This document shows, piece by piece, positions 1 through 64,000 of a stretch of DNA of 64,000 nucleotides. Source of the DNA: Bacteroidales bacterium. GTDB taxonomy: Bacteria > Bacteroidota > Bacteroidia > Bacteroidales > UBA932. The stretch spans positions 1-64,000 of the forward strand of contig JAVBOB010000001.1 of NCBI GenBank assembly GCA_031551125.1, in the 5' to 3' direction. The notes below the pieces were generated by a model that was given only the letters and a program-made list of their open reading frames with translations, was not told the DNA's origin and ran no database searches. The position numbers and the translations under genes were made by a program. How positions within the stretch are numbered: position 1 is the first letter of the stretch; each line of letters begins with the position of its first letter.

Positions 1-29
1 AATTACAGCACTAAGCGAATGCAAAACGA

Positions 30-135
30 TTAGGTGGCTACTGCGGTGGGGCTCCACCCCTTCCCATTCCGAACAGGGACGTTAAGCCCACCAGCGCCGA
101 TGGTACTGCGCAAGCGGGAGAGTAGGTCGCCGCCT
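30..135 (+). rRNA. rrf: 5S ribosomal RNA (3' end of an rRNA operon)
   Basis: The sequence ...GGTGGCTACTGCGGTGGGGCTCCACCCCTTCCCATTCCGAACAGGGACGTTAAGCCCACCAGCGCCGATGGTACTGCGCAAGCGGGAGAGTAGGTCGCCGCC has the canonical bacterial 5S core (CCGAAC...GTTAAGC...GATGGTACTG...GGGAGAGTAGG) and a Bacteroidetes-like length. Boundaries are +/- a few nt. Confidence 0.72.
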
Positions 136-140
136 CCTTC

Positions 141-178
141 ACGCCCCTCCGGTTCAACCCGGAGGGGCGTTTTGGTTT
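141..178 (+). terminator. Rho-independent terminator of the rRNA operon
   Basis: GC-rich perfect hairpin GCCCCTCCGG-ttcaac-CCGGAGGGGC followed by TTTTGGTTTT. Confidence 0.75.
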
Positions 179-296
179 TATAGCTTTAGGTGATGGCCGC
201 ATACAAAAAGAGGAGTAGCCGTCTCACTTTTGAGACAACTCTCTGTGGAATTACCATCCCGGTTGCATATTAAGCCGGATAGGGGGAACTCTTGAT

Positions 297-343
297 TAAA
301 ACGAGAGGGTAGATAACTATATCTACCCTCTCGTTTTATTTAG
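297..343. terminator. Bidirectional hairpin terminator downstream of the minus-strand CDS 438..1445
   Basis: Hairpin AAAACGAGAGGGTAGATA-actat-ATCTACCCTCTCGTTTT with T-runs on both strands. Confidence 0.5.
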
Positions 344-437
344 GATTAGACCTCGACAAAGGCTATTGGGCTTTAGTCCAACTACTCGCTAAGTGTTACA
401 GGGCTATTTCCCCAAGAAGTCTATTAGTTGGTTTTGT

Positions 438-1445
438 TTACATAAGGCTGATTTCAGCAACCGTAAGCCCGTTGTCGTTTTCCTCGTAGCGTACCATTAG
501 CGTTTTCTTTGATTTTAGCGGCGTAACAGGGTCTATGCTTCTAATGGTTGCCCTGTTCCATGTGGGGTCAGCCCGTTCTTTGCGGTAGTGCATGCTTACG
601 TCAAAGTTCAGCTCTTCTCCCGTTTCCCAGTACGGACACTTCTTCCAGCCGTTATCGCTTACGCTTTGGGGCGCTTTGCCTCCTACCTCTGGCGCTGGTA
701 TCAGGTCTTCACCGTTAATGGATATGGCGGGACGAATAAAGGCAAGGCAAACATCGGCACGGAACGATGAGTAGCGGTAAGTTCCGCTGCTATCCTCAGA
801 ATCGGTTTCGTGCTTAGTAACCTTGAACGATACAACTTTTTGCAAGCCATCTTCTGCCAAATATGCCGCCAGCGCTTCTTCTGCATGCTTCTCTGTAGGC
901 ACAGGTATGCTTATGGTAGCCTTATCGGAATGGCTTTTAATGATAAGGTTTCCGTTTACGGTGAACATGAGGTATTCTGATGGTTTTGGCTCTCCCGTCA
1001 CGGTAGCGTTAAGCGTTGCTTCCATTCCCGCCTCGCGGTACCAGTAGCCTCCCAGGGCTATCCAACCTTCGTTTGCTTTGTAGATGTAGGCCGCTCCTGT
1101 GAACGGAATTTCTGTTCCGCACTTCCAAATCTGGTACACGCGGCTACGGTCTATCTTTCCCTTAAGTGATTCTTCAGTCGGTATATCGGTAAAGCGCACC
1201 AAATCGACTATCGATTCTATTTTTGCGCTGTTCTCTGTCCACACCGCAGCATCTTTTGTAAGTCGTGCAACTCCTTCATAGCGTACCTCTACCACATCGC
1301 TGTCGGAGTGAGAAATGTTACCGGTTACGTTTATTGCTGCCAGCTCTGCAAAGCTTTTACTCTCACGTTCCACTTGGCGGAAAATAACTTGGCGGGTTGC
1401 ATCCAGTATATCTTTTGGACTTAGATTCTTAGTCATAGCATTCAC
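438..1445 (-). CDS. hypothetical protein (335 aa)
   Basis: Long ORF with no recognisable motifs. Its start overlaps the stop of the downstream gene by 4 nt (ATGA), which suggests operonic coupling with the island genes. Confidence 0.5.
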   Translation of the reverse strand: MNAMTKNLSPKDILDATRQVIFRQVERESKSFAELAAINVTGNISHSDSDVVEVRYEGVARLTKDAAVWTENSAKIESIVDLVRFTDIPTEESLKGKIDRSRVYQIWKCGTEIPFTGAAYIYKANEGWIALGGYWYREAGMEATLNATVTGEPKPSEYLMFTVNGNLIIKSHSDKATISIPVPTEKHAEEALAAYLAEDGLQKVVSFKVTKHETDSEDSSGTYRYSSFRADVCLAFIRPAISINGEDLIPAPEVGGKAPQSVSDNGWKKCPYWETGEELNFDVSMHYRKERADPTWNRATIRSIDPVTPLKSKKTLMVRYEENDNGLTVAEISLM

Positions 1446-2110
1446 TTTTTAAGTACGCTCTTACCTTCGCGCAGCAAATCTTTAAATTCGGACTCTTCAA
1501 TAATTCCTTCTTCTTCGGGGAAGCAAATGGGGTCGATAGCTTTAGCTACTGCATCGTAATCGGCCTCGTCAAGGTCAACATCAAATTCAAAATCTCTACT
1601 ATCGGCAATAATAAAGGCTTCGGGACGGCCGGCAAACTCCATACCGAAATAGGTGGTGCAAAGCATTACCTGTGCTTTTGTGTTGCCCAATACGGTCAGC
1701 ATTCCGCCGTTATCTCCGCGTGAGCCTACAATGCCATTGCCGGCAATCAGGTCGCCCAGTACAACCACTTCGGGGCAACCGGACATAAAGAGGTTGCGCA
1801 CATGCAAATTGCCTGTTACAAACAGAAACGAGCCGCTGCCCCATTCTGCCCAGTCAATATCCTCATCAACCGTCAAATTACCATCAACAATCAGGTTGAA
1901 GGGACACCAGTCCTGTTTGCTTACCACTAAGTTTTTAATGTGGCAATTGCCCTCAATGAGGCGGGTTGCCTGCTTGCCTGCAAAACGGGTGAACGGAAAG
2001 TTTACCTTGTCGGAAATGTTGTATTGGCTGTCCGCTTCGGCAGTATCAACGGCTTTTGCGTACTGCTCAATGTTTGCTTCGTCTAGTATTAAATTCTTGT
2101 CTGTTGTCAT
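1442..2110 (-). CDS. paralog 1 of a beta-solenoid-like repeat-domain family (222 aa), uncharacterised
   Basis: Shares the motif block NLIVDGNLTVD..DW...GSFLFVTGNLHVRNL..GC.EV.V.G.....NGI.G..GDNGG.LTV.GNTKA with ORFs 2137..2841, 8017..9348, 9484..10200 and 10965..14135. Acidic C-terminal tail. Confidence 0.6.
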   Translation of the reverse strand: MTTDKNLILDEANIEQYAKAVDTAEADSQYNISDKVNFPFTRFAGKQATRLIEGNCHIKNLVVSKQDWCPFNLIVDGNLTVDEDIDWAEWGSGSFLFVTGNLHVRNLFMSGCPEVVVLGDLIAGNGIVGSRGDNGGMLTVLGNTKAQVMLCTTYFGMEFAGRPEAFIIADSRDFEFDVDLDEADYDAVAKAIDPICFPEEEGIIEESEFKDLLREGKSVLKK

Positions 2111-2136
2111 AGTATTTAATTTTTAGTGTTGTTATT

Positions 2137-2841
2137 TTATTTTCTCAAAAATGGAGTACCCGCTTTAATAGCCTTGCATACTGCGCTCTCGTTTACACCA
2201 CCTTCTTTTGAAAGATATTTGAGAAGTAAAATTTCTTTGCAGTTGGGTGGTAAATCGACCTCTTCATCATCGTCATACTCGTCGTAGTTGGCTTGATAGT
2301 CGGCTTCATACTCATAGTCTCCTTCGCTGTCACAAATTACAATTGCTTCAGGTTGTGATGCAAAGTCGGTTTCGAAGTAAGTGGTTAAAATTACAGAATG
2401 TGCTTTAGTGGTACCACCTACAGTAAGGCGACCGCCATCTTCTCCTGAGTGACATAGTATGCAATTTTCTACCTCAACATTGCTATCTATGGTTACTTCG
2501 CAACAACCTTCCAGTATTATGTTTTGGGCTTTCAGATTGCCTTTTACCAGCACATAGCTATCGTTTAGTCCATTGCTCCAATCCATAATGCCATCAATAA
2601 TCAAATCGCCCAGAACAATAAGTTTGTATTGTGCAATATCTGACTTTTCACCGCCTTTCAACGCGCTTATATGCAAGTTGCCCTTGTATAAGCCTACGGG
2701 CGATATTTCCTCATCGTCGTCATAGCCAGCATGTAATTCCGGCGCACTGTATAGCTTCTCAGCATCATCTTGGCTTATTATTGTTAGTATTTCTCTGAAA
2801 TTACTTTCGTTCAGTTCCTGTAGGGTGGCTTTCTTTTTCAT
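2137..2841 (-). CDS. paralog 2 of the beta-solenoid-like domain family (234 aa)
   Basis: KLIVLGDLIIDG..DW....SYVLVKGNLKAQNIILEGCCEVTIDSNVEVENCIL..GEDGGRLTVGGTTKA; acidic D/E/Y-rich C-terminus. Confidence 0.6.
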   Translation of the reverse strand: MKKKATLQELNESNFREILTIISQDDAEKLYSAPELHAGYDDDEEISPVGLYKGNLHISALKGGEKSDIAQYKLIVLGDLIIDGIMDWSNGLNDSYVLVKGNLKAQNIILEGCCEVTIDSNVEVENCILCHSGEDGGRLTVGGTTKAHSVILTTYFETDFASQPEAIVICDSEGDYEYEADYQANYDEYDDDEEVDLPPNCKEILLLKYLSKEGGVNESAVCKAIKAGTPFLRK

Positions 2842-2980
2842 GGTGTTATTTTATTTATTTTGATAAATCTTTTTGTACATTTATTCCCTCACTAAGGGCA
2901 TTGTAAAGCGCGTCATTGTCAATTTTCCATTCGTTATCTTCGATTTCGACAATCTCTTTCGGCCCTATTATAACATAGCT

Positions 2981-3748
2981 TTAATCAAAGTTACCACGGC
3001 TTATTTCGTCGTCAGCGGTTTTGGCAATTTCTTCCAGCCGGGCAAACTCTTCTGCACATTTCTTCATCTCCTCCGATGTATTTGGCGCCTCTAGTAAAAT
3101 ACGGCTGATTTCGTTGGCTGCATGGCGCATTTTTATAAAGCCTTCAGCAATTTGTGATGTAGTCCAAGATCGCTTGCGGAATGAACAGCGGAACTTCCGA
3201 AACCGGAGGTTGTGAATATGCTGTTTGCATTCGGGCGTGTAGTCTTTTCCTTTGGGAGAAAGATTATGAAGCTGCATGGCTATGCGGTTGTAGTCTTCCT
3301 CCAAGTCGGAAATACAATAGGTAAGGTCGCTGAGTGGCGGATATTTCGCTATTTGTTCTGCCAAAACTTTTTCGTCCATTTGGGCATAGGGCGCACCCAT
3401 GATATCGAAAATCCGTTTGCGCTCGGCATACTGTAGCGGTTGGTACGAGCGGTAACGGTAGTCTATCGAAGATAGAAACCGGTGGAAAAGGTAATCCTCA
3501 ATGGTGGTGTATAACGCCCAATAAATGGCCTCTTCCGGATTATCGGTCGAGCGTAGCTCCAATATCTCCGGGCCCCCTCTGCTGTCCGGGTCACTCCTCA
3601 TCAGGCGGTATTTCCCATCTTTGATGATTAGGGTATCAAAATACATAATGGGCTCGCCTATATGCAACGCAGGTGCTCCGGTGGCAAATTCCGGAACTTT
3701 TTGTAGCAGCGCGGCGGCTATATCAATCAACTCTCTTATCGTTAGCAT
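2981..3748 (-). CDS. hypothetical protein (255 aa)
   Basis: ORF in the same-strand island; no recognised domain. Confidence 0.45.
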   Translation of the reverse strand: MLTIRELIDIAAALLQKVPEFATGAPALHIGEPIMYFDTLIIKDGKYRLMRSDPDSRGGPEILELRSTDNPEEAIYWALYTTIEDYLFHRFLSSIDYRYRSYQPLQYAERKRIFDIMGAPYAQMDEKVLAEQIAKYPPLSDLTYCISDLEEDYNRIAMQLHNLSPKGKDYTPECKQHIHNLRFRKFRCSFRKRSWTTSQIAEGFIKMRHAANEISRILLEAPNTSEEMKKCAEEFARLEEIAKTADDEISRGNFD

Positions 3749-3767
3749 GGTACATGGGGTAGGTGAA

Positions 3768-4994
3768 TTAATTTGCTTGAAGAGATTGCATAAATTTGTT
3801 CTTCAATGTTTCGCGAACTTCGGCTACCCGTTCTTTCATTTCTTCCGGAAAATCGTCGGGATTTACGGGGGTAAATGTTGGCGATGCATTAGACTCTTCA
3901 ACACGCTTTAGCTCCACCAACGCTTCATTTATTAAGCCCATGTTGGCAAGCCTAACAGCAATGTAGTACAAGCCCGAAGCATTATCGTCGTCAATCACGC
4001 CATCCATGTAGGCTGCTTTTATTTGCGGGTAGTACTCTTTATGCTCTTTAATGGCAGAAATGAAAACGCCTGCATTATTGCATAGCTGGTCGCAAAAGCG
4101 CTTTCTACGCGCATTGGGAAACAAACGAATGAGGGTTTCAAAAACGGGAAAAGCATCCAGCTCTTTATTCAAGCAGCTGACAATAATATTGCTGGTGTAT
4201 AGTACAAGGTAGTCTGCACCTGTGGTTGATAGCTTATTGCCACTCCTATACAGCTCTTCCAGCTTAGCAATGAAGGCAGGAACGTTGGTAGCTTTTTCAG
4301 CTGCTGAAAACAGCTCGTAAATATCGTCGTCAGTAATTTCTTTGCCTGACGGTTGGGCTACAGGCGCTTTTGCTTCTTGCTTTTTGGGCAGCTGAGCAGC
4401 TACGTTTGGAATAACATTGTCCAAATCCAGATATTCTGCAACGCGCTTTAGGAATAACGAACCGATATTGCAGGCTACGTACTCTTCAATGTCTCCACTT
4501 TCGTGAGATGCTAAACAGAGCATGGGTTCACCCTGTGTGTTTTTTGCTTGTGGGTGATATACCCACCAGTCGGAGTAATCGGTAAGCGGACATTGAATAT
4601 CGCCGGGGTTGGTGAATAGGCTTAGAAAATCGCTATCGCCATCTTCAAACATTTCGGGTTCTAGGCTGCCAAGGTCACCCAGCTCCAGCGCCCAACCACC
4701 ATCATCGGGAAAGGTGATGAACTCGTGCTTTGCCATTATTTTTTTGTATGATGCAGGCCAGCCGGAGAAATCACCGCTTGTTGCTTCACTACAGGCAAGC
4801 TCTTTATCGTCGCCAAAGTGTATGGCTAGCAATTCAGCTTCATCTGACAGCTCGACCGATTTTGCTTGTTTCATAATGGCCTCTAAAACAGGTAAAAATC
4901 CATCCGAATCGGCGAGGTAGGAGAAGTGTTCAACCAGCTCCTTGCTTAAGTCTTTTGCCGCTGAGAGCTGCTTATAGAGTTCCGTATTTGTCAT
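3768..4994 (-). CDS. hypothetical protein (408 aa), possibly with a SUKH/SMI1-KNR4-like region
   Basis: Segment WPASYKKIMAKHEFITFPDDGGW...DWWVYHP...GEPMLCLASHESGD weakly resembles SMI1/KNR4 (SUKH) immunity domains. The assignment is tentative. Confidence 0.45.
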   Translation of the reverse strand: MTNTELYKQLSAAKDLSKELVEHFSYLADSDGFLPVLEAIMKQAKSVELSDEAELLAIHFGDDKELACSEATSGDFSGWPASYKKIMAKHEFITFPDDGGWALELGDLGSLEPEMFEDGDSDFLSLFTNPGDIQCPLTDYSDWWVYHPQAKNTQGEPMLCLASHESGDIEEYVACNIGSLFLKRVAEYLDLDNVIPNVAAQLPKKQEAKAPVAQPSGKEITDDDIYELFSAAEKATNVPAFIAKLEELYRSGNKLSTTGADYLVLYTSNIIVSCLNKELDAFPVFETLIRLFPNARRKRFCDQLCNNAGVFISAIKEHKEYYPQIKAAYMDGVIDDDNASGLYYIAVRLANMGLINEALVELKRVEESNASPTFTPVNPDDFPEEMKERVAEVRETLKNKFMQSLQAN

Positions 4995-5063
4995 AATGGG
5001 TTAAGTTCTTATGTATGTGGCAAATTCTATCGTTGAAAGTTTCACTTGCAATGATGTGGCAGC

Positions 5064-6629
5064 TTACTTTCTCTTACTTTTTACTTGTTCTATTTTTTCT
5101 ATAACATTGTTGGGTAGCAGCGGAGTTAGGCGAGGAAAGAGGTTATCGAACTGAAAATCGTAGTAATCCGTATCGCCCTCTTTTTCGTAGTATTCCACAA
5201 AGCGTTTGTAGGCGCGTTGCTTAAGCTCATCGCTTGGGTTTCGTTCAAGCAGCGATACGAATAGGTTGTGTAGCCCGTCGGCAGCCAACAGCTGCGTATC
5301 GCACTTTTCGAGTAGGTAAATCAGCGCATCGGTGGTAAGCTTGGGAAGGTAGCTATCAATCAGCTGGTCTTGCACGGTGTCTGATTCGGAGCGGTGTCCG
5401 GCATCGTAGTATTCGCCTGCGCGTAAGAAGGCATCAACCAGCTTCAGCTGTGCTTCGGTATGCTTGCGATTAATCAGCTCTCCTGCCGCATCAAGAGCTA
5501 GCTGGTAGTTTGATTCCATTGTAGGGAAGGAGAATTCGAACAGGTGAACCAGCGTATCGAAGGTGAACATTTTTTTGAACAGGTAGAACATATTGTCCAG
5601 CAACTCCACGTCAGCGGGTTCTCCTTCACTGTCCGATTCAATTTCAAAAAAAGTAGAAATAACATTCTTGATTTTTTTTGAAGCCTCGTACAAGTCGTTA
5701 ACCAGCGCTTCTGCCTGCTCAATGGTTTGGGGCTCGCTCAGCTTATTGGCCATTGCTTCTTGTACCTCCGCTTCTTCGAGCGTACTACCGGATATGATGG
5801 CTTTAAACTTTGCTGAACTACGGTAAGTGTTGAAATCGGAATCGCGAAAATCGTAGTCGTGTTTGCCATTTTTTAAAGCAACAATAATGTACTTGTACAT
5901 CAGCTCTTCATTATCACCCTTAGTGGCAAAGTAGCAGGACATGTTGAAAGAAAGAGGCGCCCACTTAATATCTTCAATAGCCATGCCGTAGCTAACGGCT
6001 TGTTGGGTTACTTCAAAACGCCCACACGCCATAGATGCGGCTATAGCCTGTGTTAGCACACGTTCTTGTGTGCGCTTGTCGAGTACAAAGCCGGGGTACA
6101 CGGTAATTATATCGCTACACTCGTTGTAGCGTTTGTTGTTAACCATTTCGAGGTAGTAGTCGGCAAATTTGAAGTCAGGCGCGGGCTCAAACGTGGCAGC
6201 CTTAAGCTCTTCAATAGCCTCTTTCAGCAAACGTTCCGCTTTTTCTTTATCCTCCAACCAGTATGAACCGCGCATACCTATGGTGAGCTTATCAGCCAGC
6301 GTTCTTGCCTCGGTCAGCGCTTCTTTCTCTACGTAGGGCTTAAACCACTTATCGGTAACATTGCCCTGTACAGCGGTTGTAGCAAGCCAGTCAGAAAAAT
6401 CTCTTCCGCCGCTGTCAAACTCCTTAATGCGTTCGGCAGAAAATGTTTTCCAATCTTCCGAACGGATAATGTAGGCTGTCCACTCTACTAAATCATCGCT
6501 ACATGATATGTTGAGATGAGCCTTGAGCATCTTTTTTGTTTGCGCTTTCAGCTCGCTAAAGTTATCGTGATACTTGCGAAGCAGGTTTTTCGCTTCGGTA
6601 AACAGAATAGAGTCAATAGTTGCGGTCAT
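5064..6629 (-). CDS. hypothetical protein (521 aa)
   Basis: Long ORF; no recognised domain. Confidence 0.45.
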   Translation of the reverse strand: MTATIDSILFTEAKNLLRKYHDNFSELKAQTKKMLKAHLNISCSDDLVEWTAYIIRSEDWKTFSAERIKEFDSGGRDFSDWLATTAVQGNVTDKWFKPYVEKEALTEARTLADKLTIGMRGSYWLEDKEKAERLLKEAIEELKAATFEPAPDFKFADYYLEMVNNKRYNECSDIITVYPGFVLDKRTQERVLTQAIAASMACGRFEVTQQAVSYGMAIEDIKWAPLSFNMSCYFATKGDNEELMYKYIIVALKNGKHDYDFRDSDFNTYRSSAKFKAIISGSTLEEAEVQEAMANKLSEPQTIEQAEALVNDLYEASKKIKNVISTFFEIESDSEGEPADVELLDNMFYLFKKMFTFDTLVHLFEFSFPTMESNYQLALDAAGELINRKHTEAQLKLVDAFLRAGEYYDAGHRSESDTVQDQLIDSYLPKLTTDALIYLLEKCDTQLLAADGLHNLFVSLLERNPSDELKQRAYKRFVEYYEKEGDTDYYDFQFDNLFPRLTPLLPNNVIEKIEQVKSKRK

Positions 6630-6686
6630 ATTTGGTTGTTTATGGGTTTTGCTAATGTGTGTTTGCTATATTTTGATCTGTTTTTG

Positions 6687-6842
6687 GGCCCAATTAGGAG
6701 CCACATCTTTGTAGCATGTTTGTTTTATTAAGCATTCGCTCCGTTAGGAGCGACATCTTACGCTCGTTTAAGATGCTGCTCCTAACGGAGCAGAGTTTAC
6801 TATATCATTTTCTTTCTACAAAGATGTTGCTCCTATGGAGCA
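6687..6842. repeat. S-module: nested palindromic repeat built from GCTCC-N-TTAGGAGC / CATCTTTGTAG units
   Basis: Outer arms GGCCCAATTAGGAGCCACATCTTTGTAG ... CTACAAAGATGTTGCTCCTATGGAGC. Inner palindrome CTCCGTTAGGAGCGACATCTT ... AAGATGCTGCTCCTAACGGAG. The same module recurs at 10688..10834, 16273..16446 and 60994..61146. Confidence 0.8.
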
Positions 6843-6849
6843 AATTTGC

Positions 6850-6953
6850 CGTCATTGCGAGCGAAGCGACCCGAAGGGCAGCGTAGCTAACCAATCTGCT
6901 TCAATTTAGGAGATTGCTTCGTGATTCAAAAAGCGAATCACTCACGATGATGG
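6850..6953. repeat. H-module: GTCATTGCGAG...CTCGCAATGAC inverted-repeat hairpin element
   Basis: CGTCATTGCGAGCGAAGCGA...GATTGCTTCGTGATTCAAAAAGCGAATCACTCACGATGATGG; this copy has a degenerate right arm. Homologous copies at 9379..9478 (inverted), 10842..10957, 16173..16257, 56765..56854 and 59326..59410. Confidence 0.8.
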
Positions 6954-7009
6954 TTGTTTTGTAAATATTCACTAGTTAATCAGTAGGTGTACGTTTATAG
7001 CCAAGCAGC

Positions 7010-7999
7010 CTACAGCTCTGGTAGCGGAATGCTGTGCCATTCGTTATTTTCATAGCGGAAAAGTCCGGCTTTGCCTCCCATAAAGTAGAACTTGCCGTTT
7101 ACGTTATGAATACGGCGGTTTTGTGCTATACCTATAGGAGAGCCGATGTCAACAGCTGTATCTCCTTCCAGCAGTACGGCTTTGGCTCCGCTTACTACCG
7201 GTGCGGAAATTTCCAGATATATTTTATCGCCAATGGGTTGTACGTGCCAAATTTCTTCTGTGCGAAGATTTTTGATTTCAATGTTGGTAGTGTTTCCTTG
7301 TGCATCAATTTTTGTTAGCGATTCATCATCGAACAGGTACACGCTATTTTCATGTTCCATATATGCTATATGGTCGTAGCCCGCATCATGAAACTCTTCG
7401 TGCCCAAAGAATTTTTTCCAGCTGTTGCCATCTCCCTCAAAAATACCTTCGTCAGCCAGCAGCAGAATCTTTCCGTCACGAAATGCGATGTCGTTGGTAG
7501 AGCGTATATTGATGTTATTTTTGTATAGAAAATGTTCAGGGTCATGGCTATGCTCTTCAACAGCTTTAAGCAGGTTAGGGCGAACATCTTGCCAGCAACC
7601 GTTATCATACATGTATAGCTGGTGACCAAGTCCGGACAGGTAAGCCTTGTTTTGGTAGGTGAAAGCGGCAGATAGGTAGCCGAGTTTTCCGGGGCCTGTT
7701 CCGGCCGTTTCAATGGCTATTTTCTTTGGCTTTGCTCCGGGCGTTATGATTTGAGTATTTCCCCGTTGAGCGGCAAGTGCAACCGTAGGCTTCCCTTGTG
7801 CATCAAGGAATGCAGTAGATAGCCACATGCCGGTAGCGGCCGGATATACGTCTACAATTTTATCGTTGTTGAAATGAAGCAGGTGATACTTTCCGGCGCA
7901 GGTTGCCAGTACAAAAATATCATCGTTTACATAGCATAACGATTGTAGTATGGTTGCTTTCTTTTTTTCTTTGGGTGCTTCGTCTGATATTTTTTTCAT
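7010..7999 (-). CDS. hypothetical protein (329 aa)
   Basis: ORF in the island; the recurring G/aromatic pattern is beta-rich but I recognise no family. Confidence 0.45.
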   Translation of the reverse strand: MKKISDEAPKEKKKATILQSLCYVNDDIFVLATCAGKYHLLHFNNDKIVDVYPAATGMWLSTAFLDAQGKPTVALAAQRGNTQIITPGAKPKKIAIETAGTGPGKLGYLSAAFTYQNKAYLSGLGHQLYMYDNGCWQDVRPNLLKAVEEHSHDPEHFLYKNNINIRSTNDIAFRDGKILLLADEGIFEGDGNSWKKFFGHEEFHDAGYDHIAYMEHENSVYLFDDESLTKIDAQGNTTNIEIKNLRTEEIWHVQPIGDKIYLEISAPVVSGAKAVLLEGDTAVDIGSPIGIAQNRRIHNVNGKFYFMGGKAGLFRYENNEWHSIPLPEL

Positions 8000-8016
8000 G
8001 AGAGGTTTGTTTTTAT

Positions 8017-9348
8017 TTATAGGTTTTGCAAGTAATCAACTACGCTACTACGCTTCTTTTCTTTAGCAAGATCAAGCGCGTTTTGCCCTTTATCATTTTT
8101 TATACAGGGATCTGCTCCGGCAGCAATCAGCATTTGCACAACTTCTAGGTGTCCTTTTTCTGCCGCCCACTGTATGGCGGTTCCGCCATCGTGGGTTTGC
8201 TCGTTCAACGGACACCCTTTAGCTATAAGCACCTCTACCACGCGGATAAGCCCTGCTTCTGAAGTCATTTGAACAGCCGATTGTTTGTACTTATCTTTTG
8301 CCATTATATCGGCTCCGGCTTCAATCAGCATTAACGATTCCTCTCCTCTGCCCGAGTAGGCGGCCATTATCAACGGAGTAAACTCGTTGTTGTCGGGCGT
8401 GTTGAGGTTAGCGCCTGCTTTAATCAGGGCTTTCAGCGCTTTCTTTTTTCCTAGCCACGCGGCCATAAACAAAGGGGTGCATAACAGCTTATCTCGAACT
8501 TCCATGTCGGCTCCCTTCTCTACCAAAACCGTTATCACATCGGCTTCGTCTCCTTCGGCGGCAAAGTGTAATACGCTTTTCTTTTTTTCGGTGCATACGT
8601 TAACATCGGCTCCGGCAAGGGCAAGTTCGCGCACCAGCTTAAAATTGCCGTTGTCTGCGGCCTTCAGAATATCGCCTTTTACTTGTCCGGTTCTAAAAAT
8701 ATTCCCATTAGCTTTCAACACTTCCGACAATTTATCATAGCTAAGGTTACCACTGTCCTTCAAAACATCGGATGACAGAAGAATGGAGAGTTCTTCAGGT
8801 TTATGGTTAACAGGGAAGTTTACATCGTAGTCATAAGCTACCACCAACGCTTTGGGATGCTGCTTGAAGTTCATGTGAAAGTACAGCTGGTTAATGATAA
8901 TTTTTGCGCTGACTTCACCATCAATTACCAGCTCGCCACCATCATCGCCGTTTGTACCGCAAATGCAATTCTCGATTTCTACATTACCACGCACGTATAT
9001 GTTGGGAGAGCCATGCATGATAAGGTTTTTGGCTTTCAGGTTTCCGGTAACAAAGAGGAACGAACCCAAATCTTCTTCGCGCCAATCAATAAGCCCGTCA
9101 ACCGTAAGATCGCCATCAACTACAAGGTTTGGAGTACAGAACTCGTCATTAAGCCCAATGCTGATACCCGATAGCTCTAGGCTACCCTTGTGAATGAAGG
9201 TTTTCTGTTCAAGGTCTTCATAGCAATCAATAAAGGGGTATCCAACCGATTTGGATATGTTGTATAGCTCTTCCGCTTTTTCAGGTTCTATAAGTTGGGC
9301 AAAGCTTCCACAGCTTTTTCCGGTTAGTATTTTTTCTGCCTTCTTCAT
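8017..9348 (-). CDS. paralog 3: beta-solenoid-like domain fused to C-terminal ankyrin repeats (443 aa)
   Basis: N-terminus carries NLVVDGDLTVDGLIDW...GSFLFVTGNLKAKNLIMHG..IYVRGNVEIENCICGTNGDDGGELVIDG. The C-terminal half has clear ANK repeats (LHFAAEGDEADVITVLVEKGADMEV..., TPLIMAAYSGRGEESLMLIEAGADIMAKD..., TAIQWAAEKGHLEVVQMLIAAGADP). Confidence 0.65.
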   Translation of the reverse strand: MKKAEKILTGKSCGSFAQLIEPEKAEELYNISKSVGYPFIDCYEDLEQKTFIHKGSLELSGISIGLNDEFCTPNLVVDGDLTVDGLIDWREEDLGSFLFVTGNLKAKNLIMHGSPNIYVRGNVEIENCICGTNGDDGGELVIDGEVSAKIIINQLYFHMNFKQHPKALVVAYDYDVNFPVNHKPEELSILLSSDVLKDSGNLSYDKLSEVLKANGNIFRTGQVKGDILKAADNGNFKLVRELALAGADVNVCTEKKKSVLHFAAEGDEADVITVLVEKGADMEVRDKLLCTPLFMAAWLGKKKALKALIKAGANLNTPDNNEFTPLIMAAYSGRGEESLMLIEAGADIMAKDKYKQSAVQMTSEAGLIRVVEVLIAKGCPLNEQTHDGGTAIQWAAEKGHLEVVQMLIAAGADPCIKNDKGQNALDLAKEKKRSSVVDYLQNL

Positions 9349-9378
9349 CTCTTAATATTTCTTTACTGTGAGTCTATA

Positions 9379-9478
9379 CGTCATTGCGAGCAATTCGCTT
9401 TCTGAATCGTGAAGCAACCTCTGGCTATCAAAGATTGGTTAGCTTCGCTGCCCTTCGGGTTGCTTCGGATGCAATGAT
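9379..9478. repeat. H-module copy, inverted orientation, partly degenerate
   Basis: CGTCATTGCGAGCAATTCGCTTTCTGAATCGTGAAGCAA...GATTGGTTAGCTTCGCTGCCCTTCGGGTTGCTTCGGATGCAATGATG aligns to the reverse complement of 6850..6953. Confidence 0.7.
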
Positions 9479-9483
9479 GTGGG

Positions 9484-10200
9484 CTAACTTCTGAAAATAG
9501 ATTTTCCTTCCCGTAGTGGTTCATACATGGCTTTACTGTCAACATAGTCGCAGTAGTCGTCCATTTCGTCCAGCTCCTCGGCCTCCTCTTCGCTCACAGG
9601 GTCAACCAGTATATCATGATTTATGAGATGGTAGAAAGCCCTATCGCTCATAAACTCAATATCGTTTTTCACCTTGTTGCTCTTGCCATTGTCAACACGA
9701 TATTCGTTGCCGTAAGCAAGCTTAAAGCTGATAGTCCCTTCTATTTTAAAGAAATGCTCTTCGGGATAAAAGAACCCGGCTGTAGCATTGCCTTTAATAA
9801 TGGCAAAACAATCGTTGTAGTGCCCAATAATTGCACCCTCCACGTCAACATTTCCCTTCACCTCAAGCGTGCCCCCTGTTATAAGATTTTTCGCTTTCAG
9901 ATTTCCTCCCACATAAATGTGGGTTGCCGGCTCATCATCGTAATGTTCCAGCAGGCCGTTAACCGTTAAGCTTCCTGTTACTATTAGGTTGCAAATTTCA
10001 TCACCTAATTCCAAATTGCCGTCGATAACCAAATCGCCAATGCAAACAACGGTATCGCATTCCATATCGTTGCTTTCAGCATAGTTCAGATGCCACTCCA
10101 TAAAATTTTCTTTAAGCTCCGAAGCGCTTAGTGTTTTATGGATTTCGTCCATGCTGATTTCGCCTTTTATCAGGCTGCGGGTATTTTTTAGTGTTGTCAT
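9484..10200 (-). CDS. paralog 4 of the beta-solenoid-like domain family (238 aa)
   Basis: IGDLVIDGNLELGD..NLIVTGSLTVNG...IYVGGNLKAKNLITGGTLEVKGNVDVEGAIIG; acidic C-terminus. Confidence 0.55.
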   Translation of the reverse strand: MTTLKNTRSLIKGEISMDEIHKTLSASELKENFMEWHLNYAESNDMECDTVVCIGDLVIDGNLELGDEICNLIVTGSLTVNGLLEHYDDEPATHIYVGGNLKAKNLITGGTLEVKGNVDVEGAIIGHYNDCFAIIKGNATAGFFYPEEHFFKIEGTISFKLAYGNEYRVDNGKSNKVKNDIEFMSDRAFYHLINHDILVDPVSEEEAEELDEMDDYCDYVDSKAMYEPLREGKSIFRS

Positions 10201-10247
10201 TTGTATGTTTTTTCGTGTAATTCTTGGTTCTTTTTAGGCAACGACGT

Positions 10248-10628
10248 TTAGTATTCGGGTACTTGAGCGGTAAACTCTACACCATCAACGGTGCATGATT
10301 TAGCGTAGAGCGACAGGCTACAGCTTGTTTGTTCTGACCCCGGATAGTAGCTGCCGTTTTCGTAAATTTGATTTGCCAGCTTTACTTCGCGAAATACCAC
10401 GCTACGTTGCTTACTTCCGCCGATTATAATGGTAACATCCGCCGATTGGTATTGCCCGGCGGCAAGACGCAGTATGGGTTGTGGTATTTGTTCGTACCAC
10501 GAAAAGTCTAAGGATATTTGACCATTCTCAGCATTTACGGGAAGCCTGTAGCTGTAAGAGTAAGTGTTGTATTTGTACACATCGGTTTTGCCTGTACTTG
10601 TTCGTAGGGTTAGTTCCAGCTCTATCAT
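10248..10628 (-). CDS. hypothetical small protein (126 aa)
   Basis: Compact ORF between two repeat-family genes; no motif recognised. Confidence 0.4.
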   Translation of the reverse strand: MIELELTLRTSTGKTDVYKYNTYSYSYRLPVNAENGQISLDFSWYEQIPQPILRLAAGQYQSADVTIIIGGSKQRSVVFREVKLANQIYENGSYYPGSEQTSCSLSLYAKSCTVDGVEFTAQVPEY

Positions 10629-10687
10629 AGTGTTATAAGTTATTATGGTTATTTTGTTATTCGTTGTTATTTGTTGAGGCTCCGTTA

Positions 10688-10834
10688 GTAGCCGAATCTT
10701 TGTAGTAGGTTTGCTCTGTCTGCTGTTCGTTCCGTTAGGAGCGACATCTTATCTTCTGTTTGAGATGCTGCTCCTAACGGAGCAGATTTGCTATACGCTT
10801 TTTCTTTCTACAAAGATGTTGCTCCGTAGGAGCA
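10688..10834. repeat. S-module copy
   Basis: GGCTCCGTTAGTAGCCGAATCTTTGTAG ... CCGTTAGGAGCGACATCTTATCTTCTGTTTGAGATGCTGCTCCTAACGGAGC ... CTACAAAGATGTTGCTCCGTAGGAGCA. Confidence 0.8.
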
Positions 10835-10841
10835 AATTTAC

Positions 10842-10957
10842 GGTCATTGCGAGCGAAGCGAAGCAATCCCTGCGCTATATATCGCGCTAGTTAATCCATG
10901 CATTTGACACACAGAGATTGCTTCGTGATTCAAAAAGCGAATCACTCGCAATGACGG
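10842..10957. repeat. H-module copy abutting the stop codon of CDS 10965..14135
   Basis: GGTCATTGCGAGCGAAGCGAAGCAATC...GATTGCTTCGTGATTCAAAAAGCGAATCACTCGCAATGACGG; a hairpin-forming, likely terminator-like element. Confidence 0.8.
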
Positions 10958-10964
10958 GCGGGCA

Positions 10965-13900
10965 TTATTTACCGCCTTTTGCCTGCCAGGCCAAGAAGTT
11001 TTTGTCTTTCTTTAGGTCTGCAAAATCGCCAAAGTCGGAATATTTTGACAGTACGAAGTCAACAATACGGTAAGCCTCATCGGTGCGACCCAGCTTAAGC
11101 AGAATGCGCACTTTCGTATCGTAAATGTAGTAGTGGCTGCTACCTTCAATACAATCTATACCGCGTTCAACGGCTTTTAGCGCTTCTTCCAGCTGTCCTG
11201 TTTCCATTAAGAACCATCCAAGCGAGTTTCCGGCTTCGCGGTTTACCTCTTTATGGAACTGTCCCTCATCGGTGAAGACCCAGATTAAGCCAACAGGCGG
11301 AACCAGCTCTAAGGCCTTGCGGTTGTATGCAATCAGCTGTTGCAGGGCAGCCTCGCGCTCTTTGCCGTCTATGTTGGCTATTAATCGGCCTAAGCAGTAC
11401 ACAAGCCCGTAGTAAGTGTATTGTAGGTTGTAGGTGGTGCAGGGCTTGCCCGATTCGAACAGCGTAACGGCTTCTTCGAACGTTTTCATGGCTTCTTGCT
11501 TTTTGCCGTTAACCATTTGTTCTGCGCCTTTCTTTACAATTTTATCTACCGCACCTTCCTTTTCCCTTTCCCTATCAATACTCTTGCACCTTCTAAGGTC
11601 GAACTTAACGCCTGTGGGGAAGGTTTCGAAAATGCGCTTAAGCGTAGCCTCATTCAGCTGGGCGTACTCTAGCTTTACCTCTTTGAGGTTTTTCAATGCA
11701 AAGAACGATTCGGGCAGCGTTTCCAATTCCGTAAAGCTGATGGTAAGCTTCTGTAGCTTGGGCATATTGGTAAAAGCGTTTTCGGGCAACCGCTTTAGGC
11801 ATTTTCGCTCTACAATGTGCTTACCCGCTTTTGAGCTGTACTCCTTTTCTTCGCCCCAGCGGCTTAGGTCTAGCTCTTCCAGCGAGGGGATATTCCATAT
11901 TTGCGGCAGTTCCAACAGCTCCAGCTTAGCATAAGGTCTTGAACCGCCGTCGAGGGTTAGCTTGCGCAGGTGTGTTAGCTTGGAAAGGTCGCAAACCTTT
12001 TCAACCAAACCAAGGCAGTCAATCTCAAGTTCCTCCAGCATTTGCAGCTTAAGAAAGCGGTCGCCAATTTCGGCCAGCGGTAAGCTTTCCAGCTTAAGCG
12101 TCTTCAGGTTTTTTAAATCGAATATTACGGTGGCCTTACCCGTTATTTTACAGATAGACAGCTTATCCAAGCTGTCCAGCTTAGCCATTGATTGCGGCAG
12201 GTCGCAGCATGTTTCCTGAAGATAAAGTTCCTTTAGCCCGCTCAGGTCACCGATTTCGTTGGGTAGCGATTTCAGGCTGTACAGGTATTTAAGGTTGAGT
12301 GATCGCAGCTCCTTCAGCTTACCAATCTCTGCAGGAAGAGTTTCCAGGCGGCACAGGTACTTAAGATTGAGCGAGCGTAGCTTCTGCAGCTTACCAATCT
12401 CTGCAGGCAAGGTTTCCAGTATGTTATGTTCCAAATCCAAATCTTCCAGCTCGCTCAGCTCTCCAATGCGAGGTGAAAGCACCTCGAGGTCGTTATTGCT
12501 AAGGTCTAGCACCTTTAGCTTAGTAAAGCGGAACAGCTGCTCGGGAAGTTTCTTTATGTGCCTTCCGGACAGGTCTAATCTTGTAATCTCATCAGCGTTT
12601 TTTAGCAGCTCGTTCAGCTCTTTTACCAGCGCTTCACTGGCAGGCATGGCATTTTTGCGCAAGATAGGCGCACCTTCCTGCATAGCTTTTCGAATAGCCC
12701 GGTAATCCATGCTTTCGCCATCGTCATCTATGAATTTTGGAAGCAGCGCTTTTAGGGCCTCATCACTATCAAAGTCAATGGCACAGTTCGTCTGGTAATC
12801 GTTGATAATCATTGCTTCCGGCTGCTTTGCAAACCACATACTGAAGTATAGTATGTTCACAATAAGCTTAGCTCTTGTATTTCCGCCTATGTTCAGCTCT
12901 CCTCCGTCATCGCCAAACATTCCCATAATGCCATTTTCAACCTCCACGTTGCCTCTTATCGATACGTTGGCACAGCCGCCCAGCAAAAGGTTTTTTGCCT
13001 TAACGTTTCCGGTAACCAGCAAAAAGCTGCCATCTAGGTCGGTAGCCCACTCAAGGTCGCCATCTACTATTAAATCACCATCAACAATAAGGTTGAATTC
13101 GCCACCATTTACCGAGCCAACGTGCAGGTTTCCCTTGTGCAGGCAGGTTTCTTGCTCATCTGCAAAATCAAGAAAGGGGAAGTTAATATCCTCGGATATT
13201 TTGTAGGTTTCCTCTGCCTCTTCCGCATTAACAAGCGCAATAATTTCTTTGTAGTTTTTATCAGTCAGGCTTTGAATGTTTGTAGTTTGAGAGCTTTTGT
13301 TGCTGCTCTTTGCTTCGGCAGCTGCTTTGGGTTTGGCTACTGTAGGCTCAGCGGTAGCAAGCCCGTTTTCTACATGGTAGTCCTTAATCAGTTCGGCCAG
13401 CTCGGTAACAACCGAGTAGAACGTCATATCGCCCTCGTGCCAGCCATCGTTCATGCCCAAATCCTGATAGTCGAAGTGGCGCACCTTCATTTCGCCTGTG
13501 GTATCGGCACTGCTAATAACGTAGAGGTAGAAACGTTCGCCTTCGGGGCTGGCGCAAAACAGCAAGCCGTCATTCATAATTTCTCCTTCCTCATCGTAAT
13601 CTTCAAACTCCTCGCGGTATTCGCTGGTTTGCTCTACCATTTCTTCCGGAGAAAGCAGGCTCGTATTATTTCCGCTGCCCTGTCCTAACAGCTCACCATC
13701 GAAGTAGAACATTCCGTAGCGGGTAACGAAATCGGTGTATGAAGCAGGTAGCTTCACCTTTAGCTTTTTTTCTGCCTTGGCTATTTCTTTTGCTGTAACA
13801 AGGTCTGAGAATTCAACCGATTCTTCAATACCGTTTGCCTCTAACCATTCATTCAGCTCATCTAACACCTGCTTTGCCTGTTCGGCCTGAGCTGTTGATG

Positions 13901-14135
13901 CAGAGGCTGTGGTTACAGCACCTTCCGTGGCAGCCTCAACGTAGCCTTTTTTTGTCTTTTCAGCAATCAGCTTATCGGCTTCTTTTTTGCAGGCAGCTTC
14001 ACTATCAAATGATTTGCTGCCGGTTTGCCCCGCTGCACCTACCTTACCATAGGTAGTTGTGAGTTCAGAGCCATTTACCTCAATAGTCCAAAACTTGTTC
14101 GACTTATCGTCCGTGTAGATGAATGTGCACTTCAT
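10965..14135 (-). CDS. paralog 5: giant multidomain protein WGR - SUKH (SMI1/KNR4-like) - beta-solenoid-like domain - leucine-rich repeats - TPR-like C-terminus (1056 aa)
   Basis: WGR: DDKSNKFWTIEVNGSELTTTYGKVGAAGQTGSKSF...KTKKGYVEA. SUKH: EIAKAEKKLKVKLPASYTDFVTRYGMFYFDG...GLLFCASPEGERFYLYV. Shared block: NLIVDGDLIVDGDLEW...GSFLLVTGNVKAKNLLLGGCANVSIRGNVEVENGIMGMFGDDGGELNIGGNTRAK. LRR: LDLSGRHIKKLPEQLFRFTKLKVLDLSNNDLEVL...LDLEHNILETLPAEIGKLQKLRSLNL. The tail is TPR-like and helical. Confidence 0.7.
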   Translation of the reverse strand: MKCTFIYTDDKSNKFWTIEVNGSELTTTYGKVGAAGQTGSKSFDSEAACKKEADKLIAEKTKKGYVEAATEGAVTTASASTAQAEQAKQVLDELNEWLEANGIEESVEFSDLVTAKEIAKAEKKLKVKLPASYTDFVTRYGMFYFDGELLGQGSGNNTSLLSPEEMVEQTSEYREEFEDYDEEGEIMNDGLLFCASPEGERFYLYVISSADTTGEMKVRHFDYQDLGMNDGWHEGDMTFYSVVTELAELIKDYHVENGLATAEPTVAKPKAAAEAKSSNKSSQTTNIQSLTDKNYKEIIALVNAEEAEETYKISEDINFPFLDFADEQETCLHKGNLHVGSVNGGEFNLIVDGDLIVDGDLEWATDLDGSFLLVTGNVKAKNLLLGGCANVSIRGNVEVENGIMGMFGDDGGELNIGGNTRAKLIVNILYFSMWFAKQPEAMIINDYQTNCAIDFDSDEALKALLPKFIDDDGESMDYRAIRKAMQEGAPILRKNAMPASEALVKELNELLKNADEITRLDLSGRHIKKLPEQLFRFTKLKVLDLSNNDLEVLSPRIGELSELEDLDLEHNILETLPAEIGKLQKLRSLNLKYLCRLETLPAEIGKLKELRSLNLKYLYSLKSLPNEIGDLSGLKELYLQETCCDLPQSMAKLDSLDKLSICKITGKATVIFDLKNLKTLKLESLPLAEIGDRFLKLQMLEELEIDCLGLVEKVCDLSKLTHLRKLTLDGGSRPYAKLELLELPQIWNIPSLEELDLSRWGEEKEYSSKAGKHIVERKCLKRLPENAFTNMPKLQKLTISFTELETLPESFFALKNLKEVKLEYAQLNEATLKRIFETFPTGVKFDLRRCKSIDREREKEGAVDKIVKKGAEQMVNGKKQEAMKTFEEAVTLFESGKPCTTYNLQYTYYGLVYCLGRLIANIDGKEREAALQQLIAYNRKALELVPPVGLIWVFTDEGQFHKEVNREAGNSLGWFLMETGQLEEALKAVERGIDCIEGSSHYYIYDTKVRILLKLGRTDEAYRIVDFVLSKYSDFGDFADLKKDKNFLAWQAKGGK

Positions 14136-14336
14136 GGGTTGTATAGTTTTGTTATTTAGCCGCTTAGCGGTGAATTTTGGTTTGTTGTTGCTTTGTTGGG
14201 CAAATGTATGGTTTAGGGAATGTATAACAGGTAAAAACTACGATTACATTTTGTATAGGTTTGCGTTAAAATGATGTATACAATTTGTATACATTGCTAC
14301 TTTTCGTTAATTTTGCAAACCCTCAAGCCATTAGTA

Positions 14337-16166
14337 ATGAATAAAATACTTTTGTCTATATCGTTTATTTTGATTGGATTTGCCGCTGGCGCCCAACAAA
14401 AATTGATAGACTCTCTTCAGCGTTACAGCTACCAGCCTGATATTAAGCCGGAAACATGTGTGAAAAGTTTGGCTGACTTAGGCTATTTAATGCGTTTTAC
14501 AGATAGGAAGCAAGCATTGCTTATTGGTAATGAGGCAATTAAAATTAGTTGGGGGGTTAAAGATAAGCAATACGCCTCTTACGCTTGGATGCGTATTTAT
14601 AATACCTACCGGGCTATAGATAGCGTGACAATGATACTAACATCTATTGATAGCGCGATGTACTACGCTAAGCAAAGCCAAAATCCGGTGGCTTTGGGAA
14701 ATGCTTATCGAATAGAGGGCAACTATGCATACGCCAAGAATAACGTTGAGAAGGCTGTGCTTGATTTGCTGAAGGCGTTGGATTATTTGAGAAACGAAAA
14801 GGGGCAAGATGAGCCTATTGGGCTGGTATGCTATATGTTATCAAGTATATTTGTAACGCAAAAAGATTTGACAGATGCAAAAAAATACATTGATGTATTG
14901 ATGGCTTATAGCAGCAAAGACAACTTTGACGCAATGAGCTATGCGAACTTTTCCTATAGCAGCTACTACTACTATCGATTTAGGCAAACGGATAATATGG
15001 CCGATTTGGATTCGGCAATATACTTTTCCGGAAAGACCTGTGATATTTTCCGCCAGCACGAGGATGTGCTGCAAGTTCGCTTTGCGGCAGGCAATGCTGC
15101 GCTAAATCTTGCCAGCTACCTGTGGGTTAAAAATCCTGATACACCTCAAGATACGATATTCAAGTACACCGGAATGGCAGTAGAATGGGCAAGCAAAATA
15201 AGAGATATGGCTGTGATTGCCAACGCTTATGGGCTAATGAGTGAGTACTTGTGCCAAGACGGGCAGCACCAAAAGGCTGAACGTACCTTGCTGATGTCTC
15301 TTAAAATGCTGGAGGATTTTGACGCTTTCCCTTCTGTAAAAATAAATATTGGAGCAGCGCTGTTACGATGGGCGGAACGATACGGGGGTAAGGACGATAT
15401 AATGAAATACCATAACCTTTACCTAAACCTCTACAAAGCCACTTATGATGCAAAGCAAGCCGCTACAATAAAGGAGTTAGACGCGAATTTCAACCAGGAG
15501 AAGAAAGAGCTTGAGATAAACGCTCTTCAAAAAAAAAATGAGTTCAACCGAAAAGTAATTATCGGGACACTCATATTTTGTCTGGTAGTTATGGTATTCG
15601 CTTTCCTGTTGTCCCGTTCTATAAAGAAGTCTAAAAAGCAGCACAAGCTGTTGCTAGCCTCACTGGCTAAGGAAGCCGAAGCGGAAAAAAAGCTGACAGA
15701 GGAAAGGTCTTTACGCTCGGAGTTAGAGCACCGGTTGACTTTGCAACAAAACGAACAGCTGCAGAAGGAAGTGCTGGCGGGGGCTGTGCAGCTGCAACAG
15801 AAAAACGAGCTGCTTGAAAATTTGCGAAAGGAAATTCAGAGTAGTGGACAGAAGCCCGATTTAGATAGAATTATCAAGGATAACTTGGATGGCGACGATT
15901 ACTTTGAGGACTTTAAATCGTTGGTAAAAGATATTCACCCCGATTTCTTTAAACGCTTACAAGCAAAAGCGAACAAACCGCTTACCGACTTGGATTTAAA
16001 GTACTGCGTATATATTTACATGAACATTTCATCAAAGCAAATGGCTTCTATGCTGCACGTGGAGTACAATACCATACGTATGAACAAAAGCCGTTTGAAG
16101 AAGAAGTTCAACCTGCCTGAAGCTGATAATCTGGAACATTTTATAAAGGGTATTGCGGCGGAGTAA
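14337..16166 (+). CDS. membrane-anchored TPR-repeat regulator with a C-terminal LuxR-type HTH
   Basis: Signal-like N-terminus MNKILLSISFILIGFAAGAQQ; a TPR-like region; one TM helix VIIGTLIFCLVVMVFAFLL; a coiled coil; and the HTH LTDLDLKYCVYIYMNISSKQMASMLHVEYNTIRMNKSRLKKKF. The track ORF starts at 14271 but I prefer the ATG at 14337. Confidence 0.6.
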   Translation: MNKILLSISFILIGFAAGAQQKLIDSLQRYSYQPDIKPETCVKSLADLGYLMRFTDRKQALLIGNEAIKISWGVKDKQYASYAWMRIYNTYRAIDSVTMILTSIDSAMYYAKQSQNPVALGNAYRIEGNYAYAKNNVEKAVLDLLKALDYLRNEKGQDEPIGLVCYMLSSIFVTQKDLTDAKKYIDVLMAYSSKDNFDAMSYANFSYSSYYYYRFRQTDNMADLDSAIYFSGKTCDIFRQHEDVLQVRFAAGNAALNLASYLWVKNPDTPQDTIFKYTGMAVEWASKIRDMAVIANAYGLMSEYLCQDGQHQKAERTLLMSLKMLEDFDAFPSVKINIGAALLRWAERYGGKDDIMKYHNLYLNLYKATYDAKQAATIKELDANFNQEKKELEINALQKKNEFNRKVIIGTLIFCLVVMVFAFLLSRSIKKSKKQHKLLLASLAKEAEAEKKLTEERSLRSELEHRLTLQQNEQLQKEVLAGAVQLQQKNELLENLRKEIQSSGQKPDLDRIIKDNLDGDDYFEDFKSLVKDIHPDFFKRLQAKANKPLTDLDLKYCVYIYMNISSKQMASMLHVEYNTIRMNKSRLKKKFNLPEADNLEHFIKGIAAE

Positions 16167-16172
16167 TAGCGC

Positions 16173-16257
16173 CGTCATTGCGAGGCGTTTTTTGCCGAAG
16201 CAATCTGCTTACTTTGAGCAGATTGCTTCGCTTTGCTCGCAATGACGATGTTGGGGG
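16173..16257. repeat. H-module copy directly after the LuxR-like gene stop
   Basis: CGTCATTGCGAGGCGTTTTTTGCCGAAGCAATCTGCTTACTTTGAGCAGATTGCTTCGCTTTGCTCGCAATGACG. Confidence 0.8.
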
Positions 16258-16272
16258 TAGGTTTGGTCTTAT

Positions 16273-16446
16273 GGCTCCGTTAGGAGCCCCATCTTTGTGG
16301 CTCACAATGCTTATCAGTATTTCATCGCTCTGTTAGGAGCGACATCTTAATTTGTTGCTGATTTTCATAAAGGAAGACGCCGCTCTGTTAGGAGCGGAAA
16401 CGATTTACTCATACTATTTCTACAACGATGTTGTTCCTACGGAACA
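16273..16446. repeat. S-module copy (more degenerate)
   Basis: GGCTCCGTTAGGAGCCCCATCTTTGTGG ... CTCTGTTAGGAGCGACATCTT ... CTCTGTTAGGAGCGGAAACG ... CTACAACGATGTTGTTCCTACGGAACA. Confidence 0.7.
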
Positions 16447-16460
16447 AGCCCGCTGCTCCA

Positions 16461-17405
16461 CTACATCATAAAGAACATGGCTACGCCAAGCACGCTGATA
16501 ATTGCGCCAGCTACCTCGCGCGCTGTGATTTTTTGCTTAAACATCCAAGCGGCAGGTATAATAATGATAACGGGAACAAGCGCCATAACGGTTGTGGCAA
16601 TGCCCGTTTCAACGTAACGCACGGCCATTAGCGATAGCGATACGCCCATAAACGGGCCGCAAAACGAACCTACAATAATGCTTCCCATAGCCTTTCGGTC
16701 TTTAAGCGAAGGACGTATGCGGTAGCCCTGCCGAGAGAAGTAGATAACCAGCGCAAAACCTACGATTCCTGCTATAATGCGAATTTGTGTTGCCGCAAAG
16801 GGTATGTAGTATTCACTTACATTCAGTGTAGATGGTATTGATGCTGCATACACTTCCATTCCCTTTTTGCTGAGTACAAGCCCTAAACCTTGCCCAACAG
16901 CTCCGCCTACTGCCAGCAAAACGCCGTATGTAGGTAGCTTTAGCTTCAGGAACGATTTCTTTTCTTCGGCTTCACCGCGCCCAAAAACGGCAAGTCCAAT
17001 ACCTGTCATGGTAACCAGCATGGCCAGCATACCCATGGGTTCAATACGTTCTCCCAAAATAATAAAACCGAAGAAGGTGGCTACCAACGGGGTTATTGTC
17101 ATGATTAGCTGAGAGAAGCGTGCTGTAATAACGAGATAAGAGTGGAACAGGCATAAGTCGCCCAGCACAAAACCAGCGGCTCCGGATAGCAACATCCACA
17201 TCCATGTTTCGGCGTTTGCCCCAACGGGTAGCATGTTTCCGCTGGTAATGTATAGCAGGCAGCCCAACATTAGTCCACCAATAATTAAGCGGAAGATGTT
17301 TACCATTAGTGAGCCTACCCGTTTGCCCGCATACTCGAATGCTAAGGCTGAGCCTGTCCAAAAGAAGGCAACGGCCAGAGAGATAATTCCGCCAAGGTGA
17401 GACAT
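16461..17405 (-). CDS. DMT-superfamily (EamA-like) transporter
   Basis: 314 aa and about 10 TM helices, with the typical duplicated EamA-domain hydrophobic pattern. Confidence 0.7.
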   Translation of the reverse strand: MSHLGGIISLAVAFFWTGSALAFEYAGKRVGSLMVNIFRLIIGGLMLGCLLYITSGNMLPVGANAETWMWMLLSGAAGFVLGDLCLFHSYLVITARFSQLIMTITPLVATFFGFIILGERIEPMGMLAMLVTMTGIGLAVFGRGEAEEKKSFLKLKLPTYGVLLAVGGAVGQGLGLVLSKKGMEVYAASIPSTLNVSEYYIPFAATQIRIIAGIVGFALVIYFSRQGYRIRPSLKDRKAMGSIIVGSFCGPFMGVSLSLMAVRYVETGIATTVMALVPVIIIIPAAWMFKQKITAREVAGAIISVLGVAMFFMM

Positions 17406-17563
17406 TTGGTTTAGGTTAAGGGTTGGTTTTTGCTGCGCAAATGTAGCGGATTTTGCAGCACTTGGTATTTCATAAAAGACTTTTCTCGCAATAACAAAAC
17501 CGTGCCTTATATTTTTTATCTTTACCCTTTAAATCATCTCCTTTTCATTCAATCAAAATCACC

Positions 17564-20098
17564 ATGAGAAAAATATTTTTCTTTATTCTTTTGCTTTCCT
17601 GCACATTTACGTTATGGGCAAAGCCCGATACCCTTCAGGTTAAGCAGTGGTCTGTAGCCGAGCCGGTACTAATACAAAAACCGATAATTACAGACACGGT
17701 AAATATTTTTGGCGGTAAGCCGGATAATAAGTTTTTGCTGAAAACACCCGTTTCCGAAGCTGCTTTTAAGCGCAATCAAACCACAGTAGGGGTTGATACC
17801 GCCGGATTTGTAAGTATATCGTCTGTTAAACGAGGAGCAAATACCATTTGCCTGTTTTCATTTGATATTGCTGCACAACGTTACTCAAAGGCAAAGCTGG
17901 TGCTAACCGGGCCTCATGCGCTTGAGGTATATGTGGATGGTAAAAAGGTAGCCGAAAAGCAAACGGTGCAAAAGTCTTTAAAGGAGGCGAAAACTGCCGA
18001 AGCCAGCCTAACGCTTATGCCGCAAACCTACAGCGTTGCCGTTAAGTATTTACTCCCTGCCGAAGATACGCTAGCTCCTATGTTGAAGGCTGTTGTTATA
18101 GCGGAAAAAGGCGCGGAACGTATAGCGTTTGGGACTCAGGCATCTAAAGGCCCTATGACCTTGGAAGGTGTTATGACTGGAGAGCGCACCACGGCTACAA
18201 GTGTATCTCCTGATGGTAAGTATGTGCTTTCATACTCGTTGGTAGGTATGGGTAAAAATAAGCAGCGTTCGGTTTGCAAGGTGTTTGATTATGCCAGCGG
18301 AAAGTTGGTGATGAATACAGACAACAGGGTTAGCTGGATGCCTAAGGGAAGCAAGCTTTACTACACCGTAGAAACGGAAAAAGGAAAGACATTAGTAAGC
18401 CGTGATGTATCGACCATGCAAGAAACAGAGTTGGTTAGCGCGTTACCTGATGGTGCTTTTCGTTGGAGCCCCGATGAGAGCTACCTGATTTTCTCAGCTA
18501 TTGATAAGTCGCCTGAAAATAAAACCGGAATAAACCATATCATTACTCCTGAGGATAGGATTAAGGGATGGAGAGACCGCAGCTTCTTGTATCGTTATGA
18601 TTTAAATACAGGAGTTATGCAGCCGCTTACCTTTGGGTATCGTGGTACGGCATTATCGGCTATCAGCCCCGATAGTAAGTCGATTATTTTTTCTTCATCG
18701 AAAGATGACTATACCGAACGTCCCTTCTCACTCAGCTCATTCTACATGCTGAACTTGGAAACGATGAGGGTTGATACGCTTTGGCAGGATATTAAGTTTG
18801 GTAGCGTGGCGTGCTTTTCGCCTGATGGCAAACAGCTGTTGCTGACCGGAGGTCCTGAAGCATTCAACGGTATAGGTAAAGACCCTAAGGTGGCGGGAAT
18901 TCCTAACAACTACGATGTGCAAGCATTTATCTATGATATTGCATCTAAACAGATAAAAGCTATCACGTTGAACTTTAACCCTTCAATTAAATCGGCTGTT
19001 TGGAATAAGGCTGATAACAACATTTACTTTACAACAGATGATGAAGACCGTGTAAGCTGCTACCGTTATGTAACAACGAAGGGTACGTTTGAGAAGTTGC
19101 CGCTTCCGGTTGATCAGGTTCAAAATTTTAGCATGGTTAATGATAACTTGGCTACAGCTTTTGTAGGACAAAGCATAATACATGTATCGCAGCTGTTTAA
19201 GTTCGATGCAAAGAGCGGAAAGTCAACAGTACTCTACGCTCCTGCAAACGAGTGGATGGATAAGTTAAGCCTAAGTACGGTGGAAGATTGGAGTTTCAAC
19301 AGCGTTGATGGAACGGCTATCAAAGGGTATTTCTTTAAACCGTATAACTTTGATCCGGCAAAAAAATATCCGCTTATTGTTTACTACTATGGTGGTACAA
19401 CGCCCGTTGGTCGTGCGTTTGAAGGTCGCTACCCCTTCCATATATATGCTTCCATGGGCTATGTGGTGTACGTACTACAACCCAGCGGAACCATTGGTTT
19501 TGGGCAACAGTTTTCTGCGCGGCACGTAAACGCATGGGGACAAAAAACGGCCGATGATATTATTGACGGAGTGAAGAAATTCTGTGATGCTCACAGCTAT
19601 GTTGACAGAACGAAGATTGGCTGTCTTGGCGCTTCATACGGCGGGTTTATGACAATGTACCTGCAAACACGTACGGATATTTTTGCAGCAGCAGTATCGC
19701 ATGCGGGGATTAGCGATGTTACCAGCTACTGGGGTGAAGGATACTGGGGCTACAGCTATAACTCGGTGGCTGCTGCCGATTCTTACCCGTGGAGCAATAA
19801 AGATTTATTTGTAGGGCAAAGTCCGCTTTTCTCAGCCGATAAGATTAAAACACCGATACTTTTGCTGCATGGTGCTGCCGATACCAACGTTCCTACCGGA
19901 GAAAGTATTCAGATGTTTAATGCGCTAAAGCTATTAGGCAAGCAGGTCGAATTGGTTACGTTTGACGGGCAAGACCACTTTATTATTGACGCTGATAAGC
20001 GCATACACTGGCAAAACAGCATTTTTGCATGGTTTGCGCGTTACCTGCAGGGCGATGATACTTGGTGGTATGACCTGTATCCCAAAAAGAACCTGTAA
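17564..20098 (+). CDS. S9-family serine peptidase (prolyl oligopeptidase/DPP-like) with an N-terminal beta-propeller region
   Basis: Signal peptide; catalytic nucleophile motif GCLGASYGGFM; downstream LLLHGAADTNVP and GQDHF (Asp/His) segments typical of S9 alpha/beta hydrolases. Confidence 0.8.
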   Translation: MRKIFFFILLLSCTFTLWAKPDTLQVKQWSVAEPVLIQKPIITDTVNIFGGKPDNKFLLKTPVSEAAFKRNQTTVGVDTAGFVSISSVKRGANTICLFSFDIAAQRYSKAKLVLTGPHALEVYVDGKKVAEKQTVQKSLKEAKTAEASLTLMPQTYSVAVKYLLPAEDTLAPMLKAVVIAEKGAERIAFGTQASKGPMTLEGVMTGERTTATSVSPDGKYVLSYSLVGMGKNKQRSVCKVFDYASGKLVMNTDNRVSWMPKGSKLYYTVETEKGKTLVSRDVSTMQETELVSALPDGAFRWSPDESYLIFSAIDKSPENKTGINHIITPEDRIKGWRDRSFLYRYDLNTGVMQPLTFGYRGTALSAISPDSKSIIFSSSKDDYTERPFSLSSFYMLNLETMRVDTLWQDIKFGSVACFSPDGKQLLLTGGPEAFNGIGKDPKVAGIPNNYDVQAFIYDIASKQIKAITLNFNPSIKSAVWNKADNNIYFTTDDEDRVSCYRYVTTKGTFEKLPLPVDQVQNFSMVNDNLATAFVGQSIIHVSQLFKFDAKSGKSTVLYAPANEWMDKLSLSTVEDWSFNSVDGTAIKGYFFKPYNFDPAKKYPLIVYYYGGTTPVGRAFEGRYPFHIYASMGYVVYVLQPSGTIGFGQQFSARHVNAWGQKTADDIIDGVKKFCDAHSYVDRTKIGCLGASYGGFMTMYLQTRTDIFAAAVSHAGISDVTSYWGEGYWGYSYNSVAAADSYPWSNKDLFVGQSPLFSADKIKTPILLLHGAADTNVPTGESIQMFNALKLLGKQVELVTFDGQDHFIIDADKRIHWQNSIFAWFARYLQGDDTWWYDLYPKKNL

Positions 20099-20194
20099 AT
20101 ACGCAGTATAATAGGCACTTGTCTATAGTTGTCAAATGCCGCATAATATTTATATATTTGTAGGATAAACAGTGGTTAACTTTAATTTTTAGAT

Positions 20195-20770
20195 ATGGAA
20201 ACTTGGTGGGTTTCGTTGGATATGTTCGAAAAAATAATGTGGTGTATTGCCATTCCTGCCAGCATTATTTTTGTCATTCAAATGGTGATGACATTCTTGG
20301 GAATGGATGCTGACGGTAGTATGGATGGCGATGTAAATATGGATGTTGGCAGCGATACGGAAATGCCCTTCCAGCTATTTACCTTCCGCAACCTGATAAA
20401 CTTCTTTCTCGGCTTCTCATGGACGGGTATATCGTTCTATAATGCTATCGAAAGCAAGTTCTGGCTAACGCTGCTTTCCGGTTTCATGGGCTTTTTGCTG
20501 GTTGCTATTGTAATGGCTATTTTTTATGCGCTCAGCCGCACACAGCAAAGTGGCAATATTGATATTCGGAGTGCGGTTGGTCTTACAGCAACGGTTTACT
20601 ATCCTATACCCGAGGCTTGCACGCGTGCCGGGAAAATACAGGTTAGCATTCAGGGTGCAGTGCGAGAGTACGATGCTATGACCAAAGGCGCAGCCATACC
20701 TACGGGTCGTTTGGTACGTATTTTAGGGGTTGTTGAAGGAAATATTTTAATGGTAGAAGAAGTGATATAA
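20195..20770 (+). CDS. NfeD-family membrane protein (flotillin-associated, OB-fold C-terminus)
   Basis: N-terminal TM helices; C-terminal OB-like segment GKIQVSIQGAVREYDAMTKGAAIPTGRLVRILGVVEGNILMVEEV; immediately upstream of a flotillin gene. A TAnnTTTG-like promoter motif (TATATTTG) lies at 20153..20160. Confidence 0.65.
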   Translation: METWWVSLDMFEKIMWCIAIPASIIFVIQMVMTFLGMDADGSMDGDVNMDVGSDTEMPFQLFTFRNLINFFLGFSWTGISFYNAIESKFWLTLLSGFMGFLLVAIVMAIFYALSRTQQSGNIDIRSAVGLTATVYYPIPEACTRAGKIQVSIQGAVREYDAMTKGAAIPTGRLVRILGVVEGNILMVEEVI

Positions 20771-20882
20771 AGAAGGATAAAAGAACATAGATAAAAAGAC
20801 AACAGAAACGTTGGTCTTTGTTCTTATAGTCTTTCATCCTTGTTCTACCGGCATTGATTAATAACTAAAACAATACATAAAA

Positions 20883-22319
20883 ATGAACGAAGTAAGTTTA
20901 ATTGTAGTATTTGCGGTAGTGATATTTGTGAGCTTTGCCGCTATCCTGTCGCGCTATAAGCGTTGTCCATCCGACCGTATATTGGTGGTGTACGGTAAAA
21001 CCGGAAAGAATAAGGACGGCGGAGCAAACTCTGCAAAATGTATTCATGGAGGAGCCGCTTTTATTTGGCCTGTATTTCAGAGCTACTCATTCCTTGATTT
21101 GACACCTATTCCCATAGAGTGTAACCTTACCAATGCGTTGAGTAAGCAAAACATTCGTGTTGACGTGCCTTGTCGTTTTACGGTAGGTATATCAACAGAT
21201 ATGGAAAATATGACCAACGCGGCAGAGCGTTTGCTGGGACTATCGTTGGAGAATATCCAAGACCTTGCAAAAGATATTCTTTTCGGTCAGCTTCGTTTGG
21301 TTATTGCCACAATGGATATTGAGGAAATTAACTCTGACCGTGATAAATTTCTTATCAACGTAAGTCAGAACGTGGAATTGGAGCTTCGTAAAATCGGGTT
21401 AAAGCTCATCAACGTAAACGTTACCGATATTCGTGACGAGTCAGGTTATATTGAAGCGTTGGGTAAGGAAGCCGCCGCAAAAGCTATCAACGAGGCAAAG
21501 AAGAGCGTTGCCGAGCAAAACCGCTTTGGTGAAATTGGTAAGGCTGAAGCCGATAGGGATAAGGACATTCGTATTGCCGAAACGCAACGAGATACCCGCG
21601 TTCGTACTGCCGATGCTAATGCAACTGCCGTACAGGGTGAAAACGTTGCTAAGGTAGCCATCGCAAACTCAGATGCCGAACGCCGTGAACGTGAGGCTGA
21701 AGCCGGCCGCCGTGCTATTGCTGCCGAAAAGGTACAAAGTGCTAAGGCATTAGAAGAAGCATACGCTGCCGAGCGTGCTGCCGAACTGGTACGTGCCGAA
21801 CGTGAGCGTGCGGCGCAGAAGGCAAACATTGTGGTACCTGCCGAAATTGATAAGGAAAAGGTAATTATTGAGGCTGAAGCAGAGGCTGAAACTTTCCGTC
21901 GTAAGGCTAGGGGAGAGGCTGATGCCATATTTGCTAAAATGGAAGCACAGGCAAAGGGTATCAACGAAATTCTTACCAAACAGGCCGACGGTTTCGGTAA
22001 GATTGTAGAAGCCGCTAATAACGATGCTCAGAAAGCCGTATTGCTAATGATTTCTGATAAGCTGCCCGAATTGGTTAAAACGCAGGTTGAGGCCATTAAG
22101 AACCTTAAGATTGATAAGATTACCGTTTGGGACGGACAAAATAGCGCAAACGGTAAAACATCTACCGCTAATTTTGTTTCCGGTTTAATGCAGTCGGTTC
22201 CACCGTTAAACGATTTGTTTAACATGGCAGGTATGCAGCTACCCAGCTACCTTGGTGGTGAGAAGAAAGAAGCTACCGATGTTGAGGATGTTAAGGTAGT
22301 GGAAGACGATAAGAAGTAG
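20883..22319 (+). CDS. flotillin / SPFH (band 7) domain protein
   Basis: N-terminal TM; SPFH region; long Ala/Glu/Arg-rich coiled-coil region typical of flotillin. Confidence 0.8.
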   Translation: MNEVSLIVVFAVVIFVSFAAILSRYKRCPSDRILVVYGKTGKNKDGGANSAKCIHGGAAFIWPVFQSYSFLDLTPIPIECNLTNALSKQNIRVDVPCRFTVGISTDMENMTNAAERLLGLSLENIQDLAKDILFGQLRLVIATMDIEEINSDRDKFLINVSQNVELELRKIGLKLINVNVTDIRDESGYIEALGKEAAAKAINEAKKSVAEQNRFGEIGKAEADRDKDIRIAETQRDTRVRTADANATAVQGENVAKVAIANSDAERREREAEAGRRAIAAEKVQSAKALEEAYAAERAAELVRAERERAAQKANIVVPAEIDKEKVIIEAEAEAETFRRKARGEADAIFAKMEAQAKGINEILTKQADGFGKIVEAANNDAQKAVLLMISDKLPELVKTQVEAIKNLKIDKITVWDGQNSANGKTSTANFVSGLMQSVPPLNDLFNMAGMQLPSYLGGEKKEATDVEDVKVVEDDKK

Positions 22320-22349
22320 CAATGAATAAATATCTCACATAGCTATAAA

Positions 22350-22389
22350 GTGAACAGCCAATCTGAATAAGATTGGCTGTTCACTTTTG
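22350..22389. terminator. Bidirectional terminator between convergent genes
   Basis: GTGAACAGCCAATC-tgaataa-GATTGGCTGTTCAC followed by TTTTG. Confidence 0.7.
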
Positions 22390-22486
22390 CAGCAGTTCAA
22401 AAACGATACCTAACAGGTTTTCAAGATCTGTTAAGGCTAAAGTTATCTTATAAAAACAGCAAAATAGGTCTGTATTAAGCGATATT

Positions 22487-23737
22487 TTACCTATTTACCG
22501 TAAATTCTACCAGCTCAATGCGGTTGGTGGATGTACGGATAATACGAATGGTAAATCCGTCGAACGTTAGGATTTGCTTTGGCTTAGGCAGCTCCTCGTT
22601 TCTGTAAATAATGTAACCGGCAAGCGTTTCGTAGTCATCAGATTCAGGAATGTCGAAATGGTATTTTTCATTCAGGTAATCAACCTCGAGCCGTGCAGAG
22701 AAAATGTAGGTTTCGCCAGATATTCTACGCTCAACCAACATGTCAGAATCGTGCTCGTCGTCAATATCGCCTATAATTTCCTCCATAATATCCTCAATAG
22801 TCAGCAAGCCGGATGTCCCGCCAAACTCATCAACCACAACAGCAATAGATTTATGCTCTTTGATGAATAGGGTTTGTAGCTTTTGCGCAGGCATATTTTC
22901 CGGAACAAAACCTATCGGACGTATTAGCTCACGAATATTTTTTTCTTTCTGAAAAAGGTCTTTCGTATGTATGTACCCAAGAATATTATCAATAGAATCG
23001 TTATACACCAAGATACGGGATAAGCCTGAACTGACAAAATGTTCAATAAGCTCAACCTTATCACTATCAACATCAATCGCATTTATTTCTGTTCTAGGAA
23101 TCATACATTCCTTTACACGAACTTCTCCAAACTCAAGCGCATTGCGAAACAGCTCCATTTCCTGCTTATGGTCTTCGGCCTCATCGGTTTCGTTTTCAGC
23201 TAAATCATCAGCCATTCGAAGCAAATCATGTTTTTCAAAAGGAGAAGTTGTGCCGTTTTTGCCCTTTATTCTTGTGTTGGTTAACCGGCTCAACGGCCAC
23301 GTGATAGGGTAAAGTAGTATGTAAAATATGGCGAATGGGAACGACAGTATTCGTAAGTACTTATTGGGGTTTGTGCGAGTTATGGCTTTAGGAATAACAT
23401 CTGCCGTAAAGAGTAAGATGAGTGCAATCAGAATACTTTCAGCTACCAGTATAATGGCAATGGAATCGGTAAGCTTAGACAGTAAGGAGTGAAAAAGTTG
23501 AGCTACAAGCAGGCTGTATGTAACCAGCGTGATAATACTTCCTGTTAAAGTAGTCGCAATTAGCTGCCCCGGATGCTTGGTAAGCAATGTTATAATTTTT
23601 GAATGAAGCCCGTGTTGTTGCTTATCTATCTCAAGACGCAGCTTATTGGAGGCAATAAATGCCATTTCCATTCCTGAGAATAATGCGTACAGCAGCAGTG
23701 TACCAATGGCAATGCAAGCAACTTGTATGGTATCCAT
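22487..23737 (-). CDS. CNNM/CorC-HlyC family protein (DUF21 TM + CBS pair + CorC_HlyC); GldE/TlyC-like
   Basis: N-terminal 4-TM DUF21-like region, a CBS pair region, and a C-terminal CorC/HlyC transporter-associated domain. Naming it gldE is not justified from sequence alone. Confidence 0.65.
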   Translation of the reverse strand: MDTIQVACIAIGTLLLYALFSGMEMAFIASNKLRLEIDKQQHGLHSKIITLLTKHPGQLIATTLTGSIITLVTYSLLVAQLFHSLLSKLTDSIAIILVAESILIALILLFTADVIPKAITRTNPNKYLRILSFPFAIFYILLYPITWPLSRLTNTRIKGKNGTTSPFEKHDLLRMADDLAENETDEAEDHKQEMELFRNALEFGEVRVKECMIPRTEINAIDVDSDKVELIEHFVSSGLSRILVYNDSIDNILGYIHTKDLFQKEKNIRELIRPIGFVPENMPAQKLQTLFIKEHKSIAVVVDEFGGTSGLLTIEDIMEEIIGDIDDEHDSDMLVERRISGETYIFSARLEVDYLNEKYHFDIPESDDYETLAGYIIYRNEELPKPKQILTFDGFTIRIIRTSTNRIELVEFTVNR

Positions 23738-23739
23738 CT

Positions 23740-24342
23740 CTATGGTATGCTATCTTTTTTACCAAACTTATCTGACTTGTAAAACAGCTCGCTGTTGCGT
23801 ATTTCGTAAAATTCATAGTTTCTAAACCTGTCGTCGGAGCGCATACCACCTTGGGGGTTTAGTGTCATATCCGGAGTGATAATTCTTACCGGGCGATGGG
23901 TATATAACTCTTTCTTTTCAATGTCCCAAAAAATGGTATCGGTAAGCAGCCACTGGTTTTTTATCAGATTGTGTACTATAACGCTGTCTGTTGCCATCCA
24001 TATCTCAGTGGGTTTTTGGTGTTGAATGGCATATTTTGCAAATATGGTAGTTTCGAGCAATGTTGAGTCGTTGTATGTTTCAATGTACCCTCCGCGAGGA
24101 AACTCGTTGTAGGGGCGCTCTTGATTGGTAGTAAAACTTCGTACTTGTGCTGTTCTGATTATGTAACGTACTTTATTGTTAGAAGAGTAGGTCATTGTCA
24201 GGCCATTTACGCTTTGGTCAGGAACATCTGTTCCAATGCCTACGTTATGGGGCACATCTTCCTTACAGGAAAAAAGCATAGTAGCGCTTACCAGAAGCGC
24301 TACTATACATTTGCCATATTGTGTGATTTGCCTAAAGTTCAC
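23740..24342 (-). CDS. lipoprotein, possibly LptC-like (OstA-N fold)
   Basis: Lipobox-like LLVSATMLFSC; beta-rich pattern reminiscent of LptC. Tentative. Confidence 0.35.
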   Translation of the reverse strand: MNFRQITQYGKCIVALLVSATMLFSCKEDVPHNVGIGTDVPDQSVNGLTMTYSSNNKVRYIIRTAQVRSFTTNQERPYNEFPRGGYIETYNDSTLLETTIFAKYAIQHQKPTEIWMATDSVIVHNLIKNQWLLTDTIFWDIEKKELYTHRPVRIITPDMTLNPQGGMRSDDRFRNYEFYEIRNSELFYKSDKFGKKDSIP

Positions 24343-24347
24343 CTCTT

Positions 24348-25703
24348 TTATCTACGACCTCTTATGGTTGTACGTTCGTTAATGATACCGCAGTTTACAG
24401 TATATCCGTCACCTTCTTTCAACCCATTCATAAAGATATCTTCTTTAGTAGGAAAGTATGCGCTGTACTGGTTGATTGACTTATTAACCTCATCGGTCAA
24501 AGACGGATCTTGTTGTTTTGCTCTGCTCAGCACATCAACAACTACCCAAAATACAGCCTTGCTATCTATTTCTCCACAATTTTTTGCTCCGGTAACAGCA
24601 TATTTTGCGTAAACGGTACCAATAATAACGGTTGCGCTACCGTTGTTGGGGTTATGGCTAGCAGCTTGTTTTGCATAGCTGAGCGCTTGCGTTGAGTTGT
24701 TCAGCTGGTTAAGGTACAGTGTAGCTAGCTGTGTTTCAAGCGTTGACTTTTCAATAGGGTCTGTTGCAAAGCCAATAGCATGTTTCATGTATTCGGCAGC
24801 CTTTGCATATTCTTCCTTCAGGATAAACAGGCTGGCTAGCGCCATCGCTGTTTCGGCAGTAGGTTGAGCAGCGTACAAAGCCTCGGCAGCATCGCTGAAC
24901 AGAGGTGTATCTACGCATTTACGTGCTTGCAGCGTATGAACAATCTTACCAAGCAGGTCAATGTCTTTCGGATTAGCTTGGAATTTAGGCGTAAAGAATG
25001 CTACTAAATTGTCGCAAGAGGCAAGCTCTTCAATGGTAATAAACATCCCTTCAATGTTAGCTCTTGCGTCTTCCAACTCTTTATTGCCCGGAGTTTTCTT
25101 TATTAACCCCTCTACTAAACCAAAATATTTTTCGTAAGCAGCCATTACATCATCGGCGCTTTTTACTTTCTTTTCATACATCAGCTTAACTTGTTGAAAA
25201 GCCTGTACAGTCATGCTGGCATCAAAATCGGCATCATCTTTCTTTAAGTTGATGTAGTTATCGATTTCTTTCAAAATCTGCTCATTTCGTTCCGGTGTGA
25301 ACTCAATTAATTTCAATGCTTTCCGGTATGCAACCTGGTCAGAGGACATTACGTTCTTACCCGTAGAGAAGTTTTCGCCCCAAAGATCGTAGCACATCAT
25401 CAACGTATCAACGTATTTCGCTTTAGCTTCTGGAGTTTTTGCAATATTAATTTGATTGATTATGGCTTCAGAACCATAAACATATAGGTTATATGACAGA
25501 GCGGGACATATCTTTACCAGCTCACGCCAGTAGGTCATACACTCATTCAGTTCTCCGCTTGAATATGCTGTTCTTATGAAGCTGTAGTACTTCTTACACT
25601 CATCCGGATTACTTCCATACTTTGGATCTTGAGCAGATGCATTAGTCACAGCCATCAACGCAAGGCTAGCTGCCACTAAGATCGGTTTAAAATACGTTTT
25701 CAT
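24348..25703 (-). CDS. secreted TPR-like repeat protein (451 aa)
   Basis: Signal peptide MKTYFKPILVAASLALMAVTNASAQ; helical repeat composition. Confidence 0.5.
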   Translation of the reverse strand: MKTYFKPILVAASLALMAVTNASAQDPKYGSNPDECKKYYSFIRTAYSSGELNECMTYWRELVKICPALSYNLYVYGSEAIINQINIAKTPEAKAKYVDTLMMCYDLWGENFSTGKNVMSSDQVAYRKALKLIEFTPERNEQILKEIDNYINLKKDDADFDASMTVQAFQQVKLMYEKKVKSADDVMAAYEKYFGLVEGLIKKTPGNKELEDARANIEGMFITIEELASCDNLVAFFTPKFQANPKDIDLLGKIVHTLQARKCVDTPLFSDAAEALYAAQPTAETAMALASLFILKEEYAKAAEYMKHAIGFATDPIEKSTLETQLATLYLNQLNNSTQALSYAKQAASHNPNNGSATVIIGTVYAKYAVTGAKNCGEIDSKAVFWVVVDVLSRAKQQDPSLTDEVNKSINQYSAYFPTKEDIFMNGLKEGDGYTVNCGIINERTTIRGRR

Positions 25704-25726
25704 TGTCTTGGTTTTTATAAGGTTCT

Positions 25727-27040
25727 TTAATCATACTTCCATTTCAGAAACCACTCTTCAAAAATACTGGCACTAATTGTAAATCCTACGTAGTTTTCTT
25801 TTACAAGCCCATTGTTTGTTGTTCCTCGTTGTCCAATTGCTATAGCGGCATTAAATCTAGTTCCCCATCTTCCGGAATATAATCTCTTTACTGGAATACC
25901 TACTCCAAAAGTTATGCCATAATCTTTAATCCGTTCTCCGTTGCATATCATGTAGCTGTTGGTAAAGTATGCTCCGGCGCGATAATTCCAGCGTTTCCAC
26001 TTATGTTTTATTTCAAAAATGTTGGGAACAAAATCAACCCCGATTTTAACAGTTTGATTTACATCGGCCTTGAAGCTGAGCTGCCCCGGTGAGCTGTCTA
26101 TATTAAAATCACTCCAATCCTGATATATGTAATCAGCACCAATAGTCAGCTTATTAGTTTTAGTGATAGTAAAGCCAACACCAATTTCCATAGGAGCAAA
26201 AATATTTCTCATACTTTGGCTTCCAAATGAAACTGTATCGGTTGCTATTGAAGTGCTAACCCCTGTAAATATGTCTTGGCTGGGCGCAAAGTCGGTTTGG
26301 GGGCGGAATGTTCCACCAATTACCAGTCCGAGATTATCTTTTAGCTTACTGCGGTATTGAGCACCTACTGAGTAACCCACTTTTCCAACCCGCATGGTAT
26401 TGCTGCCCTGAACACCGGAGTAGTATGGGTTGGAGTTGAATACTACGTTGTAAAATCGGTCTATTGAGCCAAAGTAGTAAAGCAGGTTTGCTCCAACCGA
26501 GAAGTTTTTATTCAGCTGCAACCCGCTGCCTACAAACACTTGGTTTAAACCACCTTCGCCCTTGAACTGGTACGAAACATCACCCACTTGATAAATAATG
26601 TTGGGGTCTGTTTCCTTATACATAATGTCATATCCCACATCGCTATATGGGGTTATTCCGGCACTAATACCAAGACCTTTTGCTGCACGAAAGCTTATGG
26701 CTATGTGGTCAAGGTTGAAGTTATTGGCGCTGGTTTTAGCAGTGCTGGTTTTGGCGTAGGTATTTTTTTGGCGTACACCAAAATCAAATAAGAACGACAA
26801 ATTACCCAACGTACTTAGCGAAGATGGATTATAGTAGTTAATAGAAAATGGATCGGCAACACCAATGGTGATACCACCCATTCCCTTATTAGCGCCAAAA
26901 CCCGGTTGGTAAAGGTCGCCGATACCGTATAGGGTGTATGGCGAGTAGGTGTTTATTGAGTTATCATTCTGTCCTGCGGCATTAAGCACACAAAGTAGAA
27001 GTATGGGAATAAGTATAGCTGATCTAAACTTTTGTAGCAT
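25727..27040 (-). CDS. putative outer-membrane beta-barrel protein (437 aa)
   Basis: Signal peptide; alternating aromatic/Gly-rich amphipathic beta-strand pattern; the C-terminus overlaps the coaX start by about 17 nt. Confidence 0.45.
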   Translation of the reverse strand: MLQKFRSAILIPILLLCVLNAAGQNDNSINTYSPYTLYGIGDLYQPGFGANKGMGGITIGVADPFSINYYNPSSLSTLGNLSFLFDFGVRQKNTYAKTSTAKTSANNFNLDHIAISFRAAKGLGISAGITPYSDVGYDIMYKETDPNIIYQVGDVSYQFKGEGGLNQVFVGSGLQLNKNFSVGANLLYYFGSIDRFYNVVFNSNPYYSGVQGSNTMRVGKVGYSVGAQYRSKLKDNLGLVIGGTFRPQTDFAPSQDIFTGVSTSIATDTVSFGSQSMRNIFAPMEIGVGFTITKTNKLTIGADYIYQDWSDFNIDSSPGQLSFKADVNQTVKIGVDFVPNIFEIKHKWKRWNYRAGAYFTNSYMICNGERIKDYGITFGVGIPVKRLYSGRWGTRFNAAIAIGQRGTTNNGLVKENYVGFTISASIFEEWFLKWKYD

Positions 27041-27755
27041 TATATTCTAGTATTGTATGGAGGCCTGTCATCGCTAAATTGCGAATTACAAAGATGGGGT
27101 ATTTTATGGTTCTAGCAAAAAATTTTGCATCACCTCCTGTGAAAATTACGGTTCCTTCGGCATTCCTGCTTAGAAAATCGCTAATGTAGCCGGATATTTC
27201 ATAGCGAATGCCATTCTGAACCCCGGCCTGTATTGCCTCGGAAGTGCTGCGTCCCATGAACGGAGCGTTCTCCTGCGGCTGTTCCAGCGGGAGCTTGTGC
27301 GTTAATTCATGTAATGCTCTAAACCTTAGGTTTAAACCGGGTGAAATATTTCCACCGAGAAACTCTTTTTGGGGAGTAACGTAGTCAACCGTTATAGCCG
27401 TACCCATATCCACTATTAACAACTCTTTATCAGGAAAAAGGGCATTTGCGCCAACGGCAGTAGCTAGGCGGTCTGGGCCTATGGTATTGGGTGTTTTGTA
27501 TTGTACATTTATCGGAATATCAGCATGTTGATCTAGAAGAAGTGTTGGCACTCGCCGGTTGAGGTAGCTGATAATCTTATCATCAGCTTTGCGAACAGAT
27601 GATACTATTGCCCGCTTTATATTGGGAAAATGACGAAAAATGTCGTCCAGCTGTTCAATGGTAAGCTCTTTTGAGGAGGTAGTGAGCACTTCTTCCCCAT
27701 CTTTTGTAACGAAGGCTTTTACCATCGTATTGCCTATGTCAACTATTAAGTTCAT
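27024..27755 (-). CDS. coaX: type III pantothenate kinase
   Basis: MNLIVDIGNTMVKAF... with ...DMGTAITVDYV... matches the CoaX acetate/sugar kinase fold motifs. I place the start at the internal ATG (27755) rather than the ORF-track 27794. Confidence 0.75.
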   Translation of the reverse strand: MNLIVDIGNTMVKAFVTKDGEEVLTTSSKELTIEQLDDIFRHFPNIKRAIVSSVRKADDKIISYLNRRVPTLLLDQHADIPINVQYKTPNTIGPDRLATAVGANALFPDKELLIVDMGTAITVDYVTPQKEFLGGNISPGLNLRFRALHELTHKLPLEQPQENAPFMGRSTSEAIQAGVQNGIRYEISGYISDFLSRNAEGTVIFTGGDAKFFARTIKYPIFVIRNLAMTGLHTILEYNATKV

Positions 27756-27857
27756 TTTACAAAGGTAAAAATCGTTAATGTGCAGCACTCTCAACGTGTG
27801 TTAAGAAATCTTATTTTTGGGGAACAAAATACCCATTTCTTAAACCCCTTTACTACA

Positions 27858-30800
27858 TTATGCTTTTCCTCGTTCAACCTCTTGCTTAATTCCATCGAAA
27901 ATAGTGATGGCCTGACTCACAGAGCTAATATTAACCACTGTAAGTGATAGCTTTCCGTTGCTCTCTTTTACCCTAAATAGGCGAGACCGAGACTGTATGT
28001 ACTGTAAAACTTGGGCAAATAAGCTGGTGCGGTAGTATGGTGATAGCTGGTTAGAAATGAAGTAAGCCACCAATACTCCGTTTTTCATTATAATACGTTC
28101 AAATCCAAGCGAAGTGGCGCGTTGACGCAGGCGAACAATATTGAACAGCTCTTCGGCGGCAGGAGGGGGTGTCCCAAATCGGTCAACCAGCTTATTTTGG
28201 AAACGTTGCAGCTCAATATCGCTATCCATTCCATCCAGCTCCTTGTAAAGCCTTATTTTTTCGGCGGTACTGCCAATATACTCATCGGGAAATAGCGCTT
28301 CAAAGTCGGTTTCAATGTAGCAATCCGATACAAAAGAGGCTTTGCTATCCGGTAACATAGGCTGTACCTCCTTCCCTTCTTCCATTGTTTCCAGCAAGGC
28401 TTCTTCATGCAGCTCCTGTAGCGCTTCGTTTAAAATACGCTGGTAGGTTTCAAAGCCAATGTCGGAAATAAACCCGCTTTGCTCGCCGCCAAGTAAGTTC
28501 CCGGCTCCGCGTATGTCCAAATCCTGCATGGCAATGTTGAATCCGCTACCCAAGTCGGAAAATTCTTCGATGGCTTTCAACCTGCGACGTGCCTCATCGG
28601 TCAGCGCAACAGGAGGAGGCGCTAGAAGGTAACAGAATGCTTTGCGGCTAGACCGTCCCACACGACCGCGTAGCTGGTGTAAGTCACTCAGCCCAAAATT
28701 TTGGGCTGCATTAATAATAATGGTGTTGGCGTTTGGAATGTCTAGCCCCGACTCAACTATGGTAGTAGATATAAGTACATCAAAGTCTCCGGCCATAAAG
28801 TCCAGCATAACTTCTTCCAGCTGCTTGGGCTCCATTTGCCCGTGTCCGATGCCTGTTTTTACACCGGGACAGATACGGCGTATAATATCCTCTACCTCTT
28901 TTATATCATGTATCCGGTTATGTATGAAGAATACCTGCCCACCCCTGTTTACTTCATAGGTAATGGCTTCGCGTATAATATTTTCATTAAAGGTATGCAG
29001 CTCCGTAACAATAGGGTGGCGGTTGGGTGGCGGAGTATTAATGATAGACAAATCACGCGCACCCAGTAGCGAGAACTGCAACGTTCGAGGAATAGGTGTT
29101 GCGGTTAGCGTTAGCGTATCAACGTTTAGCCTTAGCTGGCGCAGCTTCTCTTTTGCTCCCACACCAAACTTTTGCTCCTCGTCAACTATCAGCAAGCCAA
29201 GGTCTTTAAACTTTACATCTTTACTTAATACGCGGTGCGTACCAATAAGAATGGTTACTTTCCCTTCCTCAACATCATGCAGAATGGTTTTTATTTCCTT
29301 TGCCGATTTGAGACGGCTGATAAACTCTACCCGTACCGGAAACTCTTTTAAGCGGTCGCCAAACGTTTTGTAGTGCTGGAGCGATAAAATGGTGGTAGGC
29401 ACTAAAACCGCAACCTGTTTATTATCACATGCGGCTTTAAACGCGGCACGTATGGCTACCTCGGTTTTGCCAAAGCCAACATCGCCGCACACCAGCCTGT
29501 CCATAGGGTTGGGCGATTCCATATCTTCCTTTACCGCTATGGTAGCCTTCTCTTGGTCGGGCGTATCTTCGTATATAAACGAAGCCTCCAGCTCGTGCTG
29601 TAAAAAAGTATCGGGAGTAAACGCAAAACCTTCGGTAACCTTGCGCTTGGCGTAAAGGGCAATCAGCTCGCGAGCAATATCCTTTACTTTCTTCTTGGTG
29701 GTTTGCTTCAGCTTTTGCCAAGCGCCTGTACCTAACTTATAAATCTTAGGCGGTTCGCCGTCCTTACTCTTATAGCGTGATATACGGTGCAGCCCCTGAA
29801 TGTTTACAAACAGCACATCATTATCACGGTAGGTAAGCTTAATGGCCTCCTGTACCGTACCGTTGACGGTTGTTTTCACCAACCCCCCGAACACGCCAAC
29901 GCCATGGTCAATGTGTACCACGTAGTCGCCGGTTTGCAGGCTGTTTAGCTCCTGTAGGGTAAGCGCCTCACTTTTATCTAGGTTTCCACGCAGCTTAACG
30001 CGCTGGTAGCGTTGAAATATTTGATGGTCGGTATAGAAGCAACGCTTAATAGCGTTATCAATAAAGCCCTCGTGAAGCGTAAGGTTGTTGTACTCTACCT
30101 GCACATCGCCTGATGCAATGGAGCTGAATATTTGCCGAAGTCGCTCTTGCTGTTGCGTGGTATCCGCTAGAATGACGGTAGTGTAACCTTTGACTTGATT
30201 TTCGCGAATATTGGCCGCCAGCAAGTCGAAGTTTTTGTTGAACGACGGTTGCGGCGCGGTATGAAACTCTATCGTTCTTGCAGGCGTTACGCTCGTATCT
30301 GTTGAGAGTAGAACGGTAGAGAACCGTTTACACAATCCTTCAACATCAGCTTTATCAACTAAGCGGGTTACGCTTTCTTTATCCTGAACGCTTTCAATAG
30401 CTTTACCAACCAGCTGGCAGAACAGGCTGTAATCATCAAACCAGAGCTTGGCCTTCGTTCCTATAAAATCAAAGAACGAGCTGCTGCTTTCGTTTCGGTT
30501 TAAGTCGGCTATAATTTCAACGCTGTCCAGCCGCTCGACGGATAGCTGTGTGCCAATATCAAATGTGCGTATAGAGTCTATTTCATTCCCTAAAAAGTCG
30601 ATACGATAGGGCTTGTTGGTGGAGAACGAGAATATATCTACAATGCTGCCTCGCACAGAGTATTGTCCGGGTTCGTAAACAAAGTCGGTACGTTCAAAGC
30701 CGTACTCCATCATCACCTCACGAACAAAGTCGATGCTCAGCTTCTCACCCTTTTTCAGCTTAAGCGTGTTGCTGTTCAGCGTTTCTTTCGATACCACTTT

Positions 30801-31277
30801 CTCCGCCAGCGCATCGGGATAGCTTACAATAGCCGTAAAATCTTTACTGTGCGCCTGTTTCTCGAGTAGCCCCAACGCTCCTGTACGTTGTACAATTCCT
30901 GACGGGTCTTGCTGTTCGTACTGTATGCTCCTTTTATAGGATGAGGGAAAGAAGACAACCCTATCTGATCCGGTGAGGTTGTAAAGGTCGTCATAGAAGT
31001 AAGCGGCCTCGTCCTTATCGTTGAGGATAAAGATGTGTAGCCCGCCCATGCGCTCAAGGCATGCGGCGGCCAACAGGCTTCGTGATGAGCCCGAAAGCCC
31101 CTTGGCTAGTATGCACAATCGTCCCGCGGAAGAGAGTTCGGCAAGTAGCTGCTTACACCCATCCTGGGAGGCAAACTGTTCGGTTATTGTCTTCACAAAC
31201 AGAGATAAAAAATGAGGCGTAAAGGTAGTAAATAAAGTGAATGGGGGGGTGGTGAATTGGGGGTGGGCTATTCTCAT
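27858..31277 (-). CDS. mfd: transcription-repair coupling factor Mfd
   Basis: About 1100-aa superfamily-2 helicase with DEEQKFGV (DExH) and TATPIPRTL / QLRGRVGR motifs and the TRCF domain architecture. The N-terminal ~35 codons of the track ORF may be over-extension. Confidence 0.85.
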   Translation of the reverse strand: MRIAHPQFTTPPFTLFTTFTPHFLSLFVKTITEQFASQDGCKQLLAELSSAGRLCILAKGLSGSSRSLLAAACLERMGGLHIFILNDKDEAAYFYDDLYNLTGSDRVVFFPSSYKRSIQYEQQDPSGIVQRTGALGLLEKQAHSKDFTAIVSYPDALAEKVVSKETLNSNTLKLKKGEKLSIDFVREVMMEYGFERTDFVYEPGQYSVRGSIVDIFSFSTNKPYRIDFLGNEIDSIRTFDIGTQLSVERLDSVEIIADLNRNESSSSFFDFIGTKAKLWFDDYSLFCQLVGKAIESVQDKESVTRLVDKADVEGLCKRFSTVLLSTDTSVTPARTIEFHTAPQPSFNKNFDLLAANIRENQVKGYTTVILADTTQQQERLRQIFSSIASGDVQVEYNNLTLHEGFIDNAIKRCFYTDHQIFQRYQRVKLRGNLDKSEALTLQELNSLQTGDYVVHIDHGVGVFGGLVKTTVNGTVQEAIKLTYRDNDVLFVNIQGLHRISRYKSKDGEPPKIYKLGTGAWQKLKQTTKKKVKDIARELIALYAKRKVTEGFAFTPDTFLQHELEASFIYEDTPDQEKATIAVKEDMESPNPMDRLVCGDVGFGKTEVAIRAAFKAACDNKQVAVLVPTTILSLQHYKTFGDRLKEFPVRVEFISRLKSAKEIKTILHDVEEGKVTILIGTHRVLSKDVKFKDLGLLIVDEEQKFGVGAKEKLRQLRLNVDTLTLTATPIPRTLQFSLLGARDLSIINTPPPNRHPIVTELHTFNENIIREAITYEVNRGGQVFFIHNRIHDIKEVEDIIRRICPGVKTGIGHGQMEPKQLEEVMLDFMAGDFDVLISTTIVESGLDIPNANTIIINAAQNFGLSDLHQLRGRVGRSSRKAFCYLLAPPPVALTDEARRRLKAIEEFSDLGSGFNIAMQDLDIRGAGNLLGGEQSGFISDIGFETYQRILNEALQELHEEALLETMEEGKEVQPMLPDSKASFVSDCYIETDFEALFPDEYIGSTAEKIRLYKELDGMDSDIELQRFQNKLVDRFGTPPPAAEELFNIVRLRQRATSLGFERIIMKNGVLVAYFISNQLSPYYRTSLFAQVLQYIQSRSRLFRVKESNGKLSLTVVNISSVSQAITIFDGIKQEVERGKA

Positions 31278-31463
31278 GAGGGATACGGTTTAGAGAGGTA
31301 TGAGATTATTGGGCAAGTGATAAATTTAAGCAATAAAGTTGTAAATAATTAATTTTTTAAATGAATATATTTGACATATTAGAAATAATTATGATATAGC
31401 TATATTTACAAATTACGTTGTAAAAGTCGCTACTTGCAAATAATTTTGATTATCAGCAAATTA

Positions 31464-32636
31464 ATGAAAAATAGAATTTTTCCCATCGAAATCACCGAAT
31501 TTTCTGTTGAAGCCCTACTTCGCAAGTACAGCAAGAGAAGTTATGTGATTTATATCGTTGTATTGCTTTTTGTACTATTTGCATTTGCTGCATTATTCTT
31601 TATCACAGTAGATGTGAGTGTGAGAGCAAGCGGCATACTAAAAACACCCGGAGAGCGGATCGCTGTGACTGCTCCCGCATCAGGTCGTATTTATCAGTTA
31701 AGAATAACAGAAAACGATGTGGTTAGTAAGGGTGATACGTTATTTGTGGTTTCACAGGATGTATGGAAAGAGCAAGCAAAAAATTACCAAGTTCGTAAAG
31801 ACGAATTAGTAAACTTGCTTTCTGACTTAAACCAGCTAACAGCATCGAATAAAAGAAAGCAAATAGCGTTCAAAACGGATTATTACCAGCAAAGCTTTGC
31901 GCTATATTCCGGTCGCCAAGCTAGTGCTCAAAGTCGCTTAGAAGTTGTTGAGAAAAATTATACCCGTCATAAACTTTTGCTTAAGGATAAGGTGATTGCT
32001 CAGGCTACGTTTGAACCCGTTGAGGGGGAATATAATGAAGCCAAATCCGCAATCTCAACGTTGTACAATGAGCAAATGAACCAGTGGCAGAGCGACCAGC
32101 AACAATATCAGCTGGAGCTACAAAATTTGGAATCGCAAATTAACCAGCTGGATATACAGCAGCAACAACTAATTGTACTGGCTCCGGTGTCGGGAAGCAT
32201 TCAGCAGCTGGCCGGTGTAAGGCAAGGAAACTATGTAACAGAAGGGCAGCAGCTGGTTGAAATTTCTCCCGACAGTACGTTGCAAGTAGAGTGTTACGTT
32301 AGCCCCAAAGATATTGGACTTATCCGTACAGGACAAGTTGTTCGCATACAGGCGGATGCATATAACTATAACGAATGGGGAATGTTGGACGGTTGTGTGA
32401 CGGGTATTTCACATGATATTACCATTCAGAATTCTCAGCAACAGCCTTTTTTCAAGGTATTTTGTCGATTGGAGAAAACGCATCTTACGCTGAAGAATGG
32501 TTTTACGGGGCAGCTGAAAAAAGGAATGACTGCCAATATTCGCTTTGTAGTTACTCGTCGTACACTATTCCAAATGCTATATGACAAGACCGATGATTGG
32601 TTAAATCCCAACAGCCCGAAGGAAATATCAAATTAG
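31464..32636 (+). CDS. HlyD-family membrane-fusion/secretion adaptor protein
   Basis: Single N-terminal TM YVIYIVVLLFVLFAFAALFFITV, a long coiled-coil and a C-terminal beta domain. It is immediately upstream of the C39-ABC exporter. Confidence 0.75.
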   Translation: MKNRIFPIEITEFSVEALLRKYSKRSYVIYIVVLLFVLFAFAALFFITVDVSVRASGILKTPGERIAVTAPASGRIYQLRITENDVVSKGDTLFVVSQDVWKEQAKNYQVRKDELVNLLSDLNQLTASNKRKQIAFKTDYYQQSFALYSGRQASAQSRLEVVEKNYTRHKLLLKDKVIAQATFEPVEGEYNEAKSAISTLYNEQMNQWQSDQQQYQLELQNLESQINQLDIQQQQLIVLAPVSGSIQQLAGVRQGNYVTEGQQLVEISPDSTLQVECYVSPKDIGLIRTGQVVRIQADAYNYNEWGMLDGCVTGISHDITIQNSQQQPFFKVFCRLEKTHLTLKNGFTGQLKKGMTANIRFVVTRRTLFQMLYDKTDDWLNPNSPKEISN

Positions 32637-32659
32637 TCACCCTAAATTTCTCAACTTAT

Positions 32660-34825
32660 ATGAAAGTAAAGCAGCATGATATTACCGATTGCGGTGCAGC
32701 GTGTTTGGCATCTATAGCGGGACATTACGGTTTGAAAATGCCTATAGCTCGTATCCGCCAAATTGCATCTACCGACCAAAAAGGGACTAATATATTGGGG
32801 CTTATTGAAGCCGCCCAGCAGTTAGGCTTTGCGGCAAAGGGGGTAAAGACGTCGATTGTTAATGGAGAAAAGGATACTACGCCTCTTGAGAAAATTCCAA
32901 AACCGGCAATAGCGCATGTTGTGGTTAAAGATGTGCTGCACCACTTTGTCGTTATTTACAAAGCCGATGGAAAACAGGTAACAGTTATGGATCCGGCCGA
33001 CGGAAAAATGCATTGTTACAGCTACGACACGTTTTGCCACATGTGGACGGGAATGCTAATCTTGCTGGTTCCGCAGGACGATTTTAAAACAGGGAATGAA
33101 AAAGTCAGCATATCCAAGCGATTTTGGTACTTACTTCGTCCGCATGGAGGGGAGTTGGTACAAGCCATCTTCGGAGCCATTGTTTTTACGGTTTTAGGCT
33201 TGGCAACTTCTGTTTTTGTACAGAAAATAGTAGATAACGTTATTCCTGAAGGCAACGGGAGGTTGCTGAACTTGCTCAGCGTGGTGATGATTGTTATTTT
33301 ATTTCTATCCGTATTCATCAGCTACTTTAAAACGTTGTTTGTTATTCGTATCGGTCAGAAAATTGATGCACGCTTGATATTGGGCTACTACAAACACCTG
33401 CTGCGTTTGCCCCAAAGTTTTTTTGATAACATGCGTACAGGAGAAATTATTTCACGTATCAACGATGCGGTGAAGATCCGTGTATTTATTAACGATACAA
33501 TGATTAACCTGCTGGTGTCGTTGTTTATGCTGGTATTTGCTTTTGTGCTGATGTTTACGTACTACTGGAAGTTGGCGTTAATTTTACTCGCTATTATACC
33601 GCTTTACGCGATGATATATGTTTTGTTTAACTATGCCAACCGCCGTACTCAGCGTAAGCTGATGGAGCATTCTGCTGATTTGGAAGCACAGCTGGTAGAG
33701 TCAATCAATACGGCAGGTACGATTAAGCGCTTTGGTATGGAGAGTTTTGCCGGAATGAAAACCGAAACCCGTTTTGTGCGATTGCTAACAACTATTTATA
33801 CTTCCGGAAAAACTGCCTTGTGGGCAAGTTCAGCTACAGATTTTATTTCGCGCTTATTCGTGATTATTCTACTTTGGTGTGGCACCTATTTTGTGTTGCG
33901 CAACCAAATTACTCCCGGAGAGCTGCTTTCGTTTTACGCGTTGATAGGCTATTTTACCGGACCTATCGCTAGTCTCATTGGAATGAACCGCAGCTTACAG
34001 GATGCAAGAATTGCGGCAGACCGCCTATTTGAAATAATGGATTTGGAACGTGAGGATGAGCAAAAGAAAATACCGTTTAGCAAAGAACAAGTTGGCGACA
34101 TTGTATTTGAAAACGTAAGTTTTCGTTACGGAAGCCGCACTACCGTTTTTCAAAATCTGAACTTACAGCTTTCTAAAGGAAAAATAAGTGCGGTAGTAGG
34201 AGAAAGCGGTTCGGGAAAAACCACCTTGCTTTCAATTCTTCAAAACCTATACCCCTTACAGGGCGGGAGTGTTACTATAGGCGGCGTGGATGTTCGGCAT
34301 ATTGACAGTAGCAGCTTACGCCAGCTGGTGAGTGTTGTTCCGCAGCAGATTGATTTGTTTGAGGGTTCGTTGATTGATAATATTGCGCTGGGCGATTTCT
34401 CCGTTGATTACCAACAGGTATTATCTATTTGTGGAGCCATTGGCCTGTTACCTTTTATTCAATCCTTACCCCAAGGTTTTCATACCAACATTGGCGAGAA
34501 CGGAGTGAAGCTGTCCGGCGGACAGCGCCAGCGTATTGCTATTGCGCGGGCGCTGTACCGTAAGCCCGAAATACTGATTTTAGATGAAGCTACTTCGGCA
34601 TTAGATTCCGAGTCGGAGCAAAATATTAAAGCATCAATAGACCAACTGCGGAGCGAGGGAAAAACCATTATTGTAATTGCTCACCGCTTGGGAACCGTAA
34701 CGGGAGCCGATTGTATTTACATGCTCCACCAAGGCAGCTTGGAGGCCAAAGGTACACATGAGGAGCTGCTGGCAGGCAACGAGCGCTATGCCAGGTATTG
34801 GAAAGCGCAAACACAACTAGCTTAA
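32660..34825 (+). CDS. peptidase C39 domain-containing ABC transporter (bacteriocin/peptide exporter)
   Basis: N-terminal C39 motif QHDITDCGAACLASIAGHYG; 6-TM domain; Walker A GESGSGKTTL; signature LSGGQRQRIAIARAL; Walker B ILILDEATSALD. Confidence 0.9.
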   Translation: MKVKQHDITDCGAACLASIAGHYGLKMPIARIRQIASTDQKGTNILGLIEAAQQLGFAAKGVKTSIVNGEKDTTPLEKIPKPAIAHVVVKDVLHHFVVIYKADGKQVTVMDPADGKMHCYSYDTFCHMWTGMLILLVPQDDFKTGNEKVSISKRFWYLLRPHGGELVQAIFGAIVFTVLGLATSVFVQKIVDNVIPEGNGRLLNLLSVVMIVILFLSVFISYFKTLFVIRIGQKIDARLILGYYKHLLRLPQSFFDNMRTGEIISRINDAVKIRVFINDTMINLLVSLFMLVFAFVLMFTYYWKLALILLAIIPLYAMIYVLFNYANRRTQRKLMEHSADLEAQLVESINTAGTIKRFGMESFAGMKTETRFVRLLTTIYTSGKTALWASSATDFISRLFVIILLWCGTYFVLRNQITPGELLSFYALIGYFTGPIASLIGMNRSLQDARIAADRLFEIMDLEREDEQKKIPFSKEQVGDIVFENVSFRYGSRTTVFQNLNLQLSKGKISAVVGESGSGKTTLLSILQNLYPLQGGSVTIGGVDVRHIDSSSLRQLVSVVPQQIDLFEGSLIDNIALGDFSVDYQQVLSICGAIGLLPFIQSLPQGFHTNIGENGVKLSGGQRQRIAIARALYRKPEILILDEATSALDSESEQNIKASIDQLRSEGKTIIVIAHRLGTVTGADCIYMLHQGSLEAKGTHEELLAGNERYARYWKAQTQLA

Positions 34826-34850
34826 TCGGGAACTTATCATATACATTACC

Positions 34851-35168
34851 ATGAAATCATTAGTAACCTTAGCCAAGCTAAGAATTTTAGAGAAGCTGAT
34901 TCATTCCGAGAGTACCGGTACTTCCGAACAGCTGGCGCAGCGGCTGCATATAAGCCGCAGTAAGCTGTTTGAACTGATTGATGAGCTGAAGCTGAAGGGT
35001 GTTCCCATTTCTTACTCTAAAAAGAAAAAGAGCTTTGTGTTTGACCGCCCGCTGGAGTTGTTACTGAAAGCCGAAGTAACCTTTTTGGACAACGAAGAGG
35101 TGATTGACATTAGCGGAGGACAAGCATTACAAAATATGCTTTGCAGCATAAATTTGTGTAGTGCTTAG
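34851..35168 (+). CDS. small putative HTH DNA-binding protein (105 aa)
   Basis: LRILEKLIHSESTGTSEQLAQRLHISRSKLFELIDELK resembles a winged-HTH; it sits between the exporter and the leader-peptide genes. Confidence 0.4.
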   Translation: MKSLVTLAKLRILEKLIHSESTGTSEQLAQRLHISRSKLFELIDELKLKGVPISYSKKKKSFVFDRPLELLLKAEVTFLDNEEVIDISGGQALQNMLCSINLCSA

Positions 35169-35315
35169 TAGCGTTCTTTTTTGTGGACTAACTCCGAATA
35201 GTTTTGTACCTGTCTTTGCAAAGAACAGGCTAATCCTGCGGCATGTAAAAGTGAGCAGGTATGTTTAATTCAAAAACTTACAATGATGAGGAGCTTAGAT
35301 TTAAATGCTCATGGA

Positions 35316-35474
35316 ATGACTGAACTGAATGAGCAGGAAATAAAGGATGCTAATGGTGGAGGTTGGTTTTGGCCAGCTGTGCTATTTCAGGTAGCGATGG
35401 AACTTTTCGATGGGTCTTTTTTTAGTGATATTGAAAAAGGAAGAAAAGAGGCAAGAGAGGTTCTCGGAAAATAA
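35316..35474 (+). CDS. double-glycine leader peptide precursor 1 (bacteriocin-like)
   Basis: Leader MTELNEQEIKDANGG|G, then core WFWPAVLFQVAMELFDGSFFSDIEKGRKEAREVLGK. An alternative upstream ATG lies at 35283. Confidence 0.65.
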   Translation: MTELNEQEIKDANGGGWFWPAVLFQVAMELFDGSFFSDIEKGRKEAREVLGK

Positions 35475-35503
35475 AATGATATTAATCCTTAAATAATTAT
35501 AGT

Positions 35504-35695
35504 ATGCAACTTGAAAAATATGGTGTTATTGAATTAACACAACAAGAACAATTATTGGAAAATGGAGGCGGTCCGATAGGTCGTATAGTTGGTTGGTTTT
35601 TGGGCTTCCTTGAAGTGGTGGGCGAAGTTCATCAAGAGGTGTCGAAATCTCCAGAAGCAGCAGCTGTTTATCAGGCTTGGAATGATTTTAGATAG
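35504..35695 (+). CDS. double-glycine leader peptide precursor 2 (bacteriocin-like)
   Basis: MQLEKYGVIELTQQEQLLENGG|G, then core PIGRIVGWFLGFLEVVGEVHQEVSKSPEAAAVYQAWNDFR. It is followed by the hairpin ACTGCATTTG...CAAATGCAGT (35713..35753). Confidence 0.65.
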   Translation: MQLEKYGVIELTQQEQLLENGGGPIGRIVGWFLGFLEVVGEVHQEVSKSPEAAAVYQAWNDFR

Positions 35696-35773
35696 TTGTA
35701 TAAATACTGCATTTGTGTAAATTGAGTAAATTTGCGCAAATGCAGTTTATCCCATTTATGTAAATAACTTTTT

Positions 35774-36115
35774 ATGCTTAAAAGTCTATCCTCTCGAATA
35801 TACTTTGGCTTATTCGTTATTTTTTTTTCCATTTTTCTTTTGGTCAATTATTGTGGTCATTGGCAAGTTAGTTCAGTTATTTCTTGTTTTTACCCCATTA
35901 ATCTTTGTTTTTTATTATGGTCGATAAATGATTGTTCAAGAAGGGCAAAGGTATATATTACTATTGCTGTTTTGTTGCTAGGATTACTGCTTTGGACTAA
36001 TACGAAAGTTGCTGGTTACCCATTGATCATTCCATTTATTTCTGCGTTTATTGCATTGGCGATAAGTTATATTGTTGATAGGAGGTGTAGAGGTAGGTGT
36101 AATTCTAAAAATTAG
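35774..36115 (+). CDS. small membrane protein (113 aa), N-terminus resembling the neighbouring CPBP genes
   Basis: LKSLSSRIYFGLFVIFFSIFLL parallels LHRLKTKYLFTIGVFFPILLGL of the CPBP gene 36122..36619; there are no protease motifs. Either an immunity-like peptide or a gene fragment. Confidence 0.4.
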   Translation: MLKSLSSRIYFGLFVIFFSIFLLVNYCGHWQVSSVISCFYPINLCFLLWSINDCSRRAKVYITIAVLLLGLLLWTNTKVAGYPLIIPFISAFIALAISYIVDRRCRGRCNSKN

Positions 36116-36121
36116 TATTTT

Positions 36122-36619
36122 GTGTTTCGAGTTTTACAGTTGTTGCATAGGCTTAAGACCAAGTACCTATTTACAATAGGTGTATTTTTCCCTATACTTT
36201 TGGGGCTTATGGTGGTTTTTATTGCTCAACTTTTTCCTGATATTTATAACGATGAAGAGGATGTTACGCAAAAAATCTTACAGAATCCTCTTAATTTATT
36301 AAGTGCATTGATATTGGCTCCCGCTATTGAAACGTTAATTCAGTATGTGCCGGTAAAAATATCAGACTATTACTTATCAAGGAGGTGTAAATTTGCGAAC
36401 TTTATAGCAATTGTTCTATCTGCAATTGTGTTTGCATCTTTGCATAACCAACATTTTATTTTTCTTATACCGCTATTTTTTGCGGGCTTAACGTGGGCTA
36501 CTTTATGTTTGGTTTTTATTCAACAAAAAATTAATCCATATTTGTCTATTGCATTGATGCATTTTGGCTATAATTTGATTATTCTATCGCTTGATATTGC
36601 GATATATGGATATGCATAG
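36122..36619 (+). CDS. CPBP-family (Abi/CAAX protease-like) membrane protein; putative bacteriocin self-immunity
   Basis: Motifs APAIETLIQY (EExxxR-like), FASLHNQH (FxxxH) and HFGYNLI (HxxxN). Confidence 0.6.
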   Translation: MFRVLQLLHRLKTKYLFTIGVFFPILLGLMVVFIAQLFPDIYNDEEDVTQKILQNPLNLLSALILAPAIETLIQYVPVKISDYYLSRRCKFANFIAIVLSAIVFASLHNQHFIFLIPLFFAGLTWATLCLVFIQQKINPYLSIALMHFGYNLIILSLDIAIYGYA

Positions 36620-36630
36620 CCATTACATGA

Positions 36631-36843
36631 AATGAAGCGCTTTGGAAATATTGCTATAGTTGGATTGTCTTATTTGGTATGCTTCTGTATAGTGCGTTGT
36701 ATGTAGGCTACGCATTTATAGGGGGAGTTCTTCTTGCGTTGACATTTTTAGGTTGTTTTAAAAAGAGGGGATATACTTATGCATATTTTTTAGTTTGCAT
36801 TGTTCATAGTTTGTTTAATATAAGTGTTCACTACCTCTCGTAA
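36631..36843 (+). pseudogene. C-terminal remnant of a CPBP-family gene
   Basis: Stop-to-stop frame translates ...YVGYAFIGGVLLALTFLGCFKKRGYTYAYFLVCIVHSLFNISVHYLS* and carries the HxxxN-type motif. It is too short to be intact, and no upstream part lies in frame. Confidence 0.45.
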
Positions 36844-36871
36844 ATTGATTATATGATTTGATCTTGATTCT

Positions 36872-37340
36872 ATGCAAGCGCTGGTTAATACATTAAAACA
36901 GCGGTCATCGCTGTTTATATTTTTGCTGGTATTCGGTATCAAACTTTTGTTGTGTGTTGTTTGGCATTTTTGCTTTAGGCACGCAGGGGGGAACGGATAT
37001 GTCGGAGTTCTCACCTATTGCAGAGTTTATACTTGTTGTTGTTATTGCTCCTCTTGTTGAAACATTTTTAGTGCAATACCTACCCATAGCAATACTTATT
37101 AAGTACACTAAAGCGCCTTCGCTTCTTATAATTATTATATCGGCTGCTTGTTTTTCCCTGTTGCACACCTATAGTTTAGCGTATGTAACCTATACATTTC
37201 TATCAGGATTGATGCTTGCATTTGCATTTGTGGTTTTCTATATTAAGAAAAATAGTTTTTTATTTGCATTCCTTATGGTATGTTTAGTTCATGCGGTATT
37301 TAATGCCGGATTATTTTCGCTTAAGTATTGTAGTCAATAA
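36872..37340 (+). pseudogene. frameshifted CPBP-family gene (two overlapping ORFs in different frames)
   Basis: ORF 36872..37060 encodes an N-terminus MQALVNTLKQRSSLFIFLLVFGIKLL homologous to the N-terminus of 36122..36619. ORF 36954..37340, in another frame, carries APLVETFLVQYLP, FSLLHTYS and HAVFNAGL (the three CPBP motifs). Confidence 0.5.
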
Positions 37341-38234
37341 CTTCGAAGTTTTTATGTTTTGTAATTATGGAACAGGATTTAAAAAAAATGAACAAGCGGA
37401 TTGAGGCTAATCCTCTCCGTTTGATATTTGTTGCGTTGGTATTGGTATATGCTTTGGGTGAAGTTGCCCATGGTTTTGGAGAAGCGATAGCTGAAGTTAT
37501 TAAGCCTTGAGCAGTTGTAATGGCTATAAATGTAAATTGATAAAAATATGAATATGGAAGAGTTGGAACGAAAATATAATAGGCTGAAGCGGGAAAACCG
37601 GATATTGATTTTGTTTATTGTAATTTGTATAGGTATTATGCTCTATAACCATTATGCATAGCTGTTGTACCAAAACAGCATATTTTGGGATTCTTCTTTT
37701 TGTGAAAACGAGAAACAGGTGGTTGCAAAGAACGCTACAAGCTGGGTTGCCGTCATTGTTATTGTGTTACTTTTGGTATTCGCAAAAGCAATTTTTGACG
37801 TAGGTTTTTCCAATGAAAAGGTTAAGCGTGAGTGTTTGCGAGAGGGAAATTTCTGCATAAAGCAACCTATCCCGAGCAAGCGGCGGGGTTGCATTCCGCC
37901 GAAGGATAGGCTAGCCCATGAAAAACCGTATAGCGTAAGCCCGTCTTGATTTTTTGGTTCTTTTGCCCACAACGTATTTATTTGGTAGTGTTCGCGAGGG
38001 CTTCGCCGTTGCATCAAGGCAAAAGAATGAAGGAATAAAACCACAAGTTAAAGAAGTATAGGTAGTAAGAATTTCAAATGATTTCCAATTATCTATCAGT
38101 AAATCAAATATTTAAAAATGTGAATTCCGCTAAAATTTCACTTGCGTTCAAAATAACCCGTTTGCCATTTCAGATTCAAAAAAAAGTTTTACCTTTGCCG
38201 TTCATTTAAAACAAACTAAAATTTTTGCTTTCAC

Positions 38235-38507
38235 ATGGAGTATCTTTCATTAGAAAAGAAGCAAGAAATTTTCAAGGAGTACGGAAAGTCTAATACTGAT
38301 ACCGGCTCTCCCGAGAGTCAGGTAGCGCTATTTTCATACCGTATCAACCACCTTACTGAACACCTTAAAATGCACAAAAAGGACTACGGTACCGAACGTG
38401 CGTTGCTAAGGCTGGTAGGTAAGCGCCGCAGGTTACTGGATTACCTGAAGCATGTTGATATTGAACGGTATAGGGCGATAGTAAAGGCTCTGAACCTTAG
38501 AAAATAA
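38235..38507 (+). CDS. rpsO: 30S ribosomal protein S15
   Basis: The 90-aa sequence [69 protein letters not shown] is a canonical S15. Confidence 0.95.
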
Positions 38508-38512
38508 AGCGA

Positions 38513-38552
38513 CAAGAGAGGCAATTGATAAATTGCCTCTCTTGCTATTATT
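38513..38552 (+). terminator. rpsO terminator/attenuator hairpin
   Basis: CAAGAGAGGCAATT-gata-AATTGCCTCTCTTG followed by a CTATTATT tract. Confidence 0.6.
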
Positions 38553-38568
38553 AGTACTGAAAGAAAAT

Positions 38569-38634
38569 AGATATGCGATGTGCGTATTGAGTATTGCGAA
38601 AACTTACAAATCTCATATCGCTATACGCATATCG
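38569..38634 (+). promoter_or_regulatory. palindromic leader element upstream of pnp (imperfect hairpin TAGATATGCGATGTGCGTATTGAG / CTCATATCGCTATACGCATATCG)
   Basis: A long imperfect inverted repeat sits in the rpsO-pnp spacer, where enterobacteria have the RNase III-processed pnp autoregulatory hairpin. The same motif recurs in the rpsB-tsf spacer (49986..50190). Confidence 0.45.
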
Positions 38635-38668
38635 TAATACAAGTAAGAGGACACAAAACGAAGATGAT

Positions 38669-40885
38669 ATGAATATTGTAAAGAAAACAATTGAACTTAA
38701 CGACGGTCGCGTAATTGAGATTGAAACCGGAAAGTTGGCAAAGCAGGCCGACGGTGCGGTAGTTGTTAAGATGGGCGACACCATGTTGCTCGCCGCTGTT
38801 ACCGCTGCAACAGAGGCAAAGGCCGATGTAGATTTTATGCCTTTGCAGGTAGAGTACAAAGAGAAGTACGCTGCCGCAGGCCGCTATCCGGGAGGATTTT
38901 TGAAACGTGAGGCACGTCCCAGCGACTCTGAGATTCTAGTTTCGCGCTTGATTGACCGCGCGCTACGCCCGCTATTCCCTGATGATTTTCATGCAGAGGT
39001 GTTTGTTACTGTTAACCTCATTTCTGCTGATAAAGATATTATGCCCGATGCGTTGGCCGGACTTGCAGCATCTGCAGCCTTGGCCGTATCCGATATTCCG
39101 TTTAACGGACCCATTTCGGAAGTACGTGTTGCACGTGTTAACGGTGAGTTTGTGGTTAACCCCAACTTCTCACAAATGCCTGATGCCGATATCGACATTA
39201 TGGTTGCCGCAACCTACGATAACATTCTGATGGTTGAGGGTGAAATGAAGGAAGTTTCGGAAGCCGAAATGCTCGAAGCTATTAAGCTAGCTCATAATGA
39301 GATTAAGAAGCACTGCAAGGCGCAGATGGAGCTAACCGAAGCGGTAGGTAAAGCGCAAAAGCGCACGTACTGCCATGAGGACAACGATGAGGAGCTACGT
39401 AAGGCTATACACGCATACTGCTACGATAAGTGCTATGCTATAGCAAAAAGCGGAGCCGGCAAGCATGAGCGTTCTGATGCCTTTGCTGCTTTGAAGGATG
39501 AGTTTTTACAAACGCTTACCGACGAAGACCGCGCTGCTAAAAAGCCGTTGGTTGCCCGCTACTACCACGATGTGGAAAAAGAGGCTATGCGCAACATGAT
39601 TCTTAACGATGGTGTGCGTCTTGACGGTCGTGGAACAAAAGATATTCGCCCTATTTGGTGTGAAGTTGGTTACCTGCCTGCAGCACACGGTTCGGCTATC
39701 TTTACACGTGGTGAAACGCAGTCGCTTACTACGGTTACGTTAGGTACCAAGCTAGACGAAAAATCAATTGACGAAGTGCTGGTACAGGGCTCGCATCAGT
39801 TTGTACTGCACTATAACTTCCCTCCTTTCTCAACGGGCGAAGCAAAAGCTTCACGCGGAACAAGCCGTCGTGAAATAGGACACGGTAACCTTGCTTTCCG
39901 TGCGTTAAAGCCTGTTGTTCCCGTTGGAGAGCAAAACCCCTATGCAGTACGCGTAGTATCGGATATTTTGGAAAGTAACGGTTCATCATCAATGGCTACG
40001 GTTTGCGCCGGAACGCTTGCGTTGATGGATGCCGGTATTCAAATCAAGAAACCCGTATCAGGTATTGCAATGGGTTTGATTACCGATTCAAAGAGCAAGA
40101 AGTTCGCTGTACTTTCTGATATCTTAGGTGATGAAGACCACTTGGGCGATATGGACTTTAAAGTAACCGGAACGAAAGACGGTATTACCGCAACCCAAAT
40201 GGATATTAAGGTTGACGGGCTTCCTTACGAAGTGTTGGAACAAGCGTTGGAGCAAGCAAAGCAAGGTCGTTTACACATACTCGGCAAGATGCTTGAAACG
40301 CTAAACACTCCTAACCCTGAGCTGAAACCTCATGTTCCACGCATTGAGCAAATCGTTATCCCCGCTGAAAATATTGGTGCGGTAATAGGCCCGGGTGGAA
40401 AGGTTATTCAGGAAATACAAAAAACTACCGGAACAACGATTACTATTACTGAAAAGGATAACAAGGGTTTTGTTGATGTATTTGGTGATAGCAAAGACGC
40501 TATTGATGCGGCAATGGGACGTATTAAGATTATCGTGTTCGGTCCTGAAGTTGGTATTGTTTACCACGGAAAGGTTCGCTCAATACAGCCTTACGGTGCC
40601 TTTATAGAAATTGTACCCGGTAAGGATGGATTACTTCACATATCAGAATATGATTGGGCTCGCATTGATACGCTTGAAGGTATTCTGAAAGAAGGTGATG
40701 AGATTGATGTGAAGCTGTTGGAGGTTGATGAAAGAACCGGAAAGCTTCGCTTATCACGCAGAGCGTTACTTCCCAAGCCCGAAGGTTTTGTGGAACCTGA
40801 GCGCCCACCGCGTCCTCCGCGTAGCGATGATGATAAGAGAGACGACCGTCGTCGTGATGACCGTCGTGGAAAACCACGTCGCTAA
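38669..40885 (+). CDS. pnp: polyribonucleotide nucleotidyltransferase (PNPase)
   Basis: Two RNase PH-like domains, a KH domain ([20 protein letters not shown]) and an S1 domain ([15 protein letters not shown]), plus a basic RD-rich tail. The start is at [14 protein letters not shown]. Confidence 0.95.
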
Positions 40886-40965
40886 TCACTAGTAACAAAT
40901 ATAGTAAATCGGGGTTGGCGTTGTGCTAACTCCGATTTTGTTTTGTAGCCTAAAAGAAAGGAATA

Positions 40966-41026
40966 ACACAGAGAGCACAAAGAAGACACAGAGAACCACA
41001 GAGAAAGACTCTGTGCTCTCTGTGAA
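40966..41026. repeat. CACAGAGA-type short tandem repeat forming a long hairpin between convergent pnp and metH
   Basis: ACACAGAGAGCACAaagaagACACAGAGAAcCACAGAGAAagaCTCTGTGCTCTCTGTGA. The arms CACAGAGAGCACA / TGTGCTCTCTGTG pair. Confidence 0.6.
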
Positions 41027-41089
41027 ATGATGTGCTAAAATAAAAACTGTGCTAATCTGCGCTTGTCTGTGTTTTCTGCGTGCCAAGAG

Positions 41090-44000
41090 CTAGCTTATTC
41101 CCACATGTGCCAGCAGCTTCTCTGCTTCACTCATGCTAATACCTTTTCTGTGGGCATAGTCTGCAATTTGGTCGGAGGCAATGTTGCCAACGCTAAAGTA
41201 GTGTGCATGCGGACTGGCAAAGTATAGTCCGCAAACCGATGCAGCAGGCGACATAGCGTAACTTTCCGTAAGCTGAATACCTAAGCTTTGCTCAGCATTA
41301 AGTAGGCTGAATAGCGTTTGCTTCTCGCTATGCTCAGGGCATACAGGAAATCCTATTGCCGGACGAATACCTTTTACTCCCTCAGGGAACTGCCACAGCT
41401 CTAAACGTACTTTTTCATTCAACAGCTCTGCAAAGGCTTCTGCCAAGCGGTCGGCAAGCGTTTTGGTAAGAAGGCTTCTATACTCGTCGTTTTGTGCGTT
41501 GAAACGTTCTACTACCTCATCAACGCCTATGCCTGCTGTAGTAGCAAATAGTCCGATATAATCTTGTCTGCCCGATGTTGCAGGTGCTATATAATCGGCC
41601 AAACAACGATTTTCACCGTTCTCCGGTTTACGCTCCTGATTGCGCAGCATGTGTAAAACAGCAAGTTCTTTATCCCGCTTCTCATCAGTGTAAGCTATAA
41701 TGTCCTCGTTGTGTGAAGAGGCGGGAAGAATAGCAATCGCTCCGTTAACCGTTAACGATTTTTCCTTTGCAAAAGTCTTTAATAGCGCATGCGCATCGTT
41801 GAACAGACTTTGAGCCTCACTACCCATTTGCGTATGCTGTAAAATATCGGGATACCTTCCGTTAAGCCTCCAGGTGTGGAAAAAGGCTGTCCAATTTATA
41901 TATGGCGTAAGTTCCTCAATGGGGAAGGATAGGAGTTGCTGTATTCCAATATTTTTAGGCTTTGCAATAGGTTCTGTTGCCCAATCAATGGTAAGTTTAT
42001 TTTTTCTTGCTTCTTCCAACGACAATAGCATTCGTTCTTCCTGTTGCTTTTCGTAGTTCTTCTTCAGCTGAGCATACTCTTCATTCAGCTTGCGGAGATA
42101 ATCCTCACGTAAATTTTCGTTTAGTAAACTTTTGGCAATTGAAGCCACCTGTGAAGCATCCCTCACATGTACAACACCTCCGCTATACTTGGGTTGAATG
42201 GCAATGGCCGTATGTAGCGCTCCGGTAGCCGCACCGCCTACTACCAGCGGAATGCGAAGTCCGTTCTTTTCCAGCTCTTCGGCAACATGCGCCATCTCAT
42301 CCAGTGATGGAGTGATAAGCCCACTGAGACCAATAAGGTCAACCTTTTCAGCAATGGCTGTATCGATAATCTTTTGAGCGGAAACCATTACGCCAAGATC
42401 GATAATTTGGTAGCCGTTGCAGCTGAGTACCACGCTTACAATGTTTTTACCAATATCGTGGACATCGCCTTTTACTGTTGCCAGTAAAATTTTTGCTACC
42501 GTTTTACTTTGCTTGTTAGCTTCTCTCTCTTGTTGTATCAACGGTTCAAGAACAGAAACGGCACGCTTCATTACTCGCGCGCTTTTTACCACTTGAGGAA
42601 GAAACATTTTTCCTTCACCAAAAAGTGTTCCAACCTCATTCATTCCATCCATTAACGGACCTTCAATAATACCGATGGGAGAGGAGTAGGACGACAGCAG
42701 CTCCGTTACATCTTGCTCTACGTAGTCGGCAATACCTTTTACCATAGCGTAGCGTATGCGGTCGGCAGGTGCTTGCTTTCGCCAGCTCTCTTCGCGTTTT
42801 TCGTCGCCTTCCGTTTTCGTTTCCTTATTCTCAGCAGCGTAGGCTATCAGCTTATCGGCGGCATCGCTACTACGATTCAGCACTACATCTTCTACCAGCT
42901 TCAGTAAAGTTGGTTCAATATCACTATATACAGATAGCTGACCCGGATTGACTATTCCCATATCCATGCCTGCTTTTATAGCATGGTACAGAAACACGGA
43001 GTGCATAGCGCGGCGAACCGTTTCGTTTCCACGATAGGAGAAGGACAAGTTACTCACACCTCCGCTGATTTTAGCGTACGGCAGGTTTTGTTTTATCCAC
43101 TCACAGGCACAAATAAAAGCAACAGCATACTCGTTATGCTCTTCCATACCCGTTGATATGGCAAGAATATTGGGGTCTATAATGATATCTTGCGGGGGGA
43201 AGTTCGCCTTATCAACAAGTAAATGGTACGAACGTCCGGCTACTTCCACTTTACGCTCGTAGGTATCTGCCTGTCCTTGCTCATCAAATAGCATTACAAC
43301 AACGGCAGCGCCAAACTTGCGAATATATTGTGCTTTTGCTAAAAAAGCCTCCTCACCTTCTTTCAGGCTTATAGAGTTTACTATGGACTTACCTTGCGTA
43401 CACTTTAGGCCTGCTTGAATAACCTCCCATTTAGAGGAGTCTATCATTACGGGTAGTGCAGCAACATCAGGTTCCGAAGCCATCATTTGCAGGAAGGTTG
43501 CCATGGCAACAGGCGCGTCAATCAGCGCCTCGTCCATACACACGTCTATAAGTTGAGCCCCGTCTTGTACCTGTTCACGGGCAACAGATAGCGCCTCTTC
43601 GTACTTTTGTTCTTTTATAAGACGGGCAAACTTTTTTGAGCCTGCCACATTAGTACGTTCGCCAACGTTTACAAAGTTACTTTGCGGTGTAATTTTTACT
43701 ACGTTGAGCCCGCAGCAAGTGGTAATGGGTTCTAACGCCGGGATTTTTCTTGGCGGATATTTTGCCGCTACCTCTGCAATGCGGGCAATATGGTCGGGTG
43801 TTGTACCGCAACATCCGCCAACAATATTCAGCTGTCCGGCTTTAAGCATTTGCCCTACGTAGGCAGCTGTAATTTCGGGCGACTCGGTGTAGTGTCCCAT
43901 TTGGTCGGGATAACCGGCATTGGGGTATGCGCAAATGCGGAAGCGAGAGTAGCTTGACAGCTCGGCAATGTGCATTGCCATTTGCTTTGCACCAAGACCA

Positions 44001-44722
44001 CAGTTCAGCCCTATGCTCAGTAAATCGATATGCTCTAATGAGGTGTAGAAGGCCTCAAGCGTTTGTCCTGATAGCGTACGTCCGCTGATATCACTTAACG
44101 TTCCCGATACCATTACGGGAACTTTTCGCCCACCTTTTTCTATAAAATCCTGAATGGCTACAAGAGCGGCTTTCACGTTGAGCGTATCAAATGATGTTTC
44201 TATAAGTAGTATATCTACGCCGCCGTCAACAAGTCCGCGCACCTGTTCCGTATAAGCATTGTACAGCTCATCAAACGTAATGTTTCGGTATGCCGGATTA
44301 TTGATATCCGGCGAAACAGATAGCGATTTTGATGTTGGACCGATAGAACCTGCTACGAATCTTGGTTTACCGGGAGTGCTATACCTATCAACCAGCTTGC
44401 GTACCAGCTTGGCGGCTTCAACGTTCAGCTCGTAAGCAATATCAGCCAGCCCATATTCAGCCAGCGACACGGCATTTGCATTGAGCGTATTGGTCTCAAT
44501 AATATCGGCTCCGGCTTTTAGGTAAGCCTCGTGTAAAGTGCGTATAATATCAGGACGGCTTAATACCAGTAGGTCGTTGTTGCCTTTAAGGTCGGTTGGA
44601 TGGTTGCGAAACCTTTCTCCGCGATAATCTTCTTCGCCGAGCTTATAGGGTTGTATCATAGTGCCCATACCGCCATCGAGTATCAGAATACGTTCGGCTA
44701 GGGTTTGTTCTAGAATATTCAC
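41090..44722 (-). CDS. metH: cobalamin-dependent methionine synthase
   Basis: 1210 aa with Hcy-binding, pterin-binding, B12-binding ([10 protein letters not shown]; [10 protein letters not shown]) and AdoMet-activation domains in canonical order. Confidence 0.92.
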
Positions 44723-44811
44723 TTGCGTATGATTTATGTATTAAAGTCTTTTCTTTGAGCACAAAGATAAGTCGGATAGCGTTATTCGTTACCTGTTTAG
44801 ATTTTATTATA

Positions 44812-44843
44812 AAAGAAAAAGAGCCACCATAAGGTAGCTCTCA
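44812..44843 (-). terminator. hairpin terminator after tRNA-Pro(CGG)
   Basis: AGAGCTACCttatGGTGGCTCT followed by TTTTTC on the minus strand. Confidence 0.45.
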
Positions 44844-44850
44844 GGCTTAG

Positions 44851-44924
44851 TCGGGGTGAAAGGACTCGAACCTTCGGCCTCCACGTCCCGAACGTGGCGC
44901 GCTAGCCAACTGCGCTACACCCCG
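44851..44924 (-). tRNA. tRNA-Pro (anticodon CGG)
   Basis: Reverse complement CGGGGTGTAGCGCAGTTGGCTAGCGCGCCACGTTCGGGACGTGGAGGCCGAAGGTTCGAGTCCTTTCACCCCGA folds as a cloverleaf: the 7-bp acceptor pairs, anticodon loop TTCGGGA, T-loop GGTTCGAGTCC, discriminator A, no encoded CCA. Confidence 0.85.
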
Positions 44925-45059
44925 ATTTTGGGCAACAAAGGTAAAAATAAATTAGATGACTGCAAAAACTTAAAGGCGCAGGCTTAATCTTGCATTCTGC
45001 TTTCGGGGAAGACCTGTTTTTACTACATTTGGATTTCTAAACCTAAATTACCAATTACC

Positions 45060-45539
45060 ATGAACCTACGTATTGAGCTGCAAAAAGATGAGACGCATTA
45101 TGGCGCTATGGCGCAGATAATGTGCAATACCGACCCTTGGATTACGCTTAAGCGCGACCAAGCGGCCTGCCTATCCTCCCTACGAGGTGATGGGAAAGAG
45201 GTGTACACTCTGTTTTTGGATGGTGAGGTAGTAGGTGTGGTTGTGCTGCAAGTACTGGGTTCATTTCGCATTTACCTACAATCTATCTGTATAGCCGAGA
45301 AGACTCGTGGAAAAGGCGTAGGCAGTGAGGTGATGGACTATCTGGAGAAGCGAATTTTTGCCGAATCTCCCAACTTCTTCCTTTGCGTATCCGACTTTAA
45401 TGAAGGTGCTCAGAAGCTATACTACGGTAGAGGCTTTGAGCTGGTTGGGAAAATTAAAGATTTTGTAATTGAAGGTCGCTCGGAGCTGCTGCTTCGTAAA
45501 ACCGTTGGTTCGTTCACCTCATTTAAACCTAACCTATAG
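45060..45539 (+). CDS. GNAT-family N-acetyltransferase
   Basis: 159 aa; motif A-like segment ICIAEKTRGKGVGSEVMDYLE (R/Q-x-x-G-x-G/A) and a beta-alpha-beta core. Confidence 0.6.
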   Translation: MNLRIELQKDETHYGAMAQIMCNTDPWITLKRDQAACLSSLRGDGKEVYTLFLDGEVVGVVVLQVLGSFRIYLQSICIAEKTRGKGVGSEVMDYLEKRIFAESPNFFLCVSDFNEGAQKLYYGRGFELVGKIKDFVIEGRSELLLRKTVGSFTSFKPNL

Positions 45540-45545
45540 TCAGCC

Positions 45546-46994
45546 ATGCACTCTTACACTATGCTTATAGCATTTGTAGCCTACCTACTCTTGCTATTCA
45601 TTATCTCGTGGATTAGCTCTCGTCGTGCTGATAACAGCTCGTTTTTCTCAGGAAATAAAAAATCGCCGTGGCCTGTGGTTGCCTATGGTATGCTGGGTGC
45701 TTCCATCTCCGGCGTTACCTTTATTTCTGTTCCGGGCAATGTGGTAAACCAGTCGTTCTACTACATGCCGTTGGTGTTTGGCTTTTTACTCGGTTACGTG
45801 GTCATAGCAACCATTCTGCTTCCCTTATACTACAAAATGAGCTTAGTATCGATATACGGATACCTGGAAAAGCGACTCGGTATGCACTCATACCGAACAG
45901 GAGCCGTTTTCTTTCTCATATCCAGATTGCTGGGTGCTACCGTGCGTATCTTTTTGGTGGTGCTGGTGCTGTTCAACCTTATTCCTCAGAGCGCCAACAT
46001 TCCGTTTATAGTGGTTGCGGCGGTGTTTATGCTGCTCATCTTTTTATATACGTATAGGGGTGGTGTTAAGACAATAATTTGGACAGATGTTTTGCAAACT
46101 ACCTTTACCTTGCTGGCGGTAATACTTACCGTTGTCGCTATTTGTTTGCAAATGGGCTGGTCGTTCTCCGATATGGCTAAAGCTGTTACGGAGAGCAAGT
46201 ATTCCAAGATGTTGAACTTTAGCTGGGGCGATAGCACCAACGTTGTAAAGCAGGTGCTAAGCGGTATGTTTATCACCATATCGGCAGTAGGGCTAGACCA
46301 AGGTATGATGCAGAAAAACATCAGCTGTAGCAACCTTAAGAACGCGCAGAAAAATATGTTTTCTACCAGCATCATTTTGGTTATTGCCAACTTTTTGTTT
46401 GTGCTATTGGGTGCAATACTGGTGTTGTACATGCAAAGTAAGGGCATTAGCGTTACCGATAGCGATAACATTTTCGGAACCATTGCGAGTGAATATCTCG
46501 GCACAACGGTAGCTGTTTTCTTTGTTATCGGGCTAATATCGTCCTCGTTTCCCAGCGCGGCAGGCGCGCTAACGGCGCTTACCACCTCGTTTTGTATAGA
46601 CTTTCTGCGCTTTGATAAGCGAGAAGATATGTCGGATAAAAAGAAAACAATCACAAGGCGTATAGTGCATTTCTTGTATTGCCTGGTGTTTATCGCTCTT
46701 ATCATGGTATTCTTCTTCTCAAAGAATGAGGCGGTGATAGACCTTGTGTATAAGCTGGCGGCATACACCTATGGCCCCTTGCTGGGTTTATTCTTCTTTG
46801 GCATACTTACAAAGCGGGAGGTAAAGGATAGGTATATTCCCTACGTTGCAGCCATATCGCCTGTTCTATGCTGGGTGCTGAACTATTTATCTACCACTTA
46901 TCTGAGTTTCGGGTTTGGATTCACCATACTTGTAGTGAACGGACTGCTTACGTTTATTGGAATGTACTTGTTTAGCCATGCGAAAAATCGTTAG
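45546..46994 (+). CDS. sodium:solute symporter (SSS) family transporter
   Basis: 482 aa, about 13 TM helices, SSS-like N-terminal pattern (FFSGNKKSPWPVVAYGMLGASISGVTFISVPG). Confidence 0.65.
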   Translation: MHSYTMLIAFVAYLLLLFIISWISSRRADNSSFFSGNKKSPWPVVAYGMLGASISGVTFISVPGNVVNQSFYYMPLVFGFLLGYVVIATILLPLYYKMSLVSIYGYLEKRLGMHSYRTGAVFFLISRLLGATVRIFLVVLVLFNLIPQSANIPFIVVAAVFMLLIFLYTYRGGVKTIIWTDVLQTTFTLLAVILTVVAICLQMGWSFSDMAKAVTESKYSKMLNFSWGDSTNVVKQVLSGMFITISAVGLDQGMMQKNISCSNLKNAQKNMFSTSIILVIANFLFVLLGAILVLYMQSKGISVTDSDNIFGTIASEYLGTTVAVFFVIGLISSSFPSAAGALTALTTSFCIDFLRFDKREDMSDKKKTITRRIVHFLYCLVFIALIMVFFFSKNEAVIDLVYKLAAYTYGPLLGLFFFGILTKREVKDRYIPYVAAISPVLCWVLNYLSTTYLSFGFGFTILVVNGLLTFIGMYLFSHAKNR

Positions 46995-48126
46995 TCATAC
47001 TATACTACTGTTGCTTGTCGTAGCATTGTTTCCGGTAGCTGTTGCGGCTCAGGTTGATTTAGCGCGACTATCTCGGGTTGATAGCCTAGTTAACAAGGCT
47101 ATTGCTGATAAGGCTATACCCGGTGCGGTACTTGCGGTTGTGCATAAAGACAGCTTGGTATATCTCAAGGCGTACGGAAACAAATCGGTCTATCCTACGG
47201 TAGAGCCAATGACAACCGAAACGGTGTTCGACCTTGCTTCGGTAACCAAACCGTTTACTGCCATTGCTATTATGCAGCTGGTAGAGCAAGGAAAAATCAG
47301 GCTTGACGATGCCGCTTCACGCTACCTTCCATACGTACCAAAGGATATAAAAGTTATTCATTTACTTACTCACACCTCAGGCATTGCCGATTATTCGAAT
47401 TTAGCCAAGCTACTCAAAGCAAGCGGCAAGCAAAACCGAAAGGCGTTGGAGGAATACATTGTGCAAAAATCAGGTAGGAGTAAGGTCGGTACGGTATTTG
47501 AGTACAGCTGCCTGAACTATGTGCTACTACAGTATATTGTTGAAAAGGTATTGGGCAAAAGTTTGCGGGTATATGAACAGGAGCATATTTTTAAGCCGCT
47601 GGGAATGGCGAAAACCGACTTTAACCCTGAGGGGGAGCTGCTGAAGCTATGCGCACCAACAGAGAGGATGTTGGATGGTAGCGTACTTTGCGGCGTAGTG
47701 CATGATTCGTTGGCGAGAGATTGTAACAACGGAATATCGGGAAATGCAGGGTTGTTTTCTAATGCCGAAGATTTGGTTAAGCTGTCGAAAGCTTTAATGA
47801 ATGGTGGTGAGCTGAATGGAAAGCGAATACTTGGAACGCGCGCATGCGAGCTAATGCGAACAGTTCCTGTTGGATTTGAGAAGTTCGGACGTTCGCTGGG
47901 TTGGGATAGCTACTCAACCTACGCATCAGACCGCGGTGACCTTTTTGGTAAACCGAAAACTTTTGGGCATACCGGTTACACAGGGCCTAACCTATTTATT
48001 GACCCTGTTTCTCAAACGGCGGTTATTTTCTTAGCGCACAGGGTGCACCCTGATAATGTGGGGAGCTTGGTGTCGTTTAGGGCTAAGCTGGCAAATATTG
48101 TTGCAGGAGCAATAGTTGGGAGATAA
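46978..48126 (+). CDS. serine hydrolase of the beta-lactamase/PBP-like (class C) family
   Basis: Signal peptide; S-x-x-K motif FDLASVTKPF; YxN-like and HTG (KTG-equivalent) elements. The start is chosen at the ATG at 46978, overlapping the upstream gene end. Confidence 0.7.
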   Translation: MRKIVSHTILLLLVVALFPVAVAAQVDLARLSRVDSLVNKAIADKAIPGAVLAVVHKDSLVYLKAYGNKSVYPTVEPMTTETVFDLASVTKPFTAIAIMQLVEQGKIRLDDAASRYLPYVPKDIKVIHLLTHTSGIADYSNLAKLLKASGKQNRKALEEYIVQKSGRSKVGTVFEYSCLNYVLLQYIVEKVLGKSLRVYEQEHIFKPLGMAKTDFNPEGELLKLCAPTERMLDGSVLCGVVHDSLARDCNNGISGNAGLFSNAEDLVKLSKALMNGGELNGKRILGTRACELMRTVPVGFEKFGRSLGWDSYSTYASDRGDLFGKPKTFGHTGYTGPNLFIDPVSQTAVIFLAHRVHPDNVGSLVSFRAKLANIVAGAIVGR

Positions 48127-48207
48127 AAGTAAATCATGCGGTTTTTCCGGAAAAAAGTTTACCTTTGCATCCTCAAAGAATGATTATTCAGGTAATCGTC
48201 TTTGTAT

Positions 48208-48281
48208 CGGGGTGTGGCGCAGTTGGCTAGCGCACCTGCTTTGGGAGCAGGGGGTCCTCCGTTCGAGTCGGAGTACCCCGA
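48208..48281 (+). tRNA. tRNA-Pro (anticodon UGG)
   Basis: CGGGGTGTGGCGCAGTTGGCTAGCGCACCTGCTTTGGGAGCAGGGGGTCCTCCGTTCGAGTCGGAGTACCCCGA; anticodon loop TTTGGGA; acceptor stem pairs with one G-U. Confidence 0.85.
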
Positions 48282-48285
48282 CAAA

Positions 48286-48328
48286 ACAAAAAGCGTTCAA
48301 GAAATTTTTCTTGAACGCTTTTTGTTTT
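48286..48328. terminator. bidirectional terminator after tRNA-Pro(UGG) and the convergent minus-strand gene
   Basis: AAAAAGCGTTCAAGAAA-TTTTTCTTGAACGCTTTTTGTTTT. Confidence 0.75.
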
Positions 48329-48342
48329 ACTTACGGTAGGTT

Positions 48343-48897
48343 TTACTTTACCGCAAATGTTGCCATTGCATCAAGTGCAGGAGCGTGTAATTGTTCCATA
48401 GGTACAGTTGTTCCGTCGGGCATAAACGCAACAGCTTGTCCGTTTTTAAGAATTTTCATCAGCTCACGCTTGCCTTTACTTCCCTCAAGAGACCATGTTT
48501 GCTTCTCATCATTAAATACCAAAGCACATTTCTCCCCTTTACTGGGCCCTTCGAGCTGTTCAATGTCAAAGCGGTTGTGAGTGGCCTTAATTTGGTATTT
48601 TATGCCATCCTTTTCCGCAATTTGAATTTCTTCTTGTCCGGGTAGCATGGCAATAGGGTTACTACCTGACCAAAATTCAACAGCGTTGAGAACAATTCCG
48701 TCAACCAAAAGGGTTACTTCGTAAACGGGTACAATGATGAACAGGAAGAATACGAGCTCATTGACAAACTTGCTGCCAATGTTGCTGTTCCAATCGTAAA
48801 GGTTGTTGGTAAGCTTAAAGCTGCCAATACATGAAACTTGCATGGTGCTTACACCTAAAACGGCTCCAACGGCTAAAGAGAGTAAAATTTTTTTCAT
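48343..48897 (-). CDS. hypothetical lipoprotein (184 aa)
   Basis: Signal/lipobox-like MKKILLSLAVGAVLGVSTMQVSC; no catalytic motif. Confidence 0.5.
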   Translation of the reverse strand: MKKILLSLAVGAVLGVSTMQVSCIGSFKLTNNLYDWNSNIGSKFVNELVFFLFIIVPVYEVTLLVDGIVLNAVEFWSGSNPIAMLPGQEEIQIAEKDGIKYQIKATHNRFDIEQLEGPSKGEKCALVFNDEKQTWSLEGSKGKRELMKILKNGQAVAFMPDGTTVPMEQLHAPALDAMATFAVK

Positions 48898-49058
48898 AAT
48901 CTTAGTTGATTTACGATTAATGATAAGATAAATGTATGAATAATATTACTGAGCTGTAAGGCTTACTAGTCAATTAATCAGCATCATGAATATTCTGTGT
49001 ATTTATTCCACATAGTAGAATGAAAAACGTAAATAGAACAGAGTATATTGTATATATA

Positions 49059-49101
49059 ACAAAAACCGTTCCAACGAAACAGCTGAAACGGTTTTTTTTG
49101 T
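49059..49101 (-). terminator. tsf terminator hairpin
   Basis: AAAACCGTT-ccaacgaaacagctg-AACGGTTTT with T-runs on both strands. Confidence 0.6.
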
Positions 49102-49117
49102 TTTGATGAACTTGGGC

Positions 49118-49945
49118 TTAGTCTGTAAGCGAGAAGCGTAGGAATCCTACCACCTTTACTTCAGGGTCAACGCTCTTAAGGTAGTCGGTAACGCTTTGCT
49201 TTTGTTCTTTAATGAAGGCTTGCTCCATAAGCGTGCTTTCTTTGAAGAACTTGTTAAGCTTACCCTGAGCAATTTTTTCAATCATCTCTTCGGGTTTACC
49301 ATCTAAGCGAGCTTGTTCGCGGCCAACCTGTAATTCTGTTTCAATTGCCGATTGAGGGCAATCTTCTTTTGTAACTGATACAGGGTTCATAGCGGCAACC
49401 TGCATAGCAATGTCCTTAGCCGCATCAGCAGCAATGGGCTTGCTGAACGCAACCAGTGTTGCCAGCTTGTTATTCATGTGGATGTAAGGCATAATGTAGG
49501 GAGCCTCTAGCTTGCCAAAGTAGCATATTTGGTGACGCTCTCCGGTTTTTCCGGTTTCCTGCGTAATGATTTCCTCAACGCTGCTGCCCGATACCTTAAT
49601 ACCTTTCAACGCTTCGCTATCAGCCGGAAGTACGTCTAACGCTGCGTTGGCAATATGTTGTGATATGCCGCGGAATCCTTCTGTTTTAGCCACAAAGTCG
49701 GTTTCGCAACCAATGGCAACAAGAATACCCTTTTTATTGTCGGACGCAACAAGTGCTATAACGGATCCTTCAGTGGTGTCACGGTCTGCACGCTTAGCGG
49801 CAACCAGCTTACCTTTTTCACGAATAATTTCTTGCGCTCTTGCAAAATCGCCGTTTGCTTCAACAAGTGCATTTTTGCAGTCCATCATACCGGCGCCGGT
49901 CATTTGGCGTAGCTTTGCTACATCTGCAGCTTTTATTTCTGCCAT
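49118..49945 (-). CDS. tsf: elongation factor Ts
   Basis: MAEIKAADVAKLRQMTGAGMMDCKNALVEANGDFARAQEIIREKG is the canonical EF-Ts N-terminal UBA-like domain; the rest follows the EF-Ts dimerisation domain. Confidence 0.95.
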   Translation of the reverse strand: MAEIKAADVAKLRQMTGAGMMDCKNALVEANGDFARAQEIIREKGKLVAAKRADRDTTEGSVIALVASDNKKGILVAIGCETDFVAKTEGFRGISQHIANAALDVLPADSEALKGIKVSGSSVEEIITQETGKTGERHQICYFGKLEAPYIMPYIHMNNKLATLVAFSKPIAADAAKDIAMQVAAMNPVSVTKEDCPQSAIETELQVGREQARLDGKPEEMIEKIAQGKLNKFFKESTLMEQAFIKEQKQSVTDYLKSVDPEVKVVGFLRFSLTD

Positions 49946-49985
49946 AGTATTTTGTCTTTAGTTGTTTTTTATTTTTATGGGATAT

Positions 49986-50190
49986 TAGATATGCGATTTG
50001 CGTATTGTGAGAACGTTAAGAGTGAAGCGTTATGTGTTAAGCGAAAAAGATAATGCAACGCTCATTTTTGTTTTCCGCATCAACCAAATCTAGTATCTCA
50101 AATCACCATACGCATATCCGTCTTTTTAAACGAAATGCGATATACGTAGCTCGATAGTAATCGCTATACGTATATCGCAAATCTATCGTT
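49986..50190. promoter_or_regulatory. structured rpsB-tsf intergenic spacer containing the same palindromic motif family as the pnp leader
   Basis: TAGATATGCGATTTGCGTATTGTGAG ... CCATACGCATATCCG ... GCGATATACGTA-gctcgatagtaatcgc-TACGTATATCGC (a perfect 12-bp inverted repeat). Confidence 0.45.
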
Positions 50191-50195
50191 TTGTA

Positions 50196-51005
50196 CTATT
50201 CCTGAGCGGCTTCTTCTTTACCGCCTTCTTTCTTTGGAGCTGATTTTCTTGCACGGAGCTTTTTGGGAGCATCGCTATCACCGTCTTGTCCGGCGGGAGC
50301 ATCCTTTTCTTTCTCCATCTTGCGTTCCTCAAGTCCTTCCTGAATAGCGCTGCACATTAGGTCAAGTATAAGAGATATTGACTTTGCAGCATCGTCGTTA
50401 GCCGGAATCACCATGTCAATAGGAGTTGGATCACAGCAGGTATCAACCATTGCGATTACCGGAATGCTAAGACGTTTAGCTTCTTTAACGGCGTTGGCTT
50501 CTTTTTGGATATCAACCACAAAAAGAGCAGCCGGAAGGCGAGAAAGATCGGAGATTGAACCAAGGTTCTTCTCCAGCTTTGCACGCTGACGTGATATTTG
50601 AAGCTTTTCACGCTTAGAAAGGTTCTGGAACGTACCATCTTGGTTCATCTTATCGATGGTGTTCATCTTCTTAACAGACTTACGAATAGTAGGAAAGTTG
50701 GTGAGCATACCGCCCGGCCAACGTTCGGTAACGTAAGGCATGTTGATGTTCTTTACTTTGTCGGCAACAATTTCTTTTGCTTGCTTTTTGGTAGCAACAA
50801 AAAGAATCTTGCGACCGGAACGAGCAATCTGCTTAGCAAAGCTGGCTGCGTCGTCTATTTTTACCGCAGTCTTGTGCAGGTCAATGATGTGAATCCCGTT
50901 TTTCTCCATGAAGATGTAGGGAGCCATCTTAGGATTCCACTTCCGCTTAAGGTGGCCGAAGTGAACGCCTGCATCAAGTAGTTCTTGGAAATTTGTTCTT
51001 GACAT
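50196..51005 (-). CDS. rpsB: 30S ribosomal protein S2
   Basis: MSRTNFQELLDAGVHFGHLKRKWNPKMAPYIF... is canonical S2; acidic/lysine-rich C-terminal tail. Confidence 0.95.
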   Translation of the reverse strand: MSRTNFQELLDAGVHFGHLKRKWNPKMAPYIFMEKNGIHIIDLHKTAVKIDDAASFAKQIARSGRKILFVATKKQAKEIVADKVKNINMPYVTERWPGGMLTNFPTIRKSVKKMNTIDKMNQDGTFQNLSKREKLQISRQRAKLEKNLGSISDLSRLPAALFVVDIQKEANAVKEAKRLSIPVIAMVDTCCDPTPIDMVIPANDDAAKSISLILDLMCSAIQEGLEERKMEKEKDAPAGQDGDSDAPKKLRARKSAPKKEGGKEEAAQE

Positions 51006-51167
51006 GATGTCGTTTTTTCAATTTAAACTTTAGTTGTTTCTCTTTACATTAGCAACTCACGTAGTAGCCTTGCTAGTCGGAGTCGCTTTCCGCAGCCGGA
51101 CAATTGTACGGTAGAGCTTAACCGGCCATCCGTATAATTTGCATCCTGGCTGTGCAAAAAAGCAGGT

Positions 51168-51557
51168 TTAGCGTTTGCTGAACTGGAACCGCTTGCGAGC
51201 GCCGGGTTGACCGGGTTTCTTACGCTCAACTTCACGCGGATCGCGAGTCAGTAGCCCATTGTGCTTAAGTGTAGAGCGGTTTGCTTCCACATCAACCTTA
51301 CAAAGGGCGCGAGCAATGGCTAGGCGAAGTGCTTCTGCCTGACCTGTGATTCCGCCTCCGTCAAGGTTTACCTTGATGTCAAACTTTTCATTGTTGCCGG
51401 TTAACACCAACGGTTGGGTTACCACATACTGTAAAAGTTTTGAGGGGAAGTACTCTTCCAAGTTACGGTTGTTGATGGTAATGTTACCTTTACCTACGCT
51501 CAAGTAAATGCGCGCTACGGCTGCTTTTCTTCTTCCAAGTGCGTTAATTACTTCCAT
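51168..51557 (-). CDS. rpsI: 30S ribosomal protein S9
   Basis: [12 protein letters not shown]...[19 protein letters not shown]...[25 protein letters not shown]. Confidence 0.95.
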
Positions 51558-51562
51558 GCGAT

Positions 51563-52015
51563 TTAAATTTCGGTTACGTTAATTTGCTTGGGCTTTTGTG
51601 CCTCATGCGGGTGCTCGCTTCCTACATATACATGAAGGTTGCGGAATAGCTCGCGACCTAGCCTGTTCTTAGGCAACATGCCGCGTACAGCTTCTTCTAC
51701 TACAGCGAACGGTTTACGTTTCAGCAGCTCGCCAGGAGTTGCAAAACGTTGTCCGCCGGGATATCCGGTGTGACGAACGTACACTTTGTCCGTCAGTTTA
51801 CTACCCGTCAAACGTATCTTCTCGGCGTTAATGATAATTACATTATCACCGCAGTCAACGTGTGGGGTGTAGTTGGTCTTGTGCTTACCGCGAAGTAGCA
51901 GGGCTACGCGCGCAGAAAGGCGACCCAAAACCACATTTGTCGCATCAATTATAACCCACTCCTTTGTAGCAGTGGCTTGGTTGACCGACACTGTTTTGTA
52001 GCTTAATGTGTCCAC
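51563..52015 (-). CDS. rplM: 50S ribosomal protein L13
   Basis: [54 protein letters not shown] is canonical L13. Confidence 0.95.
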
Positions 52016-52429
52016 TTACGTTTTGATTGTTAGATTAATACCTGTAAAAATGATCCAATCCCATTTAGGGGTTGCAAAGGTAAGCTATTTTTTCCAATTA
52101 CCTACTGTTTTCAAGCTATATCCTCATATAATTATTGCTATATCGCCAATACGTTTGCGGTTTAGAGCCAATTTTCCGCCATTGAAAGCATGTTCTATAG
52201 CAAGTGTTTAAATTCTATTTATTTGATAATGAGTGGATGTTTATTTAAAATAGCAATTTTTTCGGACAAAATGTAATGTAAACTATACAAAATGTAATTT
52301 TATTTATACATTTGCAGCGGAAAAATAATGGATTAACGGATTAAAGAGCAAAGGCTAAAAGATAGTAGATGTCAAGAGTCTTTCTGTCTTTCTGTCTTTG
52401 TTCTTTCATCTAAATTAAAACAAGTAGAA

Positions 52430-52879
52430 ATGAAATTTGCATTTTTGCCCCACTACTTTAAAAAGATAGGCCTGGCGTGCTTTTTCGGCTCCCTTATTTT
52501 TGTTGTTGTAACAAGCATTATTGTTACGCTGCAAGCGTTAAAGTCTATTCCGCCCGATGAAATGGTTAACTCTTTTCGGATGGGGATGGAGCTGGGAGAA
52601 GAGTTTGTCAGCTCAAACTACTGGGTAATTCAAATCGGAGGCATCCTTATTCTCCTTTCTATGGCATTCTACATGCTTGCCAAAGAAAAGGTAGATGACG
52701 AGTATATGGATGTTATGCGCTGGGAGTCGTTGCGACTTTCCGTACTGGTTAGCATTGCTGTTACCATACTATGCATACTCTTTCATGTTATGCTAACGGC
52801 AAAAAGCATTCTGTTCATTCAGTTTATCACCTACCTGATTGCGTTTAAGGTGAAAAAGTCGAATGATTTGCCCAATTAA
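52430..52879 (+). CDS. small multi-TM membrane protein (DUF2975-like partner of an XRE regulator)
   Basis: 149 aa, 4 predicted TM helices, immediately followed by a Cro/C1-type HTH gene (a common two-gene module). Confidence 0.45.
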   Translation: MKFAFLPHYFKKIGLACFFGSLIFVVVTSIIVTLQALKSIPPDEMVNSFRMGMELGEEFVSSNYWVIQIGGILILLSMAFYMLAKEKVDDEYMDVMRWESLRLSVLVSIAVTILCILFHVMLTAKSILFIQFITYLIAFKVKKSNDLPN

Positions 52880-52888
52880 GCTACTAAG

Positions 52889-53119
52889 ATGATGAAGAAT
52901 TTAATAAAGGTAGAACGAGCAAGGTACAACCTGTCACAGCAGGAGCTGGCCGATAAGCTGGGAGTTACTCGGCAGTCTGTACACGCTATTGAAACCGGAA
53001 AGTTTATACCGTCAACCGTGTTGGCGCTTAAGCTGGCGCAGCTGTTCAGCTTAAAGGTCGAAGATATTTTCATACTCGAAGAGTCAGATATTCAACAAAA
53101 CACAACAAAAACACGCTAA
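52889..53119 (+). CDS. XRE-family (Cro/C1-type) HTH transcriptional regulator
   Basis: LSQQELADKLGVTRQSVHAIETGKFIPSTVLALKLAQLFSLKVEDIF is a canonical HTH_XRE. Confidence 0.8.
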   Translation: MMKNLIKVERARYNLSQQELADKLGVTRQSVHAIETGKFIPSTVLALKLAQLFSLKVEDIFILEESDIQQNTTKTR

Positions 53120-53123
53120 ATTT

Positions 53124-54437
53124 ATGAAGAAGTTTTTCACTCTCTTATCGCTGGTTCTGGCAACAGGGCTTGTAGCTAAAGGGCAAATAAAGTACAAGGA
53201 GTACGATTTGCCTAACGGATTGCATGTAATTCTATATGAAGATCATGCAACGCCTAATGTAATGGTATCACTTATGTACCATGTTGGTGCAAAAAATGAA
53301 GACCCTGGCAAAACGGGTTTTGCACACCTTTTCGAACACCTTATGTTCGAAGGTTCTGAAAACATTGCACGCGGAGATTATTTTAAAATTGTACAGTCAA
53401 ACGGTGGCGAGCTAAACGCTAATACTACTCAAGATCGTACCTACTACTACGAAGAGATGCCTTCTAACCAGCTGGAGCTGGCGTTATGGATGGAGTCAGA
53501 GCGTATGTATCATGCCAAAATTGATTCTATTGGTGTTGCCACTCAAAAAGGTGTGGTAATTGAAGAAAAAAAACAAACGCAAGATAGCCGTCCTTACGGG
53601 TCGTGGATGTATGAAATCGGTAAGCGTGCGTTCACCGTTCATCCTTACCGGTGGCAAACCATCGGCTCGCCCGACCATATTCGCAACTCTACCTTTGACG
53701 ATGTATATAGCTTCTATAAAACGTACTATGTTCCTAATAACGCTGTACTGGTTGTTGCAGGAGATTTTCAGGAAAAGCAGGCTAAAGAATGGATTGAAAA
53801 ATACTATGCAGGTATTCCTAAAGGTACAAAGCCCATCCATCGTCCTACGGTTGTAGAGCCAGCGCAGAAGGCCGAAATTCGTGATGTGATATACGATAAG
53901 GTGCAGATGCCTGCGGTATTTATGGGATACCATACCCCGGCCATTGGGACAAAGGATTTCTATGCGCTGGATATTTTAAAAAGTATTCTGTCCGGAGGAG
54001 CCAGCTCTCGCCTAAAAACTAACATTACCGATAAAGGATTGGCGCTGGAAACGCTTATGTTCATTAATCCACAAGAGCAACCCGGACTAACCTACTTTAT
54101 TGGTATTCCGAATGCAGGAGGAACTCCCGAAGACATGGAGAATGCAATTAATGCGGAGTTAGAAAAAGTAAGAACCGAGCTGGTAGCTGAAGATGAATTC
54201 CAAATGGCTATGGCGGCTAAAGAATTTCAGCTGGCTTCCGGCATGGTGCGTCTTTCGGATATATCAGAAGAACTTGCCAACAACTATACTTATTTTAAAG
54301 ATACCGAACGGATTAACCGTGAGCTTAGCTTCTATGGTGAAATAACTCGCGAAGATTTGAGAGATGTGGCTAAGAAGTATTTGTCAAAAGACAACAGAGT
54401 GGTATTGTACTATTTGCCCGAATCACAAAAGAAGTAA
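53124..54437 (+). CDS. M16-family zinc peptidase (pitrilysin/insulinase-like), active subunit
   Basis: Signal peptide; inverted zincin motif GFAHLFEHLMFEG (HxxEH) with a downstream E. Confidence 0.85.
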   Translation: MKKFFTLLSLVLATGLVAKGQIKYKEYDLPNGLHVILYEDHATPNVMVSLMYHVGAKNEDPGKTGFAHLFEHLMFEGSENIARGDYFKIVQSNGGELNANTTQDRTYYYEEMPSNQLELALWMESERMYHAKIDSIGVATQKGVVIEEKKQTQDSRPYGSWMYEIGKRAFTVHPYRWQTIGSPDHIRNSTFDDVYSFYKTYYVPNNAVLVVAGDFQEKQAKEWIEKYYAGIPKGTKPIHRPTVVEPAQKAEIRDVIYDKVQMPAVFMGYHTPAIGTKDFYALDILKSILSGGASSRLKTNITDKGLALETLMFINPQEQPGLTYFIGIPNAGGTPEDMENAINAELEKVRTELVAEDEFQMAMAAKEFQLASGMVRLSDISEELANNYTYFKDTERINRELSFYGEITREDLRDVAKKYLSKDNRVVLYYLPESQKK

Positions 54438-54523
54438 TCTGCCAGTAAATAGAAAATGAAAAGTAAAGACATATTCAATAGCTGACGGTCTTTACCTACA
54501 ACGAAAAATAAAAATACAGACCA

Positions 54524-56611
54524 ATGAAAAAAATAGCCAATATACTAGCCACACTACTACTTTTTGTGGCTATGGCAAACGCTCAACAGCTAGATCGTAG
54601 CGTTCGCCCTTCTCCTGCACCTGCAAAAGAAATAAATATTAAGGATGCAAAAACATTTACGTTGTCTAACGGGTTAAAGGTATTTGTGGTTGAGGATAAG
54701 CGTGCTCCCATTGTTTACTACTCGCTTATGCTTGATGTTAAACCTGCTCTTGAAAGAGATAAGGTTGGTATGAAAGCAATGTTCAGCACGGTGATAGGAA
54801 CTGCTACAACAACTCGCAGCAAGGAGCAAATCAATAAGGAAATAGATTTAATCGGAGCATCTGCATCTGTTGATGCATCTGGCGGTAGCATAAGCTTCTT
54901 AAAGAAATACGAGACTAAAGCGCTGGAGCTAATGTCAGATCTTTTGCTTAATCCGGTATTTACACAAAGCGAATTTGATTTGAATATAGGTAAGGCAAAA
55001 AGCGAACTTTCAATGGTTGGAGACGATGCCAGTAGCGTTAACAAGCGGGTATCGGCAGCGCTTACTTATGGAAAAGAATTTCCTTCAGGAGAGGTTAGAA
55101 CTGCTGAAACGCTGGATAATATTAAGGTAGATGATTTACAAAGCTACTATAATACTTACTTTGCGCCTAATGTTGCTCGCTTGGTAATTGTAGGCGACAT
55201 TACAGAGGCCGAAGCAAAGGCAAACGTAGAAAAGTATTTTGGCAAGTGGCAAAAGAAAAACGTTCCTGTTGCCAGCTACACCATCCCTCAAGCACCTCAG
55301 GGAGCTCAGGTGGCAATGGTTGATAAGCCCGGTGCTGTTCAATCAGCAATTGACGTATCGTATCCGCTTAACTTTAAGATTGGAGCTTCTGATGAAATGG
55401 CTGCTTCTGTTATGAGCTATATACTTGGTGGCGGAAGTGCAGGACGCTTGTTCCAGAACTTGCGCGAACAACACAGCTATACTTATGGTGTATATAATAC
55501 GCTTTCATCAGGTGAGTTGGTTGGACGTTATAGCCTGACAGCCGGTCGTGGAAGTGCTGCTTCTGTCAAAAGTGCTGTCACCGATAGCGCCGTTTACCAA
55601 ATACTGGCAGAGATGAAGAGAATGATAAATACTCCGATTAGCGAGCAAGAGCTGAAGAATGCAAAGGCTTTTATAGCCGGAGGCTTCAGTCGCGGCCTTG
55701 AATCTCCCTCAACCATTGCCGCTTTTGCTGTGTCTATTGATAAGTATAAGCTGCCAAAGGATTACTACAAGACCTACCTGAAGCGGTTGAATGCCATTAC
55801 TGTTGCTGATGTACAAGCTGCAGCAAAGAAATATATCAGGCCTGAAAACGCTTGGATAGTGGTGACGGGAGATAAATCTCTTGCAGAAGGGTTAAAGCAA
55901 TTCGCCTCTAACAAAACCGTTCAGTTCTACGATATAAACGCTAACCCTATTGAGGCTCCTACCGCTAAAACCGCAAGTATCAGCGCTAACGAAGTAATCA
56001 GCAAGTATGTTGACGCTATTGGTGGTGTTGCAGCCATTGAAAAGATAAATGATTATAAGATTACGGCAGAGATAAGCGCAATGGGGCAGAAGCTAAATAT
56101 GACCCAGCTGTTCAAGAAGCCGAACTTTTCACTTACCAGCTTGGCTATGGGTGGTATGGTTGTTCAGAAAATGGCATTTAACGGGACAGCGCTAAAGGTA
56201 TCGGGTATGCAAGGTAACAAGGAGTTGACCGAGGGTGCCGAGTTTGATGAAATAAAGGATGGATCATCGGCTTGTCCAGAAATGAACTATGCGAAAAATG
56301 GCTACCGGCTTGCTGTTAAAGGCATAGAAAAATTAGAAGGGAAAGATGTATATGTGCTGGATGTTACCAAGGGCGCAAGTACTTCTACCGAATATTATGA
56401 TGTAGCAAGCGGGTTGAAGCTAAAGAAAGTAGCTACCGCAATGGGGCCTCAGGGGCCAATACAGCAAGTTACAGAATATGGTGATTACAGAACCGTTGAT
56501 GGCGTTAAATTTCCGTATAGCGTAAAACAAGCGGCAGGAGGAATGACAATGCCGGCAACTATTACTGCTGTTGAAGTAAATAAAGGCATAGAAAGCTCAC
56601 AGTTTGAATAG
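54524..56611 (+). CDS. M16-family peptidase homolog (partner subunit, lacks an obvious HxxEH) with a C-terminal extension
   Basis: Signal peptide; M16 N/C-domain fold pattern; paired with the upstream M16 gene as is usual for PqqL-like pairs. Confidence 0.7.
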   Translation: MKKIANILATLLLFVAMANAQQLDRSVRPSPAPAKEINIKDAKTFTLSNGLKVFVVEDKRAPIVYYSLMLDVKPALERDKVGMKAMFSTVIGTATTTRSKEQINKEIDLIGASASVDASGGSISFLKKYETKALELMSDLLLNPVFTQSEFDLNIGKAKSELSMVGDDASSVNKRVSAALTYGKEFPSGEVRTAETLDNIKVDDLQSYYNTYFAPNVARLVIVGDITEAEAKANVEKYFGKWQKKNVPVASYTIPQAPQGAQVAMVDKPGAVQSAIDVSYPLNFKIGASDEMAASVMSYILGGGSAGRLFQNLREQHSYTYGVYNTLSSGELVGRYSLTAGRGSAASVKSAVTDSAVYQILAEMKRMINTPISEQELKNAKAFIAGGFSRGLESPSTIAAFAVSIDKYKLPKDYYKTYLKRLNAITVADVQAAAKKYIRPENAWIVVTGDKSLAEGLKQFASNKTVQFYDINANPIEAPTAKTASISANEVISKYVDAIGGVAAIEKINDYKITAEISAMGQKLNMTQLFKKPNFSLTSLAMGGMVVQKMAFNGTALKVSGMQGNKELTEGAEFDEIKDGSSACPEMNYAKNGYRLAVKGIEKLEGKDVYVLDVTKGASTSTEYYDVASGLKLKKVATAMGPQGPIQQVTEYGDYRTVDGVKFPYSVKQAAGGMTMPATITAVEVNKGIESSQFE

Positions 56612-56764
56612 TGCTAGTATCTATTGAAATGCATAGCCCTTTCTCAACAAAAGAGAAAGGGCTTTTTATTTTATACCAATTCTCATATCGCACTTGCTTA
56701 TACTAGACTTCTTCGATAAATGGCGGAAAGAGGTATAATGCGGAGTACGAAGCTAACAACTCCT

Positions 56765-56854
56765 CGTCATTGCGAACAATTCGTATTTTGAATTGTGAAG
56801 CAATCTACCCATTATTAGCAGATTGCTTCGGCAAAGTGCGCCTCAGCAATGACG
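56765..56854. repeat. H-module copy (solo)
   Basis: CGTCATTGCGAACAATTCGTATTTTGAATTGTGAAGCAATCTACCCATTATTAGCAGATTGCTTCGGCAAAGTGCGCCTCAGCAATGACG. Confidence 0.75.
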
Positions 56855-57043
56855 TACTATTGTTATTGCTATTTATCAAAGCGGTTTATTATATACCTTA
56901 ACTTAAGGTTGTTTTGCGTAAGAGGTGCAAATGTTAATTAATGCAATTGTGTAAATTCCGGTTAAACCCTGCCTTAAAATTGTTGTCTTAGAAGCAGAGA
57001 TCTCCAAAAAGCACATGTATATAAACTCAAAAACTCAATAGAT

Positions 57044-57685
57044 ATGAAAAAGGTAGCATTACTTATTATCTCTGTTTTATGCTTTGCCCCGTTTGTTCAA
57101 GCGCAACAACAACAAGAAAAGCAGGAAAAAGAAAGAAGAGTTCAGGTAAGAACAGCAAGACCCGACGTTGAAAGAAGGGTGGGCGAAATCCGCGAGCGTA
57201 TGGGCGGGATTCCTAACCTTACGCAAGAACAACGTGACCAAATGAAGACGCTTCGCGTTGAAATGATGAAAGAATCTAATACCGTTCGTAATCAAATAGC
57301 CGAAAAGCGTGCTCATCTGAAGAGTTTACAGGCTACTGATAACGCCGATATGAAGGCTATCAATAAAACAATTGACGAAATAGCATCGTTGCAAGCACAG
57401 CAAATGAAGGCTCAAGCCAACATGCAGGTAAAAACGCGTGCTTTACTTACTGATGAACAAAAAGTAATGTATGATGCACGTGGTAACAACATGCGCTTCA
57501 ACTTTAATACGAGTGGAAGAAAGTTCAACTTTGATGGTGATAACAAGCAATTCAAGGTAAGAGCGTTTAAGTTTGGTGATACCGATATGCCTAACAGCGA
57601 AGAGATAAATAAGATTGTTTCTGAACAGCTGGCAACTATGGATTTTGATTTCCCTTTTGATTTTGACTTTGATTTTGAAGAATAA
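57044..57685 (+). CDS. Spy/CpxP-family periplasmic protein (LTxxQ motifs)
   Basis: Signal peptide; LTQEQRDQMKTL and LTDEQKVMYDAR LTxxQ repeats; unusual C-terminal DFDFPFDFDFDFEE tail. Confidence 0.7.
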   Translation: MKKVALLIISVLCFAPFVQAQQQQEKQEKERRVQVRTARPDVERRVGEIRERMGGIPNLTQEQRDQMKTLRVEMMKESNTVRNQIAEKRAHLKSLQATDNADMKAINKTIDEIASLQAQQMKAQANMQVKTRALLTDEQKVMYDARGNNMRFNFNTSGRKFNFDGDNKQFKVRAFKFGDTDMPNSEEINKIVSEQLATMDFDFPFDFDFDFEE

Positions 57686-57719
57686 AGTTTTTAAATACTT
57701 GTTTGGTTTTTTAATGTGG

Positions 57720-57760
57720 GAAGCGGGACACAGCAATACTGTGTCCCGCTTTATTTTTGA
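57720..57760 (+). terminator. Rho-independent terminator of the Spy-like gene
   Basis: AAGCGGGACACAG-caatact-GTGTCCCGCTT followed by TATTTTTG. Confidence 0.8.
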
Positions 57761-57894
57761 ATATTCTTTTCCTTGCTTTAATAAGCCTCTTTTGGAAATA
57801 ATATAACAACCGGTTTGAAATAAAGACAGTCCCGAAGAGGGCTGAATATGCATAACCGTGGGTGAAACCCACGAAGAAAACCGTTCGGCTTAAC

Positions 57895-57944
57895 TGCACA
57901 GGGAGCACCGACTTTCTTCTAAGAAAGTCGGTGCTCCCTGTGCA
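57895..57944. repeat. perfect 50-bp palindrome (24-bp arms, 2-nt centre)
   Basis: TGCACAGGGAGCACCGACTTTCTTctAAGAAAGTCGGTGCTCCCTGTGCA, flanked by CTTAAC on both sides. It lies between convergent genes and has no T-tract. Confidence 0.9.
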
Positions 57945-58066
57945 ATCTTAACTTCAGTCCGACTGCCTCGCATTGCATCCGGAGTTATTGTTGTTCAACC
58001 CCAGAGGGGGTATCTATATTAGAAAGGAAATAAAAACATGTATTTTGGTATTTTTCCAAAGAGGTT

Positions 58067-59293
58067 TTACTCTTGTCCCACAATAAAACCGTTTGCAATG
58101 AACCCTCCATTATTACTTAGCTCCAGCGTGTAAGTTTCCTCGGTAATGTTCAGCTCGTCTATACTTATCAACTTAACGTTTATCAGCTTGCCTACATCAT
58201 AAACGGTAAACGTATCACCTGCCTCATACTTCACAACGGCTGATAGTCTGCCGTACTGTTTCGTTTTTTCCGGATTGTGTGATGCCCATCCTTTGTCGGT
58301 AAGGAAGGGATGGTCTGCAGTTGTGGTAATTTCTCGTCCGTTTTCCAGCTTCAGCCTCAGCAATCCACTATGCGTTACACAATGTACTTTTTCTACAGTA
58401 GCATAAGATAAGCTGCCATTATCGGGATTGTAGCTTACCACCTGCTGGCCAACCTTAATATCTTCAATGTTTGCGGTACTAATCTTATTACCTGTTTCGG
58501 TGAGTACCATGCTACCTTTTGCCAAACAGTGAACATCCATTCCGCCAAAATACAGCTCGGAAATCGCCGTATCATCATACTTATCGCCTTGGTAAACCTC
58601 CGTAATTACAAACTTTAGTATAGAGGCTTTACCATCTTTGCGACGCCCTATCGGACGTGGAAACTCAAAGGCTTGACAACCCATAAAATCCTCTAGCTGC
58701 AAAACCGCCAGCAACTCATCATTCTCGTACAAGTTAAATGTTTTTACACGCGAGTTGTTTTTCCATGCAGCTGGGTTCTTCTGGTAGCCGTTGTGAATGT
58801 AGCAAATGGTAGCACGTGCAGCACTGTTTCCAAACGTATATTTCAGGTACTCGCCTATACCGTAACCTGCCACACCTTCAACCCATGCCGTGCGCAAATC
58901 CCAATCACCGGACATGTCCGCACCATACTTGTTACTGCCATTTCGGGCTAACTCTGATGATACAGCCGTTTCGTAGCTTGCACCGCAGTACCAGCTACAA
59001 CCCATTGGCTCCATGTTCCACGGGGCTTGCATGCCTCCTTCATCACCGGCTATATCGGCATCATACGCCTTCTTCTGGTACTTACGGTATAGCTTCAGCT
59101 CATCCTTGGTAAATTTAAGCGTATCTTCCGGCTTATCGTAAGATCGGTATAGCAACGCCCATCCCCGTTCATCCTCAGCAGTCCACGCAACATACTTTTC
59201 AATCTGTATAGGCTTTAATACCGGAACATTGCCTTTCTGCGCCAACGCCTGTAGCGATAGCAACAGTACACCTGCAAGAAGTAGTTTTTTCAT
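58067..59293 (-). CDS. secreted protein with a C-terminal Hint (Hedgehog/intein-like, BIL-type) domain
   Basis: Signal peptide MKKLLLAGVLLLSLQALAQ. The C-terminal ~150 aa starts with C in VHCLAKGSMVLTETGNKISTANIEDIKVGQQVVSYN and continues ...ITTTADHPFLTDKGW (the TxxH block), ending with ...TYTLELSNNGGFIANGFIVGQE* (intein C-block-like ANG/F-I-V but with a Q-E terminus instead of HN). The track ORF N-terminus (to 59359) runs into the H-repeat, so I trimmed it to the signal-peptide ATG. Confidence 0.65.
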   Translation of the reverse strand: MKKLLLAGVLLLSLQALAQKGNVPVLKPIQIEKYVAWTAEDERGWALLYRSYDKPEDTLKFTKDELKLYRKYQKKAYDADIAGDEGGMQAPWNMEPMGCSWYCGASYETAVSSELARNGSNKYGADMSGDWDLRTAWVEGVAGYGIGEYLKYTFGNSAARATICYIHNGYQKNPAAWKNNSRVKTFNLYENDELLAVLQLEDFMGCQAFEFPRPIGRRKDGKASILKFVITEVYQGDKYDDTAISELYFGGMDVHCLAKGSMVLTETGNKISTANIEDIKVGQQVVSYNPDNGSLSYATVEKVHCVTHSGLLRLKLENGREITTTADHPFLTDKGWASHNPEKTKQYGRLSAVVKYEAGDTFTVYDVGKLINVKLISIDELNITEETYTLELSNNGGFIANGFIVGQE

Positions 59294-59325
59294 GGTATGA
59301 TGTTTATGTGATAAATCAAACGCAC

Positions 59326-59410
59326 CGTCATTGCGAGCGTAGCGAAGCAATCTACTCAATAAATGATGAGATTGCTTCGCGATTCAAAAAACGAATCGCT
59401 CGCAATGACG
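59326..59410. repeat. H-module copy (solo) between the Hint-protein gene start and the gltX stop
   Basis: GCACCGTCATTGCGAGCGTAGCGAAGCAATCTACTCAATAAATGATGAGATTGCTTCGCGATTCAAAAAACGAATCGCTCGCAATGACGGTGC (near-perfect extended inverted repeat). Confidence 0.85.
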
Positions 59411-59419
59411 GTGCGTTGC

Positions 59420-60955
59420 TTATACTTTCTCTGGCTTCAGCGATTCCACCGCCTTATCTATTCTTTCCAGCACCTCGTTTTTTCCTATCAGCGCAGCAAT
59501 CTCAAACATGCCGGGGCCTTTGCTTTCGCCCACCACACAAAGTCGGAAAGCATTCATCACCTGTCCCATATTTAAGTTGTTTGCCGTAATCCAATCGTGT
59601 ATCTTATGTTCTGCACGCTCCTTCTCAAAAGGTTGTACCGCTGCCAGCTGCTCGCGCAGCTTGCCCATCAGCTCAGGTGTTTCTTCCTTCCAGTATTTTT
59701 TTACCACCTTTTCATCGTAGGTTGTGGGTGCGGTAAAGAAGTAAGATGACAAATCCCAGAAATCGGCAACAAACGTGGCACGCTCCTTTATCAAACCGCA
59801 TACATCGGCTACGTAACGGCTGTCTTGCGCAACGCCTTTTTCTTTCAAAATAGGTTGGTATAGCTCGGCCAGCTCATCGTTAGCCCGTTGTTTCATGTAC
59901 TGCTGGTTAAACCACTTTGCCTTGTCGGGGTTAAAGCGTGCCCCCGATTTAATTACACGGTCTAGGCTGAATAGCTTTATCAGCTCGTCCATCGTGAACA
60001 ATTCCTGCTCCGTACCCGGGTTCCAACCCAACAAGGCCAACAGGTTTACAAATGCTTCCGGAAAGTACCCGTCCTCCTTATATCCGCGTGAAACATCGCC
60101 TTCAGGCGATACCCAGCGCATGGGGAATACGGGGAAACCCAAACGGTCGCCATCGCGCTTGCTTAGCTTACCCTTACCATCGGGCTTTAGTAGTAGCGAC
60201 AGGTGAGCAAACAACGGCATCTCGTTCTCCCACCCAAAAGCACGGTATAGCAACACGTGCAGAGGAAGCGAGGGCAGCCATTCTTCGCCCCGAATAACGT
60301 GGGTAATCTCCATCAAATGGTCGTCAACAATGTTAGCCAGGTGATAGGTAGGCAGCATATCTACTGATTTAAACAACACTTTATCATCCAGCGTATTGGT
60401 GTTTACCACTACGTTATCGCGAATAATATCGTTAATCGATACGATTTCGTTAGCCGGAATTTTAAAGCGTACTACCCAATTCCCTTTTTCCAAACGTTGC
60501 TTCACCTCATCATTGCTCATGTTGAGTGAAGTTGCCATTTGCTCACGAATGGTGTAGTTGTAGATAAACGTTTCGCCTTTCTTTTCACAATCAGTACGCA
60601 GCTTATCTAACTCCTCCGATGTATCGAAGGCATAGTAAGCATGTCCCGATGAAATAAGCTGCTCGGCATACTTTAGGTAAATGTCCTTGCGCTCGCTTTG
60701 GCGGTAAGGCGCATGAGGGCCTCCAACGCCAACCCCCTCATCGAAGGTAATGCCGCACCAACGCAGCGATTCTATGATGTACTCTTCTGCTCCGGGTACA
60801 AAGCGGGCAGAGTCGGTATCTTCAATACGCAAAATAAAATCGCCGCCAAGCTGTTTGGCGAACAGGTAGTTGAACAAGGCTGTGCGCACACCGCCCATGT
60901 GTAAAGGCCCCGTGGGGCTTGGCGCAAAACGAACGCGTACTTTTTTTGATGACAT
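59420..60955 (-). CDS. gltX: glutamate--tRNA ligase
   Basis: [26 protein letters not shown] (HIGH class I motif) and KLSKRDG (KMSKS). Confidence 0.95.
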
Positions 60956-60993
60956 AAACCGTATGTATGAGTATAATTTGTTTTACTTCTTAA

Positions 60994-61146
60994 GGCTCCA
61001 TTAGGAGCCAAATCTTTGTAGTACATTGTTCTTTAATTTTTCACTCGCTCCGCTAGGAGCGACATCTTTTAACTTTAAGATGCTGCTCCTAACGGAGCAG
61101 AAACTAATACACAATTCTTCTACAAAGATGTTGCTCCTACGGAGCA
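60994..61146. repeat. S-module copy (solo) upstream of gltX
   Basis: GGCTCCATTAGGAGCCAAATCTTTGTAG ... CTCCGCTAGGAGCGACATCTTTTAACTTTAAGATGCTGCTCCTAACGGAGC ... CTACAAAGATGTTGCTCCTACGGAGCA. Confidence 0.85.
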
Positions 61147-61165
61147 ATACTACTTTCAATGATAA

Positions 61166-61612
61166 CTACTCTACCACTTCCCGTTTAAAGCGAACGCGTA
61201 AAACACCCTCGTTATAGTCAGCGGAGATAATTTTAAACGTCCCTATTTCTGAGGTGTTTTGTACATGCGTACCAATACAGGGGCAGGCATCGTAGCTGCC
61301 AATGCGTATAATACGGAGCGTTTCACCTGCCGATTCGGGAAGACGGGAAAGGTTAAACAGTTTCTCGGCTTCGCCACGTGGCATTTGCTCTTCTGTTACA
61401 TCTAAATTCTGAGCAATTATTTCGTTCACGGCAAGTTCTACTTGTTGCAATTCTGCCTCGCTCAGCGCACGGTCAAAGCGGTAATCGCACTTCGACTTCT
61501 TCTTTTCTACATGGCTGCTGAATGCGCGACCACAACCAAACATGAGGTTCATGGTTTGGTTAAGAATATGTTCGGCCGAGTGCATCGGGGCATTGTAGTC
61601 TTTCTCTCCCAT
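61166..61612 (-). CDS. AlaX-S-like tRNA editing domain protein (alanyl/threonyl-tRNA synthetase second additional domain)
   Basis: Zinc-binding motifs HSAEH ... CPCIGTH, characteristic of the AlaX/ThrRS editing domain; 148 aa. Confidence 0.7.
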   Translation of the reverse strand: MGEKDYNAPMHSAEHILNQTMNLMFGCGRAFSSHVEKKKSKCDYRFDRALSEAELQQVELAVNEIIAQNLDVTEEQMPRGEAEKLFNLSRLPESAGETLRIIRIGSYDACPCIGTHVQNTSEIGTFKIISADYNEGVLRVRFKREVVE

Positions 61613-61792
61613 CGCTTAAAATTTGGGGCAAATGTACGAGAAATGAGGGGGATGTGCAAAAGGATGAAGAATAAGCCCCACCCCGTCCCTCCCCAAAGGG
61701 AAGAGGGCTTGTACCATTAAGGGGCTATATTGTTGCGTGTATCGTCAAAGCCTGTTCTCCTCTCCTTTGGAGAGGGGCTAGGGGAGAGGCCT

Positions 61793-62758
61793 TTATCTTT
61801 TCAATGCCTCATAAAAGCTCTCGCCAACCACTACACGAATACATTGAGGAATAAGCTCGAAGGTAAAAGGGGAGTAGCCCATTGCTTCACCATCAATTTC
61901 AATGGGGCTTTCGGGAGTTGACTCAACTGTAACTTGCTTGCCTTGCCATGCGGTGATGTTGGCAATGCGGTATATTTTACCGTTATACAGCTTACGGAAG
62001 TTGTACAGTACGGAGGCTTTTGTCTTTTTCCGGATTATGGTAACGTCAAACAAACCATCGTCGAATACGGCGTTGGGCATTTGCATCATACCGCCGCCGT
62101 TGTATTTACCAATACCCACGGTTGCGCTAAATACGTCGTTATCCACTACCGTTTTTCCGTCAATAGTTACCTTAAAATGTTTGGAACGGTATTTCAGCAA
62201 TGCTTTCAGCGTACTTACAATGTATAGCCACTTTCCCTTGCGACCTTCTTCTTTCAGCTTATTAAACTTGCGGTTTACCATCGCGTCAAAGCCCAGCCCG
62301 GCTACGTTTGCCATATACCGCTTATGGGTAACCATTGTTTCCTGATAGCTCACCAAACCTACATCTTGCAGTACGGTGTTGGACAAAACAATAGCCTTAA
62401 CAGCTTCAGGATAAGTTTTCGGTATTCCGAACATTCTTATCCAGTCGTTGCCTGTTCCCACAGCCACAACAGCAAGCGTAATATCGGTGGTAGGAACCTT
62501 TTTTTGAATAAAAATACCGTTTACAATCTCGTTAATCGTACCGTCACCGCCAATGGCAACAATTTTTCGGTAGCCGTCGTTTATTGCTTTTACGGTTAGC
62601 TCTACGGCATGGTGCTTTTTCTCGGTAAACACGCAGCTAAAATCAATCCCGCTACGGTTTAGCTGGTTCGATATCAGCGGCCAGTCCGTCAACCCTTTTC
62701 CTACACCGGCTTTAGGGTTAACGATTACCATCCATGCGTTTTTTGTATTCGAGTCCAC
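61793..62758 (-). CDS. diacylglycerol-kinase-catalytic-domain lipid kinase (YegS/DagK family)
   Basis: VIVNPKAGVGKG ... IVAIGGDGTINEIVNG ... GLGFDAMV motifs. Confidence 0.8.
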   Translation of the reverse strand: MDSNTKNAWMVIVNPKAGVGKGLTDWPLISNQLNRSGIDFSCVFTEKKHHAVELTVKAINDGYRKIVAIGGDGTINEIVNGIFIQKKVPTTDITLAVVAVGTGNDWIRMFGIPKTYPEAVKAIVLSNTVLQDVGLVSYQETMVTHKRYMANVAGLGFDAMVNRKFNKLKEEGRKGKWLYIVSTLKALLKYRSKHFKVTIDGKTVVDNDVFSATVGIGKYNGGGMMQMPNAVFDDGLFDVTIIRKKTKASVLYNFRKLYNGKIYRIANITAWQGKQVTVESTPESPIEIDGEAMGYSPFTFELIPQCIRVVVGESFYEALKR

Positions 62759-62927
62759 CGTTCAGCAGCTATAATTAAAGTAACAACCGGCTATATGAGT
62801 TAAGAAGCATATCTTTGCATTGCAATTCAACCTGCATATTTCAAAAACAAATGTACGAAAAGCATTTGTATGATGGTGCAGCTTGCTGGTTATAAAGATA
62901 CAGAGAATGTAAAGAACAGCTTAAGTA

Positions 62928-63986
62928 ATGAATACAGAAACTATTTTATCAATTCTATCCACCGTTATCCATCCCGAATATGAGCAAAGTGTAGTACCGC
63001 TCGGTATGGTTGAGAACGTTAAGGTAGAAGGGCAGCATATCAGCTTTCGCCTGACGTTTAAGCGGGCGAACGATCCGTTTGCTTCGTCGGTAAAGAAAGC
63101 CTGCGAACAGGCCATTTTGCAGCGGTTTCCCAATGCTTCGGTAAGCGTTATGCAGCTGGTGAGAGAGGTAGAGCCGAAGAAAACGCAGAAAAAGATCGAA
63201 GCGGAAGCTTCTGGTCTTAAGAAAGTAAAACATATAGTGGCTATTGCTTCCGGAAAGGGGGGAGTGGGCAAATCAACGGTATCGGTGAATTTAGCAATTA
63301 CCCTTGCGCAGCAAGGCTATAAGGTAGGGCTGGTGGATGCTGATATTTACGGTCCCTCTATACCCAAGATGCTAAACCTCGAAGATGCTAAACCTATGAT
63401 GGTAGAAGTGGATGGGGAGGAGCTGATAGAGCCCGTTGTTAGCTACGGTGTAAAAGCGCTTTCTATAGGTTTCTTTGTTAAGCCGGAAGATCCGCTTATT
63501 TGGCGTGGCCCAATGTCTATAAGTGCGCTACGCCAGCTAACCAAACAAGGCGATTGGGGAGAGCTGGATATTATGCTGATAGACCTACCTCCGGGTACCG
63601 GAGATATCCACCTGTCTATGGTTAGTGAGTTGAAGCTAAGCGGAGCGGTAATTGTAAGTACCCCGCAAGATGTTGCCCTTGCCGATGCAATTAAGGGAAT
63701 CAACATGTTTGCACAGGAGAAAATCAACGTTCCGGTATTGGGGCTTGTAGAAAATATGGCGTGGTTTACGCCGGAAGAGCTGCCCAACAACCGCTACTAC
63801 TTATTTGGCAAGGAGGGTTGTAAGCGGCTTGCTGAGAAAATGAGCCTGCCGTTTTTAGGACAAGTACCCATTGTGCAAAGCATACGCGAAGGGGGAGATG
63901 AGGGAAAACCCGCAGTACTCAACAACGCTATTACCGCAGAGGCTTTTTCAGCTATTGCGCAGGGAGTGTTGGCACAGCTAAAATAA
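62928..63986 (+). CDS. Mrp/NBP35-family Fe-S cluster carrier ATPase (ApbC-like) with an N-terminal MIP18/DUF59 domain
   Basis: P-loop IASGKGGVGKSTVSVNLA; CxxC-containing ...; ParA/MinD fold. Confidence 0.85.
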   Translation: MNTETILSILSTVIHPEYEQSVVPLGMVENVKVEGQHISFRLTFKRANDPFASSVKKACEQAILQRFPNASVSVMQLVREVEPKKTQKKIEAEASGLKKVKHIVAIASGKGGVGKSTVSVNLAITLAQQGYKVGLVDADIYGPSIPKMLNLEDAKPMMVEVDGEELIEPVVSYGVKALSIGFFVKPEDPLIWRGPMSISALRQLTKQGDWGELDIMLIDLPPGTGDIHLSMVSELKLSGAVIVSTPQDVALADAIKGINMFAQEKINVPVLGLVENMAWFTPEELPNNRYYLFGKEGCKRLAEKMSLPFLGQVPIVQSIREGGDEGKPAVLNNAITAEAFSAIAQGVLAQLK

Positions 63987-64000
63987 TATCCTTGTACCAT

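Follow-up and report, generated by a model that had tools for sequence, protein, structure and literature searches.

The closest described counterparts of the locus analyzed here are the polyimmunity loci, known from Bacteroidetes and Actinobacteria, which are usually free of toxin genes, co-oriented and variable between strains, and whose named partners are SUKH, Imm-Ank, Imm-LRR and Imm-HEAT (Zhang et al. 2012, PMC3482391). Acquired interbacterial defence (AID) clusters, as described by Ross et al., are mobile elements' immunity genes grouped in arrays. The toxin-locus-linked YwqG/TYPP family shows sporadic N-terminal WGR and ankyrin (Ank) fusions and has several paralogues clustered in one operon, a pattern that its authors read as multimeric protein-protein interaction (Burroughs & Aravind 2014, PMC4275035). 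In the Leptospira LIC_11051 family an N-terminal WGR domain is followed by LRRs, and the protein is acidic (pI 5.18) and without a signal peptide (PMC11674859).

We analyzed a 64-kb stretch of DNA (the window) from a Tannerella-like gut bacterium, in which an island at 438-14135 invites comparison with these systems. Like polyimmunity loci, the island consists of tandem co-oriented genes with mostly short gaps, has no detectable toxin gene and varies between strains; like polyimmunity proteins, its products are cytoplasmic, with SUKH fused to unrelated interaction domains and partners of the Ank, LRR and HEAT type (PMC3482391). It differs in that the module shared by its genes is not a described Imm family (nor does any other island ORF match one), in that the module family has WGR and LRR partners in a fixed order and a cross-phylum architecture under purifying selection, and in having neither an adjacent recombinase nor a known cognate toxin. 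The clustering of paralogues and the WGR and Ank fusions recall YwqG/TYPP, whose fold and sequence are unrelated to those of the module (zero YwqG/DUF1963 matches in the island), and the acidity, the missing signal peptide and the WGR-LRR order of one island protein recall LIC_11051. Tentatively, we take the module proteins to be immunity-type binders of the polyimmunity kind, the best-supported of the readings weighed below.

Layout and content of the island

The island comprises 11 consecutive genes on the minus strand, five carrying the module (p1 to p5), which occurs in two subtypes (p1-type and p4-type), and six interleaved ORFs (o numbers). The intergenic gaps are -4, 26, 139, 19, 69, 380, 17, 135, 47 and 336 bp; six of the ten are at most 69 bp, and three of the four large ones contain dispersed repeat elements. 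The features are as follows:

438..1445, minus: o0, 335-aa orphan ORF, last gene of the island
1442..2110, minus: p1, 222 aa, standalone p1-type module (HMM envelope 1445-2110)
2137..2841, minus: p2, 234 aa, standalone p1-type module (HMM envelope 2140-2841)
2981-3748, minus: o3, interleaved orphan ORF
3768-4994, minus: o4, interleaved orphan ORF
5064-6629, minus: o5, interleaved orphan ORF
6650-6960: nested-palindromic repeat, intergenic
7010-7999, minus: o7, interleaved orphan ORF
8020..8676, minus: p3 ankyrin repeats, ~aa 225-443, C-terminal (Pfam Ank_2 E 6e-34, Ank E 1e-30)
8689..9348, minus: p3 module, p1-type, aa 1-220, N-terminal (HMM envelope and BLASTP)
9379-9477: nested-palindromic repeat, intergenic
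9484..10200, minus: p4, 238 aa, standalone p4-type module (HMM envelope 9487-10200)
10248..10628, minus: o10, 126 aa, between p5 and p4; tentative Hcp/TssD-like tail-tube fold
10650-10960: nested-palindromic repeat, intergenic
10968..12638, minus: p5 LRR (~aa 500-840) and TPR-like helical C-terminus (~aa 860-1056) (Pfam LRR_14 E 7e-23, LRR_8, weak TPR)
12654..13292, minus: p5 internal module, p1-type, aa 282-494 (HMM envelope, iE 1e-89)
13473..13856, minus: p5 SUKH (SMI1_KNR4), ~aa 94-221 (Pfam SMI1_KNR4 E 1.9e-11)
13929..14135, minus: p5 WGR, aa 1-69 (Pfam WGR E 2.9e-20)
~16160-16400, 56766, 59327-59409, 60995-61098: further copies of the repeat, outside the island

All island proteins are acidic, and none has a signal peptide or transmembrane segment (the highest 19-residue Kyte-Doolittle window is at most 1.25) or shows either mark of T9SS cargo looked for, a hydrophobic N-terminal segment or a match to PF18962 (Por_Secre_tail). 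Searches of Pfam, NCBIfam and PADLOC found an enzymatic or toxin domain in 0 of the 11 proteins and left six ORFs with no assignable domain; o5 has a weak TPR_END_plus/ARM match. The preliminary description had seen no toxin or secretion gene in the window, which holds for toxin domains in the island ORFs and was inexact for secretion, with an HlyD plus C39-ABC bacteriocin exporter at 31.4-34.8 kb and the tentative Hcp fold of o10. Its placement of the island directly after an rRNA operon likewise has to be narrowed, only a 5S rRNA gene (30-138, plus strand) being visible.

The six interleaved ORFs show no kinship to the module or to one another by all-against-all BLASTP. The start of o0 overlaps the stop of p1 by 4 nt; o0 has no family match in Pfam or NCBIfam searches and no homologue at three related loci (L001-L003; loci are cited by L numbers). 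Recent horizontal acquisition of the island was considered and rejected (GC 45.4% versus 43.3%, with a tetranucleotide distance inside the window's range).

The shared module and its fold

The five paralogous minus-strand ORFs first reported are all present where they had been placed, with pairwise E values from 1e-5 to 1e-45, and the module is found in exactly five genes within the window's first 20 kb. In all-against-all BLASTP p1, p2, p3 and p5 match one another at E 1e-28 to 1e-45 (34-39% identity), and p4 is the divergent member (E 4e-5 to 7e-14, the best being against p3 at 7e-14); the subtype HMMs score p4 at 423 bits (p4-type) versus 54 bits (p1-type). The unit is longer than the ~170 aa originally proposed, HMM envelopes giving about 213-238 aa.

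The suggestion of a beta-solenoid-like fold agrees with an AlphaFold2 model (pLDDT 91.6), from which we confidently predict a right-handed beta-helix of 4-5 rungs between a helical N-terminal and a helical C-terminal segment (in p1, whose pI is 4.3, the beta-helix is placed at ~aa 47-169). The family-wide median pI of the module is 4.32, and the C-terminal tail of p2 is very acidic. The domain fusions noted earlier were recovered by Pfam: Ank in p3, and in p5 WGR, SMI1_KNR4 (SUKH), LRR and weak TPR. The SUKH domain of this last protein passes the Pfam gathering scores (PF09346, 45.1 bits versus a cut-off of 25.4), as does the same region for SUKH_5 and SUKH_6 (PF14567, 36.6 bits; PF14568, 36.4 bits; cut-off 27), and its WGR domain is 49% identical to that of a Labilithrix DNA ligase.

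The module itself belongs to no named family. The copies in the window are unmatched in Pfam, NCBIfam, PADLOC and PDB sequences (the last searched with a single sequence and with a profile), and Pfam gave no significant match among 36 diverse members. The homologues retrieved all bear the name "hypothetical" or "LRR protein", and each of the 23 matches from an indexed search with a diverse alignment is hypothetical. Among the candidates rejected, the FapA beta-solenoid matched p4 only (E 0.011; 15.7 bits versus a cut-off of 31). Membership of p5 in the LIC_11051 family (NCBIfam NF047464) fails at 132 bits versus a 1000-bit cut-off, only WGR and LRR yielding hits; the partial matches of p5 and of WGR-module-LRR homologues (E 1e-18 to 1e-41, 65-143 bits) cover profile positions 1-96 (WGR) and ~490-685 (LRR) and not the ~400-aa middle, and the module alone gives 0 matches.

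The right-handed beta-helix fold does agree with that of bactofilins, and a polymer-forming cytoskeletal element, with fused repeats anchoring cargo to a filament, would account for it. We consider this most improbable: no member reaches any Pfam threshold (PF04519, best E 0.14, in 2 of 36 members), better fold matches are to adhesin and tapirin-type helices, conserved helical segments sit at either end of the modelled beta-helix, where they may act as caps and might block end-to-end polymerization, and a patchy, multi-copy and mobile distribution is unlike that of a cytoskeletal gene. Identity to those better matches is only 8-14%, which points to a generic fold. Across generic beta-helix proteins (the tapirin C-terminal domain, 6n2b and 4wa0; autotransporter passengers; bactofilin, 2n3d and 6ria) identity to the module is 4-16%, and neither sequence nor profile searches match significantly; these are secreted adhesins or filament formers, whereas the module is short, cytoplasmic, acidic and helix-flanked.

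The module family and its gene neighborhoods

The family comprises at least 870 cluster representatives (50% identity) from Bacteroidota, Actinomycetota and Myxococcota, including Streptomyces and myxobacteria; its distribution is patchy, multi-copy and mobile. As a rule the module precedes LRR, TPR or Ank repeats, and a WGR domain often stands before it. Among 73 long homologues the partners include LRR (27), WGR (15) and SUKH (4), and no classical polyimmunity domain (SuFu or Imm33, for instance) ranks among the 25 most frequent partner families. The order of domains is fixed (WGR, module, LRR-TPR), not promiscuous. Residues 301-1051 of p5 are collinear with actinomycete proteins of ~780 aa (37-39% identity, E ~1e-140 to 1e-179); this module-LRR-TPR protein (an architecture of ~750 aa) is kept across phyla at 38-39% identity, and its orthologues within Streptomyces are 70-91% identical. 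Hundreds of Streptomyces, myxobacterial and Bacteroidota proteins carry no annotation beyond "LRR protein" or "hypothetical" because the module is unnamed in the libraries tested, and defining it would improve annotation. Phage origin was rejected, no relative being found in viral contigs; a metagenome scan for further neighborhoods gave three loci, one of them already in our set.

A p1-type gene has a p4-type gene directly upstream of it in the window (p4 adjoins p3 on its upstream side in the direction of transcription), in two compost Bacteroidota contigs (L027 and L029, where the p4 orthologues are 48-50% identical and again directly precede the p1 orthologue) and in Streptomyces, with at least eight actinomycete loci showing this adjacency. 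The Streptomyces order is SUKH, Ank-p4 module, p1 module-LRR-TPR and HEAT, genes whose start and stop codons overlap, compared with WGR-SUKH-p1 module-LRR-TPR, p4 module and p1 module-Ank in the window. The Streptomyces cassette is mobile: on linear plasmids it is flanked by IS elements, and a plasmid copy shares 99% identity with the copy on a chromosomal contig. No significant similarity links the island orphans to its HEAT protein or to the N-terminus of its SUKH protein.

The recurrent gene pair makes a conserved scaffold or sensor complex of several subunits a serious rival to immunity-type binding, if a somewhat unlikely one. On that account p4-type and p1-type modules would form hetero-oligomers, whether on separate proteins or in tandem on one, and assemble LRR-TPR, Ank, HEAT and SUKH surfaces; WGR would be the sensor of nucleic-acid ends, the complex would work in nucleic-acid damage, RNA repair or regulation, and the island would represent its expansion in one lineage. 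Two phyla distribute one domain set over their polypeptides in different ways, tandem-module fusions are common, and the fixed domain order, the WGR partners and the conservation within Streptomyces also fit. Set against this are many solitary standalone members without the partner subtype (L003, L030, L039-L042) and the finding of no p4-type gene in the examined stretches of L001 and L002. SUKH adjacency in Streptomyces amounts to one independent observation, L005, L008 and L035 being a single cassette (94-99% identity). An output or enzymatic component is absent, and five paralogues with six unrelated orphans look more like accretion than a stoichiometric complex.

Neighboring genes bear on the scaffold complex too. 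A giant MJ1316/2H/PAP protein is encoded directly upstream of the module gene at L020, L021 and L038, and other RNA-repair-type neighbors are RlaP (twice, L039), RtcB (L041, L026) and a WGR-DNA ligase (L026); together they occur in ~4 of ~20 lineages, a raw count without background control that limits what this proximity can say for the complex. Regulators of the AAA_16-TPR-GerE type lie upstream at five loci (L006, L007, L011, L032, L034), again as a regulatory complex would have it.

The search of homologue neighborhoods for toxin genes that had been proposed as a check returned one Rhs and one eCIS locus in ~20 lineages, most contexts consisting of ordinary genes. In L027 a 2714-aa Rhs protein is encoded upstream on the same strand, in L029 an eCIS_core lies ~10 kb from the module copy, and in L041 PemK and AbiEii are near the module gene. 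These loci bring up a possible link to a contractile injection machine (T6SS or eCIS): the module proteins might be its cargo or its adaptors, loaded through an Hcp-like tube protein for delivery into eukaryotic or bacterial targets, whose proteins they would bind and subvert. The candidate tube protein is o10, whose model (pLDDT 62.6) matches an Hcp/tail-tube fold, an assignment that we make tentatively. Searches found no Pfam match to o10 at E <=5, no NCBIfam match at E <=10, no Hcp among its matches to PDB sequences and no sequence match to TssD. Ank and LRR repeats without a Sec signal would suit such cargo, and Bacteroidota, Actinomycetota and Myxococcota all harbor eCIS or T6SS. The proposal nevertheless strikes us as quite improbable: p5, at 1056 aa, by far exceeds what the lumen of an Hcp ring can take, the 64-kb window holds no T6SS or eCIS gene beyond o10, homologues of o10 are missing from all other module loci examined, toxin and enzymatic domains are lacking, and most homologue loci are without injection-system genes.

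Turnover, conservation and possible function

Island content and architecture differ in the closest relatives. L001 has a p1 orthologue that is 90% identical, a p2 counterpart that is fused to Ank repeats and only 53-55% identical, a WGR-module gene in place of o0, o4-like and o3-like pieces and an altered gene order; in L002 the content differs again, with an o7 orthologue (71% identical) between module genes. Within this turnover p1 is under strong purifying selection (dN/dS 0.057), a value that, together with the cross-phylum and Streptomyces identities, describes a pattern of conservation with no obvious arms race and counts in favor of the scaffold complex.

The island may be pictured as a resident, fast-rearranging accessory locus of cytoplasmic, acidic, non-enzymatic interaction-scaffold proteins. 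As immunity-type binders, these would neutralize incoming protein toxins by stoichiometric binding without catalysis, the acidic beta-helix (pI ~4.3) serving as a toxin-binding surface and possibly as a nucleic-acid mimic against nuclease-type toxins. Alternatively, the beta-helix could be a shared head that pairs p4-type with p1-type modules, the paired modules displaying binding surfaces that vary (LRR, TPR, Ank or SUKH). Immunity-type binding draws on the SUKH, Ank and LRR partners, the WGR and Ank fusions paralleled in the YwqG family, the co-oriented locus with no detectable toxin gene and its turnover of content, the mobility of the cassette and occasional conflict-type neighbors (Rhs, eCIS_core, PemK, AbiEii and the tentative Hcp fold), and on the recurrent two-module arrangements, as adjacent genes and as tandem fusions. 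It is weakened by the dominance of LRR and WGR, the fixed domain order and conservation, the mostly ordinary gene neighborhoods and the lack of an adjoining recombinase, and by the fact that no cognate toxin was identified.

The polyimmunity comparison made in the preliminary description accordingly stands in part: the island agrees with the descriptive features of Zhang et al. 2012, but SUKH is the only recognised major immunity family here (zero matches to other Pfam Imm families among island proteins), Ank and LRR are ambiguous in this respect, the dominant family partners are LRR and WGR, and p1 and the Streptomyces orthologues are conserved rather than fast-evolving. The other proposal made there, eukaryote-like secreted effectors, loses ground with the lack of a signal peptide or T9SS C-terminal domain and with full-length close relatives in free-living Streptomyces. 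AID clusters are reportedly associated with a recombinase. The recombinase criterion also draws on Zhang et al. 2012 (PMC3482391). The island was rejected as an AID cluster, having no flanking recombinase, integrase or transposase and a composition that matches the surrounding genome; the Streptomyces cassette differs from it in being IS-flanked on plasmids.

Should the module proteins prove to be immunity-type binders, the interbacterial-defence domains of gut Bacteroidales would gain a new beta-helix class. A bolder proposal, in our judgement rather unlikely, would make the module an unrecognised two-subtype beta-helix pairing domain of a conserved, horizontally mobile, non-enzymatic WGR/SUKH/Ank/LRR/TPR/HEAT complex in three phyla, a new intracellular sensor or decoy system. 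Such a complex, which may be connected with the damage that toxins do to nucleic acids or RNA, stands opposed to a simple collection of independent immunity genes. The p4-type/p1-type pair and the cross-phylum mobile cassette offer testable handles on the role of bacterial WGR-LRR proteins.

The nested-palindromic repeats described between the paralogs are real (in their nesting, I12 encloses I7), with 17 and 9 motif matches in the window versus 0.2-0.3 expected and zero Rfam family matches. Their specific tie to the island fails: the same motifs occur at 16.2-16.4, 56.8, 59.3-59.4 and 61.0-61.1 kb, indicating that the repeats are dispersed and not a feature of the island.

A module family without a curated model

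The five minus-strand genes that the preliminary description had proposed as paralogues (p1 to p5) were all found as open reading frames at the positions listed here, together with the neighboring rRNA gene.

Module genes of the island (438-14135) and the adjacent rRNA gene
30-138, 5S rRNA gene
1442-2110, minus strand, p1, module gene
2137-2841, minus strand, p2, module gene
8017-9348, minus strand, p3, module gene with ankyrin repeats (Pfam)
9484-10200, minus strand, p4, divergent module gene
10965-14135, minus strand, p5, module gene with WGR, SMI1_KNR4 (SUKH), LRR and weak TPR matches (Pfam)

All-against-all BLASTP joined p1, p2, p3 and p5 (mutual matches at E values of 1e-28 to 1e-45, with 34-39% identity) and placed p4 as a remoter member (E 4e-5 to 7e-14); in the same comparison the interleaved reading frames o0, o3, o4, o5, o7 and o10 gave no similarity to the module or to one another. 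Pfam agreed with the domain fusions claimed for p3 and p5, the TPR match being weak. The common block, which had been put at about 170 aa, is indeed shared by the five genes, but its HMM envelopes extend over about 213-238 aa, a unit that includes a conserved amino-terminal helical segment (EAEE.F..S....PY..F) and a carboxyl-terminal helix (L..G...LR) in addition to the short beta-helix. The module is acidic (pI about 4.3 in the window copies; family-wide median 4.32), as are all eleven island proteins, and neither signal peptides nor transmembrane segments were found in any of the eleven. All island products are predicted to be non-enzymatic cytoplasmic interaction scaffolds. The suggestion of eukaryote-like secreted effectors is weakened, because secretion signals are absent and full-length relatives occur in free-living Streptomyces.

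Pfam, NCBIfam and PADLOC hold no model that covers the module, and a comparison of PDB sequences with the family profile returned nothing (best E 0.59), in keeping with the earlier failure to assign it to a named family. Thirty-six diverse standalone members gave only sporadic sub-threshold matches to other beta-solenoid families; that the proteins form bactofilin-like polymers is very improbable. Cluster representatives recovered by an exhaustive profile search number 870 at E <= 1e-3, and stricter cut-offs of 1e-10 and 1e-30 leave 212 and 45, respectively. Genome matches lie in a Tannerella metagenome-assembled genome (whose p1 orthologue is 90% identical), Parabacteroides sp. PF5-9, Taishania, many Streptomyces, other Actinomycetota and Myxococcota; no relatives were found on viral contigs. 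Source annotations call every homologue either 'hypothetical' or 'leucine-rich repeat domain-containing protein' and list no Pfam domain across the module. Among 121 full-length occurrences the module is amino-terminal with a carboxyl-terminal extension in 51, standalone in 43, internal in 18 and carboxyl-terminal in 9. Partner domains in the 73 long homologues are LRR (27), WGR (15), TPR (about 6), SUKH (4), Ank (2) and DUF4116 (2), and the 25 families seen most often as partners include neither a toxin family nor a classical Imm one. Both the fold and the overall genomic logic belong to known kinds, and no feature is categorically unprecedented; as far as the tested libraries and the searchable literature show, the module family (as the preliminary description had supposed), the gene pair formed by its two subtypes and the cross-phylum cassette are undescribed. 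The module constitutes a solid, real and uncurated family that offers clear experimental handles; its function is proposed here, not established.

Gene pairs of two module subtypes and the Streptomyces cassette

The modules fall into two subtypes, p4-type (p4 and its relatives, 55 domain matches) and p1-type (251), and in three settings a p1-type gene directly follows a p4-type gene: the window (p4 followed by p3, with 135 bp between them), two Bacteroidota-like contigs (a 231-aa followed by a 223-aa protein across a gap of 14 bp, with 48-50% identity to p4 and 55-58% to p1) and actinomycetes. At least eight actinomycete loci encode an Ank-p4-module protein or a 273-aa p4-like protein and then a module-TPR or module-LRR-TPR protein, the stop and start codons of the pair overlapping in some. 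Tandem modules within a single polypeptide are common (for example, WGR-module-module-LRR). An actinomycete protein of approximately 780 aa is collinear with p5 residues 301-1051 through module, LRR and TPR-like tail (37-39% identity, E 1e-140 to 1e-179), and the Streptomyces orthologues of the module-LRR-TPR protein share 70-91% identity with one another.

Upstream of the Streptomyces pair stands an SMI1/KNR4 protein or an AAA_16-TPR-GerE regulator, and downstream, in some cases, a HEAT-repeat protein. This cassette is found on linear plasmids, between IS elements; a plasmid copy and a chromosomal contig copy are 99% identical, indicating that the cassette is mobile, and the adjacency to SUKH in Streptomyces therefore counts as one independent observation.

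Genomic setting and possible function

The composition of the island is no different from that of the remainder of the window, and its flanks are ordinary (a TPR/HTH-like protein, EamA, S9 peptidase, Band 7, CorC and LptC), with no recombinase among the flanking genes. The closest relative, locus L001, keeps the order o3, p2, p1; its p2 counterpart (8769-9959, 396 aa) carries carboxyl-terminal ankyrin repeats, and a 385-aa WGR-module protein (10832-11989) follows p1 in place of o0, which shows that module genes gain or lose whole domains within a short evolutionary span. Adjoining genes diverge unevenly from this relative (dN 0.05 for p1 and 0.35 for p2), and the dN/dS of p1 is 0.057.

Two further proteins, one beside the island and one within it, were read by eye. 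The 631-aa product of 14271-16166 (plus strand), which adjoins the island on the opposite strand, appears to have amino-terminal TPR-like repeats, one transmembrane segment, a coiled coil and a carboxyl-terminal LuxR/GerE-like HTH (LTDLDLKYCVYIYMNISSKQMASML...), with nothing significant in Pfam; its likeness to the AAA_16-TPR-GerE regulators upstream of the Streptomyces cassette may be a true parallel or fortuitous. The amino-terminal half of o4 (3768-4994), at about residues 70-190, looks SUKH/SMI1-like (WPASYKKIM...FPDDGGW...LCLASHESGDIEEY...SLFLKRV); this half has no Pfam match even at E <= 5, and its BLAST similarity to the Streptomyces SUKH protein is insignificant (E 0.3-0.5).

Elsewhere the contexts of homologues are heterogeneous, most copies being solitary amid ordinary genes. 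One copy (L041) lies near PemK, AbiEii and RtcB; in L027, a Bacteroidota-like contig, a 2714-aa Rhs protein is encoded on the same strand some 7 kb upstream of the copy, with a run of small ORFs in between, and in L029, another such contig, an eCIS core gene is found at a distance of about 10 kb. That the module proteins serve as cargo or adaptors of injection machines seems unlikely. In Taishania (L003, 10670-11308), a 212-aa pentapeptide-repeat protein, of another beta-helix class, is encoded 12 bp downstream of a p1 homologue; some pentapeptide-repeat proteins are DNA-mimic immunity proteins. In about four lineages, module genes have genes for RNA repair or RNA-end processing in their vicinity, a raw count that carries no background rate.

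RNA-repair and RNA-end-processing genes near module genes
L020 6222-9758, L021 6175-9804 and L038 518-4054, 1178-aa MJ1316 + EEP + 2H phosphoesterase + poly(A)-polymerase protein, directly upstream of the module gene
L039 8817-10913, two RlaP genes
L041 9383-10807, RtcB
L026 1-4910, RtcB/RtcR and WGR-DNA ligase

Polyimmunity loci and proteins have been described as co-oriented, free of an internal toxin and strain-variable, combining SUKH with unrelated binders and with Ank, LRR or HEAT partners (Zhang et al. 2012, PMC3482391), and the island largely fits this description. The polyimmunity reading put forward in the preliminary description stands to that extent, but WGR and LRR outnumber classical Imm partners and the neighborhoods are mostly ordinary. 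Because of the descriptive fit, a role as an immunity-type binder is the single best-supported reading, and we hold it tentatively; the acidic beta-helix would then either bind the toxin through its own surface or serve as a pairing head to which variable solenoid surfaces are attached. The alternative of a conserved scaffold or sensor complex, which we regard as possible if somewhat doubtful, fits several features almost as well: the domain order is fixed, WGR and LRR dominate among the partners, collinearity extends across phyla, purifying selection is strong and the p4-type/p1-type pair is conserved.

Intergenic repeats and other loci in the window

The nested-palindromic repeats reported between the paralogues are real, but the tie to the island is not: their motifs recur at about 16.2-16.4, 56.8, 59.3-59.4 and 61.0-61.1 kb, and the repeats are therefore dispersed intergenic elements outside the logic of the island. 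The family is built of GCTCCGTTAGGAGC hairpins and inverted GTCATTGCGAGC(GAAGCGA) pairs, with partial nesting; it has no match in Rfam and looks REP- or MITE-like.

Composite intergenic repeats
6650-6960
9379-9477
10650-10960
16160-16400
56766-56777
59327-59409
60995-61098

A class-II bacteriocin-type locus occupies 31434-37340, with Pfam support limited to the exporter pair (HlyD and the C39-peptidase ABC exporter).

Genes of the bacteriocin-type locus
31434-32636, HlyD (Pfam)
32597-34825, C39-peptidase ABC exporter (Pfam)
34851-35168, small HTH protein
35283-35474, 63-aa peptide with double-glycine leader ...DANGG|GWFW... (leader by eye)
35504-35695, 63-aa peptide with double-glycine leader ...LLENGG|GPIG... 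(leader by eye)
36122-36619 and 36954-37340, multi-transmembrane ORFs, CPBP/Abi-type immunity-like (CPBP assignment by eye)

Two tRNA genes (44851-44924, minus strand, and 48208-48281, plus strand), unrelated to the module island, bracket a sodium:solute symporter gene and a beta-lactamase-family gene.

Follow-up and report, generated by a model that had tools for sequence, protein, structure and literature searches.

Two families of palindromic hairpin repeats between the genes of a Bacteroidales genome, and the association of one of them with IS200-type Y1 transposases

Nested palindromes of two kinds, termed here the S and H modules, recur between the genes of a 64-kb stretch of Bacteroidales DNA (the window), and they raise the question of what such modules are and what has distributed them. 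They might be one composite mobile element, classical MITEs, signals acting in transcripts, or REP-like repeats that depend on an enzyme encoded elsewhere. The reading favoured here, to which we attach a probability of about three in four, is that S and H are two families of single-strand-DNA hairpin repeats with different partners that have spread through intergenic regions of this genome, S representing the ends of an element without its tnpA gene and H representing dimers of CGTC-type REPs.

Copies in the window and their absence from related loci

Profile searches of the window with nhmmer, using both modules, recover exactly four S and six H copies and no further diverged ones (Table 1). 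All four sites named by the original prediction are present (S followed by H at 6687-6952 and 10678-10956, H followed by S at 16173-16447, and an inverted lone H at 9379-9479), and three modules that it did not include, H6, H5 and S5, are added. The motifs are far more frequent than expected by chance, with 10 matches to GTCATTGCGAG at up to one mismatch against 0.79 expected, 14 to the S-unit pattern against 0.34, and eight to GATTGCTTCG against 0.12. The computed single-strand DNA folds likewise beat dinucleotide shuffles, with z between -4.8 and -11 for S and between -2.1 and -10.7 for H. The description of S and H as non-coding nested-palindromic repeats is upheld, and the general picture of such repeats as REP/MITE-like is unchanged.

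Table 1. S and H modules in the 64-kb window, with their setting and supporting scores
Module	Position	Strand	Setting and features	Scores
S1	6687..6843	+		nhmmer E = 4e-50; DNA fold -39.2 kcal/mol, z = -8.4
H1	6850..6952	+	two CGTC-ATTGC..GCAAT-C units head to head; right arm decayed (CTCACGATGATG)	nhmmer E = 8e-33; fold z = -2.1
H3	9379..9479	-	lone, inverted; between start of 8017-9348(-) and stop of 9484-10200(-)	nhmmer E = 2e-28 on - strand
S2	10678..10835	+	82% identity to S1	nhmmer E = 1e-48
H2	10842..10956	+	6 nt past S2	fold z = -4.0
H4	16173..16247	+	shortest H, 75 nt	fold -29.4 kcal/mol, z = -8.2
S4	16273..16447	+	most diverged S (66-69% to others), longer central loop; ends 14 nt before stop of 16461-17405(-)	nhmmer E = 5e-46
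H6	56765..56854	-	between peptidase M16 gene 54524-56611(+) and 57044-57685(+)	nhmmer E = 7e-24 on - strand; fold z = -6.7
H5	59326..59410	+	ends 10 nt before stop of gltX (59420-60955, - strand), just downstream of gltX; palindrome extends over 59322-59414	fold -34.6 kcal/mol, z = -10.7
S5	60994..61147	+	fills 210-nt spacer between tRNA_SAD gene 61166-61612(-) and gltX	nhmmer E = 1e-48; fold z = -11

The intergenic location claimed for every copy holds for all ten modules. They lie just outside coding regions, in most cases no more than about 15 nt from a stop codon, and the H copies described as adjoining stop codons do so: the end of H2 is 8 nt away from the stop codon of 10965-14135(-), and H4 begins 7 nt past that of 14271-16166(+). 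The companion statement that no copy carries an ORF needs a correction, as mechanical ORFs of 50-59 aa cross some of them.

The S module is about 155-175 bp long and is composed of four units, A, B, B' and A', each of which has a hairpin of 5-7 bp and, after it, a conserved tail (..CATCTTTGTAG in A and A'). The outer unit A consists of a hairpin and ..AT.TTTGTAG, and the inner unit B of a hairpin and ..CATCTTA. In S1, A is a degenerate hairpin followed by CACATCTTTGTAG, B is GCTCCGTTAGGAGC followed by GACATCTTA, and beyond an 8-nt loop B' and A' comprise CTACAAAGATGT and then TGCTCCTATGGAGCA. The two ends of S are inverted repeats of one another, the A/A' and B/B' pairs of the window being 86-95% complementary. 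The four modules, which amount to 16 units in 64 kb, all intergenic, share 66-82% pairwise identity.

Neither module occurs in four related Bacteroidales loci (76 kb) scanned with a loose A-unit pattern and with the S and H HMMs. The gap upstream of gltX in which S5 sits measures only 9 nt in one relative (L117) and 27 nt in another (L318), and the former, which is syntenic, has an ordinary hairpin and T-tract terminator at the position of H5.

S modules and the subclass 1.2 Y1 transposases

A scan of a genome collection with a 17-base S pattern yielded at least about 17 true S loci, the other listed matches being mostly chance. Among the matches listed, the four-unit architecture is also present in Chryseobacterium, Saprospiraceae, Chitinophagales, Cytophagales and one Verrucomicrobiota MAG. 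At loci outside this genome the left and right tails covary (CATCTTTGTAG vs ATCTGTGTAG). A plasmid search with S1 and H1 together at E <= 1e-3 gave no match, and literature searches with the raw sequences of the two modules brought up nothing but primers and chance strings. One Logan contig (L001) ends within an S or H module.

When the fetched loci were scanned for the HuH..Y motif, Y1 transposase ORFs were found, among the matches listed, at only two loci (L032 and L049). It was the S pattern that had brought up these two, and in each of them the S units abut the transposase gene. The enzyme is an IS200-type Y1 (HUH) tyrosine transposase of about 152 aa with the motifs DHxH ... WQEGFGAFS ... 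YILNQPEHH. It matches PF01797 and passes the NCBIfam IS200 equivalog (68-74 bits; cut-off 55), while its scores against the NCBIfam REP_Tyr_transpos model (35-39 bits) fall below the cut-off of 80; its nearest solved structures are TnpA of the ISDra2 type. This family corresponds to “subclass 1.2”, which is listed without REPs, without IS properties and without the typical IS200 terminal structures (Quentin 2018; PMC6006769), and whose tnpA gene is reported to be of low copy number with diverged intragenomic copies (PMC6006769, Table 1). The REP detector of that survey looked for GT[AG]G 0-2 nt 5' of the hairpin foot and a stem of at least 7 bp (PMC6006769). Because it needed GTAG at the 5' foot of so long a stem, S-type units would have escaped it.

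The association was examined in a sample of 80 metagenomic loci carrying the transposase, with 70 used for a test of inverted repeats between the flanks and 69 for the proximity of A-type units. In these loci tnpA lies within the S architecture, in the order A-B-tnpA-B'-A'. An inverted repeat with a score of at least 14 joins the upstream and downstream flanks at 46 of 70 loci and at none of 70 shuffled ones. A-type units lie within 200 nt of tnpA upstream at 43 of 69 loci and downstream at 43 of 69, against 0 of 76 control windows placed 1.2 kb away, and S-type units also form arrays next to the gene. The 160 A-type units at these loci have 50 different stems and a single tail consensus, AT.TTT(G/A)TA(G/A). 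Anchored on this tail, a perfect hairpin was found on the 5' side in 100 of 155 occurrences, compared with 17 on the 3' side and 10 in shuffled sequence.

The window is tied to these loci by an HMM built from its four S copies alone, which at 26 of the 80 matches the sequence on either side of tnpA. There the model splits at its centre, with positions ~3-88 stopping 1-20 nt short of the ATG and positions ~85-172 beginning 2-37 nt past the stop codon. As the two halves directly bound tnpA, there is no room for other element ends. Moreover, since these ends are inverted repeats, a form without the gene reads A-B-short loop-B'-A', as it does in the window. S is nearly symmetric, so that its orientation relative to tnpA is not fixed, and GC skew gave no clear link between the orientation of S and the direction of replication. 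On these sequence grounds, S appears to be a transposase-less, REPIN- or PATE-like derivative that retains both ends of the tnpA element and has lost the gene. The original prediction had proposed a search for a cognate REP-associated or IS200-like tyrosine transposase, and for S this search succeeds in other genomes, where S-type units flank IS200-type Y1 genes; Pfam analysis of about 48 ORFs in the window itself detected no transposase of any kind.

The same evidence bears on the proposal that S resembles a MITE with terminal inverted repeats. What stands of it is the short, non-coding element with inverted-repeat ends, the outer units A and A' forming a terminal inverted repeat of about 27 nt. 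In the classical sense, however, a MITE would be an internally deleted IS of the DDE-transposase type, moved by cut-and-paste and bounded by target-site duplications (TSDs). The check for TSDs that had been suggested shows none for any S copy: the sequences next to S1, S2, S4 and S5 have no direct repeat in common, and no direct repeat surrounds any one of them. This fits a Y1 enzyme and speaks against a DDE-type MITE. In addition, the supposed terminal repeats are themselves hairpins, the stems of which covary freely between genomes with their palindromy kept; across the 80 loci, the full-length architecture was seen to enclose no gene other than that of the Y1/HUH transposase; and no DDE transposase was seen. 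A classical MITE is therefore very improbable, and the partner of S is instead taken to be the Y1 enzyme.

By analogy with characterized systems, the hairpins of S would extrude on single-stranded DNA and be recognized by the Y1 enzyme supplied in trans, which would cut and rejoin near the conserved tail. The module would then be copied or moved without a TSD, as REPINs are with RAYTs and as are the MITEs derived from IS200/IS605 elements (PATEs). Both this chemistry and any activity of S within this genome are inferred.

The closest parallels are the REPIN/RAYT systems, or REPtrons (Nunvar 2010; Bertels & Rainey 2011; Ton-Hoang 2012), and the “TIRtrons” (Di Nocera 2013), in which, as in S, palindromic units are arranged as inverted pairs that form a larger hairpin. 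Like REPINs, S is intergenic and lacks a TSD, and in other genomes its Y1/HUH gene is flanked on both sides by inverted units, with arrays beside the gene. The differences are equally distinct: the S enzyme belongs to the IS200-type class 1 (Y---Q--HH), whereas RAYTs are of class 2 (Y---NP); each end of S has two different hairpin units with stems of only 5-7 bp; and GTAG lies 8-9 nt 3' of the hairpin (ending 10-13 nt from its foot) in S, compared with 0-2 nt on the 5' side in REPs. With PATEs (PMC3119063) and the IS608/ISDra2 mechanism, S shares the retention of both hairpin-bearing ends of a tnpA(Y1) element without the gene, the lack of a TSD and, as would be expected by analogy, recognition of hairpins in single strands. 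The ends of IS200/IS605 elements are asymmetric, however, with distinct LE and RE hairpins on one strand, in contrast to the inverted-repeat ends of S with two hairpins each. Given a geometry unlike that of the characterized systems, the cleavage sites of S are not assignable by analogy. That the double-hairpin modules and the subclass 1.2 transposase constitute a previously unrecognized partnership of the REPIN/RAYT kind, widespread in Bacteroidota and present in at least one Verrucomicrobiota MAG, is a tentative proposal that we rate at slightly short of even odds.

H modules and their relation to S

The H module is a head-to-head dimer of 75-115 bp made of CGTC-ATTGCGAG..GAAGCAAT-C units, and all six copies in the window are dimers. 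Each unit reads CGTC-ATTGC-GAG-(variable mini-hairpin)-GAA-GCAAT-C. Its stem begins with AT (ATTGC/GCAAT) and comprises five canonical base pairs, followed by GAG/GAA and an interior of 4-39 nt, of which CG[N]AGC is the commonest form; when folded, the dimer makes a three-way junction. About 10 of the 12 unit ends in the window have the CGTC tag; GGTC stands at the left end of H2, and CATC in the decayed arms of H1 and H3. In 179 H units from viral contigs, the base preceding GTC is T in 95 and C in 76. The tail past GCAAT in these viral units is most commonly C-CAG (34 of 179), then C-TCA and C-TCC, and in the window copies it is C-CCT, C-TGC or C-TAC. Adjacent units in the viral contigs are head to head (“+-”) in 34 of 43 pairs.

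Beyond the Bacteroidales, H was found by a plasmid search with H5 alone at E <= 0.1. A 28-mer of the module is 93-100% identical in plasmids of Alphaproteobacteria (Novosphingobium, Methylobacterium and Methylosinus), of Legionella and of the cyanobacterium Aulosira, and in prophages of Helicobacter canis. In Novosphingobium it occurs in at least 40 places on one replicon with the same dimer architecture, and H can also form an in-frame part of a phage ORF. Viral contigs carrying H, 1.07 Mb in all, were scanned for the Y1 motif, and no Y1 ORF lay near 215 H units; at the two head-to-head pairs with a spacing of 1.1-1.5 kb there were ordinary phage genes and no Y1 enzyme.

These features recall the CGTC-tagged REPs, which include dRS3 of Neisseria and RPE-4 and RPE-6 of Rickettsia and for which Novosphingobium aromaticivorans is listed as a host (Di Nocera, De Gregorio & Rocco 2013; PMC3733652). 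They have, like H, a terminal CGTC/TGTC tag (CCTC also being allowed) and a stem beginning A-T then T-A, and their short unpaired 3' tail has the consensus CCA, which H may share; they are mainly head-to-head dimers, are distributed over many phyla and are occasionally inserted in frame, and no associated transposase is described. Nor is a partner enzyme reported for them by Di Nocera et al. (PMC3733652). As described there, their units differ in having a simple stem of 8-9 bp with a loop of 4-5 nt, compared with the 5-bp stem of H closing on GAG/GAA and a variable mini-hairpin, and the three-way junction of the H dimer is a further difference. By its tags, H would belong to the CGTC REP superfamily. 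An enzyme supplied in trans would likewise move H in the form of a hairpin of single-stranded DNA; alternatively, a host function under selection could account for the near-identity of H across phyla. In a bolder extension, the orphan CGTC repeats (H), whose interior hairpins share the stem-GNA-stem form, may be moved by the same kind of enzyme as S.

Given that H lies within 6-25 nt of three of the four S copies, the two modules might instead be mobile together as a single composite, in the manner of a BIME-like mosaic, with the spread of H in this genome depending on S or on its transposase. The S1-H1 and S2-H2 junctions are indeed 92% identical over 62 nt, spacer included, and an S-like hairpin occurs inside some H units elsewhere (TGCTCCGAAGGAGCA followed by CATCTTA at locus L065; GGCCCGTAGGGCC in Novosphingobium). 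Against this, S5 is without H, and H3, H5 and H6 are without S; the third juxtaposition, H4-S4, has the reverse order and a different spacer; and with only two independent juxtapositions the co-location is marginally significant (estimated p ~ 0.03). No S-H junction was found in other loci. Exact H ends occur at none of the 80 tnpA loci, three of which have a single match with one mismatch 1.9-3.1 kb from the gene, and H is abundant in taxa from which no transposase of the S subclass is reported. The composite is thus quite improbable as a mobile unit, and the two S-H copies are referred to one S+H ancestor, the H-S copy being an independent juxtaposition. With distributions and partners that differ, modules that also occur apart, and a junction shared by descent in those two copies only, the treatment of S and H as one composite element in the original prediction is not supported, and two separate families are preferred. 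An apparent S-H adjacency at another locus (L061) was rejected when the candidate proved not to be an H.

The modules had also been considered to structure a genomic island, at 6.6-16.5 kb, a view that their distribution does not support. Three or four of the ten are located elsewhere (H6, H5 and S5), including both sides of the housekeeping gene gltX. As S represents gene-less IS200-like ends and H a REP-type hairpin found across phyla, they are selfish or REP-like repeats and not an island-specific device.

Possible transcript functions and implications

The placement of every copy just outside a coding region, usually close to a stop codon, would also be expected of elements that function in transcripts and are kept by selection, as bidirectional terminators, stabilizers of mRNA 3' ends or structured ncRNAs, and that are not mobile DNA. 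H5 occupies the site of a classical terminator in the relative L117, and the H unit is kept almost base for base across phyla. Of the 23 terminator-like matches between 5 and 18 kb, 9 are hairpins of S together with their T-rich tails, although these fit the consensus only loosely, and REPs are described as lying mostly downstream of genes with action reported at the RNA level (PMC3733652). The H stem, however, is not followed by a T-tract, and a terminator scan gave no match on the outer stems of H apart from an internal loop artefact. No Rfam match covers S or H at gathering thresholds over the whole window or at E <= 5 over 6.6-17.5 kb. Furthermore, H is found in both orientations relative to the flanking genes and in frame within a phage ORF, S is found on the 5' side of genes as well (at gltX) and its units are physically tied to a transposase gene, and the orthologous spacers of relatives have neither module. 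Maintenance as functional transcript elements is, on balance, unlikely as the explanation of S and H, and the reading as mobile hairpin repeats is retained; both families may secondarily stabilize or terminate transcripts.

In the annotation of Bacteroidota genomes, S and H account for long spacers between genes, for spurious small ORFs and for breaks in assemblies. To the record of CGTC repeats, H contributes a host in the Bacteroidales, occurrence in phage contigs and insertions in frame, and the near-identity of its 28-mer across five phyla sharpens the question of how these repeats spread, which has stood since 2013. The S result would provide the missing DNA partner of an orphan transposase subclass, together with a compact and testable substrate, two hairpins and an 11-nt tail for an enzyme of 152 aa, from which the reading of inverted double-hairpin ends by HUH enzymes could be learned. 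If the partnership is true, it would represent a second path, independently taken, by which IS200 gave rise to a domesticated transposase with a resident population of repeats, one with different ends that have two hairpins each and the 3' tail ..AT.TTTGTAG.

Module copies and anatomy

Two nested-palindromic repeat modules, S and H, recur in the window (table), where profile HMMs of both find exactly four S and six H copies and no more diverged copies of either. The arrangement in the original prediction, S followed by H at two sites, H followed by S at one and a lone inverted H, was recovered by sequence reading and with the repeat finder, and all window copies are intergenic, as it had claimed. 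There are 10 matches to GTCATTGCGAG in the window where 0.79 would be expected; the corresponding observed and expected numbers are 14 and 0.34 for the S-unit pattern and eight and 0.12 for GATTGCTTCG. Folded as single DNA strands, the intact copies are more stable than dinucleotide shuffles by 5 to 11 standard deviations. Most copies have a stop codon within about 15 nt, a position that makes a secondary part in terminating or stabilising transcripts plausible.

Module copies and two island genes in the window
Feature	Position (nt)	Basis or context
S then H	6687-6952	sequence reading and repeat finder
S then H	10678-10956	sequence reading and repeat finder
H then S, reversed order	16173-16447	sequence reading and repeat finder
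Lone H, inverted	9379-9479	sequence reading and repeat finder
H6, overlooked in the original prediction	56765-56854	motif scans
H5, overlooked in the original prediction	59326-59410	motif scans
S5, overlooked in the original prediction	60994-61147	motif scans
Ankyrin-repeat protein	8017-9348	in island
WGR + SUKH/SMI1-KNR4 + LRR + TPR protein, 1056 aa	10965-14135	in island

Four units make up the ~155-175 bp S module, with a loop at the centre: A-B-loop-B'-A'. Every unit consists of a GCTCC-N3-4-GGAGC hairpin and, after it, NNCATCTT, a tail that is extended to CATCTTTGTAG in the outer units; A pairs with A' and B with B', while the inter-unit spacers are unpaired. The commonest hairpin loop in the window is GTA, a G-N-A triloop closed by C-G. 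Identity among the window S copies is 66-82%, and a check for target-site duplications showed no flanking direct repeat at any of them. In one comparison locus (L030, 2400-2760), an S module is nested within another palindrome with arms of ~25 nt (ttggcggataaatcc..gaatttttg / caaaaattc..ggatttatccgccaa), which suggests its insertion into the loop of an older hairpin. The H unit reads CGTC-ATTGC-GAG-[variable mini-hairpin]-GAA-GCAAT-C, with two units head to head and a predicted fold of a three-way junction.

S modules and a Y1 transposase gene

A genome-collection scan with the S pattern gave mostly chance matches. Among the matches listed, the full four-unit S architecture could also be read in Chryseobacterium, Saprospiraceae, Chitinophagales, Cytophagales and one Verrucomicrobiota MAG, in which the stems vary and the left tail covaries with the right. 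A scan of every fetched locus for the HuH...Y motif gave Y1 transposase ORFs in L032 and L049 and in no other locus; these two loci had come from the S-pattern search, and in each of them S-type units adjoin the transposase gene. The search for a REP-associated or IS200-like transposase that had been proposed thus leads to other genomes, where S-type units flank IS200-type Y1 genes; the 64-kb window encodes no transposase gene. The enzyme, of ~152 aa, carries the motifs DHxH ... WQEGFGAFS ... YILNQPEHH and has 3015 homologues at E <= 1e-10, all belonging to PF01797. Its score with the NCBIfam IS200 equivalog is 68-74 bits, above the cut-off of 55, but with the REP-associated transposase model it is 35-39 bits, below the cut-off of 80; the closest solved structures are of ISDra2-type TnpA. 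Its motifs agree with "subclass 1.2" of Quentin et al. (2018; PMC6006769).

Flanks were studied in 80 metagenomic loci of this transposase gene (tnpA), nearly all of which, by eye, display the order A - B - tnpA - B' - A'. An upstream/downstream inverted repeat with a score of at least 14 is present in 46/70 loci, compared with 0/70 after shuffling and 4/70 between different loci. Perfect hairpins with a tail lie within 200 nt of tnpA in 43 of 69 loci on the upstream side and likewise in 43 of 69 on the downstream side, at a median distance of 71 nt from the gene to the hairpin foot of the flanking units, and such units occur in none of 76 control windows 1.2 kb away. The 160 flanking units comprise 50 different stems and a single tail, AT.TTT(G/A)TA(G/A), with 10-13 nt between the hairpin foot and the end of the tail. 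Of 155 occurrences of this tail, 100 have a hairpin 5' of them; the corresponding figures are 17 for the 3' side and 10 for shuffled sequence.

An S HMM built from the four window copies alone matches tnpA flanks in 26 of the 80 loci and splits at the model centre, with positions ~3-88 ending 1-20 nt upstream of the start codon (L187, L192, L193, L167, L180) and positions ~85-172 starting 2-37 nt after the stop (L140, L150, L187, L190, L166, L196). The two halves lie so near the start and stop of tnpA that no room is left for other element ends. The S module is thus both ends of the tnpA element minus the gene. Directly beside tnpA there are also arrays in which three to five A-type units (hairpin plus ..TTGGTAG or ..GTTTGTAG) follow one another in tandem (L032 6850-7800, L140 2750-3000, and downstream in L122 and L135); these arrays resemble the REP clusters adjoining RAYT genes.

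H modules and their relation to S

The pattern GTCATTGCGAG-N4-30-GAAGCAATC is present in at least 120 viral contigs. Across 215 units in 1.07 Mb of such contigs, 34 of 43 adjacent pairs are head to head and no Y1 transposase lies near H; the base preceding GTC is T or C and the commonest tail is CCA(G). The interior in the H units of L198-L317 is most often CG[A/C/T/G]AGC, a G-N-A triloop closed by C-G. One H lies in frame within a 494-aa phage portal-like ORF (L233 3846-5330, minus strand; peptide ..SARNDSPFVSLRGAEHRSNL..), in the manner of the gene-inserting Rickettsia palindromic elements. The 28-mer of the window copy H5, CCGTCATTGCGAGCGTAGCGAAGCAATC, is 93-100% identical on plasmids of Novosphingobium, Methylobacterium, Methylosinus, Legionella and Aulosira and equally conserved (93-100%) in Helicobacter canis prophages, and in Novosphingobium it occupies at least 40 places on one replicon with the same dimer architecture as in the window. 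Such conservation across phyla (Alphaproteobacteria, Legionella, a cyanobacterium and Helicobacter prophages) is unusual for a non-coding repeat without a known enzyme.

These features agree with the CGTC-tagged REP superfamily. In the description of Di Nocera et al. (2013; PMC3733652), its units carry a CGTC or TGTC tag, a stem that begins with AT and a CCA tail, are arranged for the most part as head-to-head dimers, are also found inserted in genes and have no dedicated transposase; the hosts belong to many phyla and include Novosphingobium aromaticivorans. Because the H unit, unlike those described, is not a simple 8-9 bp hairpin, it can be assigned by its tags to the superfamily only, and not to a numbered family.

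S and H had been proposed to form one composite element. Both S-then-H copies descend from one S+H ancestor, as their junctions are 92% identical, spacer included (repeat finder), and the H-then-S copy is an independent juxtaposition. Outside the juxtaposed copies, however, S and H occur separately, an exact H end is present in 0/80 tnpA loci and no S-then-H junction was found in other loci; the composite is thus not supported, and S and H are treated as two families with common landing sites. S-like hairpins are found in the variable interior of some H units (L065 1860-1940, 5040-5260; L321 265-300), in Thermoanaerobaculum (GATTGCTTCG-TAAGATGA-TGCTCCGAAGGAGCA-CTCGCAATGAC) and Novosphingobium (CGTCATTGTGAG-GCCCGTAGGGC-CGCAGCAATCC), a possible sign that the two kinds of hairpin are related.

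Genomic context, mechanism and known systems

An island at 0.4-16 kb holds genes without Pfam matches, along with the ankyrin protein and the WGR-SUKH-LRR protein; its run of minus-strand genes without a Pfam match (438-16166), directly after a 5S rRNA gene (30-138), looks like an immunity-protein or polymorphic-toxin-type island. The view of the repeats as a device of this island does not hold, since H5 and S5 bracket the housekeeping gene gltX and H6 follows a peptidase M16 gene. What looks like a cluster for bacteriocin export and immunity lies elsewhere in the window, at 31434-37340, where genes for a HlyD-type membrane-fusion protein and an ABC exporter with a C39 peptidase precede an HTH protein, small ORFs and a gene resembling CAAX proteases (Rce1-like).

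The window is Bacteroidales DNA, and the best matches of its GltX are in Williamwhitmania and Bacteroidales MAGs. The closest relative compared (L117, GCA_031550925.1; GltX 82% identical) keeps the gene order Mrp / DAGK / tRNA_SAD / gltX / Metal_resist, with a tRNA_SAD-gltX gap of 9 nt as against the 210 nt that hold S5 in the window, and with an ordinary hairpin+T terminator at the H5 position. Neither module was found by HMM or generic unit scan in four relatives (76 kb in total), compared with ten in the 64 kb of the window. Presence is thus lineage-specific and, given this absence from relatives and orthologous sites, gain or loss of the modules takes place at the genus scale. Between gltX and Metal_resist, the window also carries a minus-strand gene (58067-59295) with NADase_transloc (F5/8 type C) and Hint/intein-like domains; L117 has nothing at this site, and the gene is therefore taken as inserted beside H5. 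A related Bacteroidales contig without S or H (L319, 1860-1970) has a different intergenic palindromic pair (TACCCCCAACCCCCTAAAGGGGGCTATAAC ... reverse complement), which may be another repeat family, and a Logan short-read contig with the EamA gene of the window (L001, 9480-9733) stops inside the H4/S4 repeat, consistent with assembly breakage by these repeats.

Both the GTA loops that are frequent in S and the CG[N]AGC interiors found in H belong to the GNA triloops. Such loops form unusually stable DNA mini-hairpins, in keeping with single-stranded DNA as the substrate or active form. By analogy with the Y1/HUH transposase chemistry of IS608, ISDra2 and TnpA-REP, the S hairpins would form on single-stranded DNA, where a Y1 enzyme acting in trans would recognise them and cut and rejoin near the conserved tail, such that the module would be moved or copied without target duplication. 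The same analogy does not extend to assigning cleavage sites, as the end geometry of S is unlike that of IS200/IS605 and REPs.

S can be likened both to a REPIN with its RAYT and to a PATE with its IS200/IS605 parent. Compared with the former, however, the associated transposase is of the wrong class and GTAG is neither on the expected side nor at the expected distance; compared with the latter, the ends of S are inverted repeats. The transposase survey records for subclass 1.2 neither REPs nor IS properties nor the terminal structures typical of IS200, and S units fail its REP detector, which asks for GT[AG]G 0-2 nt on the 5' side of a stem of at least 7 bp (PMC6006769); no later report of repeats with a subclass 1.2 transposase was found in the literature searched. 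S is therefore a variant within a known type of system, lacking features that define REPIN/RAYT and others that define PATE, and H adds one more member to a superfamily that is already known but still lacks an explanation.

Follow-up and report, generated by a model that had tools for sequence, protein, structure and literature searches.

A double-glycine peptide secretion locus of Bacteroidota whose winged-HTH regulator carries a putative cleavage motif for the exporter

The window, a 64-kb stretch of DNA, encodes between positions 31464 and 37340 a HlyD-type adaptor, a PCAT (C39-ABC exporter), a 105-aa winged-helix protein, two 63-aa double-glycine (GG) precursors, and small membrane proteins, among them CPBP/Rce1-like ones (Table 1). 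Each gene described for this region by the first-pass annotation was recovered in its place. The ORF list contained no modification enzyme between mfd and rpsO and, in the locus, no gene for a sensor kinase, a peptide importer, or an RRNPP-type receptor.

Table 1. Coordinates of the features at the locus (positions in the window; a dot marks features given without strand)
Feature	Position	Strand	Evidence or location
Candidate operator half-palindrome ACTTGCAAAT	31432..31441	.	23 nt upstream of hlyD ATG
HlyD-family membrane-fusion (adaptor) protein, 390 aa	31464..32636	+	Pfam, NCBIfam
PCAT, 721 aa (C39 domain, transmembrane domain, nucleotide-binding domain)	32660..34825	+	Pfam, NCBIfam, alignment to PCAT1 and ComA
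HTH_11 protein, 105 aa	34851..35168	+	Pfam HTH_11, 26.2 bits (cut-off 25)
Winged-HTH domain of the 105-aa protein (predicted)	aa 1-~70	+	AF2, Foldseek
Double-glycine recognition motif of the HTH protein, VTFLDNEEVIDISGG	aa 76-90, nt 35076-35120	+	
C-terminal 15-aa tail of the HTH protein, QALQNMLCSINLCSA	aa 91-105, nt 35121-35165	+	
21-nt near-palindrome CCTGTCTTTGCAAAGAACAGG, candidate operator	35209..35229	.	Between HTH gene and pep1
GG precursor pep1, 63 aa	35283..35474	+	Leader profile, E 1e-9
GG precursor pep2, 63 aa	35504..35695	+	Leader profile, E 1e-5
Strong stem-loop, then U-rich stretch	35706..35746	+	Directly 3' of pep2
TM113, 113-aa membrane protein, about 3 transmembrane helices	35774..36115	+	ORF, hydropathy
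Divergent mini-CPBP (Rce1-like), 165 aa, 4 transmembrane helices	36122..36619	+	Pfam PF02517
54-aa ORF, C-terminal half of a mini-CPBP	36679..36843	+	Similarity
Mini-CPBP gene	36872..37340	+	Pfam PF02517, E 3e-8, 34.3 bits (above cut-off 22.4)
47-aa single-transmembrane ORF	37367..37510	+	Hydropathy
37-aa single-transmembrane ORF	37548..37661	+	Hydropathy

The adaptor matched Pfam HlyD_3 (E 2e-20), HlyD_D23, and Biotin_lipoyl_2 as well as NCBIfam TIGR01843 (E 5e-46) and TIGR01000, and hydropathy indicated a single transmembrane helix near the N-terminus (aa 31-49); a TTG codon at 31434 is a possible alternative start. The PCAT contained Peptidase_C39 (E 2e-31), ABC_membrane (E 1e-53), and ABC_tran (E 1e-29) domains, scored 518 bits against NCBIfam TIGR01193 (E 4e-155), and aligned end to end with PCAT1 (4RY2, E 9e-164) and also with ComA. 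The cysteine motif reported earlier, DCGAACL, lies at residues 10-16, and the C39 set (Q5, C11, H95, and D111) was conserved, as were all ATPase motifs (Walker A at 514, signature at 618, Walker B at 638, and H-loop at 673). The first-pass annotation had allowed that the C39 domain might prove non-functional on closer alignment; the catalytic set was observed to be intact, and the reading of the region as a dedicated locus for processing and export of double-glycine peptides held.

The claim of two GG precursors with unrelated cores was confirmed, and both precursors matched a profile compiled from the leaders of related loci. The pep1 leader (aa 1-26) ends in ANGGG and carries M-15, E-13, L-12, E-8, I-7, A-4, and N-3 before the GG; it was 47-64% identical to leaders in the related loci L002, L006, and L007, and the cores differ. 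The pep2 leader (aa 1-22) ends in ENGGG with V-15, E-13, L-12, and E-8, and departs from the norm with Q-7 and E-4 at usually hydrophobic positions. The predicted pep1 core, GWFWPAVLFQVAMELFDGSFFSDIEKGRKEAREVLGK, has 37 aa, a net charge of -1, and no GxxxG, and the predicted pep2 core, GPIGRIVGWFLGFLEVVGEVHQEVSKSPEAAAVYQAWNDFR, has 41 aa, a net charge of -2, and two GxxxG motifs; neither contains Cys. A search of 5.8 billion clusters gave no relative of pep1 at E<=0.01, and the pep2 core had none in 81 related loci. In line with the first reading, which recognised neither peptide as a characterised bacteriocin, no bacteriocin or pheromone family in Pfam or NCBIfam was matched, and the sole hit of pep1 was a weak, leader-only match to NF038035. 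Judged from their sequences, pep1 and pep2 are unmodified, microcin-like, hydrophobic, anionic peptides, and the cores are most likely antagonistic.

The stem-loop behind pep2 has 18-nt arms (89% complementary) and an RNA fold of -25.5 kcal/mol (z -7.0; 0/200 shuffles as stable), and it encloses the palindrome ATTTGCGCAAAT at 35730-35741. It likely acts as a terminator or attenuator ahead of the genes for the membrane proteins and possibly also as an operator. Of these genes, TM113 had no homologue in the 81 loci and no Pfam match above the cut-off, and was not called as a gene in the one other assembly; it is the best-placed candidate for a microcin-type immunity protein. The CPBP at 36122-36619 scored just under the PF02517 cut-off of 22.4 (20.5 bits, E 6e-4) and was 33% identical to its L003 homologue; its motifs are IETLIQY / FASLH / HFGYN, the first degenerate. 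The ORF at 36679-36843, a probable gene remnant, keeps HSLFN and lacks motifs 1 and 2; it aligned with the C-terminal part of the L002 CPBP at 48-50% identity and with the CPBP at 36954 at 42%. In the third copy, the ORF from GTG 36954 to 37340 (128 aa, VETFLVQY / FSLLH / HAVFN) lacks the N-terminal transmembrane helix of its homologues, which are 150-185 aa long; this helix (MQALVNTLKQRSSLFIFLLVFGIKLLL...) is encoded from ATG 36872 in another frame. Upstream of 36954 the CPBP frame stays open but offers no start codon, and the L002 homologue aligns from 36921. Because the helix and the CPBP ORF are in different frames, the gene probably carries a 1-nt frameshift near 36930-36950, which could be an assembly error; the one other copy of this gene is identical in DNA. 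Of the CPBP motifs named earlier, FxxxH and HxxxN were present but EExxxR was not (ETLIQY in one copy, ETFLVQY in the other), P-x-x-E-T-x-x-F-Q replacing it in this subfamily. The CPBP-type genes themselves are present, although two of the three copies look degenerate. Self-protection or an accessory function is the most likely role of TM113 and of the mini-CPBPs, of which some are decayed. For the two single-transmembrane ORFs that follow, shorter versions were called as genes in L001, and no homologues were found in related loci.

The AT-rich patch was also confirmed: the GC content of 35169-38234 is 34.8%, whereas the window as a whole averages 43.7% (sd of 3-kb windows across the 64 kb, 2.3%), and about 35.2-38.2 kb is the lowest-GC stretch of the whole window. 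GC3 was 0.26-0.31 in the peptide and membrane-protein genes; the genes for the adaptor, the PCAT, and the HTH protein had 0.40-0.51, as did mfd, rpsO, and pnp on the flanks. Horizontal acquisition, as proposed at first, fits the cargo half with its foreign-looking codon usage but not the exporter, whose GC3 is like that of the flanks. The very low GC3, the truncated and probably frameshifted CPBPs, the degenerate motif 1 at 36122, and the orphan small ORFs could also mean that this cargo half is a decaying, non-functional remnant from which active peptides are no longer made. We consider this quite improbable: none of the ORFs of hlyD, the PCAT gene, the HTH gene, pep1, and pep2 is disrupted and their motifs are intact, the strong terminator-like hairpin and the promoter-proximal palindromes are retained, and the frameshift may be an artefact of assembly. 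The word "complete" in the first-pass annotation was nevertheless too strong: the genes it named are there, but a similarity search with the OEP of a related locus revealed no TolC/OEP-type outer-membrane channel gene in the window, and CPBP copies appear truncated or frameshifted.

Among 578 PCAT relatives found, all 80 that were retrieved (80/80) came from Bacteroidota. A HlyD gene lay directly upstream of the PCAT gene in 60/82 related loci, and 34/82 contained a member of the HTH family, mostly starting 10-250 nt past the PCAT stop. The related loci held 109 GG peptides, in 1-6 copies per locus, with conserved leaders and hypervariable cores of negative net charge in 67 cases; mini-CPBPs occurred in 19 loci. 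The observed gene linkage gives the order adaptor, PCAT, HTH, hypervariable GG peptides, then small membrane or mini-CPBP proteins. On these sequence comparisons, the locus is a real peptide-secretion locus and a member of a widespread Bacteroidota module.

The HTH protein listed earlier is present, and it is no bystander regulator: it has a C-terminal tail and, before it, a canonical motif for cleavage by PCATs. Both its DNA-binding fold and its disordered C-terminus are predictions: the AF2 model has three helices and a beta-hairpin at a pLDDT of about 90 (confident wHTH at aa 2-64), with the DNA-binding domains of NiaR, BirA-N, and DtxR as nearest folds in Foldseek, and the pLDDT is below 56 for aa 71-105. 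In this latter region, V76, L79, E83, V84, I87, and G89-G90 correspond to V-15, L-12, E-8, V-7, I-4, and GG. Among 23 PCAT-linked homologues, E83 was invariant and G90 at least 90% conserved. The HTH signature residues were likewise conserved (T22, G23, and S35 invariant; A29, L32, and Y64 at least 90%). The family comprises at least 715 clusters or representatives at 50% identity, and a canonical PCAT motif with a short tail ends about 80% of the longer relatives. When 168 members were aligned by the GG anchor alone, position -12 was L/I/M/V in 90%, -8 was E/D in 81%, -4 was I/V/L/T in 90%, and -15 was hydrophobic in 71%. This profile mirrors both the small-peptide leaders of related loci and the published ComA/LahT rule, by which L-12, E-8, L-7, and V-4 are recognised within a minimal motif of 13 residues and MBP-tagged substrates are tolerated (PMC6363468). 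Scored on the leader profile, 59/120 homologues exceeded the 99th percentile of shuffles and 21 exceeded all 2400 shuffles. Two family members also matched the lactococcin-G-alpha model of NCBIfam (NF038035), presumably through the leader-like region, as for pep1.

In a context test of proteins picked independently of PCAT context, GG-tail HTH proteins adjoined an adaptor and a PCAT upstream of GG peptides in 5/5 cases, and tail-less paralogues lay beside a PCAT in 0/3. We infer that the HTH regulator is itself a PCAT substrate; no description of a regulator in this role was found in Pfam, NCBIfam, or the searchable literature. The protein might instead be an ordinary autoregulator whose GG-like stretch is a structural or oligomerisation element that merely resembles a leader and is not cut by the PCAT. 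The wHTH fold and HTH_11 match agree with this, tail-less relatives occur even inside PCAT loci (L026, L073, and L015), and tail sequences are poorly conserved. Since the tails diverge faster than the domain (23% tail identity at 65-80% domain identity; 16% for random pairs), they may have little sequence-specific function; the tail in the window is short and lacks the F-rich pattern common elsewhere. However, five separate positions fit the C39 recognition rule within a predicted disordered region, E-8 is invariant in the PCAT-linked set, and the three tail-less paralogues elsewhere in the genomes lack the motif that PCAT-adjacent members have. An uncut autoregulator is a doubtful, if appreciable, possibility.

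It is also conceivable that the wHTH domain has lost DNA binding and become an unusually long leader, with the tail as the real product. Passages of PMC6363468 that cite Haft et al. 2010 offer a precedent in the Nif11/nitrile-hydratase-type precursors, which likewise join a domain-sized N-terminal part, a GG motif, and a short C-terminal peptide and are handled by PCATs, and the AF2 model separates domain and tail. As those passages present them, however, such leaders stem from proteins that do not bind DNA, come in many copies, and precede cores that become modified. The HTH protein is usually single-copy in a fixed position, has no modification enzymes nearby, and conserves its signature residues strongly, as expected of a working DNA binder. 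Its tails are too variable and short for a selected product family, and we regard this reading as very improbable.

PCAT-exported induction peptides with GG leaders are familiar from Gram-positives, where ComC, BlpC, and PlnA are separate small signal peptides of bacteriocin or competence regulons and are sensed by a histidine kinase. As in those regulons, the bacteriocin exporter here would also process a regulatory molecule from the same locus; unlike in them, the transcription factor itself bears the GG motif as a fusion, with no kinase present. Passages of PMC6363468 likewise describe PCAT-exported induction peptides. The locus could accordingly serve mainly for cell-to-cell signalling, with pep1, pep2, and/or the regulator tail as pheromones and the wHTH protein as precursor and responder. 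Such a regulator-peptide fusion would form a compact circuit, and in its shortness and hydrophobicity the tail resembles known short hydrophobic pheromones. This seems unlikely, given that the locus lacks the kinase, importer, and receptor genes sought above, that no pheromone family was matched, and that hypervariable 37-41-aa cores in 1-6 copies per locus beside membrane/CPBP genes resemble toxin-immunity arrays.

Candidate sites for the regulator were seen in the intergenic regions. A TTGCAA core occurs in 3/3 intergenic promoter regions of the locus (expected, about 0.2): in ACTTGCAAAT before hlyD and in like sites before pep1 and TM113. The near-palindrome before pep1 has a perfect core, TCTTTGCAAAGA, at 35213-35224, and is unstable as an RNA hairpin (z -0.5). 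Palindromes centred on TTGCAA/TTGCGCAA were present in 12/38 post-HTH intergenic regions against a background of 6.4% (p about 2e-6), for a pattern picked post hoc, after the data were seen. The palindromes before hlyD, pep1, and TM113 are probably the regulator's operator sites.

Among known systems, class II microcins such as microcin V consist of the CvaA adaptor, the CvaB PCAT, TolC, and Cvi immunity (PMC12219008, PMC10352776, PMC6363468). The locus shares with them an adaptor and PCAT encoded together with the outer-membrane channel elsewhere, small unmodified GG-leader peptides that are hydrophobic and non-cationic, and a small membrane protein gene beside the peptide genes. It differs in its phylum, in cores without sequence similarity, in leaders of 22-26 rather than about 15 aa, in its additional CPBP-type genes, and in a leader-motif regulator directly after the PCAT gene, which is foreign to the microcin paradigm. 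Bacteroidetocins are GG-leader toxins of Bacteroidales that target BamA, with 15-16-aa leaders, four Cys, and net positive charge; their four-gene region encodes a transmembrane protein, the toxin, a thiol oxidoreductase, and a PCAT, with no adaptor or immunity gene (PMC6671954, PMC8546649). Phylum, a PCAT-cleaved GG leader, and unmodified peptides of about 40 aa are common to both. We rejected a bacteroidetocin identity for pep1 and pep2 on their longer leaders (22-26 aa), absence of Cys, negative net charge (-1 or -2), and different gene set, which has an adaptor, CPBP, and other membrane genes and no oxidoreductase. Gram-positive class IIb loci (plantaricin, sakacin) reportedly carry Abi/CPBP immunity genes (Kjos et al. 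2010). The pair of neighbouring GG-leader peptide genes with CPBP/Abi-type membrane proteins encoded behind them, and the GxxxG of pep2, are like these loci. The Gram-negative host with its adaptor, the anionic cores, pep1 without GxxxG, mini-CPBPs of 130-185 aa with ETxxFQ for EExxxR, and a one-protein wHTH regulation in place of a pheromone, kinase, and response-regulator set are not. The class-II-bacteriocin reading of the first-pass annotation stands as a peptide-export locus, and a Gram-negative class II microcin-like system describes it better than the Gram-positive class II/IIb one, because of the adaptor with the PCAT and the anionic, Cys-free cores.

Our favoured explanation, which we hold to be probable, is a Bacteroidota version of a double-glycine secretion system, nearest to class II microcins, with its own wHTH regulator as a third PCAT substrate. 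The PCAT would recognise an amphipathic motif of roughly 13-15 residues ending in Gly-Gly; its C39 domain (C11, H95, and D111) would cut behind Gly-Gly, and the transporter would move the C-terminal part over the inner membrane, with the HlyD adaptor connecting it to an outer-membrane channel encoded elsewhere. Two substrates would be the pep1 and pep2 precursors, releasing the 37-aa and 41-aa cores, and the third the 105-aa wHTH protein, through its flexible C-terminal motif. Cleavage would part the DNA-binding domain, kept in the cell, from the 15-aa tail, exported or discarded, and the state of the regulator, acting at the TTGCAA-centred palindromes, would then report or control exporter activity. 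From sequence, we infer the cleavage of the regulator, its operator, the toxin activity, and the immunity. The unexpected presence of the pump's cleavage signal in a small DNA-binding regulator hints at a hitherto undescribed coupling of gene regulation to peptide export.

The locus is a run of plus-strand genes flanked by mfd and rpsO-pnp, as judged by inspection of the ORFs in the window (see the table below). The first-pass annotation had listed a HlyD adaptor, a C39-ABC exporter, an HTH protein, two double-glycine (GG) precursors and CPBP-type genes, and all of these were recovered by ORF inspection with Pfam and NCBIfam searches, in which two of the three CPBP ORFs gave Rce1-like matches. 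Every ORF between mfd and rpsO was accounted for, with no modification enzyme among them. No homologues were found for the membrane protein TM113 or for either of the two mini-ORFs. The ~570 nt between the last mini-ORF and rpsO (37662-38234) held no convincing gene, and its GC content climbs toward the host level; two ORFs overlap in this stretch, one of 94 codons with a TTG start (37665-37949) and a single hydrophobic segment, the other of 130 codons on the minus strand. A 5S rRNA gene at 30-138 opens the window and presumably marks the end of an rRNA operon.

Features of the GG-peptide secretion locus and candidate operator sequences
Feature	Position	Strand	Evidence or remark
mfd	27858-31277	minus	Flank of the locus
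HlyD-family adaptor	31464-32636	plus	Pfam, NCBIfam
PCAT (peptidase-containing ABC transporter), 721 aa	32660-34825	plus	C39, transmembrane and ATPase domains (Pfam, NCBIfam)
HTH_11 protein, 105 aa	34851-35168	plus	Pfam
pep1, 63-aa ORF	35283-35474	plus	GG leader
pep2, 63-aa ORF	35504-35695	plus	GG leader
TM113, membrane protein, 113 aa	35774-36115	plus	
CPBP/Rce1-related ORF	36122-36619	plus	Rce1-like profile match
CPBP/Rce1-related 54-aa ORF	36679-36843	plus	C-terminal half only
CPBP/Rce1-related ORF	36954-37340	plus	Rce1-like profile match
Single-transmembrane mini-ORF	37367-37510	plus	
Single-transmembrane mini-ORF	37548-37661	plus	
rpsO-pnp	38235 onward		Flank of the locus
Candidate operator ACTTGCAAAT			Before hlyD
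Candidate operator TCTTTGCAAAGA			In a 21-nt near-palindrome before pep1
Candidate operator ATTTGCGCAAAT			Before TM113

The exporter aligned from end to end with the solved transporter PCAT1 (4RY2; residues 3-716, E 9e-164) and also with ComA. Its oxyanion residue Q5 and catalytic residues C11, H95 and D111 aligned with those of PCAT1, and the three domains were recognized by Pfam (C39, E 2e-31; ABC_membrane, E 1e-53; ABC_tran, E 1e-29). The ATPase motifs were all kept (Walker A at 514, signature at 618, Walker B at 638, and H-loop at 673). The score against TIGR01193 was 518.2 bits, slightly below the cut-off of 523.85. The Cys motif DCGAACL, noted from the sequence at first pass, contains C11 and sits in a C39 domain with Q5, C11, H95 and D111 intact, and the retention of these four residues together with all ATPase motifs argues against a defective peptidase. 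Judged from its sequence, the exporter is a PCAT, combining the catalytic set with a six-helix transmembrane domain and a nucleotide-binding domain. A similarity search of the 64 kb with the OEP from a related locus (L083) detected no TolC/OEP-type gene. The outer-membrane channel may be encoded elsewhere, by analogy with the microcin V system.

We next compared the two precursors with known peptide classes. Their leaders are 22-26 aa long. In positions counted back from the GG cleavage site, the pep1 leader fits the GG consensus of L-12, E-8, hydrophobic residues at -7 and -4, and GG throughout, and that of pep2 fits at -15, -13, -12, -8 and the GG but departs at -7 and -4. The cores, of 37 aa (pep1, charge -1) and 41 aa (pep2, charge -2), contain no Cys. 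A homologue search with pep1 returned only pep1 itself; its core had only loose look-alikes, in which an acidic segment comes after a hydrophobic, W-rich N-terminus (e.g., at related loci L054 and L062), and no look-alike of the pep2 core was found among the related loci. Bacteroidetocins have a 15-16-aa leader, a 42-48-aa mature peptide with four positioned Cys and a basic charge, and gene neighbours that include a thiol oxidoreductase and a transmembrane-protein gene but no adaptor (PMC6671954). The longer leaders, the lack of Cys and the negative charges of pep1 and pep2 led us to reject this identity, as did the HlyD adaptor and the absence of a thioredoxin-like gene at the locus. The adjacency of the two peptide genes is shared with class IIb two-peptide bacteriocins, in which both peptides carry GxxxG motifs and are cationic. 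However, GxxxG motifs occur in pep2 (GRIVG and GWFLG) but not in pep1, which has only GSFFS, and both peptides are anionic, features that depart from this class. The nearest known kind is the Gram-negative class II microcin system, where adaptor and PCAT are likewise encoded together with TolC elsewhere. The earlier description as a class-II-bacteriocin-like locus holds in part: the locus is dedicated to the secretion of GG peptides, but it resembles microcin systems rather than Gram-positive ones, and its toxin function is a prediction.

Relatives of the PCAT were sought by scanning one genome per species. This yielded 578 relatives, the best 80 of which were 58-70% identical and all from Bacteroidota; the closest among these 80 came from uncultured Bacteroidales and Prevotellaceae MAGs. 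The module is also carried by cultured relatives, e.g., Pedobacter sp. AK013, Aquimarina spp., Solitalea agri, and Pontibacter sp. FD36. In 60 of 82 loci, hlyD immediately precedes the gene for the PCAT. With a leader-built profile, we found 109 small GG peptides, one to six per locus, whose common leader is MKNLxLxxYGVxELxxxEMxxIxGG and whose cores are essentially unrelated (median 37 aa; net negative in 67/109 and Cys-free in 68/109). Since the window cores match this set in length, charge and Cys content, they are typical of peptides from related loci. In an expanded arrangement of the module in an Aquimarina sp. (L084, CP031965.1, 6398-11110), the PCAT gene is followed by two HTH-family genes, one with a GG tail and one without, and then by 11 consecutive GG-leader peptide genes that include near-duplicates; close by are a gene of lanthipeptide-leader type and AraC/TPR regulators. 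Downstream of the module at L082 (8355-10152) come a UDPGT/EryCIII-like glycosyltransferase and a C39 peptidase of 169 aa that stands alone, which suggests that some module peptides are modified or separately processed. As a GG-peptide locus, the window locus is a further member of a large, mostly uncharacterised Bacteroidota reservoir, a membership that is useful for antimicrobial mining but unsurprising.

The region at 35169-38234 had a GC content of 34.8%, the lowest of any 3-kb stretch (window mean, 43.7%; SD, 2.3%), in agreement with the AT-rich patch seen at first pass. GC3 values were 0.26-0.31 for pep1, pep2, TM113, and the CPBP genes, versus 0.40-0.51 for hlyD, the PCAT and HTH genes, mfd, rpsO, and pnp. 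This split points to a resident exporter followed by a cargo cassette that is foreign or exchangeable, not to acquisition of the whole locus; the horizontal acquisition suggested earlier fits the cargo half and not hlyD, the PCAT gene and the HTH gene. Signs of a mobile element were not found: there was no integrase, no flanking direct repeats, and no tRNA gene nearer than 44.8 kb. Two tRNA-Pro genes lie 3.3 kb apart at 44850-44924 (CGG, minus strand) and 48208-48282 (TGG, plus strand). Neither mfd nor rpsO stood beside the module in any of 80 related loci, and pnp did so in one. In that locus (L078, 13573-15693; a distant relative from a Raineyaceae MAG), 1.4 kb separate the PCAT gene from a downstream pnp. 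In the window, pnp likewise follows the locus, and no other related locus shared the window's flanking genes.

The CPBP genes belong to a subfamily of mini-CPBPs, found in 19 related loci. Alignment with 14 homologues from related loci did not bear out the EExxxR motif that had been reported: motif 1 of the subfamily is P(L/I)xETxxFQ(Y/F), in which one Glu of EExxxR is kept, and the window copies read VETFLVQY and, shorter by one residue, IETLIQY. The FxxxH and HxxxN motifs were as described, with FASLH and HFGYN in one copy and FSLLH and HAVFN in the other, and the 36679-36843 remnant retains HSLFN only. Against PF02517 (cut-off, 22.4 bits), the ORF at 36954-37340 scored 34.3 bits and that at 36122-36619 scored 20.5 bits. 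All homologues have an N-terminal transmembrane helix that is missing from the ORF at 36954. Because this helix is encoded from an ATG at 36872 in a different frame, and the CPBP frame is open 5' of 36954 without a start codon, a 1-nt frameshift near 36930-36950 is probable. Either decay within the cargo cassette or an error of assembly could account for it; the one further contig that carries these genes has 100% identical DNA. As a group, the CPBP genes look partly decayed. In Gram-positive class II loci, CPBP proteins act as immunity factors. Those of the window could be immunity factors or processing proteases.

We then turned to the 105-aa HTH protein. It scored 26.2 bits against HTH_11 (cut-off, 25), and 21 of 23 homologues matched this model. 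An AlphaFold2 model built with 118 homologues showed a confident winged helix (pLDDT ~90) made up of three helices, at 2-18, 25-31 and 36-48, plus a hairpin at 53-64, and the closest solved folds found by Foldseek were the DNA-binding domains of NiaR, BirA, and DtxR/IdeR/MntR. An alternative reading, a PqqD-like RRE domain, was rejected: no PqqD match was obtained in Pfam, and the top 50 PDB folds were mostly DNA-binding winged-helix (wHTH) domains, with no PqqD or RRE among them. From sequence and model, the protein is an HTH_11-type wHTH and a predicted DNA binder.

In almost all homologues encoded just after PCAT genes elsewhere, the wHTH is followed by L-x-x-x-E-x-x-x-I-x-G-G and a short hydrophobic tail. 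The window protein reads V76-T-F-L79-D-N-E-E83-V84-I-D-I87-S-G89-G90, in which V76, L79, E83, V84, I87 and G89-G90 match the PCAT recognition motif of hydrophobic residues at -15, -12, -7 and -4, Glu at -8, and GG; a 15-aa cargo, QALQNMLCSINLCSA, comes next. Since residues 71-105 had pLDDT <56, motif and tail appear to form a flexible appendage. In an alignment of 23 proteins, E83 (-8) was invariant and G90 was conserved at ≥90%. The members collected included 209 of at least 95 aa, and 168 of these carry a strict GG at residues 78-125. When the 168 members were aligned by this GG only, L/I/M/V occupied -12 in 90%, E/D occupied -8 in 81%, I/V/L/T occupied -4 in 90%, and -15 was hydrophobic in 71%, and the tails were Phe-rich with a median of 20 aa. 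This is the same motif profile as that of the bona fide small-peptide leaders. It also agrees with the published C39 rule, in which L-12, E-8, L-7 and V-4 dock in a hydrophobic groove and the minimal motif is 13 residues; C39 domains also cleave MBP-tagged substrates (PMC6363468). When 120 homologues were scored with a 15-residue leader profile built from small peptides only, 59 scored higher than the 99th percentile for shuffled controls, and 21 scored higher than every one of the 2400 shuffles. Two family members matched the NCBIfam lactococcin-G-alpha model NF038035, presumably via the leader-like region, because the weak match of pep1 to this model spans its leader only. The GG might instead belong to a separate peptide translated from an internal start. 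This was rejected, as neither the window protein nor its homologues have a Met or alternative start in the 25 residues upstream of the GG.

The genomic setting of the family followed the tail. When family members were looked up regardless of PCATs, five of five GG-tail proteins were encoded directly after adaptor and PCAT genes and before small GG peptide genes, and three of three tail-less 90-aa paralogues were in unrelated neighbourhoods. Among the PCAT-selected loci, 23 GG-tail genes begin within 700 nt of the PCAT stop, and four more lie upstream of the hlyD gene of their locus. A profile search gave 316 clusters at 90% identity, for which the annotations were limited to "HTH domain-containing," "hypothetical," "biotin operon repressor," or "YafY," and an exhaustive phmmer search gave 715 representatives at 50% identity. 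No Pfam or NCBIfam model covers the wHTH-GG-tail architecture, and no description of such a fusion turned up in the full-text literature searched; as far as we checked, this conserved fusion is undescribed. A first impression of strong tail conservation was dropped, since the tails diverge faster than the domain. Tail identity was 23% at 65-80% domain identity, compared with 16% for random pairs, so the only requirement may be that some sequence follows the GG. Extra HTH-GG copies, truncated or frameshifted, were observed at L083 (3354-3569) and L025 (5620-5951), which implies turnover of the HTH-GG gene as well as of the cargo.

Candidate binding sites were sought in the intergenic regions. 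Palindromes centred on TTGCAA or TTGCGCAA occurred in 12 of 38 intergenic regions following HTH genes, compared with 6.4% of background windows (p ~2e-6 for a pattern chosen post hoc), and the window has one in each of its three promoter-proximal gaps: at 31432-31441, within 35209-35229 and at 35730-35741. The near-palindrome before pep1 formed no stable hairpin as RNA (z -0.5). Directly 3' of pep2, a very stable stem-loop at 35706-35746 (-25.5 kcal/mol, z -7.0) probably terminates or attenuates transcription past the peptide genes. Because the perfect 12-nt palindrome ATTTGCGCAAAT lies inside it, the element may be a terminator, an operator or both. A 9-mer, TGTAAAAGT, common to the upstream regions of hlyD and pep1 was set aside as compatible with chance in AT-rich DNA. 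A scan for sigma-70 promoters and terminators, not designed for Bacteroidota promoters, gave sites no more numerous than in shuffled sequence. At L003, a long element beginning with TTTGTAGTGC is shared by the hlyD-upstream region and the 3' side of the HTH gene, and at L026 the palindrome TTCCGAAATTC(A/T)CGGAA is shared by ~8965-9140, after the HTH gene, and the region upstream of a HlyD-homologous segment. These shared elements look like common regulatory sites for two transcription units.

The adaptor and PCAT of the locus are both intact, its two precursors have leaders that can be recognised, and a DNA-binding-type protein carries an accessible canonical GG site; these genes are tightly linked across a phylum. 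We suggest that the PCAT would cut pep1 after G26 and pep2 after G22, with the cores leaving via the adaptor-channel complex, and that it would also engage the HTH regulator, cutting after G90. The 90-aa DNA-binding part would then remain cytoplasmic; the tail of 15 aa would either be exported or lost. The form of the regulator would track exporter activity, with a logic of feedback, feed-forward or signal release. It is quite possible, if somewhat short of probable, that a widespread class of Bacteroidota transcription factors, comprising at least 715 clusters at 50% identity, are substrates of the adjacent exporter, whose C39 domain cuts at the GG between DNA-binding domain and tail; one protein would thereby serve as regulator, sensor of exporter activity and possibly signal-peptide precursor.

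The regulator, rather than the bacteriocin-type content, is the part of the locus that matters. The order wHTH, L-x3-E-x3-I-x-GG, and tail would offer a simple annotation marker for such loci. If the PCAT processes its own transcription factor, this would be a new coupling of secretion capacity to gene expression. It would provide a one-component alternative to the pheromone-kinase-response regulator circuits of Gram-positive bacteriocin loci and possibly the first peptide-based signalling device in Bacteroidota.
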